From an uncultured Chloroflexia bacterium (lineage in GTDB: Bacteria; Chloroflexota; Limnocylindria; Limnocylindrales; CSP1-4), in NCBI GenBank assembly GCA_963842755.1, contig CAWJIC010000008.1:240-64239 (forward strand): a stretch of 64,000 bases of DNA, read 5' to 3'. Position numbers and translations under genes: made by a program. How positions within the stretch are numbered: the first letter of the stretch is position 1; each line of letters opens with the position of its first letter. The notes below the pieces were generated by a model. It was not told where the DNA came from, searched no databases, and saw only the letters and a list, made by a program, of their open reading frames with translations. This document shows positions 1 through 64,000 of the stretch, piece after piece.

Positions 1-4
1 CGGC

Positions 5-778
5 ATGAGCTTCGCGATCGCGCTGTCCGACGAACAATGGGAGCTGGTCGCCGACCTGTTCGACCCGCCCGGACGTCGTGGGGCGCCGGCCCAGATCAGG
101 CGGCGCCAGATGGTCGACGCGATGCTGTTCATCGCCCGGACCGGCTGCCAGTGGCGCTACCTGCCCGAGCGCTATGGGACCTGGACGGCGGTCTGGGCCC
201 AGTGGCGGCGCTGGCGGGCGAACGGCGTCTGGGCGCGGGCGATGACGCGCCTCGCGGCGATCGTCCGGCTGCTCCACGATCGGGAGCCCCTCCCGTCGAT
301 GGTCATGGTCGACGCCCAGACGGTGAAGGGTGGCCGCTACGGGCCGACGTTCCACCAGGCCGGCGGTCCCGGCGGCCGGACGATCGGCACGAAGCGGACG
401 ATCCTCGTCGAGATCCTCGGCCTGCCGGTCGCCGCTCGGGCGGACTCCGCCCGGCCGCACGACGTCGCGGCCGCCCGAGAGCTCCTGCGTGACCGCCTGG
501 CTGATCTCCCGCGCGTGCACGCGATCGTCGGCGACCGCGCCTACCGGGGCCTGCTCAAGCTCGCCGAGCGCAAGCGGGTGACGCTCGACATCAAAGCGCC
601 GCCCAAGGGGACGCGCGGCTTCACGCCGCTGTGGCCGCTCTACAAGATCGAGCACACGATCGCCCAGCTCGGGCGCTGGCGCCGCCTGTCGCGCTGCTAC
701 GAGGGCAGCGAGGCGAGCGCCCGCGCCTGGCTCGAGGTCGCCTCGGTCGGCTACCTCGCCTGGCGGGCATCGGCCTAA
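5..778 (+). CDS. IS5-family DDE transposase
   Basis: 257-aa ORF. It has N-terminal LSDEQWELV and CQWRYLP motifs and a C-terminal DDE-type region ([29 protein letters not shown]) as in IS5-group transposases. Element ends were not located; the left end may lie outside the window. Confidence 0.8.
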
Positions 779-980
779 CCGCCGACACCCGATCGGCCCC
801 GCGACCCGCCCGTTCCGCCTGTCTCTCGGCAGCGTCAGGTCGATCCCGTCGGGCCGCCACCTCGGCACCGGCCGGTCCCCGAACGCCGGCTCGCCGTCAC
901 GACCATCCGCGTCCCGGCACGGCCACGCCCCTTACACCGTCGAGGCGACGAATTCGGCTACAGGCCCTTAGTCACAGGCG

Positions 981-1534
981 GCAGGGATCCTCGCGACCGA
1001 CTTCTTCACCGTCGAGACGATCAGGCTCAAAGACGATCTACGTCCTGTTCTTCATCGAGCTTTCGACCCGGCGAGTGCACGTGGTCGGGGTCACCGCGCA
1101 CCCCGACTCGGCGTGGGTCACCCAGCAAGCCAGGAACCTCGCCATCGACGAGCGGCTTTCGGGTGTTCGGTTCCTCCTTCGCGACCGGGACGCCAAGTTC
1201 TCGGGACCGTTCGACGAGGTGCTCCGCGCCGAGGGCGTCCGGGTCATCCGAACGCCGATCCGCGCACCTCGGGCGAACGCATTCGCGGAGCGGTTCGTGC
1301 AGGACCGTGCGCCGAGAGTGCCTCGACCACGTCCTGATCTACGGTCGTCGGCACCTCGAGCGAGTGCTCCAGGCGTACGTCGCTCACTACGTAAAGGAGA
1401 GACCACATCGGGGACTGAGCTTGGCCGTACCCGCCGGTAACCGAACACCGCAGGTCCGGGGGACTACCCGAACGCCGGTCGAACGAAGGGACGTGCTCGG
1501 CGGTCTGATTCACGAGTATCGCTGGGCGGCGTGA
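981..1534 (+). pseudogene. rve (integrase-core) transposase remnant, N-terminally truncated with at least two frameshifts
   Basis: Reading across three frames gives [11 protein letters not shown] / [42 protein letters not shown] / [29 protein letters not shown]. This is colinear with the C-terminal ~180 aa of the intact copy at 1606-2685. Frame breaks lie near 1033 (A-run) and near 1301. Confidence 0.8.
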
Positions 1535-1549
1535 TTTGGATTGTTGAAC

Positions 1550-2712
1550 CCCGTGGGGGTCGGAAACCCCAATTCGCGCTCGGACAGTCCCGGTACGATC
1601 GGCCGATGCTGTCCCTCCTGTACCTCGTCGTCCGCGCCCTCGTCCGTTTCCTCGTACGCGCTGAACAGCCTGGTCGAGCCGACGGATCCAAGGACCTCGA
1701 GATCCTCGTTCTCCGCCAGCAGCTCCGGGTGCTGCAGCGGACGTCGGGCCCACCGAGGCTCCGGCCCATCGACCGGGTCCTGCTCGCGGCGGCGAGTCGG
1801 GCCATCCCGCGCGCTCGCTGGGTCGCCTTCATCGTCACCCCGGCGACCCTGCTCCGTTGGCACCGCGAACTCGTGAAACGGAAGTGGACGTACCGCAGGA
1901 CCGGTCGCCCAGGCCGGCCACCGATCGATGCCGCGATCCGTGCGCTCATCCTCCGGCTCGCCCGGGAGAACCCCCGTTGGGGTTGCGTGCGGATCGGAGG
2001 CGAGCTCCGCAAGCTCGGTATCCGGGTCGGCGCGACGACGATCCGGACCGTGCTTCGGACTGCCCGAGCTGGTCCTGCCCCGAGGCGGACGGGACCGACC
2101 TGGACCGAGTTCCTCCGGGCGCAAGCGAGCGGGGTCATCGCCTGCGACTTCTTCACCGTCGAGACCGCCTGGCTCCGAACCCTCTATGTCCTGGTGTTCA
2201 TCGAGCTCGGCAGCCGGCGGATCCACCTGAGTCCCGCAACGGCGCACCCGGACTCGGCCTGGGTCACCCAGCAGGCCCGGAACCTCGTGATGGACCTCGA
2301 TGGCCGCTCACCTGCCGTCCGGTTCCTCATCCGAGACCGGGACGCGAAGTTCAGCGGCCCGTTCGACACGGTGCTCCGCTCGGAGGGGATGCGGGTCATC
2401 CGCACCCCGTTCCGGGCCCCGAACGCCAACGCCCACGCCGAGCGCGTGATCGAGACGATCAGGGCCGAGTGCCTCGACTGGACGCTGATCCTCGGTCGGC
2501 GGCATCTGGATCGGACACTCCGGACCTACGCTGAGCACTACAACCGCGGGCGACCCCATCGCGCCCTCGGCCTCGCCTCACCGCTGGCTGAAGCCTCGAT
2601 CACGGTCCCGGTCAGCCCGCGCGATGTTCGCCGGCGGGATGTGCTCGGCGGGCTGATCCACGAGTACCACGGGGTCGCCGCGTGATCGAATCTGGGTTTC
2701 TGACCCCCACGG
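1550..2712 (+). mobile_element. Complete ~1.16-kb insertion sequence (rve-type transposase plus terminal inverted repeats)
   Basis: CCCGTGGGGGTCGGAAACCCCAATTCG (about 1550-1576) is an imperfect inverted repeat of CGAATCTGGGTTTCTGACCCCCACGGG (about 2686-2712). The pair brackets the transposase gene. Confidence 0.7.
1606..2685 (+). CDS. IS transposase with N-terminal HTH region and rve integrase-core domain
   Basis: The ATG at 1606 gives MLSLLYLVVRAL..KDLEILVLRQQLRVLQR, the usual N-terminus of this family. The core region reads [47 protein letters not shown]. Confidence 0.85.
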   Translation: MLSLLYLVVRALVRFLVRAEQPGRADGSKDLEILVLRQQLRVLQRTSGPPRLRPIDRVLLAAASRAIPRARWVAFIVTPATLLRWHRELVKRKWTYRRTGRPGRPPIDAAIRALILRLARENPRWGCVRIGGELRKLGIRVGATTIRTVLRTARAGPAPRRTGPTWTEFLRAQASGVIACDFFTVETAWLRTLYVLVFIELGSRRIHLSPATAHPDSAWVTQQARNLVMDLDGRSPAVRFLIRDRDAKFSGPFDTVLRSEGMRVIRTPFRAPNANAHAERVIETIRAECLDWTLILGRRHLDRTLRTYAEHYNRGRPHRALGLASPLAEASITVPVSPRDVRRRDVLGGLIHEYHGVAA

Positions 2713-2875
2713 GCAGTGCCCGAAGCACAAGAGCCACGTCTGGCGCTCGCGGATCAGCTCGCGGACCTCGATGCTCACCGGCTGCCCGCTCTGCGCTCGT
2801 CTGGAAGGCCACGGTGGCCGGGTCCGCGCCGACGCGCAGATGGACGCGGTCGCCTGAGCAGCGGCTGATCCCCGG

Positions 2876-3079
2876 TCAGCTGCTTGAGCTCAATGCGCCC
2901 GTGCGAACGACGGCGGCACCGCCGCCGATCACCGCGCTGCACCAGACGGTGCCCGAGCGCCCCGCCGGGGAGGCGTCGAGCATGCCGCGCGAGGCGAGCC
3001 AGTCGATCCGCGCGACGACTACCAACCACGCCGCCACCCCGAGTGCGAGCGCCCGAAGGATCGGCATCACAGTCTCCAT
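2876..3079 (-). CDS. Small hydrophobic protein (possibly a gene remnant next to the IS)
   Basis: METVMPILRALALGVAAWLVVVARIDWL.. reads with high GC3 in this frame. No family was recognised. Confidence 0.3.
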   Translation of the reverse strand: METVMPILRALALGVAAWLVVVARIDWLASRGMLDASPAGRSGTVWCSAVIGGGAAVVRTGALSSSS

Positions 3080-3278
3080 CTCGATCTGATCCCGGTCTTC
3101 CATGCGGCCGCTCGCTGACCCCGACGCAACTGGGCGTCGATCAAGGGAAGCGTCATGCGTACGCGTTCTGGAGGTGTGTCCTGTGCAGAGGTGCAAGCAT
3201 CTTTCTCCAACGCGGTTCGGTCATGCGAGGAGTTTCCACGCATCTTGACAAAGGCTCGCACGACGGGTCAGGACCCGT

Positions 3279-4502
3279 CTACGACAAGACGCGGGATAGC
3301 TCCTCGAGGTCCGCCCGGATCTCGGCGACACGGCCCCCAGGCCGAAAGAAGCGTGGCGTCTTGAGGGCTGAGCCAGTGACGAGGGCGACCATACGTGAAC
3401 GCGCGTCGATCCGACCTTCCCGGACCGCGACGAGTAGGCCCGCGAGCGACGCCGCGCCCGCCGGCTCGGCGAGTATACCGGCCGAGGTCCCCAGTAGTCC
3501 CATCGCCTCAAGCATCTGTGCGTCCGTCACCGAGACGAAGAAACCTTCTGAGGCGACGACATCCCGGATGGCCAGCGCGCCGGAGATCGGGCGACTGACT
3601 CCGATGCCGTCGGCGATCGTATCCGCCCCTGTTCCCCGCACCCGCTGACCGGTCTCCCAAGCCCGTTTGACCGGCTGGCAACCGTCCGCCTGAACGCCGA
3701 TCAGCCGCGGGACCGTACGCGCGACGCCACACGCGACGAGTTCGCGGAACCCCTTGGAGATGCCGTTGAGCGTCGGGCCGTCGCCTACGGGCACGGCGAC
3801 GACGTCGGGCATCTCTCCGCCGAGCTGCTCCCAGATCTCGAACGCGACGGTCTTCTTCGCTTCGACCGTCACCGGGTTCACGCCCGTGTTTCGATCGATC
3901 CAGCCGAACTCGCGTGCCGCTTGACGGGACAGGCGGAACGCGGCTTCGTACCCGCCCTGCACCTTGATCACCGTGGCTCCGACGTGGAGCATGAGCGCGA
4001 GCTTCCCGTCGTCCACATCGGACGCGACGAAGTTCACCGCCTGCTTGCCTGCCGCCGCGGCTCCGACGGCGAGGCTGACCGCGACGTTGCCGGTCGATGC
4101 GGACGTGACCCGCGACGTCCCCGACGACATCGCCTTCTGGAGGACGAGGGCGGTTGCTCGATCCTTGTTCGACCCGGATGGCCCCCTCGTCTCGTCCTTG
4201 AGCCACAGGTTCGGCAACCCGAATCGTGCGCGGAGGACGGGCGGCGCAACGAAGGGTGTGCCACCGACCGGGAGCGGATAGACGATGGGTCCCTCGTCGA
4301 GCGGCAAGAGCGCTGCGTACCGCCACATCCCGCCGCTGGACAAGGCCTTCCACGACCCCGCGTCTGCGGGGAGCAGATCGGGACGGAAGTCGTATTCGAG
4401 CTGAAGGCGCGCCCCGAAGTCCTCGATAACGACGGAAGCAGGATCGACGACCTCTTCTGTGCCGTCGTCGTGGACCAGCACGCCCCGGCTTGGCTTGCCC
4501 AT
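3279..4502 (-). CDS. Threonine-synthase-like PLP-dependent enzyme (fold type II)
   Basis: 407 aa. PLP-lysine motif PSGSNKDRA, followed by STGNVAVSLA and a GDGPT glycine-rich loop. It is the last gene of the minus-strand operon. Confidence 0.8.
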   Translation of the reverse strand: MGKPSRGVLVHDDGTEEVVDPASVVIEDFGARLQLEYDFRPDLLPADAGSWKALSSGGMWRYAALLPLDEGPIVYPLPVGGTPFVAPPVLRARFGLPNLWLKDETRGPSGSNKDRATALVLQKAMSSGTSRVTSASTGNVAVSLAVGAAAAGKQAVNFVASDVDDGKLALMLHVGATVIKVQGGYEAAFRLSRQAAREFGWIDRNTGVNPVTVEAKKTVAFEIWEQLGGEMPDVVAVPVGDGPTLNGISKGFRELVACGVARTVPRLIGVQADGCQPVKRAWETGQRVRGTGADTIADGIGVSRPISGALAIRDVVASEGFFVSVTDAQMLEAMGLLGTSAGILAEPAGAASLAGLLVAVREGRIDARSRMVALVTGSALKTPRFFRPGGRVAEIRADLEELSRVLS

Positions 4503-4512
4503 CCTTCCTCCC

Positions 4513-6105
4513 CTACCGAGATGGCGGCTGAGGACGTCCGCGAAGGACCGTGCCCGGCCTCTCCCCCGTCGGGCCGCCCTCTCGCTGGACCGCCCGGCCG
4601 CCGACGAAGACGGCGACGACTCCGGGTGGCTGCTGACACGGCTGCTCGTACGTTGCCGTGTCGACGTACGACGTCGGGTCGAGCAGCACGAGATCAGCTC
4701 GCAGCCCCTCGCGGATCCGGCCGCGATCCGCGAGCCCGAGCAGGTCGGCCGCGCGGGAACTGAGCCGCGCGACGGCGTCCTCGACCGTGATGAGCCGCTC
4801 CCGGATCGCGAACCGGCCGAGGACCCGCGCAGCGGTCGCGTAGACGCGGGGGTGGGGATGCGGGCCGAAGATGCCGTCGGAACCGACGAGCGCGAGGGGG
4901 TGGGTGAAGATCCGGCGCACGACCTCGTCGGTCGCGTAGTGGTCGATCATCGTCGCCGACAGCGCCGTCTCCACCATCACGTCGATCGCCGCTTCGGCCG
5001 GATCCTTGCCGAGCCCCTCGCCGATCTCCGCGAGTGAGCGACCGATCAGCTCGGCGTGACTCGAGGGCACGTCGACGATGACGACGCGCTCGGCCCCGCA
5101 CATCCCGTAGAGGTTCTCCCAGCCCGGGAGTCCCGTCTTCATCTCGCGGACGATCCGACCCCGCGTCTCGGGATCGAGGAGTCGCGGGAGCGTCGCCTCC
5201 CGTCCGCCCGCCAGTGCCCACGGCGGCAGGATCGCGCCAAGCATCGTACTGCCCGCACCGTAGGGGTACTGGTCGAAGGTGATGTCGATCTCGCGCCGCG
5301 CCTCGCCGAGGAGCTCGAGGAGCGGGTCGAGGAGCTGAGGATTGCCGACCAGCTTCAGGTGAGTGATGTGGAGCGGTGCGCCCGACCGGCGTGCGACCTC
5401 GATCATCTCCTCCGCCGCTGCGATGACACCCGCACCCTCGTTGCGGATGTGCGGCATGAGCGGCGCATGGAAGCGCGCGGCTTCCCGCGAGAGCTCGACA
5501 AGCTCGTGCGTGTCCGCGAACACCCCGGGGACGTAGATCAGACCGAAGGAGAGGGCGCGCGCGCCTGCCTCGAGCGCAGACCGGACCTCGGAACGCATCG
5601 CCGCGAGCTCCCGGTGCGTCGGAAGGCGGCCGTCTCGTCCCATCACGTGCTCACGAACCGCGTTGTGTCCGACTGACGCGACAAGGTTCGTCGCAGGCCG
5701 AGCCTCCTGGAGCGCTGCGAGGTACTCGTCCATCGAGGACCACGACGCCTGATCGGGACCGTGTCCCTCGATGGGCGCCAGATACGCGAGACGCATCGGC
5801 CAGGCTTCGCGGCTCACGGGTGACGGCCCGAGCCCGTCGGGTCCGATCAGCTCGGTCGTGAACCCCTGTCCCGCCTTCGGTGACAGGAGCGGGTCGACGA
5901 ACGGCCGGAGGCCGGAATGGGCGTGAAGATCGATGAACCCCGGGCAGAGGATGAGCCCCCGCCCCTCGATCACCTCCCGTGCCTCCCATCGGTCATCGCG
6001 CCCGACGGCCGCGATGACGCCGTCGGCGACGGCGACGTCCACTGGTGCGGGAGGCGAGTCTCCCGAATAGACCTGAGCGCCGGTGATCAGGAGGTCAAAC
6101 GTCAT
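4513..6105 (-). CDS. N-acyl-D-amino-acid deacylase (D-aminoacylase) family amidohydrolase
   Basis: The start MTFDLLITGAQVYSG..CPGFIDLHAHSG matches the metal-dependent amidohydrolase pattern. The ATG at 6105 overlaps the upstream stop (ATGA). Confidence 0.8.
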   Translation of the reverse strand: MTFDLLITGAQVYSGDSPPAPVDVAVADGVIAAVGRDDRWEAREVIEGRGLILCPGFIDLHAHSGLRPFVDPLLSPKAGQGFTTELIGPDGLGPSPVSREAWPMRLAYLAPIEGHGPDQASWSSMDEYLAALQEARPATNLVASVGHNAVREHVMGRDGRLPTHRELAAMRSEVRSALEAGARALSFGLIYVPGVFADTHELVELSREAARFHAPLMPHIRNEGAGVIAAAEEMIEVARRSGAPLHITHLKLVGNPQLLDPLLELLGEARREIDITFDQYPYGAGSTMLGAILPPWALAGGREATLPRLLDPETRGRIVREMKTGLPGWENLYGMCGAERVVIVDVPSSHAELIGRSLAEIGEGLGKDPAEAAIDVMVETALSATMIDHYATDEVVRRIFTHPLALVGSDGIFGPHPHPRVYATAARVLGRFAIRERLITVEDAVARLSSRAADLLGLADRGRIREGLRADLVLLDPTSYVDTATYEQPCQQPPGVVAVFVGGRAVQREGGPTGERPGTVLRGRPQPPSR

Positions 6106-7334
6106 CTCACCGTCCTCGCCAGGGCGATCGCTCCCCGCGCCAAGACCTGGGCGCCGAGGCCGCAGTCCTCCTCGCTCGAGAACTCGGCGGGCGCGTGGCT
6201 GATGCCGCCCTGTGAGCGCACGAACACCATCCCGCACGGGACGCCGGCGTTCGCGAGGTTCATCCCGTCGTGAGCGGCCTTGCTCGACATTCGCACGGTC
6301 GGGATCCCCTCGTCGCGCGCCGCGTCATCGAGCGCGTCCATGACGAGCGGGGACATCAGGGCCGGAGGCATCCGCTTTGTCTCGGTCGGAAGGAACTCGC
6401 ATCCGTTGTCCTGAGCGGACCGACGACCTGCCCCGACGATCTCCTCCACGGCCGTCGCGAGGAGGCCTTCATCGAGACTCCGGATGTCAAGCGTCGCGTG
6501 AGCTCGACCTGGAACGATGTTGCTCGCTCCCCCGATGACGCCTGCGTCGCCCGCGGTCGCGACAAGGTCCGCCGGGTGCGCCCGCATGGATCGCTGTGCC
6601 GCGAGGGCGAGTTCGGCGACCGGGATGAGCGCATCGTGCCGGTCGGCGGGCATCGTGGCCCCGGCGTGGTTCGCGATGCCGTTCACGCGGACGCGCCAGT
6701 TGCTCACTCCCACGATCCCCGTCACGATCCCTACGGCGAGCCCTTCACGCTCCAGCCGTGGTCCCTGCTCGATGTGGAGCTCGAGGTACGCCGCCACCCG
6801 CGCGCGCCGCTGCGCCACCAAAGGGAGTCGCGACGGGTCAATGCCGTAGTGCCGGAGGACGTCCGGCAGGCGGGCGCCGTCCGTCCCGACGGCTCGCTCG
6901 ACCTCCTTGAGCTCGACCACCCCTGCGAGTGATCGGCTGCCAAGCATCCCGATACCGAACCGTGCCCCCTCCTCGTCCGTGAAGCACACGAGCCCGAGCC
7001 GGCGCGCCTCCGGACGGTTCGCCTCGCGGGCGGAACGAAGGACCTCGAGGGCGCCGATGACTCCGAGAGCCCCGTCGAACCGCCCACCGTCGGGAACCGT
7101 ATCGAGGTGGGAGCCCAGGTAGACCCCACGCGCCTCGGGCGGATGCGCCCATACGTTGCCGGCCTCGTCCTGCTCGACATCGAGCCCGAGATCGGCGCAC
7201 GCCTCCGAGAGCCAGCGCCGCGCTGCGACCTCGTCGTCCGTCCACGCGAGCCGCTCGGCGCCGCCCGCGGCGGTCGCCCCGAACCGGTTGACGTCCGCGA
7301 GGTCGCGCGCGATCCGCGCGGTGGAAACCTTCAC
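6102..7334 (-). CDS. M20-family Zn amidohydrolase (N-carbamoyl-L-amino-acid hydrolase / allantoate amidohydrolase type)
   Basis: 410 aa. The N-terminus RIARDLADVNRFGAT..ERLAWTDDEVAARRWL..DEAGNVWA and GSHLDTVPDGGRFDGALGV are typical of AmaB/HyuC/AllC-type hydrolases. Confidence 0.8.
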   Translation of the reverse strand: MKVSTARIARDLADVNRFGATAAGGAERLAWTDDEVAARRWLSEACADLGLDVEQDEAGNVWAHPPEARGVYLGSHLDTVPDGGRFDGALGVIGALEVLRSAREANRPEARRLGLVCFTDEEGARFGIGMLGSRSLAGVVELKEVERAVGTDGARLPDVLRHYGIDPSRLPLVAQRRARVAAYLELHIEQGPRLEREGLAVGIVTGIVGVSNWRVRVNGIANHAGATMPADRHDALIPVAELALAAQRSMRAHPADLVATAGDAGVIGGASNIVPGRAHATLDIRSLDEGLLATAVEEIVGAGRRSAQDNGCEFLPTETKRMPPALMSPLVMDALDDAARDEGIPTVRMSSKAAHDGMNLANAGVPCGMVFVRSQGGISHAPAEFSSEEDCGLGAQVLARGAIALARTVR

Positions 7335-8716
7335 ATCCGCGCCGGATCGAAGGGCTGGCGTGCGATGAACCGCCCGGTCCCCTCGGGTGCGATCACGTCC
7401 TTGCCGTCGAATACGATCCTTCCGCGGAGGATCGTCGCCGCGACCCTGCCGCGAACCGGCATCCCGGCGAACGGCGAGTATCGCGCCGCGGACCGGACCG
7501 TCTCGTCATCCAGCGTTTTCGTGCCGTCCGGCCGGTAGATCACGAGATCAGCGTCGGAGCCCTCGGCAACGACGCCCTTCCGCGGGTAGAGGCCGAAGAT
7601 CCGGGCCGCGTTCTCGCTCGCTACCGCGGCGAGATCCTCCATCCGCATCCGCTCGGCCACGACCCCGTACGTGTAGAGGAGGGGGAGAAGGGTCTCCGTC
7701 CCGGGGACGCCCGGCGCGACCTTCACGATGTCCGCGAAATCGGTCCGCTGCGCGAGCGTGTACCCGCAGTGGTCGCTCCCGACCGTCTGCAGCCCACCCC
7801 CACCGAGCTCCTCCCAGAGGATCGCCTGTTCGCGCTCCGCGCGGAGCGGCGGCGTGTGGATGAACCGTGCGGCACGGGCATCGTCCTCGTACACGCGCTC
7901 GTCCGCCACGAGGAAGTGCGGACACGTCTCGCCGAATGCCGTCACCCCCCGACGCCGTGCCGCGCCGACGAGCCGCGCCGATTCGCCAACGGACAGGTGG
8001 ACCGGGTAGACGGCGGCGCCTGTTTCGCCGGCGAAGCGGAGCATCCGCTCGACAGTCTCGACCTCCGCGACGGCGGGTCGGGAGGCCCCGTGGTAGCGGA
8101 ACTCGACCTTCCCCTGGCGGACGAACGACGCCCTGGTCCCTTCCACGATCGCGTCGTTCTCGCAGTGGACCATGACGACCCACCCAAGCTCCGCCGCCGC
8201 ACGCATGAACTCCAGGACCACGTAGTCGTCGCAGAAGAACCCCGCCGCCCGGTACGTGCTGTAGAGCTTCGCGCTGGTCACCCCCCGCTCGGTCAGGCGG
8301 CTCATCTCCGCCATCTGTCCGCCGGAAATGTCCGTCACGATCAGATGCAGCGAGTAGTCCGTGCGGCACGAGCCCGCCTCCGCGAGGCGCCGGTCAAGCG
8401 CCTCTTCGAAGCCCTCGCCCGCATGCTGATGCGCGAAATCGATGACCGTCGTCACGCCGCCGGCGAGGGCCGCCGCGCTTCCCGAGGCAAAGTCGTCCGC
8501 GGTCCGATGGGGCTTCGCCTCGAGCGCGAAGTGGACATGCGGATCGACGATCCCCGGCAGGACATAGGAATCGCCCGCGTCGAGCATCTGTTCGCCGGCC
8601 GGTGCGAGGTTTGTGCCGATCTCCACGATCGTGCCGTCGCGGCAGCGGACGTCGGCGCGTCGGAGGCCGCGCGGCGAAACGACGGTCCCGCCGTGGACGA
8701 GAAGCCCGTCGCTCAT
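7331..8716 (-). CDS. Dihydropyrimidinase / D-hydantoinase
   Basis: MSDGLLVHGGTVVSP..LPGIVDPHVHF, then SAKLY (carboxylated-Lys position), VHCEND and GSDHCG. These are cyclic amidohydrolase signatures. The start at 8716 forms an ATGA overlap. Confidence 0.85.
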   Translation of the reverse strand: MSDGLLVHGGTVVSPRGLRRADVRCRDGTIVEIGTNLAPAGEQMLDAGDSYVLPGIVDPHVHFALEAKPHRTADDFASGSAAALAGGVTTVIDFAHQHAGEGFEEALDRRLAEAGSCRTDYSLHLIVTDISGGQMAEMSRLTERGVTSAKLYSTYRAAGFFCDDYVVLEFMRAAAELGWVVMVHCENDAIVEGTRASFVRQGKVEFRYHGASRPAVAEVETVERMLRFAGETGAAVYPVHLSVGESARLVGAARRRGVTAFGETCPHFLVADERVYEDDARAARFIHTPPLRAEREQAILWEELGGGGLQTVGSDHCGYTLAQRTDFADIVKVAPGVPGTETLLPLLYTYGVVAERMRMEDLAAVASENAARIFGLYPRKGVVAEGSDADLVIYRPDGTKTLDDETVRSAARYSPFAGMPVRGRVAATILRGRIVFDGKDVIAPEGTGRFIARQPFDPARM

Positions 8717-9621
8717 CGCACCGCCCCCCCTGTCGCGCCGGGCGAGGCCGGTTCCGCACCGCCGGGGATCCCGGCGGGCGAATGCGACGAGCGACCTGTG
8801 ATGCTGGAGACGGCACCATCGACGAGCTCCTCGACCGTGATCACGTCGGACGGGATCGCCGGGTCGCCCCACGCCTGCGCAAGGCGCGTCACCTGGGGAG
8901 GCTTGACGAACGTCCTGCGCAGCTCGTCGGGACGCGCGAAGACGTCCCTCGTCGTCCCGTCGAGGAGGATCCTCCCCTCGCAGAGCGCGACGACGCGCTG
9001 CGCGTACGCGGCGACGATGGGCATCTCGTGAGTGACGATGATGATCGTGTGACCTTCGTCCCGCCAGAGGCGCGTCAGGAAGTTCATGATCTCGGCGGAC
9101 TGCCGATAGTCCTGACCCGTCGTCGGCTCGTCCACGATGATCGCCTTGGGTCGCATCGCGAGCGTCGACGCGATCGCGATGCGCTGACGGAGCCCCTTGG
9201 TCAGGAAGAAGGGGTGCTCGGTGAAGAGCGCCTCGCGGACGCCCGCCACCGCCGCCGCCTCACGAACGATCTCGTCCCGCTCCGGATCGTCAATCCCGAG
9301 GTTCCTCGGACCATACGCGATCTCGTCGTAGACATTGTTGTTGAACAGCTGGTGATCCGGGTTCTGGAACACGTAGCCGATCCGCCGGACGAGCTCCTTG
9401 ATCACTCCCTTGCGGGCCGTGTCGATCCCGTCAACGACCACGCGTCCGGTCGTGGGTCGGAGGAGCCCGGCGAGGGACTTTGCGAACGTCGTCTTCCCTG
9501 ACCCGTTCTGTCCGATGAGCGCGATGAACTCGCCTTCCTCGACGGTGAAGTCGATCCCTCCCAGGGCAGGCGTCCCATCCTCATAACGAAAGGTGAGATC
9601 GTTCACCTCGAGAAGGCTCAT
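8713..9621 (-). CDS. ECF/ABC transporter ATP-binding protein (EcfA-type)
   Basis: Walker A GQNGSGKTT, Walker B IIVDEPTTGQD and an H-loop VTHE. The start MSLLEVNDLTFRY at 9621 forms an ATGA overlap. Confidence 0.85.
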   Translation of the reverse strand: MSLLEVNDLTFRYEDGTPALGGIDFTVEEGEFIALIGQNGSGKTTFAKSLAGLLRPTTGRVVVDGIDTARKGVIKELVRRIGYVFQNPDHQLFNNNVYDEIAYGPRNLGIDDPERDEIVREAAAVAGVREALFTEHPFFLTKGLRQRIAIASTLAMRPKAIIVDEPTTGQDYRQSAEIMNFLTRLWRDEGHTIIIVTHEMPIVAAYAQRVVALCEGRILLDGTTRDVFARPDELRRTFVKPPQVTRLAQAWGDPAIPSDVITVEELVDGAVSSITGRSSHSPAGIPGGAEPASPGATGGAVR

Positions 9622-10475
9622 CGCGCGGCACCCTCGAGCAGCGTGCGCCAACTGGCGAAGCCCTCCTCGTCGCTGAGCGGAAGCTCCCCGTGGTACAACC
9701 CGCGTTCGCGCAGTCGGCCGAAGACTTGGGTGACCTGAGGCGGATGGACGTCTCGCGCCAGCAGGTGGTCGAGGTCGCTGAAGATCTCGCGGGGCGGTGC
9801 GATGCGCTCGACTCTGCCCTCGTTCACCATCACGACCTTGTCCGCGAGCGGCGCGAAGGCCTCGATGTTGTGCTCAACGACGACGATCGTCATATCGTGA
9901 TCGTTCTTGAGTTCCGCGCAGATCCGGACGACGAGGTCTTTTCCGAGCGGGTCGATCATCGCGGTCGGCTCGTCGAGGATCAGGATCCGTGGCTGCATCG
10001 CGATGACGGAGGCGATTGCCACGCGCTGCTTCTGGCCCCCCGAGATGTCGTACGGGGGTTTGTCCAGCAAGTCCTCGACGCCGGTGATCCGCGCCGCCCA
10101 CTCGACGCGTTCGCCGATCGTCTCGAGGGGCCAGCCCACGTTCTCAAGACCGAAGACGATCTCTTCCTCGACCGTGAGCGCGGTGAACTGGGATTCCGGG
10201 TCCGCGAAAACGAACCCGATCTGCTTCGCAAGGACGGAGGGCTTGATCGATTCCAATCGGTCGCCGAAGACCAGCACGTCGCCCTTGAGAATACCCGTGA
10301 TCGAATTCGGGATCAGGCCCTTGATCGCGGATACGAGCGTCGTTTTGCCCGCCTCATTCGGGCCGATGACGAGAACGAAATCGCCTTCCGGGATCGCGAG
10401 GTTGACGTCGACGAGCGCCGGTTCCTCCGCGTGCTCGTATCTCCAGGTCACGCCATTCAGCTCGATCGCGTTCAT
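9618..10475 (-). CDS. ECF/ABC transporter ATP-binding protein (EcfA-type)
   Basis: Walker A GPNEAGKTT, signature ISGGQKQRVAIA, Walker B ILILDEPT and VVEH. Confidence 0.85.
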   Translation of the reverse strand: MNAIELNGVTWRYEHAEEPALVDVNLAIPEGDFVLVIGPNEAGKTTLVSAIKGLIPNSITGILKGDVLVFGDRLESIKPSVLAKQIGFVFADPESQFTALTVEEEIVFGLENVGWPLETIGERVEWAARITGVEDLLDKPPYDISGGQKQRVAIASVIAMQPRILILDEPTAMIDPLGKDLVVRICAELKNDHDMTIVVVEHNIEAFAPLADKVVMVNEGRVERIAPPREIFSDLDHLLARDVHPPQVTQVFGRLRERGLYHGELPLSDEEGFASWRTLLEGAAR

Positions 10476-11356
10476 CTGATCCCCAGCAGCTGCTCGACGA
10501 AGGCGATCAAAGGTGATGACTGGACCGAGAAGACGCTGGTGGTCCTGCTGACGATCGCGATCGCGACCAAGGTTCCGAGGAGCCCAAGACTGACCACCCA
10601 GTCGCGGGCCCGTACGACGAACTTGTCCCGCAGGTAGTCGGTTCGCTTGCCGCCCGTGCCCGGCTGCCCCGAGAGCGTGTAGCCGCGCGCGTAGAGAGCG
10701 GCGGAGATCTCGTCCGCGCGCCGAAGAGCCACCGCGAAGAGGGGGACCGTGTACATCGTGTAGAGCTTCACCTTCTCCCTGAGCGAAAGCGCGTCGAGGT
10801 CGAGCGCTCGAGCCTGCTCAGCCTCCCGGATCGTCGCAAAGTCCTCCATGAACATCCCGGCGCTCCTCAGTGAGAGCCCGGCGACATAGCTCACCGGGAA
10901 CGGGAGGTGCAGCGTGCGGAGGCCGACGAGCACGTCGCGCTCGCGGTTCGTCGAGAAGTAGAGGATCGCTCCGAAGAGCATCGCCATCAGCCGGACGTAG
11001 CTCACGAACGCCCACCGCATCGGCTCCCAATACAAGGTGAGCCCGGCCAGTCTGACCGGAGTCAGCTGTGCCTTTTCTCCAGGTGCGAGGTAGGCCACGA
11101 TGAACATGAAGAGCGCGACGGTGACAAGGAGCAGACGGTACTTCTTGAGGTCGCTCATCCGGACGCGTCCCCACCAGAAGAGCCCGAACGTCGTCGCGAT
11201 GATCGCGAGGTTGATCTCCGGCCGGTCGATGAACATCGGCGCGACTGACAGCACGAACAGAAGGGTCAGCCGCGTGACGGGGTGGAACGCATAGAACGGT
11301 GAGTCGGCCGGCACGACGCCGAGGAGCGTCTTCTTGGCGAATTCGGATCGGGGCAT
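10472..11356 (-). CDS. ECF transporter transmembrane T component (EcfT/CbiQ family)
   Basis: 294-aa polytopic membrane protein with the ALRRADEISAALYARGY (Ala-Arg-Gly) coupling-helix motif. It overlaps the ATPase gene by 4 nt. Confidence 0.75.
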   Translation of the reverse strand: MPRSEFAKKTLLGVVPADSPFYAFHPVTRLTLLFVLSVAPMFIDRPEINLAIIATTFGLFWWGRVRMSDLKKYRLLLVTVALFMFIVAYLAPGEKAQLTPVRLAGLTLYWEPMRWAFVSYVRLMAMLFGAILYFSTNRERDVLVGLRTLHLPFPVSYVAGLSLRSAGMFMEDFATIREAEQARALDLDALSLREKVKLYTMYTVPLFAVALRRADEISAALYARGYTLSGQPGTGGKRTDYLRDKFVVRARDWVVSLGLLGTLVAIAIVSRTTSVFSVQSSPLIAFVEQLLGIR

Positions 11357-11390
11357 GTCGCTCCTGCGGAAGATCAGCCTGCAAGAAACG

Positions 11391-11423
11391 CTCGGCGACC
11401 GGTCGCTACCGCCGGTCGCCGAG
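11391..11423 (-). terminator. 12-bp perfect-stem hairpin between the S-component gene and ecfT (partial terminator or attenuator candidate)
   Basis: CTCGGCGACCGG-tcgctaccg-CCGGTCGCCGAG. On the transcribed strand it lies 33 nt after the S-component stop and is followed by CGTTTCTTGC. Confidence 0.5.
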
Positions 11424-11455
11424 CAGGATCACCTAGGCGTGTCCGGTCGATGACG

Positions 11456-12082
11456 TCACGCCCACCAGCCCTTCACGAAGGCCTTGGAGCGGATCACCAT
11501 CGGGGTCACGTACTTCAGGAGGATCGATCCGAAGATAAGCGAGGGGATCGAGTTCCCGATCGTCCACCCGAGCAGCGCGGGGATGCGGGCCTGGTCGGTG
11601 ATCAGGCCGAACCACGACAGCACGTAGGTCCCCCAGAAGGCACCCAGGAAGTTCGCGAGAAGCACGCCGAAGACAATCCAGATCGTCCAGTCGCGAATGC
11701 TGAGAAGCCGTGGGTCGCCCTTCAGCCATTTGAACGCCGCGACAGCGAGGAATCCTTGGATGAAGTTCGCCGGCAGATATGCGGCGGACACGGGGATTGG
11801 CGCGGAGCCACTCATCGCATTCGAGATGAAGGGGAAGAACATCCCTGCGATGACGCCCCAGGCTCCGAACCAGGTGGAGCCGACAGCCTGGACAGCCTGA
11901 CCGGGCCAGAACGCTGAGACGAACCCGATGGGGATCGCGAGACTGCCGAGCGTCCCGACCACGATCCCGATGCCAATGAAGAGGGCCATCATCACGACGT
12001 GGATGATGCCCGGGCTTCTCCGCTCCCCCTCCTCGACTACCCAGATCTTGCCGGAGTTTCCGGCCGCCGAATTAGTCGCCAT
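11456..12082 (-). CDS. Putative ECF S-component (substrate-capture membrane protein)
   Basis: 208 aa with ~6 predicted hydrophobic helices. It is the first gene of the operon that carries ecfT and two ecfA genes. No known S-family was recognised. Confidence 0.6.
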   Translation of the reverse strand: MATNSAAGNSGKIWVVEEGERRSPGIIHVVMMALFIGIGIVVGTLGSLAIPIGFVSAFWPGQAVQAVGSTWFGAWGVIAGMFFPFISNAMSGSAPIPVSAAYLPANFIQGFLAVAAFKWLKGDPRLLSIRDWTIWIVFGVLLANFLGAFWGTYVLSWFGLITDQARIPALLGWTIGNSIPSLIFGSILLKYVTPMVIRSKAFVKGWWA

Positions 12083-12127
12083 GTTCCTCGTCCTCCTCCT
12101 CCGGGGGCAGATCGCCCTTTGCCTCTA

Positions 12128-12145
12128 TGGTATATTGGATATTGG
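12128..12145. promoter_or_regulatory. AT-rich tandem half-sites TGGTATAT/TGGATATT in the divergent intergenic region (candidate GntR operator and/or -10)
   Basis: This is the only AT-rich patch between the divergent S-component and GntR starts. No consensus was verified. Confidence 0.3.
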
Positions 12146-12187
12146 GCGCAGAAGTCAAGGCGCACGGCAAGTTTCGGGGAGTGTCTG

Positions 12188-12898
12188 ATGCCGTTGGCCG
12201 CGAGAGTTGACCGGATCGAGCCCCAACTCCTGCGCGAGCGCGTGTACGTGGCCGTCAAGGGCTGGATCGTCGACGGGATCCTCCTCCCGGGAGAGCGGGT
12301 CCGCGACATGGAGCTCGCGGAACGCCTCGGCGTAAGCCGCATGCCCGTCCGCGAGGCTCTCACTCGCCTCGCCGACGAGGGGTTCGTCGAGATGGCCGCG
12401 AACCGCTGGACCCGTGTCGCGCCCGCCGACCCGGAGGACGCGGGCCGCATCTACCCGATCGTATGGACGCTCGAAACACTGGCGATTCGGCTGGTCGCCC
12501 CTCATCTGGGCGATGGTGCCGTGGCGAAGATGCGGAAGTCGAACGAGCGACTCCGTCGTGCGATCGAGGCTCACGACGCGGTCGCCGCGTCTCGCGCGGA
12601 CCGTGAGCTGCATGCCGTGTACATCGAGGCGACGGGCAACCCGGAACTCATCGAGATCCTATCGACCCTGAAGGCGAAGCTCCGTCGCCTCGAGATCGTG
12701 TATTTCGGGGGCTCGGTCATCGCGGCGAGATCGGCGGACGAACACGACGATCTGATCGACGCGCTTGCGCGCGGGGACGTCGAGGCCGCGGGCGGGATCA
12801 TCACCGGGAACTGGCAGCAGAGCTACGAACGGATCCTCGCGCGAGGGGACGCGACGCTCCGGAGCGAAGGGCATCGAACCGAAGGAGGCGAAGCATGA
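12188..12898 (+). CDS. GntR-family transcriptional regulator (FadR/FCD-type C-terminal domain)
   Basis: The winged-HTH region reads ERVYVAVKGWIVDGILLPGERVRDMELAERLGVSRMPVREALTRLADEGFVE, followed by a helical C-terminal domain. Confidence 0.85.
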   Translation: MPLAARVDRIEPQLLRERVYVAVKGWIVDGILLPGERVRDMELAERLGVSRMPVREALTRLADEGFVEMAANRWTRVAPADPEDAGRIYPIVWTLETLAIRLVAPHLGDGAVAKMRKSNERLRRAIEAHDAVAASRADRELHAVYIEATGNPELIEILSTLKAKLRRLEIVYFGGSVIAARSADEHDDLIDALARGDVEAAGGIITGNWQQSYERILARGDATLRSEGHRTEGGEA

Positions 12899-13791
12899 GT
12901 CGAACCGTTCGCTGCGGCCTGATCCAGGCCGTCCATGAGCTGGATGGCCGTGAAGCCGTCGAGGCGCACAAGCGCGCGGCGATCGAGAAGCATCTCCGGC
13001 TGATCGACGAGGCCGCGAGCCGCGGCGTCCAGATCCTGTGCCTGCAGGAACTCTTCATCGGGCCCTACTTCCCCGCGGAGCAGGACGCCCGCTGGTACGA
13101 GGCCGCGGAGGCTGTTCCCGACGGTCCGACGATCAGGGTGATGGCGGACGCTGCACGAAAGCACGGGATGGTCCTCATCGTCCCGGTTTACGAGCAGGAG
13201 ATGCCCGGCGTCTTCTACAACACCGCGGCGGTGATCGACGCGGACGGCACGTACCTCGGCAAGATGCGCAAGGTGCACATTCCGCACTGCCACGGGGAAG
13301 ACGAGCAGTCGCCGTACGGGTTCTGGGAGAAGTTCTACTTCCGACCGGGCAACCTCGGCTATCCGGTCTTCGAGACCCGCTTCGCGAAGATCGGCGTCTA
13401 CATCTGCTACGACCGCCACTTCCCGGAGGGCGCCCGCCTCCTCGGGCTCCATGGCGCGGAGATCGTTTTCAACCCTTCCGCGACGACGTCAGGCCACTCC
13501 GACAAGATCTGGAAGATCGAGCAGCCGGCGCATGCGATCGCGAACGGATACTTCGTGGGCGCCCTGAACCGGGTGGGTCGCGAGGCGCCGTGGAACATCG
13601 GCCACTTCTACGGGGACAGCTACTTCGTCGATCCCATCGGTGAGATCGTCGCGGAGGCGGCGGGCGCGGACGAGGAGATCGTCGTCGGTGACCTCGACCT
13701 CGGGAAGATCGACAAGATCCGCGCGCACTGGCAGTTTTACCGCGACCGGCGTCCCGACACCTACGGCGAGATCGCGTCCGATCTCCCGTAG
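12895..13791 (+). CDS. Carbon-nitrogen hydrolase, beta-ureidopropionase / N-carbamoyl-amino-acid amidohydrolase-like
   Basis: Glu-Lys-Cys triad contexts are present: LCLQELF, KMRKVHIP, GVYICYDRHFPE. The gene overlaps the GntR stop by 4 nt. Confidence 0.8.
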   Translation: MSRTVRCGLIQAVHELDGREAVEAHKRAAIEKHLRLIDEAASRGVQILCLQELFIGPYFPAEQDARWYEAAEAVPDGPTIRVMADAARKHGMVLIVPVYEQEMPGVFYNTAAVIDADGTYLGKMRKVHIPHCHGEDEQSPYGFWEKFYFRPGNLGYPVFETRFAKIGVYICYDRHFPEGARLLGLHGAEIVFNPSATTSGHSDKIWKIEQPAHAIANGYFVGALNRVGREAPWNIGHFYGDSYFVDPIGEIVAEAAGADEEIVVGDLDLGKIDKIRAHWQFYRDRRPDTYGEIASDLP

Positions 13792-13862
13792 CCGGCCGGA
13801 CTCAGCCCGACCGGCGCCCCTTCGCCGGAGTGCCGGTCGACCGTGACAGGAAGGTCAAAGCC

Positions 13863-15398
13863 ATGGCGCAGAACACGTCCACGACCCCGACCTTCGACGA
13901 GGCGCCGCTCGCGCTGCCGTCGCTGTTCGTCGAGCCCGGGGTCGTGGACCGGAGCGCATACGAGAGGACGATCGAGGTCCTTCGCGAGCGATCGATCACG
14001 CTCCCGACGTTCCACCAGCTCGCAATGCCTGAGGAGACGGGGAGGGACGACATCCTCGGCCGTGTCGATCCTGATGCTGCCGACCCGAACAACCTCTTCC
14101 GCATCCACTGGTACAACGGGCCGGCGCGACGGGCTCGTGTCGCGGTTCCCGCTCACGTCGTCCTGCCGAAGAGCCTGACCGGCGTCGACGCCCCGATCGT
14201 CGTGCTGCTCGGCGCGTTGTTCCCGATGATCGGGTCCCACAAGCTGCTCGCTGCGTATGCCTGTCTCGTGCCCCGGCTGGCGACGGGCCGCTTCGACCCG
14301 CGAACGCAGCGTGCGGTCTGGCCATCGACGGGCAACTACTGTCGCGGAGGGGTCGCCCTGTCGCGGATCCTCGGGTGCCGTGGCGTCGCCGTCCTGCCCG
14401 AGGGGATGAGTTCCGAGCGGTTCCGGTGGCTCGAGGAGTGGGTAACGAACCCGGAGGACATCATCCGTACGCCGGGCTCGGAGAGCAACGTCCGCGAGAT
14501 CTACGAGCGGTGCGATGAGCTGGCGGCGGATCCATCGAACCTGATCCTCAATCAGTTCTCGGAGTACGGGAACCACCTGGTCCACCGCGAAGTCACCTCG
14601 CGCGCCTTCGCCGACGTCTTCGAGTCGCTCCGGGCAGTTGAACCTGATCTTCGGCTGCGTGCCTTCGTCTCGGCGTCAGGTTCCGCGGGGACGATCGCTG
14701 CCGGCGACGCGCTGAAGGAGCAATACGGCACGAAGATCGTCGCCGTCGAGGCCCTCGAGTGTCCGACGCTCCTGATGAACGGGTTCGGCGAGCACAACAT
14801 CCAGGGGATCGGTGACAAGCACGTTCCGCTCATCCACAACGTGATGAACACGGACCTCGTCGTCGACATCTCCGACGAGGCGACCGATCAGCTTAACCTC
14901 CTGCTTTCGACGTCGGTGGGCCGTTCGTATCTGATCGAGTCCGGCGTCCCCGAGACGATCGTCGAGGCACTCGACCTCTTCGGGCTCTCGAGCCTCTGCA
15001 ACGTCCTCGGCGCGATCAAGACGGCGAAGCACTACGGTCTGGGGCCGGGCGACGTCGTGATGACGGTCGCGACTGATGGCGCCGCGCTGTACCGGAGCGA
15101 AGCGCCGAAGGCCCTCGCCGAGTTCTTCGGCGGCGAATTCACGAGGCGCGACGCCTCGGAGGTCGTGCAGCGGCACGTGCTTGGGGCAGATGAAGAACAC
15201 CTCCTCGAGTTGACCGACTTCGATCGGGCGAGGATCTTCAACCTCGGCTACTACACGTGGGTGGAGCAGCGTGGGCTGAGTCTCGAGGAGTTCTCGGTTC
15301 GTGCGAAGCAGGAGTTCTGGCAGGCCCTGCGCGGTGCGCTCACGCAGTGGGACGAGGCGATCCTCGAGTTGAACGCAAAGGTTGCGGGATCGGTTTAG
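13863..15398 (+). CDS. Long PLP-dependent enzyme of the cysteine-synthase / Trp-synthase-beta superfamily
   Basis: GSHKLLAAY (candidate PLP lysine), STGNYCRGGVAL, and SASGSAGTIAAG (glycine-rich phosphate loop). At ~511 aa it is longer than CysK. Confidence 0.7.
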   Translation: MAQNTSTTPTFDEAPLALPSLFVEPGVVDRSAYERTIEVLRERSITLPTFHQLAMPEETGRDDILGRVDPDAADPNNLFRIHWYNGPARRARVAVPAHVVLPKSLTGVDAPIVVLLGALFPMIGSHKLLAAYACLVPRLATGRFDPRTQRAVWPSTGNYCRGGVALSRILGCRGVAVLPEGMSSERFRWLEEWVTNPEDIIRTPGSESNVREIYERCDELAADPSNLILNQFSEYGNHLVHREVTSRAFADVFESLRAVEPDLRLRAFVSASGSAGTIAAGDALKEQYGTKIVAVEALECPTLLMNGFGEHNIQGIGDKHVPLIHNVMNTDLVVDISDEATDQLNLLLSTSVGRSYLIESGVPETIVEALDLFGLSSLCNVLGAIKTAKHYGLGPGDVVMTVATDGAALYRSEAPKALAEFFGGEFTRRDASEVVQRHVLGADEEHLLELTDFDRARIFNLGYYTWVEQRGLSLEEFSVRAKQEFWQALRGALTQWDEAILELNAKVAGSV

Positions 15399-15898
15399 GT
15401 TCGGCGCCTCTGCCCGGCCGTCGGCGGAGTCCGGCGACCAAACCGACCTGCCACGCGATCCCGGCTTGAGGAGCGAGCGTCGATCGTTGCTCGGAAATCG
15501 CCCAATCGCCCAGAAGGGCGGTGTGCTGCGGCTGACCTTCAGTGGTGCGAGACTCTCCACGAAACAGTGAACGCAAGGTCCATCGCCTCGGTAGTCGGCT
15601 CATCATCAGGCCCGGCGCCCCGCGGCCAGCGAGGTCGAGAAAGCGGGGACGCACCTGTTGCCTCTGCGACACAGGGTGAGCGAACCCACGCGCCGATCCG
15701 GTAGGGTATTGCATCACCCGTCCGCAGAGCGAGCGCGTAGGTGTGGGCGAAGCGGACAATGCGAAGGGCACCGCCGCCCTCGCGCGCGGACCCCTGGGTG
15801 TCAAGTTCTCGACCCAGACTTGTGCGTTACCTGCAGGGAAGCGGCTTGAGATGATCTGCCCTGGCCGTGCGTAGCGCCGGTTGATCGGTAGAGAGGCC

Positions 15899-15926
15899 TT
15901 GACGCACGTTCACTCAGTGGTACTAT
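15899..15926 (+). promoter_or_regulatory. Candidate promoter: -35 TTGACG, 16-nt spacer, -10 TACTAT, giving a leaderless abiEi mRNA
   Basis: The -10 ends 7 nt before the ATG at 15934, and no Shine-Dalgarno sequence is present. Confidence 0.45.
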
Positions 15927-15933
15927 CCCGTGT

Positions 15934-16749
15934 ATGAAGCACGGATCTCGACCCCTAAGTGAAGAGCGGACCATCGCCCGGGCAACCGCATCCGTGGTCG
16001 CCAACTTGGAGATGTTCCGCAGGCGCACGGTGACGAGCGACGAAATCGCCCAGCTGATCGGGGCGCCCCTCGGGTCAGACCGGCATGAGTGGGCCGTCCG
16101 AAGTCTCGTCGCCCACGGTTGGCTCGCCCCACTGCCCATGCGCGGGACCTACGAGTTCCTTCCGGCTCAGTCCGGGCCGGATCGCGCCGGCGACCCGTTG
16201 ACCGAGGCCGCCGCCGCACTCAAGCGCTTCCCGGGCCTGCGCCTCCAGCTCGTCCTCGGGGGAGCGGCGTTCCTCGGCGGCTTCAACGAGCGGACACCGG
16301 TGCGCTACACGCTCATCGTCCCCAGGCAGGCCCCCATCCAGCGCGGACTCGCCCGGGCCTATGACCTCATCCGTGCCGCCCCTTCCCGGTTCTTCGGCGC
16401 AACGCCGCGCGACAGCGTGCCGATGTCAGGAGCGTCGCGCCTGCTCTTCGACGCAGCGCTCTGGCCCGGGCGAGCCGGGGACCTCCGGGATCGGGGCCAC
16501 TGGCTTCGCGCGGCCCTCGCCAAGGCGGACATCTCGGAGATCCTCGCCTTTGCCCAGCGGCTCGACTCGGACCGCGTGACGGCCCGGGCAGGCTACTTCG
16601 CCGAGGCCTTCGGTCGACCCGACATCGCCGCCACCTTGGCCGACCTGCACCCCAAGGCCGCCGTGCGCCTGGGCGATCCGACGGAACCGCTCCACGCCCG
16701 CGACACTCGCTTCGGCGTGCGCGACCATCTCGGCGTCGCCGGCGCATGA
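15934..16749 (+). CDS. abiEi: AbiEi-family antitoxin / transcriptional regulator (type IV TA)
   Basis: The N-terminal wHTH-like region reads TSDEIAQLIGAP..AVRSLVAHGWLAPLPMRGTYEF. The gene overlaps the AbiEii gene by 4 nt. Confidence 0.7.
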   Translation: MKHGSRPLSEERTIARATASVVANLEMFRRRTVTSDEIAQLIGAPLGSDRHEWAVRSLVAHGWLAPLPMRGTYEFLPAQSGPDRAGDPLTEAAAALKRFPGLRLQLVLGGAAFLGGFNERTPVRYTLIVPRQAPIQRGLARAYDLIRAAPSRFFGATPRDSVPMSGASRLLFDAALWPGRAGDLRDRGHWLRAALAKADISEILAFAQRLDSDRVTARAGYFAEAFGRPDIAATLADLHPKAAVRLGDPTEPLHARDTRFGVRDHLGVAGA

Positions 16750-17666
16750 TCTACGAGCGCGCCATCACCCTGCTCTCAGGACGCTACGGTGGGCGCGCCG
16801 CGCCCCAGGCCTACCTCGAGTTCGCCCAGGAGCATTTCCTCGCCTGGATGGCGGTCGAGGGGCTGTTCGACGGAGACCACCCTCTCATCTTCAAGGGCGG
16901 CACGGCACTCCGGAAGTTCAAGTTCGGACCCGCCGGTCGGTTCAGCACTGACCTCGACTTCGCCGCCGAGAGCGTCGACTACCCCGAGCACGTCCTTGAT
17001 AGCCTGGAGGAAGGCTTCTCCTTCGAGGGCGTCACCTTCCATCTGACCGACCTCGACCGCCCGGCCCTCAAAGGCACCTGGCGCGCCCAGGGAGACGGGA
17101 TCGCGGGCGAGACGATCGACGCCAAGCTCGACTTCTCGTCGCGTCCGACGCTGTATCCCCCAGAACGCCGTCCCCGCTCGGACATCCCCGGTGTGGAGCG
17201 GCGCTTCCTGGGCTTCGACCCAGTCGATCCTCCGCTGATGACCCTCCTTGAGAACGTCTCCGAGAAGCTCGCCAGGTTCCGCCGCCAGATCATCGGCCGC
17301 GACCTCTATGACCTCGCTCGGCTCGCGCCCGAGCTGCGCCCGCACCTGCCGACACTCCGCGAGGCGGTCATCTTCAAGGTCTTCTTCGACCTGGTCGAGG
17401 ACGGACAGGCCGGCGCGAAACCCTTCCACGCCGGTCCGGAATACGCCGGTCGCACGGTCCCTCAAGTCGTCGGCTTCGACGACCTCGGCGTCCTGTCCGG
17501 ACAGCCGCAGGATTGCTCCGCGTTGCTCGCCGTGATCGGGAGCACCTATGGTGCGATGGGCGAGCCGACCGGGTCGGTCGAGATCCGGCTCGGGCAGGCC
17601 AGCAAGGGTGATCTCTTCTGGGCGCAGCAGATCTACGAGAGGCGGCGCGCCGAGCTGCGCGCGTAG
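16746..17666 (+). CDS. abiEii: AbiEii/AbiGii-family nucleotidyltransferase toxin
   Basis: The FKGGTALRKF..GRFSTDLDF nucleotidyltransferase motif is present. 306 aa. Confidence 0.8.
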   Translation: MIYERAITLLSGRYGGRAAPQAYLEFAQEHFLAWMAVEGLFDGDHPLIFKGGTALRKFKFGPAGRFSTDLDFAAESVDYPEHVLDSLEEGFSFEGVTFHLTDLDRPALKGTWRAQGDGIAGETIDAKLDFSSRPTLYPPERRPRSDIPGVERRFLGFDPVDPPLMTLLENVSEKLARFRRQIIGRDLYDLARLAPELRPHLPTLREAVIFKVFFDLVEDGQAGAKPFHAGPEYAGRTVPQVVGFDDLGVLSGQPQDCSALLAVIGSTYGAMGEPTGSVEIRLGQASKGDLFWAQQIYERRRAELRA

Positions 17667-17974
17667 AGCGGCGTCATGAACGGACGGACAGACCGCCTGG
17701 TGTCTACCCCTCTCTCTGCCACCACCCGCTGCTGTGGATCGTGCGACGCCGTCGCCTCTAGCGAACCCGAACCGCCTGCATGGGGTCCCACGCACTCGGC
17801 CACGACGCCCGGATGATCGACGCGATCGAGCACCTCGACCCGGATCTTCGCCGTCGGGTGTCGGGCTGAGCGTCATTGCCCGGTGTTCGGCGCGCCGTCC
17901 GGACGACGCCTGGGCGCGGGACATTCGGCGACAATGTGGCCTCCTGATGCGTCAGACCCCTATTGGATTGACCG

Positions 17975-20528
17975 ATGCCCCGAACGACGATCGCCAATAC
18001 CGCCGCGGCACTGCTGGCCGAGCATCGCGCCCTCGCCCCGGAGGAACTCGGCCGGCTGATCGCCGCGCGAGGACTAACCCGCTCGAAGCAGCCCGCCCGG
18101 GCGGTCTCACGCGCGCTGGATGTCGATCGGCGATTCCGCCGGCTCAGCGACGGGCGGTGGGCGGTCCCCGGGCAGCTGCTGCGCGGAGTGACGCTTACCC
18201 ACCGCCTCACCGCGGGAGAAGCGACGGCCGAGGTCCTCGCCCTGACCCCGGACCTCGCCCCGCTCGTCGCGCTCGCGCCCGACGGCCTGCTGCTCGCCGA
18301 CGGACGGCCGCTCACGGTCCTGTGGGACGAGGACGCCCTCGGTGCCAGCGGCACCGACACCGACGTTGCGATCCAGGGGCCACCTGGCTGGCTGGCTGGC
18401 AGCTCGTCGGGACACCTCGTGCACGTGCGACTGACCGGCGCGCTCCTCCGTGTGGGACCCGTCCCCGAGCCGCGGGCCGAGTCCAGGCTCGCCGTCCGCC
18501 GGCTCGTCGAGGCGGCCCGGATGCGTCTCTCCGAGCAGAAGGCAGCGGACTTCCTGCTCCTGCCCCCGGCGGTCTCCCTCGACACGCTCATCCTCGATCT
18601 CCTGGCGGACGATCCCGGCCTGCTCGAGCATCCGCTGCCGCCGCTCGGCGAGGCGTTCGCAGCCGCCGGTCTCGAGGTGCACCGGAGCTTCGTGGGCCTG
18701 CCGGGAACCGACTGGGAGGGTGTCGACGAGTTCATGTCGTTCGACGGAGCCGACCTGGACGCGTCCGACGACGCCGAGGACGCCGACGACGAACGATTTG
18801 GGCGCGAGCTCAATCAGCAGATGGTCGAGGCATTCGATCTGCAGCCGGGGGAGGCCGAGGGACTCGGGATCGTGCTCGCGGCGTATGACCTCAGCCAGCG
18901 GCTCGGCGGCCTCGACAGCACCGAAACCAACGCCCGCCTCGCCCAGATGCTCGCCTGGCCCGGGATCGCCCGCGTCCTCGCCCTCAAGGCCTGGTCCGAT
19001 CCGGCCTTCGAGCCCTTCGTGGCCGCCATCGCGGCAGCCGCCATCGGCCACGATGCGGCAGGCCCGCGGTTCGTCCTCGGGGCGTGCGCGGAGGCCCGCG
19101 ACGACGTGGTTGCCGCGGAGCGCCTGTATCGGTCCGCGCTCGACGCCGAGGCGGACCACCAGCCTGCCCTCGTGGAGGTTGCCCGGTACGAGACCGACCG
19201 GGGCGACTACGCCGCGGCCGTCGGGCACCTGCGCGCGGCACGGGTCCCGGGCGACGACTCCGAACGTGCCTGGCTCGAAGGGCTCGTCCGGCCGGCGGTG
19301 CCGAAGGTCGGGCGGAACGAGCCATGCCCATGCGGTTCCGGTCGCAAGTACAAGGCGTGCCACCTGGCCGGACCCCGGGGAGATCGGATCCGTCGAGGCG
19401 GCGAAGGCGCTCCTGCACAAGCTGGACGCCTGGCTTTCGCAGCCGAACATGCAGCGCGCCGGTGATGAGCTGCTTCGGGAGATCGGAGCCCAGGTGCCGG
19501 CCAGCGTCGACGGCGCCGATCCGATGGTCGCTGACATCGTGCTGTTCGAGCGGGGCGGCCTGCGCCAGTTCCTCGACGTGCGCGGCGCCCTGCTGCCAGG
19601 GGCGGAGCGGGCGCTCGGGCGGACCTGGCTCCTGAGCCGTCGCTCGCTCCACGAGGTCCAGGCGGTGAGGCCGGGAACGAGCCTGACGCTCAGGGACCTG
19701 CGCTCCGACGGCAGCATCGTCGAGGTCGCCGACCGCTCGATCTCCGGGCAGGTCCAGCCGCTCGACCTGCTCTGCCTGCGGCTCCTGCCCGATGGCGCCG
19801 GCGGGGTCGTGGCATCGGATGGCGTCCTCGTGCCGCGGCTCCAGCGGCGACACATCCTCGACCTGTTGGACTCGGGGGACGGCCTCGACCTGCTGCACTG
19901 GATCGTGACGCCCGCTCCGTTGCCCCGGCTCAGCAACACCGAAGGCGAGCCCCTGCGGCTCATCACGGTGGCCTACCGCGTGGCCGATCCGGCCGCCGCG
20001 GCGGCCGCCCTCGGAGGGAAGCTCCGGGGCGAGGGGGACGGTCGGTTCGTCGAGATGGTCGTCCGGCATGGCCAGGAGTGGGTCCGCGGCTCGATCACGC
20101 TCGATGGCGACCGTGCGACGATCGACGCCAACTCGGGCAAGCGTGCGGCCAGGCTCGAGCGGACGCTCCTCCGGGCGGCTCCCGGCGCCCGGCTCATCCG
20201 GCGCGAAGAGCGGGGCATCGAGGAGGCATTCGACGAGGAACGCGCGAAGGGTCCCGCGGCGGAGCCGATCGACGTGGCCGCCCACCCCGAGCTGGCGCAG
20301 GCGATGGAGGAGTTCATCCGCAGGGCCGAGGTGAACTGGGTGGACGAGACGATCCCGGCCCTCGGCGGCCTCACACCACGCGAGGCCGCTGCCGACCGCG
20401 CCGCTCGCCCCGAGCTCGAGGCGCTCCTCGACGACATGGCCTGGCAGCAGCGCCGGGCCGGTGGCGGCGGGCTCATGGATCCCGCCCGGGTACGGGCTCT
20501 CCTTGGCATCCCGGAGCGGAGCCGCTGA
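17975..20528 (+). pseudogene. SEC-C-motif protein (~850 aa) split by one frameshift
   Basis: Frame A ends just after NEPCPCGSGRKYKACHLA. Frame B continues DPGEIGSVEAAKALLHKLDAWL.. through to GGLTPREAAADRAARPELEALLDDM. The switch lies within about 19361-19380 (CCCCGGGG run). Confidence 0.7.
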
Positions 20529-20606
20529 GGACCCTGGCCCAGCGTGGGCCTGTCGGCGGTGTCACCAGCGGTGTCGCCGGCGGTTGAGTCCACCGGCGAG
20601 CCGCGG

Positions 20607-20815
20607 TAGAATTGGCGTTGCCCAGATAGGGCAACAGACTCTTTCCGTTTTCGGACTGGGCATCTGATTCATTTCGGGATGGGCACCTGACTCACCCCGA
20701 TTCGACGGCCGACTGAGGCCCGCCGCCCGTTCAAAACCCGGCTCGCGAGCCCTGATTCTGGGCAACGGACTCTGGATCAGGAGATCGAAGGTTCGAATCC
20801 TTCCTCGCCAGCCAA
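20607..20815 (+). repeat. ~205-bp repeat unit, copy 1 (arm-like region plus tRNA-Gln 3' half)
   Basis: It aligns by eye at roughly 88-90% identity, with one 3-nt indel, to 26698-26902 in the same orientation. Confidence 0.9.
20770..20814 (+). other. tRNA-Gln(CUG) 3' half, anticodon loop to CCA (att-core-like fragment, not a complete tRNA)
   Basis: The geometry is canonical from the loop CTCTGGA (U33, CUG, G37) onwards: stem TCAGG, variable AGATC, T-arm GAAGG-TTCGAAT-CCTTC, acceptor CTCGCCA, discriminator G, CCA. The 5' side does not form an anticodon stem, D-arm or acceptor stem. Confidence 0.6.
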
Positions 20816-21096
20816 CACCACAAGATGTTGTGGTCCCAAGCGTCGAGTAGCCAACCGGTTGTGGTCCCCTCCCCTAACAGACGGTCCGATTATCTGCTCG
20901 TGCGCCATACACCCAATCAGGTGCCCATGATCTTCGTGTTGGGATCGTCGCGACGAGCACCTGACTCTTCCCGCAGATGGGCACCTGACTCCCGGGGTTG
21001 ATCCGCCTTGATATGGCTCTGGTCCGGCACGAACACGTGTTGATCGCGCGTAAACGGGTCGGTTGCAGGATCGACCTGGTAGAGTCAGATGCCCGG

Positions 21097-21125
21097 TTGA
21101 CTTCGCGTTGCGCTGGTGCTACATT
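21097..21125 (+). promoter_or_regulatory. Candidate promoter TTGACT-17 nt-TACATT upstream of the HTH/toxin pair
   Basis: Near-consensus hexamers with 17-nt spacing. An inverted copy of the 13-nt motif (21082-21094) abuts the -35. A GGAG sits 9 nt before the GTG at 21160. Confidence 0.5.
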
Positions 21126-21159
21126 GCCGTAGCATAAGCGCTACGGAGATTAATGACAC

Positions 21160-21582
21160 GTGCTCGACACCACCTATCACAAGCGACGGACCAACGAGCG
21201 TCTCGAGTCACCCGAATTCCGGGCCGAGTACGAGCGCACCCAGCGCGAGCTGAGACAGGTGAACGCGGTCATGCAGCAGCTGGACGATTTGCGGGTCGGA
21301 GCCGGACTGTCGAAGGCCGATCTGGCGCGCGAGATCGGCCGCAACGACGCAGTCGTCCGACGACTGTTCACGTCGCAGGTGAACCCGGAGCTTCGGACCA
21401 TCGCGGCACTCGCAGCGGCTCTCGACGCCGAGATCCGGATCGTCCGCGCCATCGCTCGCCGCGGCGCCATCGAGCACGACACACCGAGGCCTCGGGCGCC
21501 TGAGGCTGTGGGAGAATCCCATGCCCGACGGCTGGGATGTCATCTACTACCGTACAGCCGACAACCGTTGCCCCGGCGATGA
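21160..21582 (+). CDS. XRE-family HTH protein (antitoxin-like)
   Basis: The HTH region reads GAGLSKADLAREIGRNDAVVRRLFTSQVNPELRTIAALAAALDAEIRI. The gene overlaps the toxin-like gene downstream. Confidence 0.7.
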   Translation: MLDTTYHKRRTNERLESPEFRAEYERTQRELRQVNAVMQQLDDLRVGAGLSKADLAREIGRNDAVVRRLFTSQVNPELRTIAALAAALDAEIRIVRAIARRGAIEHDTPRPRAPEAVGESHARRLGCHLLPYSRQPLPRR

Positions 21583-21964
21583 GTTCCTCGACGGCTGTCC
21601 CCTGAAAGTGAGCGCCCAGCTGGTCGCGATCCTCGACGATGTCGCCGAGGCCCCACCACCGCGATATTCCGGGGGCGGCCGGTGGGAGGCGATGCACGGC
21701 ACGATGGGCGGATTCTACGAAGTCCGCGCGCAGGGTCCCGGACGTGAGCAGTTCCGACTCTTTTGCATCCTCGAGAACGGGACTCCCGCGGAGCTCGCGA
21801 GGCGTGGACTCGCGCGGCCAGCGGTCGCCGTCATCACCGGTCTGCGCAAGCCCTGGATGACGACGTTCGCCGAGGCCGACTATCGGTCGGTCCGTGAACT
21901 CGGCGACGAGCATCAGCCCAATTCCCGCGCAGGATCAAGGAGTAGACGCCGCCACCAGTGGTGA
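21521..21964 (+). CDS. RelE/ParE-superfamily toxin (HigB / Gp49-like)
   Basis: WDVIYYRTADNRCPGDEFLD..GGFYEVRAQGPGREQFRLFCILENG matches the Gp49/HigB-type pattern. A GGGAGA Shine-Dalgarno sequence is present. Confidence 0.7.
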   Translation: MPDGWDVIYYRTADNRCPGDEFLDGCPLKVSAQLVAILDDVAEAPPPRYSGGGRWEAMHGTMGGFYEVRAQGPGREQFRLFCILENGTPAELARRGLARPAVAVITGLRKPWMTTFAEADYRSVRELGDEHQPNSRAGSRSRRRHQW

Positions 21965-22347
21965 CACCAGTGGACGGTCGCGATGTTTGCTCCAGGCCCG
22001 CAGTGGATCGGCCGACCGCGTTGGGTCTCCTGACCACGTATTAGGCGCCTCAACCGCGCCGGCGGCATGACTCTCTAGCAACCCAGTCCCAGGTCACGAC
22101 CGAGCAGTTTCGGAGAAGCCGCCGCCGCGGCGGCTCCCTAGCATGAGGGTCGTCCCCATCAAGACTCGCAGAGGAGGAAACCTGCAAAGAAGGACACGCA
22201 GAAGTCCGCCAAGAGCACCACCGCGATCGACAAGACGTCCGAGGGATTCACGGACGAGGAACGAGCCGCGATGAAGGAGCGCGCCCAAGAGCTGAAGGCG
22301 GCGCGCGCCGCGGCCCGCGCACGGACAAGGCGGACGGGGAAAGCGCC

Positions 22348-22662
22348 GTGCTCGCGAAGATCGCCGAGATGCCGGAACCGGATCGCGCCATGGGCGAGCG
22401 GCTCCATGCGATCATCAAAGCCAGCGCGCCAGCCCTCTCGCCGAGACCCTGGTACGGGATGCCCGCGTATGCCAAGGACGGCAAGGTCGTCTGCTTCTTC
22501 CAAAGCGCGCAGAAGTTCAAGACGAGGTACGCGACGTTCGGCTTCAGCGACGAGGCGAACCTCGACGAAGGCGCCATGTGGCCGACCGCCTTCGCGCTGA
22601 AGGAGTTGACCGCCGCCGACGAGGCAAGGATCGGCGCGCTCGTGAAGAAAGCGGTGAGCTGA
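22348..22662 (+). CDS. DUF1801 (YdhG-like) protein; the N-terminal extension is in another frame, so probably frameshifted
   Basis: [55 protein letters not shown]. Upstream in a different frame reads [23 protein letters not shown], which normally precedes this domain. Confidence 0.6.
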
Positions 22663-23037
22663 GGACTGAGCTCGCCACTGGGCCCCGCCCTAGGCGGGAC
22701 GGCCTGAGCGGTCCGGCCTGGCTTCTAGTACGACCAAATGGACGTCAAACCCACGACACGTAGTCATGGGAGCCGAGTCGCCCAAGCCTGATACTCGCCT
22801 AACTACGTATCAGGCGCGGGCGGGCGAGTGTTGGTGACCGCGTTTCCACCGCGATCAGGGCGGCGGCCTCGCGATCGGTATGGCGCGCCCGACTCCTGTC
22901 GGGCGCGCCACGAACATGCGTTCTATATCTGGCCTGGGTCGTTCGATTGTGCGTGCCAACGCGGCGAGGCCTTCGCCCGGCCAAATTCGAACGAACCGCC
23001 TGCCGGATTCGGGGATGCTCCGCCTATCGTCTCGGAT

Positions 23038-23445
23038 ATGTCGAACCTGGCCCTCAGCGCCGCCACTGCCCGGGTTCCCCAGGGGACCGTCCGGCTCGTG
23101 GCGGCGCTGACGGTCCTTTCCTGGTTCGGCATGATCATCCACGACCGGATCTCGCTCCCCGAGCTGAGCCTTCTGTCGCCGGACGTCGTCCTCCCGACGG
23201 TCGTGTCCGTCGCGCTCGTCGCCGCGTGGTGGGCCTGGCCCGGCCGGCTGTCCTTCGGCCTGTTGTTCGGCTGGACGATGCTCCACTTCGCGGTCGGCGG
23301 GATCCTCTCTGTCCTACCGTTGCCGTCCCTGCCGTTCGTCCCGGAGCAGACGATCGAGCATTACGTCGCTCACGCCCTGTACGCCGGATGTCAGTTGCCA
23401 CTGCTCTTCGTTCTCTTTCGCTATCGCCCATTGCGAGCCAGGTGA
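23038..23445 (+). CDS. Integral membrane protein, unknown family
   Basis: MSNLALSAATA.. followed by four hydrophobic segments. GC3 is high. Confidence 0.55.
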   Translation: MSNLALSAATARVPQGTVRLVAALTVLSWFGMIIHDRISLPELSLLSPDVVLPTVVSVALVAAWWAWPGRLSFGLLFGWTMLHFAVGGILSVLPLPSLPFVPEQTIEHYVAHALYAGCQLPLLFVLFRYRPLRAR

Positions 23446-23533
23446 GTTCCACGGAATCGAGGAGCGTGCCCGCGTTCTGTATCGGCCGGCCGGCGATCGC
23501 ATGAGCGACGTCAGGGTGACGTTCGATCAGTGG

Positions 23534-24197
23534 TCAAGCCAGAATTGGCGGACCAGCTTGGATGGTCGCGGCCGGGTTCTCAAAGGGCACGAGGTAGGCC
23601 GCGATCGCGGCCGGGTCCTGTGCACGGGTCTTTGGCGACAGTAGGGTGTCGACCACGCCCTTGCGGATGAAGCCGGCCGGGCCGAGCAAGCGATAGGCGA
23701 TGAGCAGGCCGATCGTACGAGTCCGCTCCACCAGACTTAATGACTGGACCGGGGTGCCCAGCGTCACAAGCGTTCTGCATCGCTCAGGCCATCGGGCTGC
23801 GAAGACGAGCCCGATGGCGCCTCCCCGGGCGTTGCCTACCCAGTCCACGGGCTCGCTGAGACCAACGCTGTCCAGCACCGATCCGGCAGCCTCGGCGCAG
23901 TCGTCGAGGGTGTAGCTCCGATCAGGGGCCCACTGGCCCCATGGCCCGGGCCGGTGATGATGACAAGGCGCCGCTGCGTTGCCAGGTCGTTCTCGACGCG
24001 CCCCCATGACCCTCGTCAACGAAGATGCTGTGCCATAGCACCGCGGGTGGGCCCTCCCCGAGCAGCCGCACGGCCAGCGGACCGAACTTCGTCTCTACGG
24101 TGCGTCGGGCATCCACGACGATGACCTCCTCGTTCCGAGATCGACGGACCGACGCCGGGGCACTCCGATCGGCTGGGCACGTAACCTCGGCGCTCAT
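23534..24197 (-). pseudogene. Alpha/beta-hydrolase-fold gene with two frameshifts
   Basis: Three frames concatenate to ..AVLWHSIFVDE / SWGRVENDLATQRRLVIITGPGHGASGP / DRSYTLDDCAEAAGSVLDSVGLSEPVDWVGNARGGAIGLVFAA... The nucleophile-elbow position reads GNARG (Ala instead of Ser). Confidence 0.65.
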
Positions 24198-24943
24198 GCC
24201 TTGAGGTCTCGCACCGGTGAAGCGAGTGACAGCGTGTCGACCATGGCGCCCGCCTCGTCTCGCCACATCAGGATCCCAAGTGCGAGGGCCCACAGGGTCA
24301 GCAGCAAGGACGAGGCGAAGAAGATGGTCTCGGCCGCCTGGACCTCTCCGCTGGCGGCGATCTGAAGCAGGGCGGCGACCGCAGATCCGGCAGCACCGAC
24401 GATGGCGATCCAGCCGAACCAGCCTGGGTAGTGCCGACCGGCGATGACGGCGCCGCCGAAGCAGGCGAAGGCCACCCCGAAGAACGCCAGCATGCCGATG
24501 CTCCAGATGCCGAAGTCGACCTCCTTGACCGCGACCGAGATACGCAGCGCAAGGGCCCCGTCCGTCCCGGTCGCACTGACCGATGCGTCCGACAGCGCCT
24601 TCATGACGAATCCGTCGATCGCACTGCTGACGGTGACGACGGCACCCCCCAACACGGCTGCCACGAGGCCCAACCGGGCCAGCGGCTCGCCGGGCGTGCC
24701 GGTCATCTCTTCGGCCAGGCCGACGAGGCCGCCGATGACCAAAAGGATGGCGATGATGATCGCCAGGTGGATGGCGACCCAGGCGCCGTTCCCGGCGATC
24801 GCCTGGACGGTCGCGGCACCAGCGAGATCGGCGGTGTGGGGATGCAGACCATTCCCGACCAGGCCGATGATGGCGCCGGAGATGAACAGCGCGCCGAACA
24901 GCCTGTGCCCGTGAAGCTGCTGGGATCGTAGGCGTGCGGACAT
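24194..24943 (-). CDS. Polytopic membrane protein (DUF4386-like; family call tentative)
   Basis: MSARLRSQQLHGHRLFGALFISGAIIGLVGNGLHPH.. followed by repeated hydrophobic helices. Confidence 0.6.
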   Translation of the reverse strand: MSARLRSQQLHGHRLFGALFISGAIIGLVGNGLHPHTADLAGAATVQAIAGNGAWVAIHLAIIIAILLVIGGLVGLAEEMTGTPGEPLARLGLVAAVLGGAVVTVSSAIDGFVMKALSDASVSATGTDGALALRISVAVKEVDFGIWSIGMLAFFGVAFACFGGAVIAGRHYPGWFGWIAIVGAAGSAVAALLQIAASGEVQAAETIFFASSLLLTLWALALGILMWRDEAGAMVDTLSLASPVRDLKA

Positions 24944-25084
24944 CCGGTCCTCCTCTAGCGCATCCGGTCGGCCCATTCCCGACATCGCGTCGACCGTAGT
25001 GGTCCGGGTCCGAATCCGGCAGGCGATTCGTTCGATTCGCGCGGTATGACGCGCCCGGCCTCTAGCCGCCGACGGTCGTAGGCC

Positions 25085-25702
25085 TCAGTGTCGAGTCATC
25101 GCTTCGTCGAAACGGGCCAATTCGACGCCGACCCTGGCGAGGTGCACGCGAAGCAGATCGATGGTGGTGGCACGAATGGACACCGGATCGGCAGCGAGAC
25201 CAGTCGTCGGGCCGGCGACGATGACGGCGAGGACTCGCCGCGCCAGCTCCCGGGCGTCCTGCGGCTCGAGCCCCGGGGCTGCTGCGGCGATGACGCGCCC
25301 GAAGATGGCCTCCCCCTGCCCGAAGAACCGGGCGAGCCCGGGTTGGTCCAGCGGGCGCCCCATCTGGCGCGCGAGGTCGATCGCCAGGAGATACGTGGGC
25401 AACACGTCGATCACGAGATCCACGCTCATGCGGAGTTGGACGAGCGGGTCGATGTCGGGATCGATACGCGTCGAGTCCCAATCGAGCGCGTCATCGTCGA
25501 TCAGGAAGGTGGCGAATGCCGCCTTGGACGGGAAGTAGTGATACAGGGCGGCCGGGCTCAGATGGCAGGCGTGGGCCAGCGCCTTGATCGTCGCGCCGCG
25601 ATAGCCATACGTGCGGAAGACGGGTGCGGCCAGGCGGAAGAGCTCGTGTCGGCGGCCCCGGATCCCGGTCTGGAGGGCCGGGTCGAACGGGAGCCACGTC
25701 AC
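25085..25702 (-). CDS. TetR-family transcriptional regulator
   Basis: The HTH region reads RRHELFRLAAPVFRTYGYRGATIKALAHACHLSPAALYHYFPSK. The GTG start at 25702 was chosen because the HTH must sit near the N-terminus. Confidence 0.8.
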   Translation of the reverse strand: MTWLPFDPALQTGIRGRRHELFRLAAPVFRTYGYRGATIKALAHACHLSPAALYHYFPSKAAFATFLIDDDALDWDSTRIDPDIDPLVQLRMSVDLVIDVLPTYLLAIDLARQMGRPLDQPGLARFFGQGEAIFGRVIAAAAPGLEPQDARELARRVLAVIVAGPTTGLAADPVSIRATTIDLLRVHLARVGVELARFDEAMTRH

Positions 25703-25824
25703 GATGCGGCGCTCGGGATCGCAGGCGCTGGCAAGGGTATACGGCCAAGCATCGGCCACAGTGTGCGCTGCGAGCCCACTTGCTCGCGGATACGCTGGCG
25801 AATGCTCGACCGGTGCGCTGCCTG

Positions 25825-26469
25825 ATGCCGCCGATCTGGTTCTACGACCTGATGTACCGCTGGCGCGCACCGTGGGAGATGGGGGCTCGTGCTGAGCTGA
25901 TTGCGCTCGTGCAGGCCGGCCGGCTCACGCCCGAACGGCTCGCTCCCGGACGCGCGGTCGACCTGGGCTGCGGGGCCGGAGCCAACGCCGTCTTCCTGGC
26001 CCAGGCTGGCTTCGACGTCGTCGGGGTCGACTTCTCTTCGGTCGCCCTCAGGAAGGCGCGACGCGCATCGATCGCCGCCAATGTGTCCGAGCGGGTCCAC
26101 CTCGTCCGCGGCGATCTGACAGCACCGGACCTGCCCGGTGTCGACGGCCCGTTCGACCTGCTCGTCGACTACGGCACGCTCGACGACCTTGCATCATCGG
26201 ATCGACGGAAGATGGCGGCGACGATCGTCCGACTGGCCCGTCCGGGCTCGATCTTCGTCATGTACGCCTTCTATGCGGCCCGGGCGGACCTGCCGCGGTT
26301 CAGCCTGACCGGGCCGTCCAGGGTCACTCTAGCGCTCGAGCCAGGCGAGGAGGTGGACCTGTTCGGCCGTGCCTTCGAGATCGAGCGGCTGCCCGAGCCT
26401 CGGCCCGACCAGCTGACCGCGGCCTTCGTCATGACGCGCCGGGACGACGGGGCAACCGAAACAGGCTGA
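25825..26469 (+). CDS. Class I SAM-dependent methyltransferase
   Basis: Motif I reads VDLGCGAGANAVFLAQAGFDVVGVDFS. The gene is divergent from the TetR gene. Confidence 0.8.
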   Translation: MPPIWFYDLMYRWRAPWEMGARAELIALVQAGRLTPERLAPGRAVDLGCGAGANAVFLAQAGFDVVGVDFSSVALRKARRASIAANVSERVHLVRGDLTAPDLPGVDGPFDLLVDYGTLDDLASSDRRKMAATIVRLARPGSIFVMYAFYAARADLPRFSLTGPSRVTLALEPGEEVDLFGRAFEIERLPEPRPDQLTAAFVMTRRDDGATETG

Positions 26470-26475
26470 CGCCAA

Positions 26476-26724
26476 TCAGGCGCTTTCCGCCGATTTCACG
26501 AGCCAGTCCTCCCGACCATGGACGGGAATCTGGATATACGTAGCATCCGCGCGGTTGAATCCAGTCGGGCGCGCGCCATCGACAGTCAGCGGTCGACCGC
26601 CCTTAGGCAGCGGTGGGACCGATACCGAATCCGGGAGCGCAAAGGCGAAGGCCCGGTGTGGAGTCTCGGCGATCGCGATGCATCGCTCGAGATGGTCTAG
26701 AATTGGCTCGACCAGATAGGGCAT
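26476..26724 (-). CDS. Hypothetical 82-aa protein
   Basis: Open frame only. Its first ~8 codons lie inside repeat copy 2. Confidence 0.3.
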   Translation of the reverse strand: MPYLVEPILDHLERCIAIAETPHRAFAFALPDSVSVPPLPKGGRPLTVDGARPTGFNRADATYIQIPVHGREDWLVKSAESA

Positions 26725-26902
26725 CAGACTCTTTCCGTTTTCGGAATGGGCTTCTGACTCATTTCGGGATGGGCATCTGACTCACCCCGATTCGGCGGTC
26801 GACTGAGGCCCGCCGCACGCTCAAAACCCGGCTCGCGAGGCCTGATTCGTTACGCACTCTGGATCAGGAGATCGAAGGTTCGAATCCTTCCTCGCCAGCC
26901 AA
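26698..26902 (+). repeat. ~205-bp repeat unit, copy 2 (arm-like region plus tRNA-Gln 3' half)
   Basis: Direct repeat of 20607-20815, offset 6087 bp at the tRNA-like core. Confidence 0.9.
26857..26901 (+). other. tRNA-Gln(CUG) 3' half (second copy)
   Basis: This 45-nt core is identical to 20770-20814. Upstream sequence does not complete a cloverleaf. Confidence 0.6.
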
Positions 26903-26914
26903 ACCCCTCTCGCG

Positions 26915-26988
26915 GTGCCTGACAGTCAGCTGGCAGAGCGTCACCTTCCCAAGGTGGGTGTTGCGGGTCGAGCCCGTCTCCCACGCCA
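26915..26988 (+). pseudogene. Degenerate tRNA-Gly(CCC)-like sequence
   Basis: The 74-nt layout fits a tRNA. The anticodon arm TCACC-TTCCCAA-GGTGG is good, and the sequence ends CTCCCAC-G-CCA. However, the T-loop is only 5 nt (GCGGG-TCGAG-CCCGT), with 3 acceptor-stem and 2 D-stem mismatches. Confidence 0.4.
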
Positions 26989-27070
26989 GTGAGTCAGGCC
27001 TCCAGCCGCCGTAGCCCGGGATGACCATCGGACGCTTGCGGCGTCGGCGCGTGCGGCTGAAACTCTGCCC

Positions 27071-27619
27071 ATGGAAGAGGGAGGGCTCGCGCCCGTGCGG
27101 CGGGACGGCCCTGATGCCGCGGATGCGCTGCTCCATCCGGTCGCACTCGTTGCCCTTGGGCTGCTCCTGCTCAACGATCACGTCCTGAAGGCTGCATGGC
27201 CGGGACCGGTCACCGGCAAGCTGTCGGACCTTGCCGGCCTGGCCTTCTTCCCGATCCTCCTCCTGAGCGCCGGGGAACTCGCCCGAGCCTTCGGGAGACG
27301 GTGGCGCGGCCCCACCGTCCGAGCGCTGGTGATCGCGGTCGCAGTTACGACGGCCGGCTTCACCCTCATCAAGACCGTACCGTCGGCGGCGGAAGGATCC
27401 GGCTGGATGCTCGGTCTTGCGCAGTGGGTGCTCTCGCTCCCGATCCGCCTGATCGTTGGCGTGCCGCTTCCGCCGGTCGCTCCGGCGATGGTCGTCGCGG
27501 ATCCGACTGACCTCGTGGCGCTGCCCGGGCTCACACTCGCCATCTGGGTTGGGGTGTCCCGCCTGCGGAAGGTCGGGCAGGCGAGTCAGGCCGCAACAGC
27601 GGCTCCGCGGACCCGATGA
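27071..27619 (+). CDS. Integral membrane protein, unknown family
   Basis: 182 aa with several hydrophobic helices (LLHPVALVALGLLLLNDHVLKAAWPGPVTGKLSDLAGLAFFPILLL). Confidence 0.55.
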   Translation: MEEGGLAPVRRDGPDAADALLHPVALVALGLLLLNDHVLKAAWPGPVTGKLSDLAGLAFFPILLLSAGELARAFGRRWRGPTVRALVIAVAVTTAGFTLIKTVPSAAEGSGWMLGLAQWVLSLPIRLIVGVPLPPVAPAMVVADPTDLVALPGLTLAIWVGVSRLRKVGQASQAATAAPRTR

Positions 27620-28317
27620 ACGAGGTCGCAGGACCGGTCCCGAGCACGAGTGGAGACACCTCACCGGCGCCGCCACAGCGAGACGGCACCGCTTCCCGCG
27701 CGCGGGGCTGTCTGCGGGTCGTCGGGAAACTGGGGCTGATCCTCGCGGGCCTGACCGTGCTCGCCTTCGTCGCGCTCTACATCACGCTCCAGCAATCCTT
27801 CAGGGCGCCGCAGGCGATGCCCGCGCCCGTCGCCTGGACGAGTCGCGACGTCGTCCTCTCCCCCGACCGCCCCATCGTCCACGGGCGGCTGACGCTCACT
27901 GCGAAGGCGGCTCCCACGAACGATCTCCGCGTCGGCGTGAACGCAGGCGTGCCCTCGACCGAAGCGGAGCGCTTGCCGTCCGGCTCGGGCGCCACGAGCC
28001 CGTCGGTGAGCGCTGGCCCTGCCGCCCTTCTCGCGGGCCCGCTGGTCCGGCTGACCGCCGCGACCGCCTTGGGCGCTCCGCAGAGCTGCCTGGCCCCGTG
28101 CGAACTCCAGCTGCCGTCGGAGCTCGGATGCGACTCTGGGACGTGCCGTATCGACTTCGACGTCACCGTCGAGCTCATCCCTGACAGCGCGGGGATCCGC
28201 GGCTCCGTGACGGTCGGCGTCGCCGGCGGCGCGACAGCACCTCTCGATAAACGACTCCCGGACGGCTTGGTGGTCGATCTGGCGCTCGAAGGCGCGGTCG
28301 TTCCGGGTGGGAGCTGA
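27616..28317 (+). CDS. Membrane-anchored hypothetical protein
   Basis: Single N-terminal TM segment (LGLILAGLTVLAFVALYITL) and a Cys-containing extracytoplasmic part. It overlaps the upstream gene by 4 nt. Confidence 0.5.
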   Translation: MNEVAGPVPSTSGDTSPAPPQRDGTASRARGCLRVVGKLGLILAGLTVLAFVALYITLQQSFRAPQAMPAPVAWTSRDVVLSPDRPIVHGRLTLTAKAAPTNDLRVGVNAGVPSTEAERLPSGSGATSPSVSAGPAALLAGPLVRLTAATALGAPQSCLAPCELQLPSELGCDSGTCRIDFDVTVELIPDSAGIRGSVTVGVAGGATAPLDKRLPDGLVVDLALEGAVVPGGS

Positions 28318-28318
28318 C

Positions 28319-29901
28319 ATGCCTGACGGAGTCCGCCTGCGCCTGCGCCGAGCTGCGATCGCCCTCGTTTTCGTCGTGGGTGTGGTGGCGACGGCGGCGA
28401 CGAGCCCGGCGATGACGTTCATCGACATCGCGCCGGCGGGCGCCACGTTCCACCTCGATCCGGGGCATCCCGCGGCACTGTCGCGGTTCGTCGTCAGGCT
28501 GAATCCCGAGGCGACCTCGAGCTATTCCTATCTCAGCGTCTACCTGCTCGTCGACGCGGTGCGGGCGGCTGGTGGCAGCGTCGCCGCGTCTGGCGCCGTC
28601 GGCGCAGCCCGGTTCATCGTCGCCTCGGCCGCGCCCGGTGCACTGCCGTCACCCATCGCTTCGCCGCTGCCCGGCGTCGAGCCCGTCCCAACACGATGGC
28701 AGGCAGAGGTGTCCCCGCCAGCCCAGGTGTCCCTGCCAATCGACTGTGGTGGGGCCGTCGGGCCGTGCGAGCGGGGGTTCTGGCTGATCGCCGAGCTCGC
28801 GGACCCGGCAGCGGGAGCCATCGATGCCCACTGGTCCGTCGGCGGTTCCCTCAGCTACACCGGCAACGCCTGGCCCTCGGGCGCGAGGGCGAGCGTCGAG
28901 ATCGGCGCCCCGACTCTCCTGGCGAGCCCAGTCCCACAGCTCGCCGCCTCGACGGAGACCGAGACGGTGGCCTTCGGGCCGGACCGACCCGCGGCTGCCC
29001 GCGAGGTCGAGGTCACGTGTCGGGGCCGCCGCGATCCCGCAGGATGGGAGTCCGGTCGGAGCCCTCTCGGTCGACCTCGTCCGTCGTCCGGGCAGCGGTG
29101 GGAGCCCCGACAGGCCTCCCGTGGTCCAGATCTACCCGATCGACGGACCGGGCGCGGTGAGCCCGTTTCCCGGCGCGCCGCCGCCGTCGCCGGCGCCGCC
29201 CAACCTGGATCCCTTCGCCGGCTGCCAACCCGGCGCGACCTGCACTCGCCGGTTCCTCGTGACGATCGCGTGGACCGGCGACTCCGGGGAAGAGGAAGCA
29301 TTCGACTGGAAGCTGAACGTCCGTCGCGTCGACCTCGTTCGCGTGTGGTCGACGCCCGCTGAGCTGTCGGCCCGGGTGGCGCGCCGCTTCGACGTGGCGT
29401 CGGGCTCGAATCCGTCGACCGTCCACCTCGAGGGCGACGCCAGCGCGGTCGCGTTCGATGCTCCGCCGCAGGTCCACGTGGCGCTTGCGACCCGCACGAC
29501 CGCGACCGACCCACTTGCCCCGCTGCTGCCCGTTCCTGGCGTCATGACCTACCGGGCGCACGTCCTCGAGCCGCGACCGTCCGCGTCCGGTGAATGGCAC
29601 GAGAGCGGACGTCGTCGTCACCTCACAAATCCCCAATTCCGGAACGAGGCCGATCTTCCGGAGCTTCATCGGCGGCGATGTCAGTGTCGTCGCGAACCCG
29701 ATGGCAAACCCGACGGCGGGCTGCCACGTCGGCGAGGCCTGCCCGGATCTCACGATCGCCACCATCGTCAGCCCGAGGGAGCAGGGTGCGCCGCTGCCGA
29801 CGGTCCGCTTCCACTGGAGCCTCGACCTGACGATCTACTCATTCACCGATGTCCCGATCTCACTCTCGGCGGAGGATCTCTCACCGAAGGCTGGTAATTG
29901 A
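28319..29901 (+). pseudogene. Signal-anchored or secreted protein (~525 aa) with two frameshifts
   Basis: The signal-like start is MPDGVRLRLRRAAIALVFVVGVVATAATSPA. The sequence continues through three frames, with breaks near 29020 and 29585, and ends ..HWSLDLTIYSFTDVPISLSAEDLSPKAGN. Confidence 0.55.
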
Positions 29902-30263
29902 CGACGGCACTGGACCTCGCCCTGCCAATCGGGCAGATCGCCGAATTCGTGGCTCGCGTCCGCGAGCCGGTCGAGGCCCTCGCCCCGGTGTCCCCGACCG
30001 TCCTCTACGGCCACCTGCTGGAGGGCAATCTCCACATCAACGTCCTCGGGCCGACGCCGGACGACCAGGCGGTCGATGACGCGGTCCTGCGATTGACCGT
30101 CGAGATGGGCGGCTCGATCAGCGCCGAGCACGGGATCAGCGTCCCCAAGGCTGGCTGGCTCGCGCTGGACCGCTCGCCGGCCGACCTGGCCGCGATGCGC
30201 GCGTTCAAGCCCGCGTTCGACCCGACTGCGAGCTTGAACGCGGCTGTGCTTCGCCGGACGTGA
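29898..30263 (+). pseudogene. C-terminal fragment of an FAD-linked oxidase (GlcD / D-lactate dehydrogenase family)
   Basis: LYGHLLEGNLHINVLG and SISAEHGISVPKAGWL are C-terminal FAD-oxidase motifs. No N-terminal FAD-binding domain is present in the window. Confidence 0.75.
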
Positions 30264-30708
30264 CTTCGGGTCCGCCACGCCCGGTCCCCCAGAACTGAAT
30301 TGATGTCGCGGGAGCGCGTTAACACTTTGGCCATAGGCTGAGAGGAGCGGGCCGGAGCCGGCCGGGTACTGAAAACGCAGGGCAGGGAATTGACGGAGAT
30401 CCCACTCGCCCGTCCCCCACGTTCGCGCGACTGGATGAAGGTCGCGTTGATTGAGTGTGCGCGATGTCATCGAGTCATCGAGCGCACCTCGCGGCGACGG
30501 AGCGCTCGAACTGGGCGTCCCAGCCATCGGGCAGGCCCTCGTCGGTCCCCGCGTGTGACGGAGGCGACGGTCCGGTTGAGGAGCGAGGAGCTGGCCATCA
30601 GCCTCGAGCGGCTTCGTGCCGAACGTCTTCTGGACGCTTCCGCCAGCCCTCCTCGCATCCGGGCGTCGACTATCGCGGAGTAGTCCGGCGGGTTGGAAAT
30701 AGAACAAG

Positions 30709-30741
30709 TGGTCGGGGCGAGAGGATTTGAACCTCCCGGTT
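30709..30741 (-). other. tRNA-Pro 3' end stub (T-arm, acceptor, CCA)
   Basis: The reverse complement reads GGAGG-TTCAAAT-CCTCT-CGCCCCG-A-CCA, which implies a C1:G72 acceptor as in tRNA-Pro. Upstream sequence lacks the matching 5' acceptor, D and anticodon arms. Confidence 0.6.
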
Positions 30742-30925
30742 CCACACCCAGGATCGTGCTCCCAGAATGGATCAACGCTCCTCTGGCGAGAATGCGCTCA
30801 CTGGGGTTAACGAATATACCCCTAGGGAGTATCGCAGAGTCGCCTTGAATTAGTGCTGAAGATAGGCCACGCTGGGGACCTTCAACATCGGCTGACGCCG
30901 GCGCGTCATCAAGGAGGACCGGGCA

Positions 30926-31147
30926 ATGAGCAGTACCTGGCAGTCTGAGGGTGGCGGGGGTGGCGACCAGCCACCTGCGCCCCCGCCTCCGCCGCCCCCG
31001 CCCCCGCCACCGCCGCCTCCGCCGCCCCCGCCTCCGCCACCGCCGCCTCCGCCCCCGCCCGACCAAATCACGAAGGCCAATGAAAGCGTGAGGTCCGTCG
31101 GGGGCGGCGATGGTCCTCCGCCCCCTCCGCCACCCGAACGCGATTGA
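30926..31147 (+). CDS. 73-aa protein with a 27-residue uninterrupted polyproline run (plus a second P7 run)
   Basis: An AAGGAGG (30911-30917) sits 8 nt before the ATG. The stop overlaps the TTG start of the next gene. All four Pro codons are used. Confidence 0.55.
   Translation: MSSTWQSEGGGGGDQPPAPPPPPPPPPPPPPPPPPPPPPPPPPPPDQITKANESVRSVGGGDGPPPPPPPERD
30986..31060 (+). repeat. 30-nt tandem repeat, about 2.5 units, inside the polyproline tract
   Basis: Units: CCTCCGCCGCCCCCGCCCCCGCCACCGCCG / CCTCCGCCGCCCCCGCCTCCGCCACCGCCG / CCTCCGCCCCCGCCC. Confidence 0.8.
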
Positions 31148-31821
31148 ACCCGGATTTCATCCGCGACAACATCCTCCTGTTCGGGCCGGGCTTCGCATTC
31201 GTCAAGCTCGTCTACCTATTCGGCGAGCAGCACCGCCGACTCGAGTGGGAGTGGCTCGTGTGGAGCCTTGTTGCCGGTCTGCCGATCGCGTTTGCGGCGC
31301 GGTGGATCGCTACCGGTGTCGTACCCACCGAGATTCCGTCTGCGTCAGATCCGGCGAACGCGATCGCACGGTTCTCGATCGCCGTCGGAGCCGCCGCCGT
31401 TGTCGTGGTCATCTGGCGCCTTATCCGACATTCCTCGTATTGGCCGGTTAGGTTCGTGAGGCGGTCTTTGTCAGACTCCGCCTGGGATCTTGTGCTCGAC
31501 CGTGCGGTCAATGATGGTTGTGGCGTCGCTGTGACCGTCGATCGCACGGACGATCAGGGCAAAACTGGCGAGGCGTCGTACTACGGCAGTCTCGGAGCAT
31601 TCGGCTACTAGGCGGCGTCGGCCGAGCCAGTTCTATTCCTGCGCTGGGTCCACAGGTGGGATGCGACGCTTGGCAAGTATGTCGAACTGAGCCGTGTGGA
31701 AGGGGAGGGGATGATCTTCCATCGCGACAAGATCCTCCGAATGCGATTGGTTGCACCCGACTTGGCCGCCTTCGGGGCGGTGGGCCCGCTTCAAGAGACG
31801 TGTCAGGTCGGCCGGGCCTAA
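31144..31821 (+). pseudogene. Membrane protein interrupted by an in-frame TAG at 31609-31611
   Basis: The 155-aa N-terminal part has 3-4 TM helices. The same frame stays open for 69 more codons after the TAG (AASAEPVLFLRWVHRWDATLGKYVELSRVEGEGMIFHRDKILRMRLV..), ending at TAA 31819-31821. Confidence 0.5.
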
Positions 31822-32080
31822 TCCTCCGCCTCCGGGCGCGAGTCCGCAACCCTGACGGAGATCCCCAATAACCCCTGACCGGGGTTACGGGCGAGGTGTT
31901 TCCGGTCTAGCGCGATAGTCGCAGTTGCCTTCTGGGCGAGCAATGATCGACTGATACTAGAGGCGAGCCCAACAGGTCAGAGATGCCAGGGCGAGTTGGG
32001 AGCCCCATCGTCGGTCTATAATTGGTGGACCGGACCCAGCAACAAGCAGGCGACGGTCGCTCAAGGGAGTCAGGAACGGG

Positions 32081-32611
32081 ATGCCTCTGCGGCTTGACGA
32101 CCTCGACGAACGAACACGGCCATTCATGCTGTCCGAGGTCGACGCTGACATCGGTGCCGACCGCTTGACAATGAGCAAGAACTTCAACTCGAAGGGCGAG
32201 CGGGCCTATCCGGAACTCCTTCGGGAGGCGGTGCGGCACGGGAACGACGAGACCCTGGCCGCGGCCCTGACCGCCGTGGGCAGTTTCCTTGTGCTGGACA
32301 AGGCCGGGCACCACGTGCGTCGCGACTCCGCTCAGATGTTCACCGAGGGCGAGTTCAATCGGATCTATGTTCGCGGGCTCTGCCTAAGGGCGATCGCGGA
32401 TCGCGTGCCCGAGCTCGAGATCTACAGGGCGAAGCAAGTCGCTGCCCCTGAGCCAGTATCAGAGGCAAGGATTGGTGCCCACGTTGACCCGAGGTCCCTG
32501 CTTCAGGACCTGAGGGCAAACGTTGGGACCGGGCCAGCTCTGGGTGTGCCTCGAGGACCGAATTCGGGCCTGAGTGCTCGACTGCCGAGACCCACGATCG
32601 CTTCTCAGTAG
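32081..32611 (+). CDS. Hypothetical 176-aa protein
   Basis: Clean GC3-biased frame (MPLRLDDLDERTRPFMLSEVDADIGADRL..). No family was recognised. Confidence 0.6.
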   Translation: MPLRLDDLDERTRPFMLSEVDADIGADRLTMSKNFNSKGERAYPELLREAVRHGNDETLAAALTAVGSFLVLDKAGHHVRRDSAQMFTEGEFNRIYVRGLCLRAIADRVPELEIYRAKQVAAPEPVSEARIGAHVDPRSLLQDLRANVGTGPALGVPRGPNSGLSARLPRPTIASQ

Positions 32612-32953
32612 CCGTAGCGCGATCGACGCGGTCATCGAACGAGAGGAGGTGAGCCCGGACCTCTCATGGCGAGCTGATCAGATCAGGCGCGAGGACGACC
32701 CGCTGCTATTACACGTCGTCGGACTTGACCGGCCGGCCAGGGCCCGAGGAGTCCTGAGCTTCCTCCGGGTGTCCGCACTCTTAGCGAGGCCGAGAGAGCA
32801 TGCCTGAGAGGCACCGCTCCGGTCGCACCGCATACCGGCGTCGGGCGGTCCACAATTCACGGCAGGTCCATGGAGCCGGCAGGCCGCCTGAGAGCGTCGG
32901 GCCCCAAGGCCCGAAATGCCCGCTCTCAAGCAAGCGCGTGGGGGATCGTCTAG

Positions 32954-33108
32954 ATGGCAGAGGTCGTCAACCCGCTCCTGGGCTTCTCCAGCCAGCGTCC
33001 GGCTTGGCTGCAGGACCTCATTCGGCGCGTGTACATCCAAGCTGAGTTGAGTGAGGCTGATCTCTCCGCCGTCCGTGGATTTCTGCTTGCGGAGCATTCG
33101 GCGGAATC
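32954..33108 (+). pseudogene. AAA_13-type ATPase, 5' piece (cut by the RIT element)
   Basis: MAEVVNPLLGFSSQRPAWLQDLIRRVYIQAELSEADLSAVRGFLLAEHSAE runs straight into the left inverted repeat. Confidence 0.6.
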
Positions 33109-33200
33109 CATTATGCCGAGCCGCGGATTATGCCGACCAGGGGTGTCGAACCGGCCGCTGCGTGAGTGGGTCGCCCCCGTGAGGTCGGCATAATCAGAGC
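33109..33200. repeat. RIT left inverted repeat (92 bp)
   Basis: Exact reverse complement of 36361-36452. It contains TTATGCCGA twice in direct and once in inverted orientation. Confidence 0.95.
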
Positions 33201-34183
33201 CCGTCGAGGAAGGCGAGGAGCGCGTCGGACGGTCGATAGCGTCCGGGCTTCGCGTCGGGCGGCGACGTCCTCGCGATCGCCCGCTCCTTGAGGGCGAGGT
33301 CCGCGTGCAGGTAGATCTGGGTCGTGTCGACGTGCTCGTGACCGAGCCAGAGGGCGATGACCGACGTATCGACACCGGCCTGGAGGAGGCGCATCGCCGC
33401 GGTGTGCCGCAGGACGTGGGGGCTGATCCGCTTGGCCCGCAGCGACGGACAGGCCGTGGCCGCCGAAGCCGCGTACCTGGTGATCCGACGCTCGACGGCG
33501 TCCCGGCTGAGCGGGGTGCCGGTGCTGGTCGGGAACAACGGGTCGACCCGTTCACCGGCTCGCTCGGCGAGCCAGACGCGCAGGACGGCGACTGTGGCCC
33601 GGGTGAGCGGCGTGATCCGCTCCTTGCGTCCCTTGCCGAGACAGCTCACATGGGCGCCCGTGCCGAGATGGACGTCGGCACAGCGGAGGCCGATCAACTC
33701 GGACACGCGCAGCCCGGTCTGGACCGCGAGCAGCAGCAGGGCGTGATCGCGCCGCCCGGTCCAGGTCGTTCGGTCCGGGACGGCAAGGAGCGCCTCGACC
33801 TCCCGATCGGTGAGGAAGGTGACCAAGCTGCGGGCGAAGCGCTTGGGGGGAATGGCCAGCACCCGGCCGATCGACTCGGCGTGCTCGGGATGGCGCAGCG
33901 CGGCATACCGGAACAGCGAGCGGATCGCCGCCAGGCGGGCATTGCGGGTCCGGACGCCGTTGCCCCGGTGGCGCTCGAGATGGTCGAGGAAGGCCCCAAC
34001 GAGGGGTGCGTCGATCTCGGCGACATCGAGGCGCGAGGGCGCGGTCCCGGTGCGATCCGCGGCGAACGCGAGGAGCAGGCGGAGCGTGTCGCGATAGGCA
34101 GCGATCGTCTGCGGGCTCGCTTGGCGCTGCCGGATGAGCCGGTCGGTGAAGAAGGCCTGGAGGGTCGGCGCGAGGGCGCTCAC
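33194..34183 (-). CDS. ritC: Tyrosine recombinase RitC
   Basis: 329 aa. GLRVSEL, HVLRHTAA and LGHEHVDTTQIYLH (R..HxxR..Y) are present. GTGA overlap with ritB. The stop lies inside the left inverted repeat. Confidence 0.85.
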   Translation of the reverse strand: MSALAPTLQAFFTDRLIRQRQASPQTIAAYRDTLRLLLAFAADRTGTAPSRLDVAEIDAPLVGAFLDHLERHRGNGVRTRNARLAAIRSLFRYAALRHPEHAESIGRVLAIPPKRFARSLVTFLTDREVEALLAVPDRTTWTGRRDHALLLLAVQTGLRVSELIGLRCADVHLGTGAHVSCLGKGRKERITPLTRATVAVLRVWLAERAGERVDPLFPTSTGTPLSRDAVERRITRYAASAATACPSLRAKRISPHVLRHTAAMRLLQAGVDTSVIALWLGHEHVDTTQIYLHADLALKERAIARTSPPDAKPGRYRPSDALLAFLDGL

Positions 34184-35106
34184 GGCTGGTCTCCGAGATG
34201 GCGCTCGAGAAGATCACCAGCGGCCGCGAGCAGCTCGGGTGCGGCCGAGAGATACCAGTACGTCGCCGCGGGGCTGACGTGGCCGAGGTACGTCGAGAGG
34301 ATCGGCAGCCGCGCGCCGACGTCGAGGTCGGCCCGATAGGCGTCGAGGACGGTGCGGACGGCGAACGTGTGGCGGAGGTCGTGGAGCCGCGGCCGACAGC
34401 CGGCGGACCGGGGTCGCAGGCCCGCATGACGGACGAGCTTGAGGAACGTCCGGTTCACGACGCAGTACCGGAGGCGGGTGCCCGCGCTCGACGAGAAGAG
34501 CGCGGCCGTGAGGATCCGAGGACGGGGCCGGTCGTCCCGGGCGAGATAGCGGTGGAGGGCGGTGACGGTCGTCGGATGGAGCGGCACCAGGCGCGACTTG
34601 CCGAACTTGCTCATTCGGATCGTGAGCGTCCCCTCGACAGGATCGAGATCCCCCCGATCGAGCCGGATCGCCTCGCCGACGCGGAGCCCGGCCACGGCGA
34701 GCAGGCCGACGAGCGTCGCGTACGTCGCCGCCCCGAACGGCGTCCGCAGGATGCAGGCGGCTCCCATGAGCGCCGCGACCTCGGCATCGCTGTACAGGTA
34801 CGGGGTCGCCCGCTGGCCTCGATCCCGAAGCAGCTCGGCCGGGATGAGCTCGTGGGCGGGATTGAGCGCGTGGAGATGGGCGGCGAAGCCGCGCACGACC
34901 GTGAGCCGCATGGCGAGCCAGCGCGGACCGCCATTCGCGGGCAGCGTCGCCCAGGCAAGCGCGGCCTCGACCGTGACCGTGGCGCTGCCCCTCGCGTCGA
35001 GGAAGGCGGTGAACTGGGCGAGCAGCCTGCCGGCCCGCTCGAGCCGGAAGCCGAGCGAGCGGCGGAGGCGGAGGTAGTCGGCGAGGGCCGGATCGAGGCG
35101 GTTCAT
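34180..35106 (-). CDS. ritB: Tyrosine recombinase RitB
   Basis: MNRLDPALADYLRLRRSLG.., GLRVGEAIRL, LHDLRHTFA and LGHVSPAATYWYL are present. ATGA overlap with ritA. Confidence 0.85.
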   Translation of the reverse strand: MNRLDPALADYLRLRRSLGFRLERAGRLLAQFTAFLDARGSATVTVEAALAWATLPANGGPRWLAMRLTVVRGFAAHLHALNPAHELIPAELLRDRGQRATPYLYSDAEVAALMGAACILRTPFGAATYATLVGLLAVAGLRVGEAIRLDRGDLDPVEGTLTIRMSKFGKSRLVPLHPTTVTALHRYLARDDRPRPRILTAALFSSSAGTRLRYCVVNRTFLKLVRHAGLRPRSAGCRPRLHDLRHTFAVRTVLDAYRADLDVGARLPILSTYLGHVSPAATYWYLSAAPELLAAAGDLLERHLGDQP

Positions 35107-36314
35107 GCGGCACCGCCCGGCCAGGGTCGGGCGAGGTCGCGAAGCGCACGCTCGTCCACCTTCGCGTAGATCGCGGTGGTCTGGGCCCGCCGATGGCGGA
35201 GTACCTGGCCGATCTCCGCGAGCGAGCCGCCGGCCCGGAGCATCTCGGTCGCCGCGGTGTGCCGGAGCCGGTGAGCGTGGACGAGCCCGAGGCCCGCTCG
35301 GCGGGCGGCGTCGCCCACGATCTGGCTCACCCCGGTCGACGACAGGCCCTTGTGCGGCGCCTTCACGCGGATGAACACCGCCCGGTCCAGGGCACTCGCA
35401 GGACGGCCGGCGCGGAGATACGCCACGATCGCCTCGCCGACGTCGGGCGGCAGCGGCAGCCGCTCGGCCCGGTTGCCCTTGCCGGAGACGACCAGCTCGC
35501 CCGCCCGCCAGTCGATGGCATCGAGCGAAAACCCCGCCACCTCGCCCGCCCGCAGCCCGAGCCGGACGAGGAGGGTCAAGATGGCGAAGTCCCGGCAACC
35601 CGCCACGCGTCGCCGATCGCACGAGGCGAGCAGGCGCTCCACCTCGGCTCGTGCGAGCCCGTGCGGCAGCGAGGCCAGCCGCCAAGCGGCTACCGGGGGC
35701 ACGCTCCCGGCGAGCGAGCGTGGGAGGACCCCCTCGACATGGAGGAAGCCAAGCAGGGATCGGAGGGCGGTCACGGTCAGCTTGGCTGAGCCGCGTGCCT
35801 GAGCCGGGCAGCGGGCCACGACGAACGCGGTGATGTCCGCGACCGTCAGCGCCTCGAGCGCGAGCCCATCGGACGTGGCCCGGCTGGCCAGGAACGGCCG
35901 GACCGCGGCGAGATACCCGCAGGCCGTGGTCGGCGCCAGGCCCCGCTCGACGGTCAGGAAGCGGCGGTACCGCGTGAGGAGCCGATCAAGCGGCGCGTCG
36001 GACTCCGGCTCGGGTGCCTCGGGGACCACTCCGAGCCGGCGCAGGTACTCGAGCGGCGGCTGGATCGCCCGGGTCGAGGCGTACCTCGTATGCCCGGCGG
36101 CTCGTCGAGCGGCGAGGAAGCGGTCGGCCTGGGCCGCTGACAGCGCTCCCGGCGCGAGCCCTTCGGCTTCGAGCCAGGCGCTCAGGTTCGCGACCAGCCG
36201 AAGCTGGAGGATCGCTCCCGAGGCCGTATATCCGACGCGACCGAGCTCGGCGGCGTAGCCGGCCACGCACGGTTGAAGCGGGCCGCTGACGCGGACCCGA
36301 AGCGGATCATGCAC
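35103..36314 (-). CDS. ritA: Tyrosine recombinase RitA
   Basis: 403 aa. GLRAGEVAG, HRLRHTAATEM and LRHRRAQTTAIYAKV are present. Confidence 0.85.
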   Translation of the reverse strand: MHDPLRVRVSGPLQPCVAGYAAELGRVGYTASGAILQLRLVANLSAWLEAEGLAPGALSAAQADRFLAARRAAGHTRYASTRAIQPPLEYLRRLGVVPEAPEPESDAPLDRLLTRYRRFLTVERGLAPTTACGYLAAVRPFLASRATSDGLALEALTVADITAFVVARCPAQARGSAKLTVTALRSLLGFLHVEGVLPRSLAGSVPPVAAWRLASLPHGLARAEVERLLASCDRRRVAGCRDFAILTLLVRLGLRAGEVAGFSLDAIDWRAGELVVSGKGNRAERLPLPPDVGEAIVAYLRAGRPASALDRAVFIRVKAPHKGLSSTGVSQIVGDAARRAGLGLVHAHRLRHTAATEMLRAGGSLAEIGQVLRHRRAQTTAIYAKVDERALRDLARPWPGGAA

Positions 36315-36360
36315 GATGCTCTCCTCTTTCGATGATGGAGAGGAGAGCGTCCATCAAGCG

Positions 36361-36452
36361 GCTCTGATTATGCCGACCTCACGGGGGCGACCCACTCACG
36401 CAGCGGCCGGTTCGACACCCCTGGTCGGCATAATCCGCGGCTCGGCATAATG
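36361..36452. repeat. RIT right inverted repeat (92 bp)
   Basis: Exact reverse complement of 33109-33200. Confidence 0.95.
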
Positions 36453-36455
36453 ACC

Positions 36456-36477
36456 CTTATGCCGACGTCGGCATAAG
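36456..36477. repeat. 22-bp perfect palindrome CTTATGCCGACGTCGGCATAAG carrying the inverted-repeat motif
   Basis: It lies directly outside the right inverted repeat and holds two inverted TTATGCCGAC copies. Confidence 0.9.
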
Positions 36478-36478
36478 A

Positions 36479-39005
36479 ACCACCGCCTGCGGAACCTCCA
36501 GCGCCCCTCCTTCCCGAGCACCTCCCTCCGAGCCAAACGGAAGCCGCGTCGGTGACTCTCGATGCGGTCGAGGGGATCCGCGCCGTCAACCGCCTCGCGG
36601 CCGACCAAACGCTCCGGTTCGCCTCTCGCGGTCTCACGGTTGTCTACGGCGACAACGGAAGCGGAAAGAGCGGCTACGTGCGCCTCCTGAAGCGGCTGTG
36701 TCGAGTCCGAACGGGCGCCGCTGAGAACCTGCTCGGCGACGTGTTTGCGCCGCCGGCAACAAATGCCCGCGCAACAGTCCGCTTCACGGTTGCAGACGGA
36801 ACGTCTCGCACCGTGCCCTGGGAAGAGGGAACTCCCGCTCCGATCGAGCTCTCCAAAATCTCCGTCTTCGACTCCCGTGCCATGGTTCTCTACGCGGACC
36901 AGCAAAATCAGCTTGAGTTCCTTCCGTACCACCTCGACGTCCTGCCTCGGGTGGCCACCGCCATGAGCAATCTCGCCACCAGCATTGACCAAGAGGTCGG
37001 AAGGTCCTTGGCGGGTCTCTCCGCGGACTGGTCCGCGGAGTGCCCGGCCACGTCGACCCAAGCCCTGCTCCTTCGCCTGAAGCCAGAGTCCACCGATCCC
37101 AACGGCCCGCCGTCGGAAGCCTCGTTGGTGGCTGCCGCGACTTGGTCAACGACGGACGAAGGCTCTCTTCAAATGGGCGAGCGCGCCCTGGCAGAGGGCG
37201 GGCCGGAGGTCGTGGCGCGCCGCCGGCGAGATGCCGAGCGCCTCCGGGCGTTCGTTCGGGACATCGAAGTTGTCGCCACGCGCCTGGATGAGCCCCAGCT
37301 CGAGATGGTCCGATCGACAGTCGAGCAGGCCCGCGCAGCACGCGCCGCTGCGACCCTCGCCGCCGATCAGGGGTTCGTGGACGAGCCGCTGGACGCAGTC
37401 GGTTCCGATCCGTGGCGCTTGATGTTTCAGTACGCGCGCCAGTACAGCGCACTCGCCTACCCCGGGCAGCCGTTCCCTGTTGTTTCAGCAGGCAGTCGAT
37501 GTCCGCTCTGCCAACAGGTGCTTGACGCGGAGGCGCGAGATCGTCTCGCGCGATTCGCTGAGTTTGTGCAGGCTGCGACCGCCGCAGCTGCAGACGAACG
37601 CGAGGCTGCGGTTGCCGCCCTCGCGACCGAGCACGGTTCGCTGGTTGTGCCGGGCTTCGAGCGGATTGAGCAAGTCGTGGCCGACACGGCTGGGGCAGAC
37701 ACGGCACCCGACGCGATGCTGACAACGACGGCGGCCTACCTGCGCCAACTCGCGGCGCGACATGAGGTGGTCAGTGCTCGATTCGTGGCGATACCGTGGC
37801 AGCGCTGCCACCGTTGCCGTCCTCGTCGGTTGGGGAGTTGACGGCGCGCGCCGCGGCGCTGGAGGCCGAAGCCAACGCGATCGCTGAAGTTGCGGACCCT
37901 GCCCGACGCGCCGCTCTCGAGGCCAACGTGCGGGAGCTCCGGGCGCGCAGACTGCTGCATGAGCGGCTGGCGGACGCCCTCGCGCGACGAGAGAAGGTCG
38001 TTCGAGTGCGCGCCCTCCGCGCTGCGCGTCGGGCTTGTGACACGAGCCCAGTTTCGCGAGCGGCCACCGAGCTACGCCGGCAATTCATCACCGCGGACTA
38101 TGCCGCGCGACTGCGCCGCGAGCTTGACACCCTCGGGCTTGACTACCTCCCCTTCAAGGTCGTCGATCAGACGGATCACGGGGTCTCCTACGTCCGGATC
38201 GTCTTGGATGCTCCCGCCGCGCCGAGAAACCGAGAGGTGCTAAGTGACGGGGAATACAGGGCGCTCGCTCTCGCATGCTTTCTCGCCGAGATCGGGGACG
38301 TGCCGCCCACAGCGGCATCGTCGTTGATGACCCTGTCTCCTCGCTGGATCACTCCAGAGCCGAGCGCGTCGCAGAACGCTTGACCGTGGAGGCCGCGAGC
38401 GGTCGGCAAGTGATCGTTTTCACCCATGACCTGGTCTTCTATCAAGCCCTCCGTTCAACCGCAGCCAAGGCGGGTGTTCCAATGGCCTACCACTGGCTCC
38501 GGCGGGCAGGAAGCGGTCAAGCGGGAGTCGTCTCGGATAGCGAACGACCGTGGCAATTGAAGCGCGTCCGCGAGCGCATTGGTGCCTTGCGTCCGCAGCT
38601 CGCCGCCTTGAAACGGACCCCCGACCAAGGCAGCGACGAGTATCGGATCTTGGCCACCGGCTTCTATGCCGGCTTGCGCGAGACCTGGGAGCGTCTCGTT
38701 GAGGAGCTGCTCTTCAACGAGGTGATAGGCCGGTTCCAGCTCGGCGTAACGACACTCCAGCACTGCGCGGTGCGGCCGTCGAGGACGGCGACCACGCCAA
38801 GGTGTTCTTCGCCATGGACAGGGCGTCCACCTTCTCAGGGCACGATCAAGCCATTGGACGACAGGCTGGAGTCCCGACGCCAGCGGAAGCTGAACGCGAC
38901 CTCGACGAGATCGAGGCGTATTCCGACGAGCTCCGTGCCCGTGTGACGGCTCTGGCAACACGACGGAAGGCCCTCGAGACCCCAGCCGCGCCCGAATTCG
39001 CCTAG
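36479..39005 (+). pseudogene. AAA_13-type (RloC/PrrC-like P-loop) ATPase, 3' piece with three frameshifts
   Basis: Walker A reads LTVVYGDNGSGKSGYVRLLK, followed by long coiled-coil-like Ala/Arg/Glu stretches. Next come LSDGEYRALALACFLAEIG and IVVDDPVSSLDHSR (Walker B/D-loop), then VIVFTHD. Frame changes lie near 37780, 38290 and 38790. The gene ends at 39005. Confidence 0.7.
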
Positions 39006-39147
39006 GGAAGACCCGGGTGGCACTTGCGGTTCCCTTGTCCCTGGACCCATCGCCCTTGCAATAGTCGCGATGGACCGACATTCGGCCGCTCTTGTCTGCG
39101 CGAGCCGCCCGGGCCAGTCTGGCCCGCGGAGTGGCGGTGGCGGGTAG

Positions 39148-39231
39148 ATGAGTTTCCGTTTCCTCCACACTGGAGACCTACATCTCGACAGCCCGTTCAA
39201 CAGTCGGGCTCACGACCGAAGCTGGGGATAA
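39148..39231 (+). pseudogene. N-terminal 27-codon stub of an SbcD/YhaO-like metallophosphoesterase
   Basis: MSFRFLHTGDLHLDSPFNS is calcineurin-like phosphoesterase motif I, followed by a stop after 27 codons. Confidence 0.4.
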
Positions 39232-39250
39232 CCTCGGCTGATTGCGGACG

Positions 39251-39430
39251 TCAGAGGGTGAGGAGTTGGGTGAAGTCGACCTCCGGCATGATCTTGATCT
39301 GCTGTCCGCGCTCGCGCAGGTCTCGGGCCTTTCGAGCCTTGGCAGAGAGGTCCTCGCCGGGCCGCAGTTTCCGCGCGTCCTGGTACCCGATGACGAGCAC
39401 GTTCGTCCCAAGGAGGCGCCGGGCTTCAAT
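39251..39430 (-). pseudogene. C-terminal stub resembling a BRCT-like domain
   Basis: LLGTNVLVIGYQDARKLRPGEDLSAKARKARDLRERGQQIKIMPEVDFTQLLTL. The minus frame has the higher GC3 here (about 85% against 71% for the plus frame). Confidence 0.35.
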
Positions 39431-39481
39431 GCCTTCCAGCGACTGGCGGAGGGCGACCGCCTCTGGCGCGCGGCGACCGGC

Positions 39482-39718
39482 CGCGGCTACGGCGACTTCC
39501 TTGACCCGAAGGAAATCGCGGAGCTCGGGCGCTTCTTTCAGCAGCGCCACATCCTCGTCCACGACCAAGGGATCGTCGACCAGCTCTACCTCGACCGATC
39601 GGGCGACACGACGTACCGCCTCGGCCAACGCCTCGTCACGAAGCCGGCGGCAAGCCGGCGCGCAGCAGATCTTGTCGAGAAACTCGCGCGCGGGATCGGC
39701 TCTGCCAGCCCCTAGGGT
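39482..39718 (+). pseudogene. C-terminal stub with an Rx4H (HEPN-like) motif
   Basis: FLDPKEIAELGRFFQQRHILVHDQGIVDQLYLDRSGDTTYRLGQRLV. The plus frame has very high GC3 here. R is at 39545-39547 and H at 39560-39562. No start codon is available. Confidence 0.35.
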
Positions 39719-39830
39719 CGTGGCATCGCGGAGCGCCAACGTTCGGCGATGTCGCTCTTGTCGCGATCTAGGACCGAAGATGGTTTGAGCCGACACGCCC
39801 CGGATCGTGCGGACGGGCATACTCGCCGAC

Positions 39831-41213
39831 ATGGCGAGTCAGCCGAGCATCCGAGTCGTACGCAAGGGCCTGTCGAAGCGACTGCGCTTCGAGATTTTCA
39901 AGCGCGACAAGTTCACCTGCGTCTACTGCGGACGCACGCCGCCGCTCGTTGTGCTCGAAGTCGACCACATGGATCCGGTGGCCGGCGGTGGTGGCGACGA
40001 GCCTTCGAATCTCTTCACGGCCTGCCACGACTGCAATGCCGGGAAGTCAGACCGCCCGCTCGGCGAGGCGTTGCCCCAGGTTCGGCCCGAGGACACCGCG
40101 CTTCTCCAAGAGAAAGTCGAGCAGATGCGCGCGTTCCGCGAGTGGCGCGCCCAGTACGACAAGGAGCTGCGGCTCGAACTCAACGAGGTCTGGCAGGCGT
40201 GGATCGATGCCTTCGGCGGGGAACTCGTCGACGGAACCTACCACTCCGGTCGCGTCAACTTCCCATCTGACAAGGCCGTGCTCGGCTACCTCGAAGAGAT
40301 CTCTATCGCCGAGGTCGCCGACGCCGTGAATGTAGCCGCCTGGAAGCAGCGCAAGGAGGGCCTGTATACCGCCGAGGTCGTCCGCTACTTCTACGGCGTC
40401 CTTCGCGGGAAGGCCCGTCGGTCGGACGAGGAGCGGCGGCAGATCAAGGTCACCTGGGACGAGCTCGCGGAGCAGCTTCCCGAGCTTGCCAAGGTCCGAA
40501 GCGACGTCGCTGGGTTCGATCCCACGGACCAGTGGAACTTCTGCGGCAGCCGCATCTGGACGGGCGGCTGGACGATCCAATTCGAGGACGGGACGAACCA
40601 ATCCGTCGCTTCCCCGGTCGCTCGGATCGCTGGGCTGGTCGGGCCGAAGAGCGAGAACAGCCGTGACCCGATCCTCGGGTCACAGACAGCGCACGACCTC
40701 GCGGTCCGGACGATCAAGTTCGACCTGCCGGCATGCGGGCAGACCTGCGAGTGCGGTCGGCCGAAACGCGCGCCGCGGGACGAGGACTACCCGCGCTGCG
40801 CGCGTTGTGGTCAGGTGACGGCCCCCGTCGACTGGCGCGAAAGCTGCGTCCCCACCGGGTGGGTCTGGCAGGGCCAGGACTTCGAGGAGGTGCCGTACGG
40901 CTCCGAGCCGTGGCTGTCGCTCTGTCAGATCGCCGAGAACTATGGCCGGTACCGCCGCCTCGCGACGCCCACGCTCACGCGGCCGCGGGAGCTCTGCGTC
41001 GGCTGTCGAACGCCGATTGGCGGCTTCCACCATCCGGCCTGCGGACAGGCTGCCTGTGTCGTCTGCTGGGAACAGCAGGGGTCAGGCTGCGCTCAGCGGT
41101 CGCACCGGGCGAAGACGTGGGAGATCAGCGGGAAGCAGGCCATGGCCCGCCTCCGGCAGATGAAGCCGCGGTTGACCACGGCCGCACCTGAAGACCGTCG
41201 GTCGTCAACATGA
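39831..41213 (+). CDS. HNH endonuclease with a long Cys-rich C-terminal extension
   Basis: The HNH core reads FEIFKRDKFTCVYCGRTPPLVVLEVDHMDPVAGGGGDEPSNLFTACHDCNAGKSDR. The C-terminal ~150 aa carries several CxxC pairs. Confidence 0.8.
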   Translation: MASQPSIRVVRKGLSKRLRFEIFKRDKFTCVYCGRTPPLVVLEVDHMDPVAGGGGDEPSNLFTACHDCNAGKSDRPLGEALPQVRPEDTALLQEKVEQMRAFREWRAQYDKELRLELNEVWQAWIDAFGGELVDGTYHSGRVNFPSDKAVLGYLEEISIAEVADAVNVAAWKQRKEGLYTAEVVRYFYGVLRGKARRSDEERRQIKVTWDELAEQLPELAKVRSDVAGFDPTDQWNFCGSRIWTGGWTIQFEDGTNQSVASPVARIAGLVGPKSENSRDPILGSQTAHDLAVRTIKFDLPACGQTCECGRPKRAPRDEDYPRCARCGQVTAPVDWRESCVPTGWVWQGQDFEEVPYGSEPWLSLCQIAENYGRYRRLATPTLTRPRELCVGCRTPIGGFHHPACGQAACVVCWEQQGSGCAQRSHRAKTWEISGKQAMARLRQMKPRLTTAAPEDRRSST

Positions 41214-41548
41214 GCGACCCGAACGAAGAACACGAGCCGACGCCGGAGGAGGAAGCCCGCCGGATCATCGAGATCCTCGCTGACGTCGACGCCGACCGCG
41301 CTCGCATCGAGCAAGTCGCCCTCGGCTCGCTCGTGGCGGGCTCGAATGCCGCCGTCGACGGCGGACGCACGAATGGATGGCCTCGGCCTCGGCCAGCTTC
41401 TCGGTGTGGTCGCTCCCGGCGACCCAACGTTCCCACTGGGTCGTGTGAGCTCGTCTTTCACGCGCCAGCGATGTCGATGCCCTCCGTCACTGCGGGTTCG
41501 GTCCGTTGGGCCGGACCCTCCCGCTTACTGAATAGACGTGGGTACCTC

Positions 41549-41749
41549 ATGTCAACGCTTGACGTACCGCGGCCGTGCCGCTCACGAGCTTGGCTGGAAG
41601 ATGCAACGTTGGGATGCCGTCGATGTCGTTTGGTCGTAGGCCGTCGTTCGCCAGTCCAGCGCTACTGCCCCGAGTGCGCCACCATCCTGGCTCGGGAACG
41701 CAGTCGGATCATCGTCAAGCGTCGTAGACGTCAGGCGCACGATCAGTAG
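41549..41749 (+). CDS. Small zinc-ribbon-like protein (66 aa)
   Basis: CRRC..(15)..CPEC pattern with a basic tail. GC3 is lower than in neighbouring genes. Confidence 0.35.
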   Translation: MSTLDVPRPCRSRAWLEDATLGCRRCRLVVGRRSPVQRYCPECATILARERSRIIVKRRRRQAHDQ

Positions 41750-41830
41750 ATTGGCGCTCGCTCCTTGAACCATCCGTCGGCCGCTTCAGGCTGCGGAACC
41801 GTTCCATCGCCCGGGCCGCCCCGGTGGTGT

Positions 41831-42174
41831 TCAATCGGCACGTCGCCATCTTGGTCGTGGTCCCCCGTATTGCTCGGCGATCACATCGGCGGTCAACCCG
41901 CGGGCGGCCGCGTGGAGACCTACCGCACGAGGCAGTAGGAGGCAACCACCAAGCCAGTTGGCCTCATCCTCTTGGTCCGTGCTGCCGGCGTAGAACATGT
42001 AGTCGCCCACCCGCTCGGGTACCCGCATCTGATGGCGGAGCACCAGATGATTCTTGAGCATGTCGTGGACGCGTCAGTCGTTGAGACCAACTCGCCTGCG
42101 ACCTCCTCGATGGAACGGGCTCCGGCCGCGTACCGCTCAAAGATCAGAACGGCGACACCGATCTTGTGCGGCAA
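41831..42174 (-). pseudogene. ImmA/IrrE-like metallopeptidase remnant (frameshifted)
   Basis: ..EDEANWLGGCLLLPR.. resembles the ImmA/IrrE C-terminal motif. Two overlapping frames are needed to read it. Confidence 0.4.
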
Positions 42175-42243
42175 GAAGATGACGCGATGGCCGATGCCTT
42201 GGGGGCCGACGACCCGGCGCCCAGCGCAGCATCCCAGGAGATA

Positions 42244-42687
42244 TCACTCACTTCCGGACACGTCGCCGGCAGCCCGCGGCCAAGGGTCCACGTTGCCCGT
42301 GGAGGTCGTTGGCTCCAGGCCCGCGGCGCCGACCACGTCGCACCACGCCTCGAATCCTGCCTGGAATGCGACGATCCCTGCCTCGGGTAGCGCGATCTCA
42401 ATGGCCTCGAGGATCTCCTCCGGCGTCACGCCGAGATCGAGCGCCACCCGGATGTGACCCGCAATCTGGGCCCTGGAAGCCCGCATGACCGTCAGGCTGA
42501 GGATGAACAGCAGCTCCTTCGTCTGGCGCGGAAGGCGGCGCTCCGCCAGGTACGCGGCGGCCACGAGCCCGTCCGCAGCACGCAGCACGTCGAAGTCGTG
42601 CATGACCATGATCTTGTGGTAGTCGAGGACGTAGCCTCGCCGGCGCACCATCTCGTCGAGGTACGCCTGCCGCTCATCATCCGCCAT
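42244..42687 (-). CDS. Carboxymuconolactone decarboxylase (AhpD-like) family protein
   Basis: MADDERQAYLDEMVRRRGYVLDYHKIMVMHDFDVL..TKELLFILSLTV..EEILEAIEIA. Confidence 0.75.
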   Translation of the reverse strand: MADDERQAYLDEMVRRRGYVLDYHKIMVMHDFDVLRAADGLVAAAYLAERRLPRQTKELLFILSLTVMRASRAQIAGHIRVALDLGVTPEEILEAIEIALPEAGIVAFQAGFEAWCDVVGAAGLEPTTSTGNVDPWPRAAGDVSGSE

Positions 42688-42736
42688 GGTGCGCCTCCGC
42701 CGTGCGTGTAACGGGCCTCGGCAGTCGGCCCGCCGA

Positions 42737-45157
42737 TCAGACTCGGGGAAGCCGGTCGCCGACCCCCACGGGAGCGCCCCGACGCAGCTCCCGCAGGATC
42801 GCCTCAGGGTCGAGGAAACTGTCGGTGATGTGCCCGCCGAATTGCGCCAACGCGTCATCGACCGCGTTCACGGCGGCGATCAGCGGGGAGCCACCGCCCT
42901 CGCCGCCGCCGCGGGTGCCGAGCGGCGTCGCAGTCGAGGGGGTCTCCTGGTACTCGACGTCGAAGTCCGGCATGTCAGCGGCCGTCGGCGCCCAGTAGTC
43001 CTTGAAGCTCGCAGCCAGCAGCTGCCCCTCCTCGTCATAGTGGAGGTGCTCGTACAGCGCAGCGCCGAGCTGGTGCCCGATCTGCCCATGGATCTGGCCC
43101 TCGACGATCAGCGGGTTGATCCGGCGGCCGAAGTCATCGAGGCCGACGAACTTCAGCACCTTGACGGTACCAGTCTCCGGGTCGACCTCGACGAGGGCGA
43201 TCGCGATCCCGTACGAGTAGGTGAACGAGAAGTTGCCGCGCTTGTCCGACAGCGGCATGTCAAACGTCGGCCGGTAGACGTACTGTGTCACGAGGCCGGC
43301 CTCCACATCCTCCGGGAGGCGCGCCAGGTCACGCCACGCCACGTGGGCGATCTCGGCCAGGGTGAACCCGCGGTCCGTGCCGCGGACCTGGGCCCGGCCG
43401 TCGATCAGCTCGATATCCTCCTCTTGCGCCTCCAAGAGATGGGCCGCGATCCTGCAAATCTTCGCCCGCAGCTGCCGACCGGCCCCGATCACAGCGCCAG
43501 CCCCGACGATCGCGAAGCGACTCGCGTAGGTCCCGGAGAAGGCGGAATGGGCGTGCGTTGCAGAGTCGAATCCGGACAGGACGTGGACGTCGTCCGGGGT
43601 CACGCCTAGTTCGTCGGCGACCAACTGGGCCACGGTCGTCTCCTGCCCCTGGCCCTGCGGCACGGACCCGGTTGTCGCCGTGATCCCGCCGAACTCGTCG
43701 ATCCGAATCGAGGCAGCCTCGCTGTCCCCCGACGTCTGAAGACTTGGGTTGATCACACGAATTAGGGACGCATTGATGGGACAGCCGTCCATGCCCATCG
43801 CCACGCCCACGCCGAGCAATCGACCCTGCTTGCGCGCCTCCACGCGGGACCGCCCAACCGCCTCATAGTCGATCATCTCCATCGCGCGGCGGAGCATCCG
43901 CGGGTAGTCGCCGCCATCGAGCCGACAACCGCTCGGGTTTTCGTACGGCATCTGTTCCGGTTGAACGAAGTTCCGGAAGCGGATCTCAGCTTGGTCCAGC
44001 CCGAGCGCACGCGCTCCCTTGTCGAGCAGGCGCTCGATGAGATAGCAATGCTGCATCTTCCCGTAGGAGCGGTTCGGCCCGACCGCACTCTTGTTGGTCA
44101 GGACGGCGTAGATGTCCATCTCGAGATTGCTGAACCGGTAGCCGACCGTCGAATGGCGAATGAAGTTGATCGCTCCGATCGGCTCGCGGCGCATGTAGGC
44201 GCCCTCGTCGTGAAGCGCCCGGGCCCGCACACCGAGGATCGTGCCGTCGCTCGCGAGCGCCATTTCGCCGTCGTAAAGGACCTCCTGCCCGTGGGTGCTC
44301 GCCATCATGTGCTCACGGCGAGTCTCGACCCACTTCACGGGACGTCCCGCCTTTCGCGCGAGGAGGACCAGCGCGACCAGGTACAGGTAGCTGTTGTTCT
44401 TGATGCCGAACCCTCCGCCGATATCGGGGCAGATGAAGCGCAGATTCTCGCTCGGCATCCGGAGCGGCTTTGCTATGAATGGCAAGTTGAGTATTGGCCG
44501 CTGGTTGTTACTCCAGATCGTGGCCGTGTCGGCGCCCGCGTCGTACTGGGCGATGACGACCGTCGTCTCGAGAGGGGCCGACGAAAACCGGTGCCAGTGC
44601 AGCCGGTCCTTGACGATCACCGCGGCATCACGGAACGCCCCATCCACGTCGCCATACGTGAACGTGTCGTGCCAGACGACGTTCGACGGCAAATTCTCGT
44701 GAACGACCGGTGCATCCGGCGCCATTGCGTGCTCGACGTCGGACACGGGCGGCAGTGGCTCATACTCGACTTCGATCGCCTCGGCCGCGTCCGCCGCGAG
44801 GTAGGGGTCCGTGGCGACGACCGCTGCAACGGCCTCGCCGGCGTGCCTCGCGGTCCCGACCGCGAGGCAGTAGTCCCGCAGTTGGTCGTAGGGTGCCTGG
44901 AGGACCTGCTGGGCCGGGTCGGTGAGCTCGCGGACCTCCTCGCCGCTCAGGACGGTGACGACACCCGGCATCGCAAGGGCGCGCTCGGCGTCGATCCGGA
45001 CGATCTTCGCGTGAGCATACGGCGACCGCACGAACGCCGCGTGCAGCATGCCAGGCAGGCTGATGTCGCCGGCATATCGGCCCTGGCCGGTCAGGAAGCG
45101 GCGGTCTTCCTTGCGCAGGACGGGCTGGCCGAACCATTTCTGCCGGGTGGTCGTCAT
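42737..45157 (-). CDS. Molybdopterin-binding large subunit of a xanthine-dehydrogenase-family hydroxylase (copy A)
   Basis: MTTTRQKWFGQPVLRKEDRRFLTGQGRYAGD.. at the N-terminus. It is colinear with copy B throughout. The active-site-loop region reads GPNRSYGKMQ. Confidence 0.85.
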   Translation of the reverse strand: MTTTRQKWFGQPVLRKEDRRFLTGQGRYAGDISLPGMLHAAFVRSPYAHAKIVRIDAERALAMPGVVTVLSGEEVRELTDPAQQVLQAPYDQLRDYCLAVGTARHAGEAVAAVVATDPYLAADAAEAIEVEYEPLPPVSDVEHAMAPDAPVVHENLPSNVVWHDTFTYGDVDGAFRDAAVIVKDRLHWHRFSSAPLETTVVIAQYDAGADTATIWSNNQRPILNLPFIAKPLRMPSENLRFICPDIGGGFGIKNNSYLYLVALVLLARKAGRPVKWVETRREHMMASTHGQEVLYDGEMALASDGTILGVRARALHDEGAYMRREPIGAINFIRHSTVGYRFSNLEMDIYAVLTNKSAVGPNRSYGKMQHCYLIERLLDKGARALGLDQAEIRFRNFVQPEQMPYENPSGCRLDGGDYPRMLRRAMEMIDYEAVGRSRVEARKQGRLLGVGVAMGMDGCPINASLIRVINPSLQTSGDSEAASIRIDEFGGITATTGSVPQGQGQETTVAQLVADELGVTPDDVHVLSGFDSATHAHSAFSGTYASRFAIVGAGAVIGAGRQLRAKICRIAAHLLEAQEEDIELIDGRAQVRGTDRGFTLAEIAHVAWRDLARLPEDVEAGLVTQYVYRPTFDMPLSDKRGNFSFTYSYGIAIALVEVDPETGTVKVLKFVGLDDFGRRINPLIVEGQIHGQIGHQLGAALYEHLHYDEEGQLLAASFKDYWAPTAADMPDFDVEYQETPSTATPLGTRGGGEGGGSPLIAAVNAVDDALAQFGGHITDSFLDPEAILRELRRGAPVGVGDRLPRV

Positions 45158-45202
45158 TGTCGCCTCCGTAAATCGCCGATCCATCGTGGTTTCGTTAGCC
45201 TC

Positions 45203-45670
45203 TTACATGGCCTCGGCCGCAGCCTCGATCGAGGTCACGATGTTCTGATAGCCGGTGCAGCGACAGAGGTTGCCGGCGATCCCGCGACGAATCTCGGTGC
45301 GGCTCGGGGACGGATTGCGCCGAAGAAGCTCGAGGGCGGACATGACCATGCCCGGCGTGCAGTAGCCGCACTGCAGCCCGTGGTGCTCATGGAAGGCCTG
45401 CTGGACCGGGTGGAGCTGGCCGTCGGTCGCGACGTCCTCGATCGTCCGGATCTCGTGGCCGGCCGCCTGGACGGCGAACATCGTGCACGACTTCACGGCC
45501 CGGCCGTCGACGTGGATCGTGCACGCTCCGCATGTCGTCGTGTCGCAGCCGATGTGGGTGCCGGTCAGGCCGGCCTCGGTCCGGATGAAGTCGACGAGCA
45601 GGAGACGCGGCTCCACGTCCGCCGTGTACTCGCGGCCGTTGATCCGCAGCGTCACCGGAAGCCTAGCCAT
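45203..45670 (-). CDS. [2Fe-2S]-binding small subunit (copy A)
   Basis: Cysteine ligand motifs [12 protein letters not shown] and CGYCTPG..CRCTGY are present. 155 aa. Confidence 0.9.
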
Positions 45671-45717
45671 GGGTCACCTCTACCGTCTCGCCACCGGCGC
45701 GGCGCCGGGCCACCGCC
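45205..45717. repeat. 513-bp perfect direct repeat, copy 1
   Basis: Identical to 49656-50168 (offset 4451). Both ends were checked base by base and interior blocks were compared by eye. Confidence 0.9.
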
Positions 45718-46559
45718 ACCGCGCGCCGGAGGAGCACGCCGGCCACGTGCCGCCGGTATTCGGCCGAACCGCGGATGTCCGAGAAGGATTCGATCAATTC
45801 GATCGCGACCCGGCCGGCCTCATCGACCAGGGCGTCGGACAGTTCCTGACCGCGCAGCAACTCCTCGGCCGCCACGGCCTTGATCGGGGTCATCGCGATG
45901 CCGCCGAGGCCGATGCCGATCGTCGTGCAGCGGTCGAGTTCGTCGAGGGTGAGCCGGATCGAGCAGCTGGCCACGGCGAAATCCCCCGCTCGCCGTTCAA
46001 GCTTCAGGTGCGCGCTCCCGGATCGGGCCGGCGGGGCGTCGATCACGACCCCGGTGATCACCTCGTCCGGTCGGAGTGTCGTCGTGTAGGCGTCGACGAA
46101 GAAGTCGGCGGCCGGTACGCTCCGCGACCCCGTCGGGCCGAGGCACTCGACGACGGCGTCGAGGGCGAGGAGGCCGGGCCCCCAGTCCCCGGCCGGGTCG
46201 CACTCGGCGATGCTTCCGCCGAGCGTGCCCATGTTGCGGACCTGCGGGTCGCCGATCTGCGCCGCGACGTCGTGAAGCAACGGGACGGCCGAGCCGAGGT
46301 CCGTCGCATCCTCGACCTCCACGTGACGCACGAGCGCCCCGATCCGGAACCGGCCGTCGGTGCGAGTGATACCCGCCAGTTCGTCCCGCAGCCCGCCGAT
46401 GTCGACAAGGATGGCCGGACTCGCCAGCCGCAACTTCATCAGCGGGATCAAGCTCGCCCCGCCGGCCAGCAGCTTGCTGCCCTCGCCATGCTCGGCGAGA
46501 AGTTTGATCGCGTGCTCGAGCGACTCGGCCCGCACGTAAGCGAAACTCGCCGGATACAT
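45663..46559 (-). CDS. FAD-binding medium subunit (CoxM / XdhB-like)
   Basis: [45 protein letters not shown]. Confidence 0.85.
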
Positions 46560-46569
46560 TCGCTCTCCT

Positions 46570-46708
46570 CACCTAACGGGCAAGTTGCCGAATGAGTCCA
46601 TCATGGTCGCCGATATCGATGTCGGCGCTCAGATGAGGTGCGCACCGTGCGCGATCTTGGCGATCTCGCCCCTTGCCGCAGTACCGCTACGACTGCGACC
46701 GGGTCCCG
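46570..46708 (-). promoter_or_regulatory. 139-nt conserved 5' leader, copy A (upstream of the FAD-subunit gene)
   Basis: 133 of 139 positions are identical to 54613-54751, with no indels. It ends a few nt before the Shine-Dalgarno sequence and start. Three consecutive hairpins are possible. Confidence 0.6.
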
Positions 46709-49168
46709 TCCCGGCCGGCCAGAATCGTGGTGTTCCCACCGGCGCGTATTCGCGCGTTGGCATCCTGGATCGCCCGCCAGATCGTGTCCGGGCTGAGCGG
46801 CAGCGACCGAAGCTGCGTGCCGAGCGGGCGAAGCGCGTCGTCGACGGCATTGGCGAGGACCGGGGGGGGCCCGACCGTGCCAGTTTCGCCCGCGCCCTTG
46901 AAGCCGCCGGGGGTGAAGGGCGACGGCGAGATCATGTGATCGAGTGTGAAGTCGGGGATCTCCATGGCCGTCGGAACGAGATAGTCCTTGAAGCTCTGCT
47001 GGAGCAACTGGCCGCTCTCGTCGTAGCGGAGCTCCTCGTACAGTGCGCCGCCGATCCCGTGGGCGAGTGCCCCGAGATGCTGACCCTGGACGATGGCAGG
47101 GTTCAGCATGTTGCCGCAATCGTGGACGCTGACGTACCGCTCGATGTCGAGTACGCCGGTGGCCTCGTCGATCTCGACCGCGACGACCTGGGCGTCGTAC
47201 GGAAACGCCGAGAACATCGCGACCCGGCCGTTCGCGTCGATCGAGAAGCCGATGTTCGGGTCGCGGTAGTGGTACGTGAGCTGGAGCCCCGGGCTCCTCC
47301 CCCTCGGGCAGGTCGTGGATTCGATGGTAGGCGGTTCGCGCGATCTGTTCGAGCGAGAGGTACCTGGCCGGATCGCCCTTCATCCGCACGAGACCGTCGA
47401 CGAGCTCGAGGTCGGACGGCGCCGCCTCCAGCAGGTGCGCCGCGATGCGGACGATCTTGTCAGCGAGCTGCCGGCTGGCCAGGGTCACGCTCGACGTCCC
47501 GACGACCGAGAAGCGGCTCGAATAGGAGCCCGTCCCGTACGGCGTTGCGAGCGTGTCGCCCTCGACGACATGGACCTGGTCGATCTCGATGCCCAGCTCC
47601 TCGGCGACCAGCTGCGAGATCGTGGTCGCGTGGCCCTGGCCCTCGTCGTTGCCGCCGTGCGCCACCTCCACCCGGCCCTGGGGGTCCATCCGGATCGTCG
47701 TGCTGAAGTAGCCTGAGTTGTACGAGCCCATCCGGGTCGACGACGAGGGCTCGATGACGAGGCACATCCCGATCCCGAACAGGCGGCCGGCCCGGCGGCG
47801 CTCGCGCTGGATCTCGCGGAGGCGATCGTAGTCGGCAAGCTCGAGGGCACGCTTCAGCGCAGCCGGGTAGTCTCCGCTGTCATAGCGCGAGCCGGTCGCG
47901 CAGATGTACGGGAACTCGTCCGGCTGGATGAAATTCCGGAAGCGGATGGCCTCGGGCGACATCCCCAGCCGGTCGGCGGCGATGTCCATCATCCGCTCGA
48001 TCACGTAAGCCGCCTCGGACTTGCCGAAGCCGCGATGGGCGCCGAAGGGCGTCTTGTTCGTCACCACCCCAAACAGCTCGGCCCGGTAGTTCTGGATCCG
48101 GTACGCGCCGGGCACGTACATGACGGTCGTCATGATCGAGGCGAAGCCTCCGACGGGGTAGGCGTCGCCGAGGTTCGCGTAGACCCGGTCGCGGACACCG
48201 AGCACAGTCCCGTCGCGCTTGAGGGCCATCTCGACGTGGTGCGTCTGCTCACGAGCGTGGTTGGTGGCCACCATGTGCTCACGGCGCGTTTCGATCCACT
48301 TCACCGGGCGCTCGAGCAGGATCGACCCCAGCGACGCGACGAGCTCCTCCGGATAGAAACCCCACTTCTGGCCGAACCCGCCGCCGATGTCGGGGGCGAT
48401 GACCCGGACCTTGAGGTTGGGCGGTTTCGTGAAACTGTCCTCGAGGAGGGCGCTGACCACATGCGGGATCTGCGTCAAATCCCACAGCGTGAGCACGTTG
48501 GCGGCGCGGTCGTACGATGCCACCAGGCCCCGTGGCTCGATCGGCGTGCCCGTGAAGCGGTGATGGTACAGGCGTTCGCTGACGACGACGTCGGCCCCCG
48601 CGAACGCCTGGTCGACGTCGCCGTTGGACACGTGGAAGGTCAGCGCGACGTTGTCGCCCCAGTCCTCGTAGAGCAGCGGCGCACCGTCCGCGAGGGCGGC
48701 CTCCGCGTCGAGCACGGGCTCAAGCGCCTCATACTCCACGTCCACGAGCTCGATGGCGTCCTCGGCGATGTAGCGATCATCCGCCACGACGAACGCAACC
48801 GGCTCGCCTGCGAATCGGACCTTCTCATGGGCGAGCCCATATCGATCGTGGAACTTGATCGTCGGGTTGCCGGCGCGAAACGGGTCCCGACTCTGAAACG
48901 GGAACGGGGACATGTACTTCACGTGATCGGCGAGGTCGGCCGCGGACAGCGCCAGGCGAACGCCAGGAATTGCCCGGACCCGGTCCAGATCGACGCGGAT
49001 CAGCCGGGCGTGGGCGTACGGGCTCCGATAGAAAGCGCCGTGCAGAAGGCCGGCGGGCGCAAGGTCGCCGACGAAGGTGCCGGCACCTCGGAGCAGCCGG
49101 TCATCCTCCTTTCGGGGGAGGCTCCGCCCGATGAACCGGCCGACCCGGTTGCTCGTCGCGGTGCTCAA
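46687..49168 (-). pseudogene. Molybdopterin-binding large subunit (copy B) with a single frameshift
   Basis: The N-terminal 630 aa are in one frame (..AYHRIHDLPEGEEPG). The C-terminus (LQLTYHYRDPNIGFSIDANGRVAMFSAFPYDAQVVAVEIDEATG..) is in another. The switch lies at a CCCGGGG run (47287-47293). Both parts align colinearly with copy A. Confidence 0.8.
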
Positions 49169-49204
49169 CCTCCGAGGCCTTTTCGGACGGCGGCGACGAA
49201 GCGC

Positions 49205-49600
49205 TCAAGATTTCTTCTTCGCGAGCGGTTCCAGCATGCCGCCGGCAACCGACGCGAGACGCCCGACGATCTTGGCCTCGCCGGCCCAGTCGACGGCCGT
49301 CCCCGAGGCCGCGTCGCGAAGCGTGAAGCCGGCCGTCATGTCCACCACGCTGCCGAGGCCCTTACCCTGGCCGGCGTAAACGGCCCGCACGTTCGGCTCG
49401 CGTTCGACGATCGCCAGATCGAGCTTCATCGTTCCCCGCATCGGACCAACGCCGACGCGTGCGTCGATCTTGAAACCGTCGGTCCGCAGCTCGGCCGACT
49501 CGATGTCCGGCAGAGCCGCAACGACGTCTTCAGGAGTGGTCAGGAACTCGTAGACCTGCTCGGGCGTGCCGGGGACCTCGAACGACCCATTCAGTTTCAT
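49205..49600 (-). CDS. CoxG-like SRPBCC-family protein
   Basis: [35 protein letters not shown]... 131 aa. Confidence 0.8.
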
Positions 49601-50121
49601 GTTGTCCTCTCAGGCTCTGGAGCGATTGGCGTTGCAGCCGAAGCGTCGTCTGCCCGCATGGCCTCGGCCGCAGCCTCGATCGAGGTCACGATGTTCTGAT
49701 AGCCGGTGCAGCGACAGAGGTTGCCGGCGATCCCGCGACGAATCTCGGTGCGGCTCGGGGACGGATTGCGCCGAAGAAGCTCGAGGGCGGACATGACCAT
49801 GCCCGGCGTGCAGTAGCCGCACTGCAGCCCGTGGTGCTCATGGAAGGCCTGCTGGACCGGGTGGAGCTGGCCGTCGGTCGCGACGTCCTCGATCGTCCGG
49901 ATCTCGTGGCCGGCCGCCTGGACGGCGAACATCGTGCACGACTTCACGGCCCGGCCGTCGACGTGGATCGTGCACGCTCCGCATGTCGTCGTGTCGCAGC
50001 CGATGTGGGTGCCGGTCAGGCCGGCCTCGGTCCGGATGAAGTCGACGAGCAGGAGACGCGGCTCCACGTCCGCCGTGTACTCGCGGCCGTTGATCCGCAG
50101 CGTCACCGGAAGCCTAGCCAT
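49597..50121 (-). CDS. [2Fe-2S]-binding small subunit (copy B)
   Basis: The first 155 aa are identical to copy A, followed by a 19-aa extra tail. Confidence 0.9.
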
Positions 50122-50168
50122 GGGTCACCTCTACCGTCTCGCCACCGGCGCGGCGCCGGGCCACCGCC
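49656..50168. repeat. 513-bp perfect direct repeat, copy 2
   Basis: Identical to 45205-45717. Confidence 0.9.
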
Positions 50169-51130
50169 GGACCACCGAGCAGAGCCCGCAGTGCCGGCTC
50201 CACCGCGTCCGCGCGCGGCGAGTCGCCGACGACCAGCCCGACGGCCCGAACGAGCCGCCCGATCTCTTCGTCGTCCACGGCACCGACGGCCCCAAACGGC
50301 TCCGTGGGGTCGCCGATGGGGACGCCGGCATGCCGCATCGCCGCCTTCATGATCGGCGGCAGCCCGTAGCGGGCCCACCTGCCGGGGAACACGGAAAAGA
50401 AGCGCTGCCAGGTCACCGCGAGCTCCAGATCCCCGGCGCGGAAGGCCCGCGCGACCTGGGCGGCGACACGTGTCCCCGGTGGCGGCATGGTCGCCCCGCT
50501 GCCACCCATCAGCAGCGTCGCAAGGAGCGGCTGCATCGTTGTGAAGTATCGGGCGCGTCCCGCCCGCTCCAGCTCCTCGATCAAACGGCCGATCTTCGTG
50601 ATGTCGCGCGAGCTTTCCTTGAACGCTCCGACGCGATCGATATCGGCGATCGCGATCCACGCCTCGATCGGCGGGTCGGCCCCCGGTCCAGGGTTGTGAT
50701 AGGCGACGATCGGCAGCGGCGAGCGGCGGGCCACGAACTCGTAGTAGGCGACGAGCTCACCTGTCGTCGGCTGGCCGCCCCACGGGCGCGTCGGCATCAG
50801 AACCTGGATCCAGTCGGCCCCGGCGCTTGCAGCATGCCCGGCGAGATCGACGACGGCACCCGGCGCCGGATGGCTGGCGCCAGCGATCACGGGGACCCGC
50901 CGGTCCACCATAGCGATAGCCTCGCGGATGAGCTCCCGTCGCACGCCGGGCGCGAGCACGGAGTACTCGGCGGCCTCGACGGCGGCGATCGTCAGCGCAT
51001 CGACGTCACCAATCATGTACTCGATCTCGCGTTGGAGTGCGTCCATCTGGACCGAGCCGTCCGGCGTGAACGGCGTGAGGACCGCACCCACGATTCCGGT
51101 GAGATCGCGCTGTCCGTGCAGCATGGTCAT
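50114..51130 (-). CDS. Dihydrodipicolinate-synthase (DapA/NAL) family lyase with a chimeric C-terminus
   Basis: [23 protein letters not shown] and FKESS (Schiff-base Lys context) are present. The last 17 aa ([17 protein letters not shown]) are identical to the end of the FAD subunit because they lie inside the 513-bp repeat. Confidence 0.8.
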
Positions 51131-51146
51131 CGCGGCTCGAGCCGAA

Positions 51147-51929
51147 TCAACCGAGCACGGCGCGGATCGCCAATCCGCATCCGACGATGAACAGGACCGT
51201 GCGCAGGATCCGCCGGAAGGCCCGATCGTCCAGGAAAGGCTGTAGCCGGAGGCCTGCTACGACGCCGAGCAGCAGTGGCACGGTGGCGGCGAGTGCGGCG
51301 ATCATGAGCGGCCCCGAGAGCATCTGGACCGCCACGAGCGCCACGAGTTGCGTCGTGTCGAGTGCGACGAAGATGAGATTGATCGAGAAGAGGAAGAGCG
51401 CACGCGGTATCCCCGCGCGGATCAGATACAGCGCCACGATCGGCCCAGACGCCCCGACACTGCCCTGTAGGACCCCGCCGCCCAGCCCCCAGGCGATCCC
51501 GGACCGCGGCCGCGACAGGCGCTCGACGGACGGCGGCGCCCAAACGCCCGGCGCAGCGACAAAGGCGAGGACGACCGCGGATTGCAGCAGCTGCAACGCG
51601 CGCGGATCGACGAGACGAAGGACCGCCGTGCCGGCCACGATGCCCACCACACCGCCGGCGATGAAGGGCGCTATCCGGGCGACACCGCGACGCGAGGAGG
51701 CAACCCGGGCGAGGGCGATGAGGTCGCTCAGCACTGTCGGGAGCACCATCACGGCGATCGTGCTTGGTAGATCCCCCGTCAGGAGCGCGATGATGGGGGT
51801 AGCGATCACCGGCGCCCCAAGGCCGGTCACGCCCTTGCTCACGCCCGCGATCAGCAGGACCGCGGCAGCGATCGCAATCTCGGGCAACGGTGTCAGAGGC
51901 AACGGCGATCCCGCTTGGCGGGATCGCAT
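51147..51929 (-). CDS. TauE/SafE-family (DUF81) membrane exporter
   Basis: 260-aa polytopic protein with GVSKGVTGLGAP and a repeated half-architecture. Confidence 0.7.
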   Translation of the reverse strand: MRSRQAGSPLPLTPLPEIAIAAAVLLIAGVSKGVTGLGAPVIATPIIALLTGDLPSTIAVMVLPTVLSDLIALARVASSRRGVARIAPFIAGGVVGIVAGTAVLRLVDPRALQLLQSAVVLAFVAAPGVWAPPSVERLSRPRSGIAWGLGGGVLQGSVGASGPIVALYLIRAGIPRALFLFSINLIFVALDTTQLVALVAVQMLSGPLMIAALAATVPLLLGVVAGLRLQPFLDDRAFRRILRTVLFIVGCGLAIRAVLG

Positions 51930-51953
51930 GCAGCGTCGTCGCGGAACGGGCCA

Positions 51954-52736
51954 TCAGGACACCTCATTCGAGCTCGCCGCTGTGGCGATCACGTTGATCG
52001 CGTAGTCGGACAGTTCCGCCCGATCGGCATCGTAGACGCTCGCGAAGAAGCGCTTGATCGTCCGCATCGCGATGGGCGGCCGGTCCGCGACCTCTGCGGC
52101 CACCCTGTCGACCTCGGCGTCGAGATCGTCCGGCTCCACGACCCGGTTGACCATGCCCAGCGCCAGGGCCTCCGAGGCGTCGATGGAGCGGCCCAGCAGG
52201 AGCATCTCGAGCCCGTGCTTGCGCGGCACGTACCGCGCGAGATAGGTCGCCACCAGGGCCGGGGGGAGCCCGTCGAGGATCTCCGGAAAACTGAACACGG
52301 ACGAGCGGACGGCGATGGTGAGGTCGCACAAGAGCGCCAGGCCACAGCCGAACCCGCGGGCCGCGCCCTGCACGGCCGCGATCGTTGGGATCGACATCGC
52401 CCCGAGGGCTCGGTTCACGCGAACAATCCGCTCGAGTTCCGACTTCATGGCCCACGCTGTCCGCGGGGCGGCGGCCCCCGAATTCGGACGGCGGCCCAGG
52501 CAGAAGTCCGGGCCGTTCGCCCGGATCACGAGCACTCGGGCCTCGGCTCGCCGCTCGATGGCCTGGAGGGCCTCGGCCAAGGCATCCAGCACCTGGCCGT
52601 CGACGCGGTTGCCGACGTCCGGAAGGTTCAGCGTGACGGAAGCCACAGCGCCCTCGGACACGAGCAGGGTGTCAGTCGCCGGCACGGTTCGCCCGTTGTT
52701 GGATGCTGCAAGGTTTGGTGGGGCCGCTCCGCTCAT
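51954..52736 (-). CDS. Enoyl-CoA hydratase/isomerase (crotonase) family protein
   Basis: VASVTLNLPDVGNRVDG..VLVIRANGPDFCLG..AAVQGAARGFGCGLAL. The start at 52736 was chosen from several options. Confidence 0.75.
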   Translation of the reverse strand: MSGAAPPNLAASNNGRTVPATDTLLVSEGAVASVTLNLPDVGNRVDGQVLDALAEALQAIERRAEARVLVIRANGPDFCLGRRPNSGAAAPRTAWAMKSELERIVRVNRALGAMSIPTIAAVQGAARGFGCGLALLCDLTIAVRSSVFSFPEILDGLPPALVATYLARYVPRKHGLEMLLLGRSIDASEALALGMVNRVVEPDDLDAEVDRVAAEVADRPPIAMRTIKRFFASVYDADRAELSDYAINVIATAASSNEVS

Positions 52737-52807
52737 CTTTGGGTGCGCGCTCGCGCGAGGCGCGCGGCCGGTCGGCTGCAGCGGCGGACGGTTGCGCATC
52801 GCCTGCT

Positions 52808-54166
52808 CTACTCCGGCAGCGGCGCACCGCGCGTCTCCGGTCCGGCCCACGGCACCGCGAGGAGGCCGAGGAGGTAGATCATGCCGAAAACGGTTGCGGC
52901 GAGACCGATGCCGCCCAGCGTGGTGATCAGGAGGCCCGCGCCGAGCGTGCCGACGGCCGCCAACATCCGCGTGCTGTCGAAAATCAGGGAGATGCCGGAT
53001 CCGCGGGCGGCCGTGGGGAACAACTCGGCCGGGTAGACCGCCAGCCACGTGAACTGGCCAAGGGTGAAGATGCCGTTCAGCGCGATAGCAACGAGGACGG
53101 CGGTCGAGTCCCGGACGACGAGAAAGAGGAGCGGCACTGTCACGAGGGACCCGAGGTAGAAGAGTATGATCGTCGGCTTCCGTCCCCAGAGGTCCAGCAA
53201 CCACGCCATCGCGAGATAGCCGGCGATACCGGCTACGTTGTAGACGAGGGCGGCGGAATGGGCGAAAGAGACCGGGTTGAGACCCGAGGCCGGCGCCAGG
53301 CTGGCCGCGTACTGGGGGATCCAGGTCGAGACCGCCCACCAGCCCATGATCGTGCTCAGGGCCATGACCAGCAGGAGCAGGGTCCGTCGTCGAAGTGTCG
53401 CGTTAGCGAGGATCCGCGCCATGGTGAAGCGGGCGTCCGCATGTTCCTCGGCCGTGAGCGGCACGTTCTGGGAGCGCTTCGCCCGCGCAGCGTGCCGGCG
53501 ACCGTTGGCGTCAGACCAGAGCTCGGGCTCGCGGACGCCGCGTCGCAGGTACAGCAGGACGAGCGCGGGCAGGATCCCCAGGACGAACATGTATCGCCAC
53601 GACGAGTCGCCGAGCGGATGCACGAACGTCCAGACGATGGTCGCCAGCAGGAACCCGAAGCCGGATCCTGACCCGAGCATTCCGGCGCCTCGACCCCGGG
53701 CGGAGGCCGGGAAGACCTCGGCGACCATCGCCGTTCCCGGTCCCCACTCCGCCCCGAGGCCCACACCCGTCAGCAACCGCGCTACTATGAACCACACGTA
53801 GTTCGGCGCCAAAGCCGTGAGCCCGGCGAAGATCGCGTACCAGAGGATCGAGATCATCAGCATCCGTTTACGGCCGATGTAGTCGGAAAGAATGCCCCCC
53901 AGGATTCCCCCAATGGCCCAGCCGACGAGCGTGATCGCAAAGGCGCCGGCGATCAGCGTTGGCGTCTGCGCGGCGCTGGCCGGGTTGATGAGCTGGGGCA
54001 CCGCAACGGAGGCCACAAGCACGAGCGTGTACGTCTCGTAGCCGTCGAAGACCCAGCCGAGGAAGCTGCCGAGCCACGCCTTCCAGGCGGCTGGGTCCAT
54101 CGCTCGGTACCATGGGATCGTCGCGACCCCGGCCGCGGGGGTCATCCGTTCCGGACTCACGTTCAC
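52808..54166 (-). CDS. MFS transporter
   Basis: 12-TM pattern with FLGWVFDGYETY and LSDYIGRKRM (motif-A-like loop). A GTG start at 54166 forms a GTGA overlap with the upstream stop; an ATG at 54145 is the alternative. Confidence 0.8.
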   Translation of the reverse strand: MNVSPERMTPAAGVATIPWYRAMDPAAWKAWLGSFLGWVFDGYETYTLVLVASVAVPQLINPASAAQTPTLIAGAFAITLVGWAIGGILGGILSDYIGRKRMLMISILWYAIFAGLTALAPNYVWFIVARLLTGVGLGAEWGPGTAMVAEVFPASARGRGAGMLGSGSGFGFLLATIVWTFVHPLGDSSWRYMFVLGILPALVLLYLRRGVREPELWSDANGRRHAARAKRSQNVPLTAEEHADARFTMARILANATLRRRTLLLLVMALSTIMGWWAVSTWIPQYAASLAPASGLNPVSFAHSAALVYNVAGIAGYLAMAWLLDLWGRKPTIILFYLGSLVTVPLLFLVVRDSTAVLVAIALNGIFTLGQFTWLAVYPAELFPTAARGSGISLIFDSTRMLAAVGTLGAGLLITTLGGIGLAATVFGMIYLLGLLAVPWAGPETRGAPLPE

Positions 54167-54615
54167 CGCACCTCTCCCCGGGCGACATTCGCGCCGGCCA
54201 GGAAGTGGTCGATGGCTCCCCGCGCCACCTCCTCGTCCTGGTCCGCCGTGCCCGTACTGCAACCGACTCCCCCGACCACCTCTCCCTCGACAACCACCGG
54301 GAGGCCACCGGGAATGACGCAGAAGCGGCCGCCGTTCGTCTCCTGGATTCCCCAGGTTGCCCCGCCCGGCACGCTGTTCTCTTGATACCAGCGCGTCGGC
54401 CGGCGAGCCGCGGCGGCGGTGAATGCCTTGTCCATGGCGGTCGAGACGCTCGTGACCTTCCCCCCATCGAGCCGCTCAAAGGCCAGCAGCGTGCCGGATT
54501 CGTCGACGACCGCCGTGCACATCGGAACGCCGATCGCCGCGGATGCGCGCTCCGCGCCGGCGAGGATGACACGAGCGTCCTCGATCGACAGGCGATTGAC
54601 TGTCAGCACGACCAC
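54163..54615 (-). CDS. GlcG/HbpS-like (DUF336) haem-binding protein
   Basis: LSIEDARVILAGAERASAAIGVPMCTAVVDESGTLLAFERLDG..GGLPVVVEGEVVGGVGCSTGTADQDEE. Confidence 0.8.
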   Translation of the reverse strand: MVVLTVNRLSIEDARVILAGAERASAAIGVPMCTAVVDESGTLLAFERLDGGKVTSVSTAMDKAFTAAAARRPTRWYQENSVPGGATWGIQETNGGRFCVIPGGLPVVVEGEVVGGVGCSTGTADQDEEVARGAIDHFLAGANVARGEVR

Positions 54616-54751
54616 CTCACGGGCAAGTTGCCGAATGAGCCCATCATGGTCGCCGATATCGATGTCGGCGCTCAGATGAGGTGCGCACCGTGCGCGATCG
54701 TGATGATCTCGCCCCTTGCCGCAGTACCGCTACGGCTGCGACCGGGTCCCG
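54613..54751 (-). promoter_or_regulatory. 139-nt conserved 5' leader, copy B (upstream of the GlcG-like gene)
   Basis: See 46570-46708. It lies between the LysR stop and the GlcG-like start. Confidence 0.6.
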
Positions 54752-54772
54752 CCATTCGCGCGGGAGGTGCGG

Positions 54773-55717
54773 TCAGCCCGCCCGCAGTTCCTGGCCGGGA
54801 GTGCCGGTGGCCGCCAGGGCATCGTCCGCCACGAGGTCCTTTGCGGCGCGCTGCAACGCACGAGCCATGCTCAGCGCTTCGGGCGACTGGATCGTGCCGG
54901 CGACGGTCGCGAGGACGACGGTGCTCTTCTGCATGGGTTCCGCGATCAGGATGATGCGAACGCGATCGACGGGCCAGTGCCGGGCCACGGTAAGCGGCGC
55001 GACGGTGACGCCGAAGCCGCTGGCGATCAACTCGCCGACGGTCCCGAGCGACGCACCCACGCAGAAGAGGTTCGGGATGAACCCGGCAGTCGAACATGCC
55101 GTCAGCACGGCCTGGTACAATACCGGGCTCCGCAACGCATCGAAGGTGAGGAACGGCTCGGAGCAGAGATCGCTGAGCGAGATCGGTCCTTGGCCGACGT
55201 CGCTGCGCGAGGGCACGACGGCCACGAGCGGCTCTTCGAACAGCGGCCTGAACGAGAACCCGGCCGTCGCGGGGGGGTCGCGGACGACCGCGAAGTCGAC
55301 GTGCCGGTCGCCCAGGAGATCCAGGGCCTCGGTCGTCGCTCGCTCGTAGATGCGGAGGCTTGTGGCAGAGGACGGGTCGCGCATCCGGACCGCCCGCGGA
55401 AGCAGCATCTGGGCCATCGACGGGACGAGCGCGATGGCGAGCTCGTTGTCGGACCGGAAGGAAAGCTGCCGGACAGCCGCCCGAATGCGCGCCTCCGCCT
55501 CGACGAGCGCCTGTGCGGAGGGAAGCAGCGTGATCCCCGCCGCGTTGAGCCTCACTCCTCGCGACGTCCGTCGAAGCAGGCTCACCCCGAGCTCTGCCTC
55601 GAGATGGCGGATGTGATTCCCGACGGTCGCTTGGCTCAACGAGAGCTGCCGCGCCGCCCCCCGCATGCTGCCTGCGGCCGCAACCACCAGAAAGGTATTC
55701 AGCTGGTAGAGATCCAC
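54773..55717 (-). CDS. LysR-family transcriptional regulator
   Basis: MDLYQLNTFLVVAAAGSMRGAARQLSLSQATVGNHIRHLEAELGVSLLRR. Confidence 0.9.
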   Translation of the reverse strand: MDLYQLNTFLVVAAAGSMRGAARQLSLSQATVGNHIRHLEAELGVSLLRRTSRGVRLNAAGITLLPSAQALVEAEARIRAAVRQLSFRSDNELAIALVPSMAQMLLPRAVRMRDPSSATSLRIYERATTEALDLLGDRHVDFAVVRDPPATAGFSFRPLFEEPLVAVVPSRSDVGQGPISLSDLCSEPFLTFDALRSPVLYQAVLTACSTAGFIPNLFCVGASLGTVGELIASGFGVTVAPLTVARHWPVDRVRIILIAEPMQKSTVVLATVAGTIQSPEALSMARALQRAAKDLVADDALAATGTPGQELRAG

Positions 55718-56321
55718 GCGTCCTCCGCGTCGCCATGGCGGTCAGGCGGAAAGTCTACCGTTCGCGCGGGAAACCGCCAGCGAGCCGATCGACAGGCGCA
55801 GAGGATTTCCATACCGATCTGGCCGGCGGGCGCCACGGACACAGGCGGCTCGGTGACACCGCCGCCCCACGGATCGACAGCCTCGCGGGACGCCGCGAGA
55901 GGCGGGCCCATCCGGCGTGTCCGATCAGATGCCTACCTGAACCGCGACGCGGCGGCTCGCGGCTACGCGGTCGTTGTCTGGCGTGTCCATGTCTCGATCG
56001 CTCTGCGCGCTGCCCCGCCTCGCCGAGCGCCATTCCTCAGCTGCTTCGATCGGCATGCTCCGAACCTCCAATATGGCATGCGCACGCCCAACTCATGTCG
56101 GGCGCGCTCCTCTCCCTAGTGAGGCGTGCGACCTTTGGCACCGCAGCGGCCGACAGAGCGCGAACTCGTACGACCAATGGCGCTGTAGCACTCTGGATCA
56201 GGCGCGCTAGCTAGGCGAACGCGAGTTCGGACTCCTGTCCACCATGGTCCTCTGACCACGTATCGGGATCACGTCGGCAGGCAGGAGCCCGGCCAGAGCG
56301 AGGCCTCGTCCACGTCACCTG

Positions 56322-56564
56322 TTGACGCACGGCATCGGCACGTCGGAGGTCACCGAACGACCGCTGCGGGTCACACCCAAGCTCGTCCGACAGACCATCG
56401 ATGAGATGACCGGGATCTTGGAGTACGCCCCGCTCGACACCCGCGTGGCTTGGGTCCGGGACCTGTTCGAGCGAATTGACGTCGACAGCCGCGAGAGCCA
56501 CGCGGTCGCGGTCTGGAAGGCCGCAACCGATGAAGGTGTTAACCGGTCGGATTTCAGTAAGTGA
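56322..56564 (+). pseudogene. Possible C-terminal remnant of a recombinase-type gene
   Basis: GC3-rich frame with a TTG start only. The ending ..VAWVRDLFERIDVDSRESHAVAVWK.. loosely resembles serine-recombinase C-termini. Confidence 0.25.
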
Positions 56565-56835
56565 GTGGCTCCGGCGGGTCGACAACGGCTCAGAACATCC
56601 GTGAGAACCGTTGAGAAGCGAAGGAGATCGTCGCCGGCCCGATCGGCCTCGAAGCACAAGCTTGGGGCCAACGCCTCACCTGACTCAGACTCAGCGATCG
56701 CTGGCTCCGGCGGAGAGGTCACCCGCACCGGTGGAGGAATCAAGTAGACATCGCACAACGGGGCTCATACCTGGTCTAGCATCGGTTCGGCATCACGGTC
56801 GCGCGCGTCGCCGCTAGAACGAGGAGGTCCCAACG

Positions 56836-57972
56836 GTTCGTTTCATCCACACCGCGGATCTCCAGCTTGGGATGACCCGGCGCTTCCTCGACGAGGACGC
56901 GCAGGCGAGATACGCCCAGGCGCGGATCGATCGCCTGACGGCGATCGGCCGGATCGCGGCCGCCGAGCAGGCCGAGTTCGTGGTGGTGGCTGGCGACGTC
57001 TTCGAGACGAACCGCGTACGACCCAGGACGGTCGGTCGGGCGCTTCAGGCGATGGCCTCCATCCCGGTGCCGGTCTACCTCCTTCCCGGCAACCACGACC
57101 CGCTTGATGCCGCGACGGTGTACCGCTCACCTACCTTCGCCCGCTCCGTGCCGCCGAACGTCGTCGTCCTCGATCGTTCCGACCCGGTCGACGTTCGAGA
57201 GGGCGTCCAGGTCATCGGGGCACCGTGGACCACGAAGCGGCCGCTGCTAGACCTGGTCGCGGCGGCCTACGATCCGCTGGTCGCCGATCCGGAATGCGTG
57301 CGGATACTCGTCGGTCACGGGGCGGTGGACTACATGGGCGAGTTCCACGACCCGTCGACGATCCGGCTGGCCGCCGCCGAGGCTGCCATCGCCGACGGCA
57401 AGGTGCAGTACATCGCCCTCGGAGACCGGCATTCGACGACGCAGGTCGGCGAGACCGGGAGGATCTGGTACGCGGGCGCACCCGAACCGACCGCCCATGA
57501 CGAGACGGACGCGGGAAACGTCCTGCTCGTCGACTTGGAGGACGGCGACTGCACGGTGACCCCGCGGCCGATCGGGACGTGGCGGTTCGTGGCTGAAACG
57601 CTGGAGCTCGACGGGGCGTCGGGCCCCGAAACGCTGCTCGATCGGCTCGACCAACTGCCAACCAAGGATCGGTCGATCGTCCGGCTGACCCTCTTGGGGG
57701 TGCTCTCGCTGACGCAGTACACGCGCCTCCAGGAGATCATCGAGGAGGCCCGTGAGGTCTTCGGATCGATCGAGGAGTGGGAACCCTCGAGTCGATTGCT
57801 GGTCCGACCCGAAGACGACGACTTCGCCGACCTGGGCCTCAGCGGCTTCGCGAAGAGCGCGGTCGCCCGACTTCGCGCCGAAGCCGCGGGCGGCGGCCCC
57901 GATGCCGAGACCGCGCGCGACGCGCTGTCGCTCCTGGTGCGCCTCGTCCACGGGCGCGGGGCGAGCGTATGA
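56836..57972 (+). CDS. SbcD/Mre11-like metallophosphoesterase
   Basis: In-frame upstream of the first ATG (56872) the sequence reads VRFIHTADLQLG (motif I). Downstream motifs are FVVVAGDVFE and LLPGNHD. No canonical start codon exists between the stop at 56815 and 56872. A GTT sits 8 nt after GAGGAGG. Confidence 0.7.
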   Translation, partial: VRFIHTADLQLGMTRRFLDEDAQARYAQARIDRLTAIGRIAAAEQAEFVVVAGDVFETNRVRPRTVGRALQAMASIPVPVYLLPGNHDPLDAATVYRSPTFARSVPPNVVVLDRSDPVDVREGVQVIGAPWTTKRPLLDLVAAAYDPLVADPECVRILVGHGAVDYMGEFHDPSTIRLAAAEAAIADGKVQYIALGDRHSTTQVGETGRIWYAGAPEPTAHDETDAGNVLLVDLEDGDCTVTPRPIGTWRFVAETLELDGASGPETLLDRLDQLPTKDRSIVRLTLLGVLSLTQYTRLQEIIEEAREVFGSIEEWEPSSRLLVRPEDDDFADLGLSGFAKSAVARLRAEAAGGGPDAETARDALSLLVRLVHGRGASV

Positions 57973-60596
57973 GGATCCTCAGGATCGCGCTCCGCAACTA
58001 TCGCGGCGTCAGTGACCGCACGGTGGAGTTCGCTCCCGATGGCGTCACGATCGTCGAAGGCCCCAACGAGATCGGCAAGTCGAGCATCGCCGAAGCCATC
58101 GACCGGATCATCGAGGACCTGGATTCGACGACCAGGCAGCGGATCCAGGCGGTGAAGCCCGTCGACCGGGATGCCGGACCCGAGGTCATGATCGAGGCCG
58201 AAACCGGTCCCTACGCATTTCGCTACAAGAAGCGGTTCCTCCGCGACCGGGTCACGGAGCTGGAGATCTATCGGCCGCGGCCGGAGAACCACACCGGCCG
58301 AGAGGCGCACGAGCGGGTCCAGGCCATCCTGTCGGAGACCGTGGACATGGCCCTGTGGAAGGCGCTGCGCATGCAGCAGGGAGACGTCGTCGGACAGGCC
58401 GCGCTCGCCGATCAGACCTCGCTGTCCGCCGCCCTTGATCGCTCGGCGGGGGAGTCGCCCGCCGGCGGCGAGGAGGTGACGCTGTTCGGCCTCGCCCACG
58501 CGGAGTACCTGCAGTACTGGACGGAGACCGGTCGGCGAAAGCAAGCGGTCGCAGAGATGGAACGAGCCATCGAGCGAGCGACGCAGGAGATCGCCCGGAT
58601 CGAAGAAGCCATCCGCGGGATCGAGGCCGACGTCGAGGCAAGCGTACGACTGGAGGCCGAGGCGCGGAGATTGGTCGAACGAGGAGCGGAGCAACGGTCG
58701 AGGCTCGGCGAACACCAGGCGCGCGTCGACGCGCTCGCGAAGCTCGAGGCCGGGGTCGAGACGATCCAGGCCAGGTTCGACTCGGCGCAGCTCGCGGCCA
58801 ACGAGGCCCGGCGCGTCGAGAAGGCGCGCCAGGACGCCATCTCGGCCGTTGCGGCCGCGAGGTCCGCCCAGGAACGGCTTGACGCCGCGGGACGGGAGGA
58901 CGGACCGCAGCTCGAGGGCGCCCAGGCACGCGTCGATGCTGCCGACACGGCGGTGGCCGAAGCCCGGCTGGGGCGAGAGGCGGCGGCGACCCTGGCCGAC
59001 GAGCGACAGGAACGCCTCTCGCAGTTGCGTGACGCGGCCGATCTGGCCGCACTGCTGGAGCGCAGCGAGCGCGTCGCGGCGGCCTTCGCAGCGCTGCAGG
59101 CGGCCGCCGCGGACGCCGCACTCTCGGTCGACATGACGTTGCTGGCGTCCATCCGAGACCAGCATCGGACCGTGGAGCTGGCACGCGCTCGGCTCGAGGC
59201 GACCCGCCCGCTCGTCCGCGTGGAGGCGTTCGCGGATCTCGTCGGCCTCGTTGACGGACTCGAGGTGAAGCTGCCCGCGGGCACCCGGCTGGAACGTCGT
59301 GTGGATCAGTCGCTCGAGCTCACCTTTCCCGACATCGCGTCCCTCTCGGTCGTGGTCGGAGCGGCGGGCGACCTGACCAGCACGGAGCTGGAAGCGGCCG
59401 AGGGTCAGCTGGGCGATCTGCTCCGGGTAGCAGGCGCCACGGATCTCGCGGACGCGGAGCGATTGCACAAGTCTCGCGAGGACGCAGGGCGGACGGTGAC
59501 CGAGCAGAAGCGCGTGTTGCGAGAGAACCTTCGCGATCTCACGCTGGATGCTCTTGAGGAACGGATCGCCGCCCTGCGGGGGCGGATGACGACGGCCGAA
59601 GCGCCACCCGTGGGGGCGCGAGACGATGACGAGGAGGACGTGCGCCGTTCGACAGAAGAGGCCCAACGAGCCCTCAGCGCGACGGAGCAGTCGGTCAGAG
59701 CAGCCGAGCAGGAATGGCAGGCGGCACGCACGAGGCTCGCTGAGATCGAGGTAGCCCTGAGCGAGCGCAACACGGAGCTTCGGCTGGCGACGGAGGAGTT
59801 CGAGCGACGCGAGGCCGCGCTTGCGGCAGAGCGCGCCGAAGCGTCGGACGAGTCCGTCGCAAAGAGTCTGCGGACGGCCGGAGAAGTCGAGGAAACCCGC
59901 CGGGCGGAGCTTGACGAAGCCAGGGCCGAACTGTCACGAGAGGGTCCGGATCAGGCTCGCGAGATGCTTGCCAATGCCACGCAAGCCCTCGCGCGCGTGG
60001 ATGCCGAGACCAGGCAGGTCCAGGACGAGTTGCTGCAAGTCACGACACGGCTCCGCGATCACGGCGAGGACGGACTTGCCGAGGATCTCCAGGAAGCGGA
60101 GGCGGACAAGGATCAGGCCGAGCTCGAGCTGCGGCGCTACCGGGCCCACGCGGCGGCCCGGAAGCTGCTGTACGAGACGCTCCGAGCGGAACGCGAAGCG
60201 GCGCGGAGATCCTATGTCGCGCCGCTCCGGCGGGAGATCGAGAACCTCGGGAAGATCGTGTTTGGCCCCGACTTCGCCGTGGATCTCGACGACCTGAACC
60301 TGTCGGTCGTCAGTCGAACGCTCCAGGGTCGGACGATCCCGTACGGCAGCCTGAGCATCGGTGCCCAGGAGCAGATCGCCTTAATCTCGAGGCTCGCGTG
60401 CGCGACGATCGTGGCTCCCGACGGCGGCGTCCCCGTCATCGTTGACGACGCGCTCGGGAACTCCGACCCGCAGCGACTCGAGGCCATGGGGGCTGTCCTG
60501 GCCGTCGCGGGTCGCCAGAGCCAGATCATCGTCCTCACATGCCAGCCGGACCGGTACGAACACGTCGGAGGGGCACATGTCGTCCGGCTGTCCTAA
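57969..60596 (+). CDS. SbcC/Rad50-like AAA ATPase with a long coiled coil
   Basis: MRILRIALRNYRGV..VEGPNEIGKSSIAEAI (Walker A), then ~550 aa of Ala/Glu/Arg-rich coil. The C-terminus has LSIGAQEQIALISRL and PVIVDDALGNSD (signature and Walker B). ATGA overlap with the phosphoesterase gene. Confidence 0.85.
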   Translation: MRILRIALRNYRGVSDRTVEFAPDGVTIVEGPNEIGKSSIAEAIDRIIEDLDSTTRQRIQAVKPVDRDAGPEVMIEAETGPYAFRYKKRFLRDRVTELEIYRPRPENHTGREAHERVQAILSETVDMALWKALRMQQGDVVGQAALADQTSLSAALDRSAGESPAGGEEVTLFGLAHAEYLQYWTETGRRKQAVAEMERAIERATQEIARIEEAIRGIEADVEASVRLEAEARRLVERGAEQRSRLGEHQARVDALAKLEAGVETIQARFDSAQLAANEARRVEKARQDAISAVAAARSAQERLDAAGREDGPQLEGAQARVDAADTAVAEARLGREAAATLADERQERLSQLRDAADLAALLERSERVAAAFAALQAAAADAALSVDMTLLASIRDQHRTVELARARLEATRPLVRVEAFADLVGLVDGLEVKLPAGTRLERRVDQSLELTFPDIASLSVVVGAAGDLTSTELEAAEGQLGDLLRVAGATDLADAERLHKSREDAGRTVTEQKRVLRENLRDLTLDALEERIAALRGRMTTAEAPPVGARDDDEEDVRRSTEEAQRALSATEQSVRAAEQEWQAARTRLAEIEVALSERNTELRLATEEFERREAALAAERAEASDESVAKSLRTAGEVEETRRAELDEARAELSREGPDQAREMLANATQALARVDAETRQVQDELLQVTTRLRDHGEDGLAEDLQEAEADKDQAELELRRYRAHAAARKLLYETLRAEREAARRSYVAPLRREIENLGKIVFGPDFAVDLDDLNLSVVSRTLQGRTIPYGSLSIGAQEQIALISRLACATIVAPDGGVPVIVDDALGNSDPQRLEAMGAVLAVAGRQSQIIVLTCQPDRYEHVGGAHVVRLS

Positions 60597-60696
60597 GTTC
60601 AGCAGTGCAGTTGCCCCGAACGAGCCACCAGCTTCAGAGGCTGGCTGAAACGGGTGGGTTTGGTGCGAGGCGAGATCGTCGGCGACGCGGAGCATG

Positions 60697-61365
60697 CTAC
60701 GCGACCCCGTGCCGGCGCTGAAACACGATTCTGCGACACGGCGGGCACCGATTGGGTCTGGGCCGCTCGACCGACCGGAACCGCTGGCCGCATCGGTCGC
60801 AGACGATGCTGCTGCTCCCTGGACCACGAAGGCGCTCGACCTCGCTCTGTCTCCCGGCTTCGTAGTGGTGACTGCAGAGTTGCGGCCAGATTCCCGTACT
60901 CCCGACAAGGACCAGTTGCCCTACGGTTGCCAAGCTAGGACAGCCAGCCCCGGGTGCGAGTTCAGCTCGACATGTTGCCCACTTAGGCCACGAGATCTGG
61001 GCCATTCGTCGTCGGATCTCGTCGTCTCTCCGCTGCGCGGCGTGACGCCAGCAGATGGTCTCGCCGGACCTGGTAGCTACTCGACAGCGCTCGCCGTCTT
61101 GGCGCGTCTCTGAGCAGTTGCGGCTTGGCTCAGCGGGTTCGGCAGGCGGATGGGACGTTGTTCGTGCGCGCCTGGTTCTCGCGGTCTTCTCGCGGGCGCG
61201 CAAGTGCGCCGTGGCGCGGTACTCCTCGTATCGGCTCGGCGACGTCCGTATCGATCGAAGGAGTTCGCGAGGGCCGATCCACAACTCGCTGGCGACCTCG
61301 CCGATCGAATGGCCCTCCCTGAATGCCGCCGCGGCGGCGTTCCAGGCGAGATCGTCAAGGCGCAT
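60697..61365 (-). CDS. Hypothetical protein with an N-terminal HTH-like region and Cys-rich C-terminus
   Basis: MRLDDLAWNAAAAAFREGHSIGEVASELWIGPRELLR.. at the N-terminus, then CxxC-type pairs near the end. No family was recognised. Confidence 0.4.
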   Translation of the reverse strand: MRLDDLAWNAAAAAFREGHSIGEVASELWIGPRELLRSIRTSPSRYEEYRATAHLRAREKTARTRRARTTSHPPAEPAEPSRNCSETRQDGERCRVATRSGETICWRHAAQRRDDEIRRRMAQISWPKWATCRAELAPGAGCPSLATVGQLVLVGSTGIWPQLCSHHYEAGRQSEVERLRGPGSSSIVCDRCGQRFRSVERPRPNRCPPCRRIVFQRRHGVA

Positions 61366-61431
61366 GACTCTGTCGGTGCCCTGACGTCTGCGTGGCATTA
61401 CACAGTTCCCGATTCCAATGCCTGCCGTCGA

Positions 61432-61626
61432 TCATGCCTCGATATCCCCAAGATAACGCCGGAGCAACCGCTCGAGCTCCTCAGTCATGGGCCGCCCGGT
61501 CCCCGACACCACTCCTCCGCGGCGCCCCGCGATCCACTCGGCGCGTAGATGCTCCCGGAGCCGCTTGCGGCGCTCCTGGGTCGAGACCGACTGCTCGCGA
61601 CGTGCCTGGTTCGACCCGCAGCGCAC
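61432..61626 (-). CDS. Hypothetical small protein
   Basis: GC3-rich frame. It shares a GRPMT-acidic-helix motif with the overlapping upstream frame. Confidence 0.3.
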   Translation of the reverse strand: MRCGSNQARREQSVSTQERRKRLREHLRAEWIAGRRGGVVSGTGRPMTEELERLLRRYLGDIEA

Positions 61627-61962
61627 GGCTGAATACCTTCTCGAACTCGTCAGCCGTCATCGGCCGTCCCTTCCGCTTGCGCCACTCTTCCTCGCCTTCC
61701 GCGATGATTTCGTGCAACCGCTGAACCGCCCTGACTTCGGTGGTGCGTAGTGTGAGCACCGCCCTCGACCGACGTGCGAGGGTTCGCTCACGACGGTGGC
61801 TCAACTTTGGTGGGCCCCGTGACGCTGGCTTTGGTGACAAGTGCCGCCGTCCTCGCTGACGAGCGGGCCAGGCATGGCTTCATAGGAGCGTGGCTGTTAC
61901 CTCAACGCACATTTGCCCGCCTGGCCCGCGGCCATCGTACTCGCGGTGAAGGAGGAGCGACG

Positions 61963-62538
61963 ATGCGCGTGGTCGGCATCGACACTCACAAGGCGACGCT
62001 CGCGGCGTGCGCCATCGACGAGGTCGGGCAGGTCCTCGGCGAGCAGACGTTCCCGAACGACCCAGCGGGCTTCGAGGCGCTGCTGGCTGGCTCCGCGAGC
62101 TCGCCGGCGTCGAGCCGGATCGGCCTCGAGGGCTCGGCCGGCTACGGCGCCGCGGCGGCGCGCTTCCTGCTGGCCGCCGGCGGGCCGCCGCTGGAGGTCC
62201 CGCCGCAGCTCAGCCACCGGGAGCGGCTCCGGACGCGACGGGCCGGCAAGAGCGATCCCGGCGACGCCCTCGCGATCGCCCGGGTGACCCTCCGGGAGGC
62301 CGACCTGCCGCCGGTCCGGATGGCCGACGCGAGCCGCGAGATCCAGCTGCTCGTCGAGGCCCGCGAGGATCTCGTGGCCGAGGCGACCCGGATCCGCAAC
62401 CGCCTCCACGCCGATCTCGTCGTCCTCGTCCCCGGGTACGGCGAACGGGCCGCGAACCTCGTCGCGGTCCGTCACCAGCAGACGGTCGCTCGGCATTCCA
62501 CGCTCATGCCACAACGCTTAGGCCGAACTACTTCGTAA
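61963..62538 (+). pseudogene. IS110-family recombinase, N-terminal (DEDD/RuvC-like) domain only
   Basis: MRVVGIDTHKATLAACAIDE..IGLEGSAGYG..KSDPGDALAIARV..LVEAREDLVAEATRIRNRLHADL. A GAAGGAGGA Shine-Dalgarno sequence is present. The C-terminal Tnp domain is missing, and homology ends near 62490, next to the tRNA-like stub. Confidence 0.75.
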
Positions 62539-62576
62539 ACAGCAGGTCCTCGGTTCAAATCCGAGTGTCGGCTCCA
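62532..62576 (+). other. tRNA-Thr(CGU) 3' half (anticodon loop to CCA)
   Basis: Loop TTCGTAA (U33, CGU, A37), stem ACAGC, variable AGGTC, T-arm CTCGG-TTCAAAT-CCGAG, acceptor TGTCGGC-T-CCA. Upstream GCCGAAC matches only 5 of 7 acceptor pairs, and the D-arm and 5' anticodon stem are absent. Confidence 0.6.
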
Positions 62577-62590
62577 TCAATCTGAACTCA

Positions 62591-62614
62591 GAAGCCGGCC
62601 TGTAGGCCGGCTTC
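62591..62614 (+). terminator. Rho-independent-type hairpin GAAGCCGGCC-tgta-GGCCGGCTTC
   Basis: Perfect 10-bp GC-rich stem, followed by only TT. Confidence 0.5.
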
Positions 62615-62666
62615 TTGGCTGCCCTGGACCTGCCGTGTAGCCAGGAATGTAGCCAGGGCATCGCCG

Positions 62667-63190
62667 CTAGCCTCCGAGCAGTCGCTCCATGCGCGTTGCG
62701 GCGTCTCGCTGCAGCTCGGGCGCAACATGGGTGTAGAGGTTCATCGTCAGGCGGATATCGCTATGGCCGAGGGTCTCCATCACGACCCTGGCCGCAATGC
62801 CCTGCGCGAGCATCAACGACGCGCAGCTATGCCGTAGGTCGTGAAACGTGATCTGCGGCAGTTCAGCCGCAGCCAGAATCCGATGGAGCCGCCGCGTGAT
62901 GGTCGGCCCGTCGAGTGGCGTCCCGATCGAGGTCGTGAAGACGAGGTCCGTCTCGATCCACCGTTGGCCAGCCAGCAGTCGGTCCTGGAGCTGGCGCGTC
63001 CGATGCGATCGCAGGGCGGCCGTGACCGATGGTGTCAGTGCCAGTGTTCGGCGACTCCGCTCCGTCTTCGGGTCGACAGAGTCGCGGACGGGTGACCCTT
63101 GAGAGCGCCTTCATGACCCTGAGCTCCTCGGCGTCGAGGTCGACGTCACTCCATCGGAGGCCCATTACCTCGCCCTGCCGCATGCTCTGG
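62667..63190 (-). pseudogene. Phage-type tyrosine integrase, C-terminal catalytic part, frameshifted and N-terminally truncated
   Basis: ..MRQGEVMGLRWSDVDLDAEELRVMKAL reads in one frame. PKTERSRRTLALTPSVTAAL..ITFHDLRHSCASLML..LGHSDIRLTMNLYTHV..RMERLLGG reads in another. Confidence 0.75.
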
Positions 63191-63324
63191 ATACGTGAGC
63201 TGAAGCCACGCAAGGGCCTCATCCAGGAGCTGCTGGGCATCGCCCGTCAGGTCGCCGATTAATGGCATCCCTTCGCCTCGGTCTGGTGTCTGGCCCGTCC
63301 GCGGATGTGCTCAACCCGCGCCCC

Positions 63325-63903
63325 GCCTACCGCCCTCGGATCGTAAGCGACCGAGTGCGGCCCGTCGACGCGGACACCAGTTGGTACTCGGCGCCACCGA
63401 AGCTCGTCGTGCCGGTCGTGTTGCCGCTCGCCCACGTGCGAGCCGACTCAGGTTGCGCACCGTCATACGGCAGTGTCGCGATGTACCGAGGAAGTCGTCG
63501 AATGCGAGCATCGCCATCGCCGGTGCCGTACCACAGGACGGTCGGCGTCGACGGACCGGATGGCGGTGGGGCTCGAGCCGATGATGTCGACGCGCCACTC
63601 GATCGTCCCTGCCCCGTTTGTGCCCGTGCACGTGTAGCTGATCCCGTCGGCCAGGGTCGATCGACCGGTGCACGTGAGGCCCCTCTGCTGGAGATTGAGC
63701 TTCACGTCCGCCGCCGTGAGCCCAGGAATCGCGTTGCCGACATCGGCGACTCCGGGAGATGCCGCCTGCGACGCACCGGGCGACGTGCTTGGTGACGTGC
63801 GGGTGCTCCCACCAACGGCCGCAAGCACGACCAGGACGACGACCGCGGTGATGATCTTGCCTCGGCGCGAGAGGCCACCCCACCAAGCTCGAATCCGTTC
63901 CAT
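63325..63903 (-). pseudogene. Membrane-anchored or secreted hypothetical protein, probably one frameshift
   Basis: MERIRAWWGGLSRRGKIITAVVVLVVLAAVGG.. (signal anchor) ..GLTCTGRSTLADGISYTCTG... After about 63530 a different frame reads on (TVLWYGTGDGDARIRRLPRYIATLPYDGAQPESARTWASGNTTG..). Confidence 0.4.
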
Positions 63904-64000
63904 CGGGCTCCCTCCTCAGGTTCTTGCAGCCATGATACTCATCGTCTGCAGACTCATCGTCTGCAGCCCGCCTAGGTTCGGGCCATGGGCGGGACCGACG

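Follow-up and report, generated by a model that had tools for sequence, protein, structure and literature searches.

The window analysed here, a stretch of 64,000 nucleotides, contains two closely similar direct repeats, copy 1 (20606-20815) and copy 2 (26697-26902), each ending like a tRNA-Gln(CUG) gene and separated by a block of several genes, and this raises the question of what kind of unit they represent. The best explanation overall, and very probably the correct one, is that the units are recombination junctions of site-specific integrative elements whose target in Ca. Limnocylindria (Chloroflexota) is the tRNA-Gln(CUG) gene. The kind of element is an ordinary one (a tDNA-integrated island); the family is previously undescribed and resides in uncultured soil Chloroflexota.

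In a pairwise alignment the two copies share 92% mean column identity, including ungapped blocks of 93% (20622-20758 against 26712-26848) and 98% identity (20765-20815 against 26852-26902). The initial annotation had placed the repeats correctly and recognized their near-identity, with a figure of about 88-90%. The left edge of the similarity coincides with a -10-like TAGAAT (20607-20612 in copy 1, 26698-26703 in copy 2), while the 3′ terminus of both units is a portion of tRNA-Gln(CUG) that shows no differences between the copies (20769-20815 = 26856-26902) and measures 47 nt rather than the 45 nt claimed originally. It consists of the loop CTCTGGA, the stem strand TCAGG, the T arm GAAGG-TTCGAAT-CCTTC, the acceptor strand CTCGCCA, G and CCA, i.e. 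the tRNA geometry from anticodon loop through CCA that had been described before, and its 32-nt T-arm/acceptor/CCA string occurs exactly twice in the 64 kb against zero expected occurrences. Such a direct repeat, in which the 3′ part of the target tRNA recurs at the far end of the island, is a feature expected of tDNA-integrated islands.

Upstream of this portion, the initial annotation had found no 5′ anticodon stem strand, D-arm or acceptor stem. The D-arm is indeed missing, but CCTGA in the units is the 5′ strand of the anticodon stem, and TCGCGAG (20743-20749; 26833-26839) makes six of seven possible pairs with the acceptor 3′ strand, so that the unit is a D-arm-less remnant of a whole tRNA and not a bare 3′ half. 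This degenerate, element-borne 5′ half covers 20743-20768 (+) in copy 1, where the acceptor-strand remnant TCGCGAG is followed by CCTGATTC (20751-20758) and the motif-like GGGCAACGGACTC (20760-20772), and 26833-26855 (+) in copy 2, with CCTGATTC at 26841-26848 and a divergent loop from 26849; the previously noted 8-bp helix CCTGATTC/GGATCAGG, with loops of 15 and 12 nt, is correct. Four related loci (L003, L006, L009 and L018) have an intact tRNA 5′ half at the same position. ARAGORN called 0 tRNAs and 0 tmRNAs in the window, in keeping with the earlier statement that it lacks an intact tRNA-Gln, and none of 4227 Rfam families matched the units at gathering score; a permissive Rfam search gave 22.3 bits for copy 1 with RF00005, below the cut-off of 29, and no match for copy 2. 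The units were accordingly rejected as tRNA genes (no ARAGORN call, subthreshold RF00005 score) and as a tmRNA or other curated structured RNA (no tmRNA, no Rfam family). An Rfam search had been proposed at the outset as a check on the att reading, which survives because no family matches.

Each unit can be divided into an arm, the tRNA-like 5′ half and the core. More specifically, the P arm (or ‘leader’) of copy 1 (20606-20742, +) was delimited by a leader HMM, alignment and a motif scan, and contains four hairpin-forming inverted repeats (20617-20623/20629-20635, 20643-20647/20652-20656, 20674-20680/20694-20700 and 20703-20710/20717-20725) along with copies of a 13-nt motif, GGGCAYCTGAYTC, at 20629-20641 (weak), 20658-20670 and 20681-20693. 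The P arm of copy 2 (26697-26832, +) forms the right end of island 2, the block between the copies, and has motif copies at 26719-26731, 26748-26760 and 26771-26783. The core, or identity segment, is the 47-nt portion itself, which on the plus strand begins with the anticodon loop, takes in the T arm and the acceptor 3′ strand, and closes with G73 and CCA; its crossover region, CTCTGGATCAGG (20770-20781), is marked by breakpoints in junction variants and chimeric tRNAs. Beyond the core of copy 1 lies a type-B P′ arm (20816-21130, +; motif scan and 330-nt HMM), the left end of island 2, with a hairpin ACCACAAGATGTTGTGGT (20817-20834), motif copies at 20914-20926 (-), 20955-20967 (+), 20979-20991 (+) and 21082-21094 (-), and a promoter-like TTGACT-17-TACATT (21097-21125).

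The 13-nt motif did not figure in the initial annotation. It occurs nine times against 0.32 expected, in both orientations and always clustered at the two units, flanking copy 1 on both sides (four copies to the right) and copy 2 on the left only (none to the right of its attR core). It copies the D-stem/anticodon-stem sequence of the tRNA itself and is present throughout the P and P′ arms. GGGCAYCTGAYTC is a candidate integrase binding site, and the sequence predicted to be bound by the integrase of the family is GGGCAYCTGACTC.

The architecture of the junctions, their distribution over the family, the adjacency of integrase genes, the breakpoints and the chimeric tRNAs were all observed in related loci (given L-numbers here), of which more than 100 exist in Ca. 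Limnocylindria genomes and in soil, peat and groundwater metagenomes. Homologues of the leader HMM occur in about 105 loci, and the whole unit was present in 29 of 33 genome-collection matches (nearly all of them Limnocylindria or Chloroflexota MAGs) as well as in more than 80 metagenome loci. At least seven loci (L123, L066, L105, L138, L065, L067 and L002) show a leaderless, intact tRNA-Gln followed by a P′ arm and an integrase gene or its remnant, and DNA upstream of tRNA-Gln at such attL positions is unrelated. The intact, regenerated tRNA at the end of an island or array is seen in L002, L123, L066 and L105. The integrase of the family is a tyrosine recombinase with domains PF00589 and PF02899, encoded beside tRNA-Gln in related loci; in about 11 loci its gene starts 85-190 nt past a leader-bearing unit on the same strand.

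In L037, L043, L045, L055, L130, L112, L046, L048, L148 and L149, the leader and 5′ part give way to unrelated DNA at or after CTCTGGA(TCAGG). The leader moves with the element, and within the anticodon stem-loop it adjoins differing 3′ halves of the host tRNA-Gln or DNA that is not tRNA. Chimeric tRNAs consist of a type-2 5′ half fused to a type-1 3′ half (L063, L097), or of a type-2 3′ half preceded by the variant 5′ part (L129, L091). One locus, L002, has 4.1 kb of cargo without an integrase between a clean attL and an attR, and L027 has the matching architecture on a tRNA-Arg(TCG).

On this basis, attP would consist of the 150-nt P arm, an intact or decayed tRNA-Gln copy and the P′ arm, and a tyrosine integrase would exchange strands within the anticodon stem-loop CCTGA-CTCTGGA-TCAGG, the anticodon loop being the probable overlap region. 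It would follow that attL is composed of the host tRNA 5′ half, core and P′, and attR of the P arm and the (pseudo) 5′ half of the element, followed by the core, the 3′ end of the host tRNA and then host DNA. Copy 2 is then an attR, and copy 1 is a composite P-core-P′ junction, in which the core links the P arm of island 1 to the P′ arm of island 2. The two units had been described as attR-like junctions of tandem, related elements, and this stands for the tandem arrangement and for copy 2, while copy 1 is not a plain attR. Since the source contig is only 64.5 kb, the remainder of the array is out of view. Tandem islands and CIMEs at tDNA have published precedents (PMC5704250, PMC3146451, PMC4383910).

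Island 2 extends from about 20782 to 26868, and Pfam and NCBIfam searches show its cargo (21160-26469) to be recombinase-less. It encodes an HTH_31 regulator (21160-21582, +), a 147-aa protein with no family match (21521-21964, +), DUF1801 (22348-22662, +), a putative membrane protein (22828-23445, +; hydrophobicity judged by eye, no family match), an alpha/beta hydrolase split over two frames (23534-24293, -), DUF4386 (24194-24985, -), TetR (25085-25870, -) and a SAM methyltransferase (about 25852-26469, +). A ‘RelE-like’ label given earlier found no support in profile searches. The segment 22087-22743 is 92% identical to L016, where it lies beside a similar arm. Pfam and NCBIfam searches of all island 2 ORFs, together with integrase tblastn, revealed no integration or transfer genes; the family integrase had no tblastn match in the cargo, as the initial annotation of an integrase-less island would have it. 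No integrase was found at 1-30 kb of the window (Pfam, NCBIfam, tblastn), and the best tblastn matches to a cognate integrase in the window were recombinases of 30-36% identity at 33-36 kb. Yet island 2 keeps what look like both att ends, namely the left core and type-B P′ arm with four motifs, and the right P arm with three motifs and core. It may therefore be like a cis-mobilizable element, one whose movement would depend on an integrase provided in trans or on moving jointly with a neighbour.

To the left of copy 1, the AbiE/SEC-C block makes up another island of this type, island 1, whose right end is the copy-1 P arm and whose left att site is lost, being absent from the window. Its cargo (15900-20605, +; Pfam) comprises an AbiE promoter (about 15900), AbiEi (15934-16749), AbiEii (16746-17666), a SEC-C protein (17975-19465) and an unknown protein (about 19410-20528). 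In L091 and L129 this block recurs at 81-92% identity with a leader, unit and type-B P′ arm on its left and a leader on its right, the similarity to the window ending at 15909. These metagenome contigs carry a different tRNA-Gln allele, so that presence/absence variation, which had been suggested as a test, is indicated at the level of the family; a same-species polymorphism was not seen in the contigs of related strains, none of which spans the 26902 junction. The 330-nt type-B P′ arm was detected by its HMM in the window, L029, L091/L129 and L050/L140, in each case with different cargo and no integrase. That at least four islands with unrelated cargo share this arm suggests a maintained, trans-mobilized lineage, and the islands may still be mobilizable. 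No conjugation genes were seen anywhere in the family.

The conserved -10 box and the four hairpins with compensatory changes indicate that the P arm may, as an added property, also be a transcribed RNA; neither feature is needed for a protein-binding arm. It is unlikely, however, that the unit is primarily a structured ncRNA gene, with its own promoter, four hairpins and an RNase P-processed tRNA-like 3′ module ending in CCA, and that the repeats are paralogues. In nearly all subfamilies a conserved G-TAGAMT -10 box does stand precisely where the similarity begins on its 5′ side, and in a structure-blind alignment of 82 leaders 72.9% of hairpin cells are paired against 29-49% with slid partners, with a covariation score of 0.24 against 0.04-0.10 that none of 500 shuffles reached. 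That G.U outnumbers A.C 54 to 1 when hairpin 2 is taken with the inner pairs of hairpin 1 also speaks for RNA, but the totals (G.U 125, A.C 168) show no such excess, hairpins 3 and 4 have no strand bias, and swapping the flanks of hairpin 3 between variants costs so little (-5.7 against -6.4 kcal/mol) that true covariation there is weak. Acceptor-like pairing of 6/7 bp is kept in two subfamilies with differing mismatches, while z-scores for single-sequence folding reach just -1.7 to -1.95 and no Rfam family matches. The leader was found in contigs of all four metatranscriptomes examined, but these extend upstream past the putative start site and hence do not show a transcription start. Such a gene is at odds with the recombination evidence (junctions, chimeras, integrase adjacency), the leaderless native tRNA-Gln genes and the presence of GGGCAYCTGAYTC in both orientations outside the unit.

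It is also very unlikely that the arms act as folded single-stranded DNA, comparable to integron attC or CTX-phage attP, with the integrase-less islands behind tRNA-Gln as an array of cassettes that share a single integrase encoded at its head. The inverted repeats of the P arm with their compensatory changes and no clear transcribed-strand bias would fit, as would the small integrase-less islands with the same bounding units (island 2 of the window, L091/L129, L050/L140, L040 and L002) and the location of the integrase, where present, directly past tRNA-Gln or a leader-bearing unit. Against this, the arm is conserved in sequence itself and not merely in structure, the islands are multi-gene and promoter-like sequences lie within at least some of them, and the integrase has an ordinary two-domain, XerC/D-like make-up. 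That the units are segmental-duplication pseudogenes, in which a native tRNA-Gln was copied together with its promoter and leader and the copies then decayed, with no mobile element, is scarcely credible and largely refuted: a leader does precede an intact tRNA-Gln in L003, L006, L009, L018 and L021, and the 5′ part resembles a decayed tRNA 5′ half, but tRNA-Gln genes at attL have unrelated, leaderless upstream DNA, leader junctions occur with more than one tRNA allele as well as with non-tRNA DNA, many units are followed by an integrase gene, and the copies enclose unrelated cargo instead of a duplicated segment. Two further candidates were rejected, namely (i) an integron cassette array, given multi-gene islands of 3-6 kb with promoter-like sites, sequence-conserved junctions of 200-550 bp and XerC/D-like domains, and (ii) an IMEX using host XerCD at dif, given a target in the tRNA-Gln anticodon stem-loop and an arm motif that the window shares with elements carrying a dedicated integrase.

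As recombination junctions, the units invite comparison with several known systems. The actinomycete elements pSAM2 and SLP1 are of the tRNA-gene-integrating kind. Islands at tRNA and tmRNA genes with tyrosine integrases have been catalogued by Islander (PMC4383910), and all of these resemble the present family in their tRNA target, an identity segment from anticodon loop to 3′ end, a regenerated tRNA at one end with a displaced 3′ fragment at the other, and an integrase gene beside the tRNA. Here, by contrast, attP has a whole tRNA copy, often decayed, and a 150-nt arm with a -10 box at its start, the sites in the arms reiterate the tRNA's own core-type sequence, the window islands lack an integrase, and the intact tRNA lies outside the window. 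CIMEs and tandem accretion (PMC5704250; Pavlovic 2004 and Bellanger 2011, cited there) are alike in having no integration or transfer genes, keeping attL and attR, and lying in tandem with related elements at a tRNA gene 3′ end; CIMEs are usually regarded as one-off decay products, whereas the type-B P′ arm is kept here in several islands. The ssrA islands of Dehalococcoides, also Chloroflexota, similarly form multiple tandem islands past one small-RNA gene, each ending in a 3′-end repeat, and some lack an integration module and were proposed to be cis-mobilizable; their recombinase is a CcrB-like serine enzyme, their repeat measures 20 bp, and the part of the tmRNA used is the T-loop (PMC3146451). 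The present family differs in its tyrosine integrase, its 47-nt repeat with long arms and its use of the tRNA-Gln anticodon loop.

Finally, in lambda sib retroregulation and Tn916 joint-dependent transcription, regulatory sequence beside att is linked to int in one recombination state only. In KplE1, intS is reported to be controlled from within attL (PMC2951348). By analogy, the promoter-bearing, hairpin-rich P arm would stand upstream of int only in an attP or tandem configuration and might play a comparable role. In lambda, however, the structure exerts its effect from the 3′ end of the int message, and not from the 5′ end as the P arm would.

The two units of about 205 bp that end in the 3′ portion of a tRNA-Gln(CUG) lie where the initial annotation placed them (copy 1, 20606-20815; copy 2, 26697-26902), and are 92% identical by alignment column, with no difference in their final 47 nt. 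The 32-nt string covering the T arm, acceptor strand and CCA occurs twice in the window, against no occurrence expected by chance. ARAGORN, run as that annotation had asked, calls neither a tRNA nor a tmRNA in the 64 kb and, in agreement with a reading of the units as attachment (att) sites, nothing in them reaches the Rfam gathering score; a permissive search returns only a sub-threshold tRNA match in copy 1 (22.3 bits against a cut-off of 29). The 8-bp helix with loops of 15 and 12 nt had been described correctly, but the sequence upstream of the tRNA portion had been denied both a 5′ anticodon stem and a 5′ acceptor strand, and this has to be corrected: CCTGA is a normal 5′ anticodon-stem strand, and TCGCGAG is able to pair at six of seven positions with the acceptor 3′ strand. 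Therefore, the unit is the relic of a whole tRNA that has no D arm. A further point that was missed or misstated is that the similarity between the copies starts at a -10-like TAGAAT.

The surroundings of the units carry a 13-nt motif, GGGCAYCTGAYTC, of which the window holds nine copies (0.32 expected), all confined to this neighbourhood. Three to four copies lie to the left of each 47-nt tRNA core and four, in both orientations, to the right of copy 1, while a motif search of the window found none to the right of copy 2. Copy 2 is an attR, in which a P arm (the leader, or ~150-nt 5′ part of the unit), a pseudo 5′ half and the core are followed by motif-free DNA. Copy 1 is a composite, in which the P arm of the left island is joined via the core to the P′ arm (the element end 3′ of the core) of the integrase-less island 2. 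The proposal of tandem attR-type junctions at tRNA-Gln is thus supported, except that copy 1 is composite rather than a plain attR, and in annotation such units are to be named att sites rather than pseudo-tRNAs. A third copy of core sequence, CACTCTGGATCAGG, is intergenic at 56189-56202 (+), where it is a 13/14 match, identical to copy 2, without leader or T arm. It is followed by CGCGC, resembling certain junctions in metagenome loci at which the element has joined non-tRNA DNA (GGATCAGG|CGC...), and could be a secondary attB or a chance match.

Related loci are numerous. A scan of one genome per species with the pattern motif-N{80,110}-T-loop gave 33 loci, 29 of them clear relatives of the whole unit and nearly all from Ca. 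Limnocylindria or Chloroflexota MAGs, and a two-motif scan of metagenomes gave at least 120 loci from soil, peat, groundwater and sediment. A leader HMM identifies about 105 leaders among the matches listed, and in the window just the two. Two scans of viral collections gave one match and none, so the element is not a common phage. The loci fall into four kinds. The most frequent is attR, where a leader and a tRNA 5′ half (intact in some, decayed in others) run into the tRNA 3′ half and then into unrelated flanks. At attL loci (L123, L066, L105, L138, L065 and L067) an intact tRNA-Gln(CUG) has unrelated DNA upstream and no leader, and a tyrosine integrase gene (int) starts about 100 nt downstream; the leader is linked to the element and not to the host tRNA. 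About 11 attP-like loci have int on the same strand at +85 to +190 after leader and unit. At off-target junctions (L037, L043, L045, L055, L130, L112, L046, L048, L148 and L149) non-tRNA DNA takes over from the leader and 5′ part at CTCTGGA(TCAGG) or immediately behind it. A complete small example, L002, has a host gene, tRNA-Gln, truncated P′ arm, 4.1 kb of int-less cargo, then leader and unit, and L027 has a like architecture on tRNA-Arg(TCG). At another locus (L114, 7518-7740), the tRNA-Gln acceptor end, CTCGCCAGCCA, comes 18 nt after a T-arm/acceptor end of tRNA-Arg type, CCCTCCGGGCGCGCCA, which suggests nested or successive recombination between elements that target different tRNAs.

The position of the exchange can be read from chimeric tRNAs. 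Specifically, in two loci (L063 and L097) an allele with acceptor TGGCGCG supplies the 5′ half and the other allele (GAAGG T stem, CTCGCCA acceptor) the 3′ half, and in L129 and L091 a decayed 5′ part is combined with the other allele's 3′ half. The only stretch that the two tRNA-Gln alleles share is the 17-nt anticodon stem-loop, and the exchange is therefore located there. The 7-nt anticodon loop would be the overlap region, with inverted stem arms on either side. The integrase would bind the 13-nt motif GGGCAYCTGACTC, and since this matches the tRNA's own AGGCGCCTGACTC, arm and core sites would be of one type.

The family integrase carries PF00589 and PF02899. Its gene starts with ATG, 8 nt past a strong Shine-Dalgarno sequence (AGGAGG), and over the first 25 codons the arm motif, GGGCACCTGACTC, encodes W-A-P-D-S three times (L123 1736-2668, L105 and L102, all outside the window). 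The L123 protein has 310 aa. P′ arm sites thus lie inside the 5′ coding region of int, a placement that may permit autoregulation. As arm sites both copy the core sequence and encode W-A-P-D-S, the att anatomy is unusually legible, which makes the family well suited as a model of how arm and core are recognized. Other recombinase genes do occur in the window. Three adjoining tyrosine recombinase genes on the minus strand at 33197-36353 (35106-36353, 34216-35100 and 33197-34213), each with PF00589, resemble a ‘recombinase in trio’ (RIT) element and are just 30-36% identical to the tRNA-Gln family integrase. A probable truncated recombinase is encoded at 62670-63110 (-) by a 147-aa ORF, whose match to the phage-integrase catalytic domain is confined to the C-terminal two-thirds (profile positions 66-170 of 172).

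Island 2 (about 20782-26868) has indeed no integrase, as had been noted, and tyrosine recombinases are absent from positions 1-30 kb of the window. The source contig is 64,507 nt long, which bounds the search for the intact tRNA and for a helper integrase. Its genes were called by Pfam on long ORFs, the GC3 frame plot being too noisy at 68% GC, and Pfam/NCBIfam searches give, in order, an HTH_31 regulator, a 147-aa protein with no family match, a DUF1801 protein, a putative membrane protein (hydrophobic by eye, no family match), an alpha/beta hydrolase whose gene is broken across two frames, a DUF4386 protein, a TetR regulator and a SAM methyltransferase. The initial annotation's ‘RelE-like’ label is unsupported, because profile search of the 147-aa protein gives no family match. 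The P′ arm of copy 1 (type B, 20816-21130) has a hairpin adjoining CCA, then four motif copies whose orientations are in turn -, +, + and -; a promoter-like site abuts the last of them, and no int comes after it. More specifically, at 21082-21125 an inverted motif copy, GAGTCAGATGCCC, stops 2 nt short of the -35 box in a promoter-like TTGACT-17-TACATT that precedes the HTH gene, and a like layout is found ahead of AbiEi in L129; judging from this layout, integrase binding might control the first cargo promoter. A 330-nt HMM finds the type-B arm also in L029, L091/L129 and L050/L140, each time with different cargo and no integrase. The DUF1801 segment (22087-22743) is 92% identical to L016, where it also comes after a similar arm. 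DUF1801 was the sole match when the window's flank proteins were compared by tblastn with the first 33 loci, with no synteny.

Island 1, to the left of copy 1, encodes AbiEi/AbiEii and SEC-C proteins, beyond which lie metabolic genes and two transposases. The AbiEi-AbiEii-SEC-C block (15909-20743) is present at 81-92% identity in L091 and L129, with leader, unit and type-B arm as its left border and a leader as its right; in these contigs the tRNA 3′ half belongs to the other tRNA-Gln allele. The similarity ends at the AbiE promoter, at about 15900, and nothing att-like is found in the window to the left of that point, so the left junction of island 1 has been lost here. L091 and L129 thus supply, for the family and not for the strain, the kind of presence/absence evidence proposed earlier; contigs from related strains are too fragmented to span the junction at 26902. 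The AbiE toxin-antitoxin (abortive infection) pair itself (15934-17666, +) has 24-25 members in its 90%-identity clusters, from many metagenome contigs, and is found within att-flanked islands (L091/L129) and also alone. AbiEii contexts at four further loci (L155-L158) were set aside as uninformative, with the pair alone in unrelated neighbourhoods, and exact look-up of a 407-aa PALP protein gave no match. Integrase-less islands would need an integrase supplied in trans, or co-excision with a neighbour, and a CIME/accretion scheme has been described for such islands (PMC5704250), as well as proposed for tandem ssrA islands in Dehalococcoides, another Chloroflexota lineage (PMC3146451).

Several features outside the islands are also repetitive or degenerate. 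The contig start has a transposase region (5-778, 631-1440 and 1531-2685, all +), with an IS4/IS5-type DDE transposase (DUF4096 and DDE_Tnp_1) and then an rve_3 integrase-core transposase, closely preceded by a partial and degenerate paralogue of it (the repeats are 975-1149 and 2122-2295). About 3 kb to the right of copy 2, what appears to be the remnant of a truncated gene (a 121-aa ORF, 29898-30263, +) matches the FAD-linked oxidase C-terminal domain over the final 115 positions of that domain only, and at 30970-31059 there is a tandem 15-nt GCC-rich repeat with at least four overlapping GCCNCCGCCGCCCCC-like copies. Within a run of similar-sized minus-strand ORFs, a 300-bp repeat (45206-45505 and 49657-49956, 100% identity) and a 139-bp repeat (46570-46708 and 54613-54751, 96%) look like paralogous operons or recent gene conversion.

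Whether the unit is also a structured RNA depends on the P arm. A G-TAGAMT box stands at its outer edge in nearly all subfamilies, and the P arm of copy 1 has a promoter-like match. In a structure-blind alignment of 82 non-redundant leaders, four inverted repeats are maintained by compensatory changes: 72.9% of cells are paired against 29-49% with slid partners, double-change cells number 189 against 16-75, and the covariation score is 0.24 against 0.04-0.10, a value reached by none of 500 shuffles. Part of this signal is subfamily structure, which so dominates mutual information between leader columns that this test was unusable. Swapping the flanks of hairpin 3 between variants has a small energy cost with little specific co-variation, and folding z-scores are modest. 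A strand test of G.U against A.C is mixed (54 to 1 in hairpin 2 and inner hairpin 1, no excess in hairpins 3 and 4). Metatranscriptome contigs include the leader, but extend upstream of the putative start and so give no evidence of a transcription start. Readings as tmRNA, T-box, retron or bridge RNA were dropped, the matching feature or adjacent gene being absent. A functional RNA or folded-DNA form of the P arm is possible, alongside the att function.

Overall, the interpretation as att junctions is borne out. The kind of structure seen in the window is an ordinary one, namely tDNA islands in tandem, of which one is of cis-mobilizable type. They belong to a large and, it appears, undescribed family in an uncultured phylum, with an att anatomy that is partly unusual. 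The analysis describes for the first time a way in which cargo genes may move in Ca. Limnocylindria, an abundant, uncultured lineage of soil, peat and groundwater; the cargo includes AbiE abortive-infection genes, regulators and methyltransferases. The vehicle is a tRNA-Gln-specific tyrosine-integrase family, joined by small int-less islands in which both att arms are retained and which build up in tandem. A joint reading, which we consider unlikely, makes the P arm a transcribed state-switch leader and the type-B islands maintained cassettes that use another element's integrase. Such a leader would have its own promoter, four hairpins, three to four segments repeating the tRNA gene's 13-nt target sequence and a fused tRNA-like processing module, and the cassettes would build up defence and regulator arrays behind tRNA-Gln. 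Only in the excised or tandem (attP) form do the promoter-bearing leader and tRNA-like module stand directly upstream of int, which after integration is preceded instead by the host tRNA and a hairpin. The P arm could in this way couple int expression to the recombination state, on our analysis the most economical hypothesis; more speculatively, it might be an RNA or folded-DNA partner in recombination. If the P arm is indeed a functional, structured and promoter-bearing element, it would add a new example of an integrase controlled by integration state, comparable to lambda sib and to the joint-dependent transcription of Tn916, the precedents for such coupling.

What the first reader, a model, noticed from the sequence alone, without database searches (positions are those of the whole stretch)
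33109..36478. Recombinase-in-trio (RIT) element with perfect 92-bp inverted repeats, caught inside a defence-type ATPase gene
What the sequence shows:
- Three tyrosine-recombinase genes lie in tandem (403, 308 and 329 aa) and are joined by ATGA and GTGA overlaps.
- 33109-33200 is the exact reverse complement of 36361-36452.
- Each inverted repeat carries three copies of TTATGCCGA (two direct, one inverted).
- A 22-bp perfect palindrome made of the same motif (36456-36477) lies just outside the right inverted repeat.
- The host ORF (MAEVV..LLAEHSAE) runs directly into the left inverted repeat.
- Deleting 33109-36478 joins TC+A and restores one continuous frame (..LLAEHSAES-PPPAEPPAPLLPEH..GDNGSGKSGY..). 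Deleting only from inverted repeat to inverted repeat does not. This suggests the palindrome belongs to the element.

Established knowledge: ritA-ritB-ritC trios flanked by inverted repeats are a recognised but poorly understood mobile-element class.

Inference: perfect inverted repeats and intact recombinase genes point to a recent, possibly still active insertion with an unusually well-defined target junction.
Basis: partly seen in the sequence, partly recalled or inferred. Interest (0 to 1): 0.7.

Follow-up and report, generated by a model that had tools for sequence, protein, structure and literature searches.

The report
Recombinase-trio transposon interrupting a defence gene
This is a genuine "recombinase-in-trio" mobile element sitting inside a dead candidate phage-defence gene; the element is an ordinary member of a known class, but comparing it with about 120 related copies gives a testable model of how these never-demonstrated elements insert.

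Summary
The three genes are RitA, RitB and RitC orthologues. Both flanks belong to one ~890-aa PADLOC PDC-S06 ATPase. The palindrome is inserted DNA, not host DNA.

Two inferences fail.
- The junction is not well defined. No close uninterrupted allele exists. In nine relatives the conserved target ORF is restored only by removing IR..IR + 6 + 20 + 6 nt. That rule gives 3372 nt here (33111-36482), not 3370, and leaves the ATPase out of frame.
- Perfect inverted repeats do not show recency. The arms are 93% identical within elements (median) and 68% between them. The host gene also carries at least three further frameshifts.

Family-level results:
- The 20-mer TTATGCCGACGTCGGCATAA occurs in at least 119 stretches of genome contigs from several phyla.
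- In 92 of 123 occurrences it lies exactly 6 nt outside one inverted repeat, at either the ritA or the ritC end.
- With the terminal 9-mer it forms a dif-like core (TCGGCATAA-N6-TTATGCCGA).
- The 6-nt centre is duplicated at the target in 13 of 32 complete layouts.
- Many copies sit in the C.VH..RN motif of IS256-family transposase genes. The window's site imitates that motif.

Verdict: a new member of a known kind.

The parts
32954..33104 (+). N-terminal fragment of the interrupted host gene, a PDC-S06-type AAA_13 ATPase
   Evidence: It aligns with the N-termini of full-length homologues (RPAWLQD motif). It is covered by the PADLOC profile from residue 6.
33105..33110 (.). J1: 6-nt central region (AATCCA) between host DNA and the terminal site of the ritC-end repeat
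   Evidence: It occupies the same position as the 6-nt spacer J1 in 32 complete relatives. It is probably the target's own hexamer; that assignment is inference.
33111..33200 (.). Inverted repeat at the ritC end. Site 1 is 33111-33119, site 2 is 33128-33136, and the inverted site 3 is 33185-33193.
   Evidence: It is the exact reverse complement of 36361-36450. The same three-site layout is conserved in 22 relatives, while the sequence between the sites is not.
33194..34183 (-). ritC (329 aa)
   Evidence: Pfam Phage_integrase 128.6 bits plus SAM_1. 60% identical to pHG1 RitC, E = 3e-141. Keeps GLRVSE, HVLRHT and GH..Y.
34180..35106 (-). ritB (308 aa)
   Evidence: Pfam Phage_integrase. 44% identical to pHG1 RitB, E = 1e-76. 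7894 database relatives, the closest 90% identical. Catalytic motifs intact.
35103..36314 (-). ritA (403 aa, with an extra ~110-aa N-terminal region)
   Evidence: Pfam Phage_integrase plus SAM_1 at residues 114-194. 39% identical to pHG1 RitA over residues 10-401, E = 1e-79. Catalytic motifs intact.
36361..36450 (.). Inverted repeat at the ritA end. Site 3 is 36368-36376, site 2 is 36425-36433, and the terminal site 1 is 36442-36450.
36442..36465 (.). Complete dif-like core TCGGCATAA-TGACCC-TTATGCCGA. It consists of the terminal site of the repeat, the 6-nt J2 (36451-36456), and the first half of the palindrome.
   Evidence: The 9+6+9 layout is present in 92 of 123 palindrome loci. The inner arm bases GCATAA / TTATG match E. 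coli dif, GGTGCGCATAA-TGTATA-TTATGTTAAAT.
36457..36476 (.). 20-nt palindrome core TTATGCCGACGTCGGCATAA: two back-to-back arm sites that belong to the element
   Evidence: The exact 20-mer is found in at least 119 stretches of genome contigs from several phyla. It contains a TAA that is in frame with the host gene.
36477..36482 (.). J3: 6-nt central region (GAACCA) between the palindrome and host DNA
   Evidence: Position as in relatives. The same hexamer is the host-derived spacer of close relatives L134 and L140, which sit in ..RCWN.. transposase targets. This suggests it was carried over from a previous site; that step is inference.
36483..39005 (+). Rest of the host PDC-S06 ATPase gene. It is broken by further frameshifts near 37803-37805, 38293-38296 and 38757-38763.
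   Evidence: tblastn with homologues P0002, P0003 and P0008 switches frame 3 to 2 to 1. The frameshift sites were inspected directly. The stitched 890-aa protein matches PDLC04891 with E = 1e-161 and AAA_13 at 58.8 bits.

Best explanation
The locus is a RIT (recombinase-in-trio) mobile element. The inserted DNA runs 33111-36476 and includes one of the two flanking hexamers. It sits in a candidate phage-defence ATPase gene (PADLOC PDC-S06 type) that is now a pseudogene.

Structure. The inserted unit is: repeat (ritC end) - ritC, ritB, ritA - repeat (ritA end) - 6 nt - 20-nt palindrome - 6 nt. Each repeat carries three 9-10-bp recombinase sites. The outermost site, a 6-nt centre and one half of the palindrome together form a dif-like core, TCGGCATAA-N6-TTATGCCGA.

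Proposed mechanism.
1. The three Xer-like recombinases join the two ends.
2. The joined form has repeat-N6-palindrome-N6-repeat as a roughly 230-bp dyad. This dyad holds two equivalent back-to-back cores.
3. One core exchanges strands with a target at the two edges of a 6-bp central region.
4. The palindrome therefore always lands next to the same half of the target, while the gene trio can face either way.
5. The two central regions need not be identical. One junction keeps the target's hexamer and the other keeps the hexamer brought from the donor site.

Target. This clade prefers DNA encoding the C.VH..RN motif of IS256/Mutator-family transposases. The window's site is a look-alike of the palindrome-side half of that target.

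What is shown: the anatomy, the 6-nt rule, the restoration of target ORFs, the polarity, both gene orientations, and the target preference.

What is inferred: a circular joined intermediate, which protein binds which site, tolerance of mismatched centres through heteroduplex, and carry-over of the donor hexamer.
For: Identity as a RIT:
- Order A-B-C, ATGA and GTGA overlaps, 3.34 kb from repeat to repeat.
- Best matches to a pHG1 RIT trio are A-A at 1e-79, B-B at 1e-76 and C-C at 3e-141. Cross-matches are no better than 1e-16.
- All three proteins keep the catalytic Arg, HxLRH and Tyr.
- NCBIfam's best hits are XerC and XerD, below their cut-offs.

Host gene:
- The stitched ATPase matches PDC-S06 over residues 6-870 with E = 1e-161.

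Palindrome and cores:
- The exact 20-mer occurs in at least 119 stretches of genome contigs.
- 92 of 123 occurrences have a TTATGCCGA-like site exactly 6 nt away on one side.

6-nt rule:
- In 13 of 32 complete layouts the hexamers flanking the insertion are identical direct repeats; in 11 of these the internal hexamer is also their reverse complement.
- In 9 elements, removing IR..IR + 6 + 20 + 6 restores ..QRC.VH..RN.. in frame with no stop.

Polarity and orientation:
- In 32 IS256-type targets the palindrome is always on the H..RN side and never on the other side. The adjacent end is ritC in 14, ritA in 9, and undetermined in 9.
- One element with an identical RitB is joined to a near-identical target flank through either repeat, and also sits in a second type of target.

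Target mimicry in the window:
- The palindrome-side flank matches 9 of 12 informative consensus positions. Only 75 of 127,970 window positions score that high, and only 4 do so with the 5' CA.

dif likeness:
- 6-nt centre and inner arm bases GCATAA / TTATG.

Mismatched hexamers:
- L012, L045 and L111 each have one junction equal to the element's internal hexamer and one of host type.
Against: - No circle junction, empty site or excision product was observed. RIT mobility has never been reproduced experimentally (PMC10214605).
- In the window the three hexamers all differ (AATCCA, reverse complement of J2 = GGGTCA, GAACCA). The 3372-nt rule does not restore the ATPase frame, so an extra indel or an atypical event at this pseudo-site must be assumed.
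- The loci were collected by exact match to the 20-mer, so the apparent invariance of the palindrome is partly ascertainment. L145 and L146 carry a variant.
- Many relatives are short-read metagenome contigs. Orientation across perfect ~90-nt repeats, and fold-back at palindromes, can be assembly artefacts (L051, L097, L127).
- The near-identity of the two arms is not explained by a simple double-stranded-circle model.
- Ricker et al. 2013, the main RIT paper, could not be read.
Confidence: 0.72

Rival explanations
1. The element is exactly 33109-36478. It was inserted recently at a TC|A junction into an otherwise intact ATPase gene, and the perfect repeats reflect its youth.
For: Removing 3370 nt restores one reading frame across the junction. 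The three recombinase ORFs are intact. The repeats are perfect.
Against: - The right boundary was chosen 1 nt beyond the palindrome to obtain the frame.
- Nine relatives show the inserted unit is IR..IR + 32 nt, which gives 3372 nt here.
- The ATPase carries at least three further frameshifts, while the 3.1 kb of rit coding sequence has none. The gene is therefore long dead or was already dead at insertion.
- Perfect or near-perfect arms are the norm even where arms differ by about 32% between elements.
Confidence: 0.15
2. The mobile form is a folded single strand or an extruded cruciform, not a plain double-stranded circle. The two repeats, the two hexamers and the palindrome halves pair into one long hairpin, and its stem reconstitutes the dif-like core. 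This would resemble CTX-phage attP(+) or integron attC, with one strand exchange resolved by replication. Mismatch correction in the stem would keep the arms identical.
For: - Within-element arm identity has a median of 0.93, with 5 of 29 perfect. Between-element identity has a median of 0.68, and the roughly 45-57 nt between sites is unconserved.
- The internal hexamer is the exact reverse complement of the palindrome-side hexamer in 17 of 32 layouts.
- A mobilome study found RITs enriched in exonuclease-resistant DNA but found no circle junctions, and proposed hairpin intermediates (PMC5737581).
Against: - Gene conversion during inversion between the repeats, or RecA-mediated conversion, would equally homogenise the arms.
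- There is no direct evidence for single strands.
- A direct 6-nt duplication of the target hexamer is also what classical double-strand exchange gives.
Confidence: 0.25
3. The palindrome is not part of the RIT. It is a pre-existing landing pad or an independent micro-element next to which RITs insert.
For: - 31 of 123 palindromes have no adjacent repeat.
- One solo palindrome (L106) sits at the canonical IS256 site with only 26 nt inserted.
Against: - In nine elements inserted in IS256-family transposase genes the uninterrupted conserved motif has no room for the palindrome. It therefore arrived with, or as, mobile DNA.
- It is built from the same 9-mer as the repeats.
- Solo copies are explained as well by loss of the IR-to-IR segment through recombination between the two cores.
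Confidence: 0.08
4. The trio with its repeats is only an invertible DNA switch or a resident Xer-like resolution system, not a transposable element.
For: - The repeats would support inversion.
- The same element is seen in both orientations next to near-identical flanks.
Against: - Clean interruption of many unrelated genes, with target restoration.
- Identical RitB in different targets.
- Distribution across phyla.
Confidence: 0.03

Closest known systems
RIT (recombinase in trio) elements: Van Houdt et al. 2009/2012 (PMC3414803), Janssen et al. 2010 (PMC2864759), Ricker et al. 2013
   Same: - ritA-ritB-ritC order, ATGA-type overlaps and ~3.4 kb size.
- Three distinct recombinase families, all with catalytic motifs.
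- Flanking inverted repeats with a palindrome at one end.
- Insertion into genes, including transposase genes.
   Different: - The literature I could read describes 28-34-bp repeats and no convincing binding sites. It lists target specificity and mobility as untested.
- Here the repeats are 90 nt with three sites.
- Relatives define a 6+20+6-nt palindrome module and a preferred target.
- I could not check what Ricker 2013 already reported.
Xer/dif recombination and the elements that exploit it (IMEX such as CTX phage)
   Same: - Simple Xer-like tyrosine recombinases.
- A core of two inverted arms around a 6-bp centre.
- Inner arm bases GCATAA / TTATG as in dif (PMC2731167).
- Possible use of a folded palindromic attP, as in CTX phage.
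   Different: - The element encodes its own three recombinases.
- Its targets are not the chromosomal dif site.
- Its arms are nearly identical to each other rather than XerC-type and XerD-type.
- No link to FtsK or the replication terminus.
Tn554, strand-biased circularizing elements (SE) and GInts (PMC10214605); Tn916 coupling sequences
   Same: - Several tyrosine-recombinase genes per element.
- Site preference.
- A 6-bp junction sequence that need not match the target and appears to travel from the donor flank to the new site.
   Different: - Those elements lack long terminal inverted repeats and the palindrome module.
- They carry cargo and extra non-recombinase proteins (TnpC, Srap, Tfp).
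- Carry-over in RITs rests here on hexamer patterns only.
PADLOC PDC-S06 candidate defence ATPase (AAA_13 / SMC_N / AAA_21 family), the host gene
   Same: Full-length profile match, Walker A motif GDNGSGKSG, a CxxC pair, and the DDPVSSLD and THD motifs.
   Different: In the window it is interrupted and frameshifted. PDC-S06 is itself only a predicted defence system with no tested function.

Membership tests
RIT element | Three adjacent, same-strand tyrosine-recombinase genes in the order ritA-ritB-ritC | tested here: met
   ORFs of 403, 308 and 329 aa on the minus strand, all hitting Pfam PF00589. The order was confirmed by best matches to a reference trio.
RIT element | Short (4-8 bp) overlaps between consecutive genes | tested here: met
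   ATGA at 35103-35106 and GTGA at 34180-34183 on the coding strand.
RIT element | Each protein falls in its own RitA, RitB or RitC family | tested here: met
   Against the pHG1 trio (L133): A-A 39%, E = 1e-79; B-B 44%, 1e-76; C-C 60%, 3e-141. All cross-pairs are no better than 1e-16. The record annotates the pHG1 genes only as integrases. Their status as RIT genes rests on PMC3414803 and PMC2864759.
RIT element | Catalytic Arg, His-x-x-Arg and Tyr present in all three proteins | tested here: met
   RitA: GLRAGE, HRLRHT, RH..Y. RitB: GLRVGE, HDLRHT, GH..Y. RitC: GLRVSE, HVLRHT, GH..Y.
RIT element | RitA has two sequential core-binding domains and RitC has an extra C-terminal helix (PMC8138268) | tested here: inconclusive
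   - RitA has about 110 extra N-terminal residues before the SAM_1 domain, and these align with pHG1 RitA.
- The single-sequence AlphaFold model shows two successive four-helix groups, but mean pLDDT is only 53.
- Pfam finds nothing in residues 1-113.
- RitC has 37 residues after the catalytic Tyr, and the match to pHG1 RitC runs through them to the last residue.
RIT element | Flanking inverted repeats and an overall length of about 3.5 kb | tested here: met
   92-nt perfect repeats, 3344 nt from repeat to repeat. Most relatives measure 3.07-3.43 kb.
RIT element | Evidence of mobility (several copies or several insertion sites) | tested here: inconclusive
   - There is only one copy in the 64-kb window.
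- Exact-protein look-ups for RitA and RitC found no other contig.
- Relatives do occupy many different sites, and one element with identical RitB is in two kinds of target.
- Mobility of this particular copy cannot be tested here.
dif-type Xer recombination site | Two inverted recombinase-binding arms around a 6-bp central region, with conserved inner arm bases | tested here: met
   TCGGCATAA-N6-TTATGCCGA in 92 of 123 loci. dif is GGTGCGCATAA-TGTATA-TTATGTTAAAT, with its inner arm positions the most conserved. This is a resemblance in architecture only.
dif-type Xer recombination site | Acted on by host XerC/XerD at the replication terminus under FtsK control | not testable with these tools
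   The element encodes its own recombinases and sits in many non-terminus genes. It is not filed as a dif site.
PADLOC PDC-S06 (host gene) | Full-length match to the PDC-S06 profile | tested here: met
   PDLC04891: E = 1e-161, protein residues 6-870 against profile positions 5-856 of 858, after stitching four frames and removing the insertion.
Tn554 / SE-type elements | A 6-bp flank sequence carried from the donor site to the new site, with no target duplication | tested here: inconclusive
   - Mixed hexamer patterns: 13 of 32 layouts have identical flanking hexamers, while others have one element-type and one host-type hexamer.
- The window's J3, GAACCA, equals the host-derived hexamer of relatives L134 and L140.
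- No donor-recipient pair was observed.

The most novel reading that the evidence does not exclude
Palindrome-bearing RITs form one deeply conserved family, spanning Actinomycetota to Chlamydiota, of 'transposons of transposons'. Four properties would define them.
- They insert, with fixed polarity, into DNA encoding conserved catalytic-region motifs of other mobile-element enzymes. Examples are IS256/Mutator C.VH..RN, tyrosine-recombinase box II RH(S/T)F, and motifs I read as IS1634-like transposase.
- They use a symmetric attachment region made of two back-to-back dif-like cores that share a 20-bp palindrome.
- Their two 90-nt arms and the flanking hexamers are kept identical because the element passes through a folded hairpin or cruciform state.
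- Loss of the gene segment leaves 26-nt palindrome scars, and 329-nt gene-less miniatures also exist.

None of this appears in the RIT literature I could read.
Probability: 0.35. Interest if true: 0.75.

Novelty: new member of a known kind. Interest (0 to 1): 0.55.

Why it matters
Even so, a 2023 review table still lists their movement, target specificity and empty-site formation as "not tested" (PMC10214605). An earlier analysis found no convincing recombinase-binding sites (PMC3414803).

The window's copy adds little by itself. It is one more RIT, in a dead candidate defence gene. Its clean anatomy did, however, lead to a comparative picture that makes the open question testable. That picture consists of:
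- a defined 24-bp core;
- a 20-bp palindrome;
- a 6-bp crossover region;
- a target consensus;
- a polarity rule.

All of these can go straight into plasmid-to-plasmid recombination assays.

If confirmed, two further consequences follow. RITs would be parasites of other transposons. They could also provide compact, self-encoded, site-specific integration modules.

Tried and rejected
- Uninterrupted ATPase allele. A protein search with the restored N-terminal 492 aa found only the window's own fragment at 100%. The next hits were at most 37% identical (BLASTP; 39% in the MAFFT alignment). The crossover site therefore cannot be read from an empty allele.
- Other copies of this exact element. Exact-product look-ups for RitC and RitA returned nothing. 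The single metagenome scan, with a 24-mer from the variable part of the repeat, found one contig, L134.
- Palindrome centre as the crossover. I considered reading the palindrome's own centre (TTATGCC-GACGTC-GGCATAA) as the crossover core. I rejected this because the arm orientation is opposite to dif, and because the 6-nt relationships among junctions lie outside the palindrome.
- Four-nt spacer at the left junction. The host arm TCGGCGGAA (7 of 9 matches to the site) followed by TCCA was considered as a real 4-nt spacer. It is not supported by any relative.
- Sequencing error as the cause of the ATPase frameshifts. This is unlikely, because the adjacent 3.1 kb of rit genes and many ORFs of 500-900 aa elsewhere in the window are intact. 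It is not excluded.
- RitA N-terminal region. Pfam at E up to 10 gave nothing useful. A single-sequence AlphaFold model was too poor to settle the two-domain question.
- Literature. Ricker et al. 2013 is not held. The 20-mer appears in no held paper.

Full report
1. THE OBSERVATION

All the sequence facts are correct.
- The minus strand carries three overlapping tyrosine-recombinase genes: 36314-35103 (403 aa), 35106-34180 (308 aa) and 34183-33194 (329 aa). They are joined by ATGA and GTGA overlaps.
- 33109-33200 is the exact reverse complement of 36361-36452. The match continues inward imperfectly, to 106 nt at 94%, and does not continue outward.
- TTATGCCGA occurs eight times in the 64 kb, only at this locus, against 0.13 expected.
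- The 22-nt palindrome at 36456-36477 is perfect.
- Deleting 33109-36478 gives one reading frame.

The frame argument is weak. The only hard constraint is that the in-frame TAA at 36474-36476, inside the palindrome, must be removed.

2. THE ELEMENT

It is a RIT element.
- NCBIfam's best hits for all three proteins are XerC and XerD, well below the cut-offs. They are Xer-like, not Xer.
- I compared them with a trio on plasmid pHG1 of Cupriavidus necator H16, a replicon the RIT literature singles out (PMC3414803; PMC2864759). The matches are strictly A-to-A (39%, 1e-79), B-to-B (44%, 1e-76) and C-to-C (60%, 3e-141). Cross-matches are no better than 1e-16.
- All three keep the catalytic Arg, HxLRH and Tyr.
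- RitA carries about 110 extra N-terminal residues and RitC about 37 residues after the Tyr. Both fit the family description in PMC8138268. My structure model of RitA was too poor to prove two core-binding domains.
- The element is GC-richer (0.736) than its surroundings (0.65-0.68).

3. THE HOST GENE

The 52-aa N-terminal ORF aligns with the N-termini of 830-860-aa AAA_13/SMC_N/AAA_21 proteins. For example..RPAWLQD.. is shared with P0011.

I stitched together the N-terminal piece and four downstream pieces read in three reading frames. The resulting 890-aa protein matches PADLOC PDC-S06 (PDLC04891) with E = 1e-161, over residues 6-870 and profile positions 5-856 of 858. Both flanks therefore belong to one gene, and "defence-type" is fair. 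PDC-S06 is only a candidate system.

The gene is badly damaged. Homologue alignments switch frame near 37805 and 38295. Inspection also shows a third frameshift near 38760, and each of the three looks like a single-base deletion. The adjacent 3.1 kb of rit coding sequence has none.

No allele more than 39% identical exists in the protein collection, so there is no empty site to read.

4. RELATIVES

RitB has 7,894 database relatives. The closest is 90% identical, and many lie on contigs of roughly 3-4 kb.

Two complete relatives with flanks were examined first: L010 (RitB 87% identical) and L012 (83%, from a Chloroflexota MAG).
- Both have perfect 91-nt and 94-nt repeats.
- Both carry the same 20-nt palindrome core, but outside the ritC-end repeat. 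In the window it lies at the ritA end.

The hosts include Actinomycetota, Acidobacteriota, Chloroflexota, Alpha-, Gamma- and Deltaproteobacteria, Planctomycetota and Chlamydiota.

Of 123 palindromes:
- 91 have a TTATGCCGA-like 9-mer exactly 6 nt away on one side;
- 1 has such a 9-mer on both sides;
- 31 have none.

The neighbouring gene is ritC in 37 cases and ritA in 25.

Because the loci were collected by exact match, the invariance of the 20-mer is partly ascertainment. L145 and L146, retrieved through a protein look-up, carry TTATGCCGATGTCGGCATAT instead.

5. THE JUNCTION RULE

Thirty-two complete layouts were found (31 loci; L051, which carries a palindrome at both ends, was read from each end). 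All show the same arrangement: host - J1 (6 nt) - [repeat..rit..repeat] - J2 (6 nt) - palindrome (20 nt) - J3 (6 nt) - host.
- In 13 of 32, J1 and J3 are identical; in 11 of these both also equal the reverse complement of J2.
- In the rest, J3 or J1 alone equals the reverse complement of J2 (J3 in L012; J1 in L045 and L111), or all three differ (the window and L037).
- In nine elements, removing repeat..repeat + 6 + 20 + 6 restores ..(W)QRC.VH(F/K/L).RN.. in frame with no stop.

This is the signature of tyrosine-recombinase exchange across a 6-bp overlap region. It also shows that the palindrome is inserted DNA.

Applied to the window, the inserted unit is 33111-36482, or equivalently 33105-36476. 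That is 3372 nt, a multiple of three, which does not put the ATPase pieces in frame. Either an additional indel lies near the junction of this decaying gene, or the event at this non-canonical site was atypical. I cannot decide which.

6. THE CORE

Read as arm-N6-arm, the terminal site of the repeat, J2 and the near half of the palindrome give TCGGCATAA-TGACCC-TTATGCCGA at 36442-36465.
- The layout is the same as dif: arms plus a 6-bp centre.
- The inner arm bases also match. E. coli dif is GGTGCGCATAA-TGTATA-TTATGTTAAAT, and its inner positions are the most conserved (PMC2731167).
- The palindrome is therefore two arms back to back, shared by two adjacent cores.

If the element's ends are joined, repeat-N6-palindrome-N6-repeat is a roughly 230-bp dyad with two equivalent cores.

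This predicts that the palindrome always lands beside the same half of the target while the genes face either way. That is what is seen. In 32 IS256-type targets the palindrome is on the H..RN side every time. The ritC end is adjacent in 14 and the ritA end in 9.

One element with an identical RitB (P0048) is joined to near-identical (98.8%) target flanks through repeat C in L136 and through repeat A in L138. It also sits in a different target in L140. Short-read assembly across perfect repeats could confuse orientation, so in-situ inversion is suggested, not shown.

7. TARGETS

About a third of the palindrome-side flanks encode the C.VH..RN signature of IS256/Mutator-type transposases. At the DNA level this is ..GTsCA|yTTCmTGCGCAAyGT. 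Other groups of flanks lie in:
- tyrosine-recombinase box II (RHSFGTH);
- an LYSITTNQAA motif;
- an SKERRLEPQI motif that I read as IS1634-like.

The window's flank, GAACCA|CCGCCTGCGGAACCT, matches 9 of 12 informative positions. Only 75 of 127,970 window positions score as well. Only four do so with the preceding CA. The ATPase site is therefore a look-alike of the preferred target.

The accessible literature notes single cases of RITs in transposase genes and in radC. It lists target specificity as untested.

8. HEXAMER CARRY-OVER (INFERENCE)

L134 is the closest relative (RitA 85%, RitB 89%, RitC 91% identical). L140 is a second relative. Both sit in ..RCWN.. transposase targets whose own hexamer is GAACCA. 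The window's J3 is also GAACCA. This suggests the window's element brought that hexamer from such a donor site, and that AATCCA (J1) is the ATPase's own. The pattern would parallel Tn554, SE and Tn916.

9. THE ARMS

The three sites are conserved across the family. Site 1 is terminal, site 2 starts 17 nt further in, and the inverted site 3 follows 45-57 nt later. The sequence between them is not conserved.
- The two arms of one element are 93% identical (median; 5 of 29 are perfect, including the window).
- Arms of different elements are 68% identical.

The arms therefore evolve in concert. Perfect repeats are not a clock, and some homogenising step must exist. Candidates are a folded intermediate with mismatch correction, or gene conversion during inversion. 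A mobilome study proposed hairpin intermediates for RITs (PMC5737581).

10. VERDICT

It is partly wrong: the junction is not well defined, and recency is not shown.

The element is a new member of a known kind. The family-level model is the interesting part. It remains a sequence-based inference, and I could not check it against Ricker et al. 2013.

Noticed in passing
window 37797-37810: A 14-nt palindrome, TGGCAGCGCTGCCA, is identical to the 'WQRC' half of the family's preferred IS256 target. It lies exactly at one of the ATPase frameshifts (about 37803-37805), 1.3 kb from the RIT. With up to 1 mismatch, 0.19 matches are expected, and 2 of 100 shuffles reach the observed count. It could be chance, or a trace of recombinase activity.
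   Followed up: partly
window 37803-37805, 38293-38296, 38757-38763: There are three further frameshifts in the host ATPase. Each looks like a single-base deletion relative to homologues, so the gene is a pseudogene independently of the RIT.
   Followed up: yes
window 39807-41213 (+): A 468-aa protein with an N-terminal HNH nuclease domain (Pfam HNH, 37 bits) lies about 800 nt downstream of the ATPase. It gives only weak PtuB-like PADLOC hits (E = 2e-4). It might be a partner of the defence gene.
   Followed up: partly
window 30978-31061: A GC-rich tandem array (period 6, 15 or 30; consensus CGCCGC) gives poly-Pro and poly-Gly ORFs on both strands, about 2 kb upstream of the interrupted gene.
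   Followed up: partly
L030 about 4584-4944 (uncultured Actinomycetota MAG): A 329-nt miniature has two three-site arms, J2 and the palindrome but no rit genes. The variable parts of its two arms differ. It may be a non-autonomous derivative.
   Followed up: partly
L106 about 3382-3401, and the other 'solo' palindromes (31 of 123): These palindromes have no adjacent repeat. In L106, removing 26 nt (palindrome plus one hexamer) restores ..WQRCRVHFMRNML... The palindrome alone therefore sits at the canonical target. It is either a scar left by loss of the gene segment or a 20-bp micro-element.
   Followed up: partly
L051, L097, L127: Host sequence is duplicated in inverted orientation on both sides of the palindrome (12-18 nt or whole flanks). 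These are either real fold-back products or assembler artefacts at a perfect palindrome.
   Followed up: no
L077 1719-7249; L080: Two RIT trios lie next to each other in opposite orientation (L077), and a RIT is interrupted by another recombinase trio (L080). RITs appear to insert into or beside one another.
   Followed up: no
L133 1200-1665 and 5022-5487 (pHG1): The reference pHG1 trio is flanked by a 466-nt inverted duplication at 99%. It lacks the TTATGCCGA motif and the palindrome. The architecture described here therefore belongs to a subgroup of RITs, not to all of them.
   Followed up: partly
window 42737-45184 and 46601-49168 (-): Two paralogous molybdopterin-binding xanthine-dehydrogenase-family large-subunit genes lie downstream. 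They are ordinary metabolic context, so the region is not obviously a mobile island.
   Followed up: no
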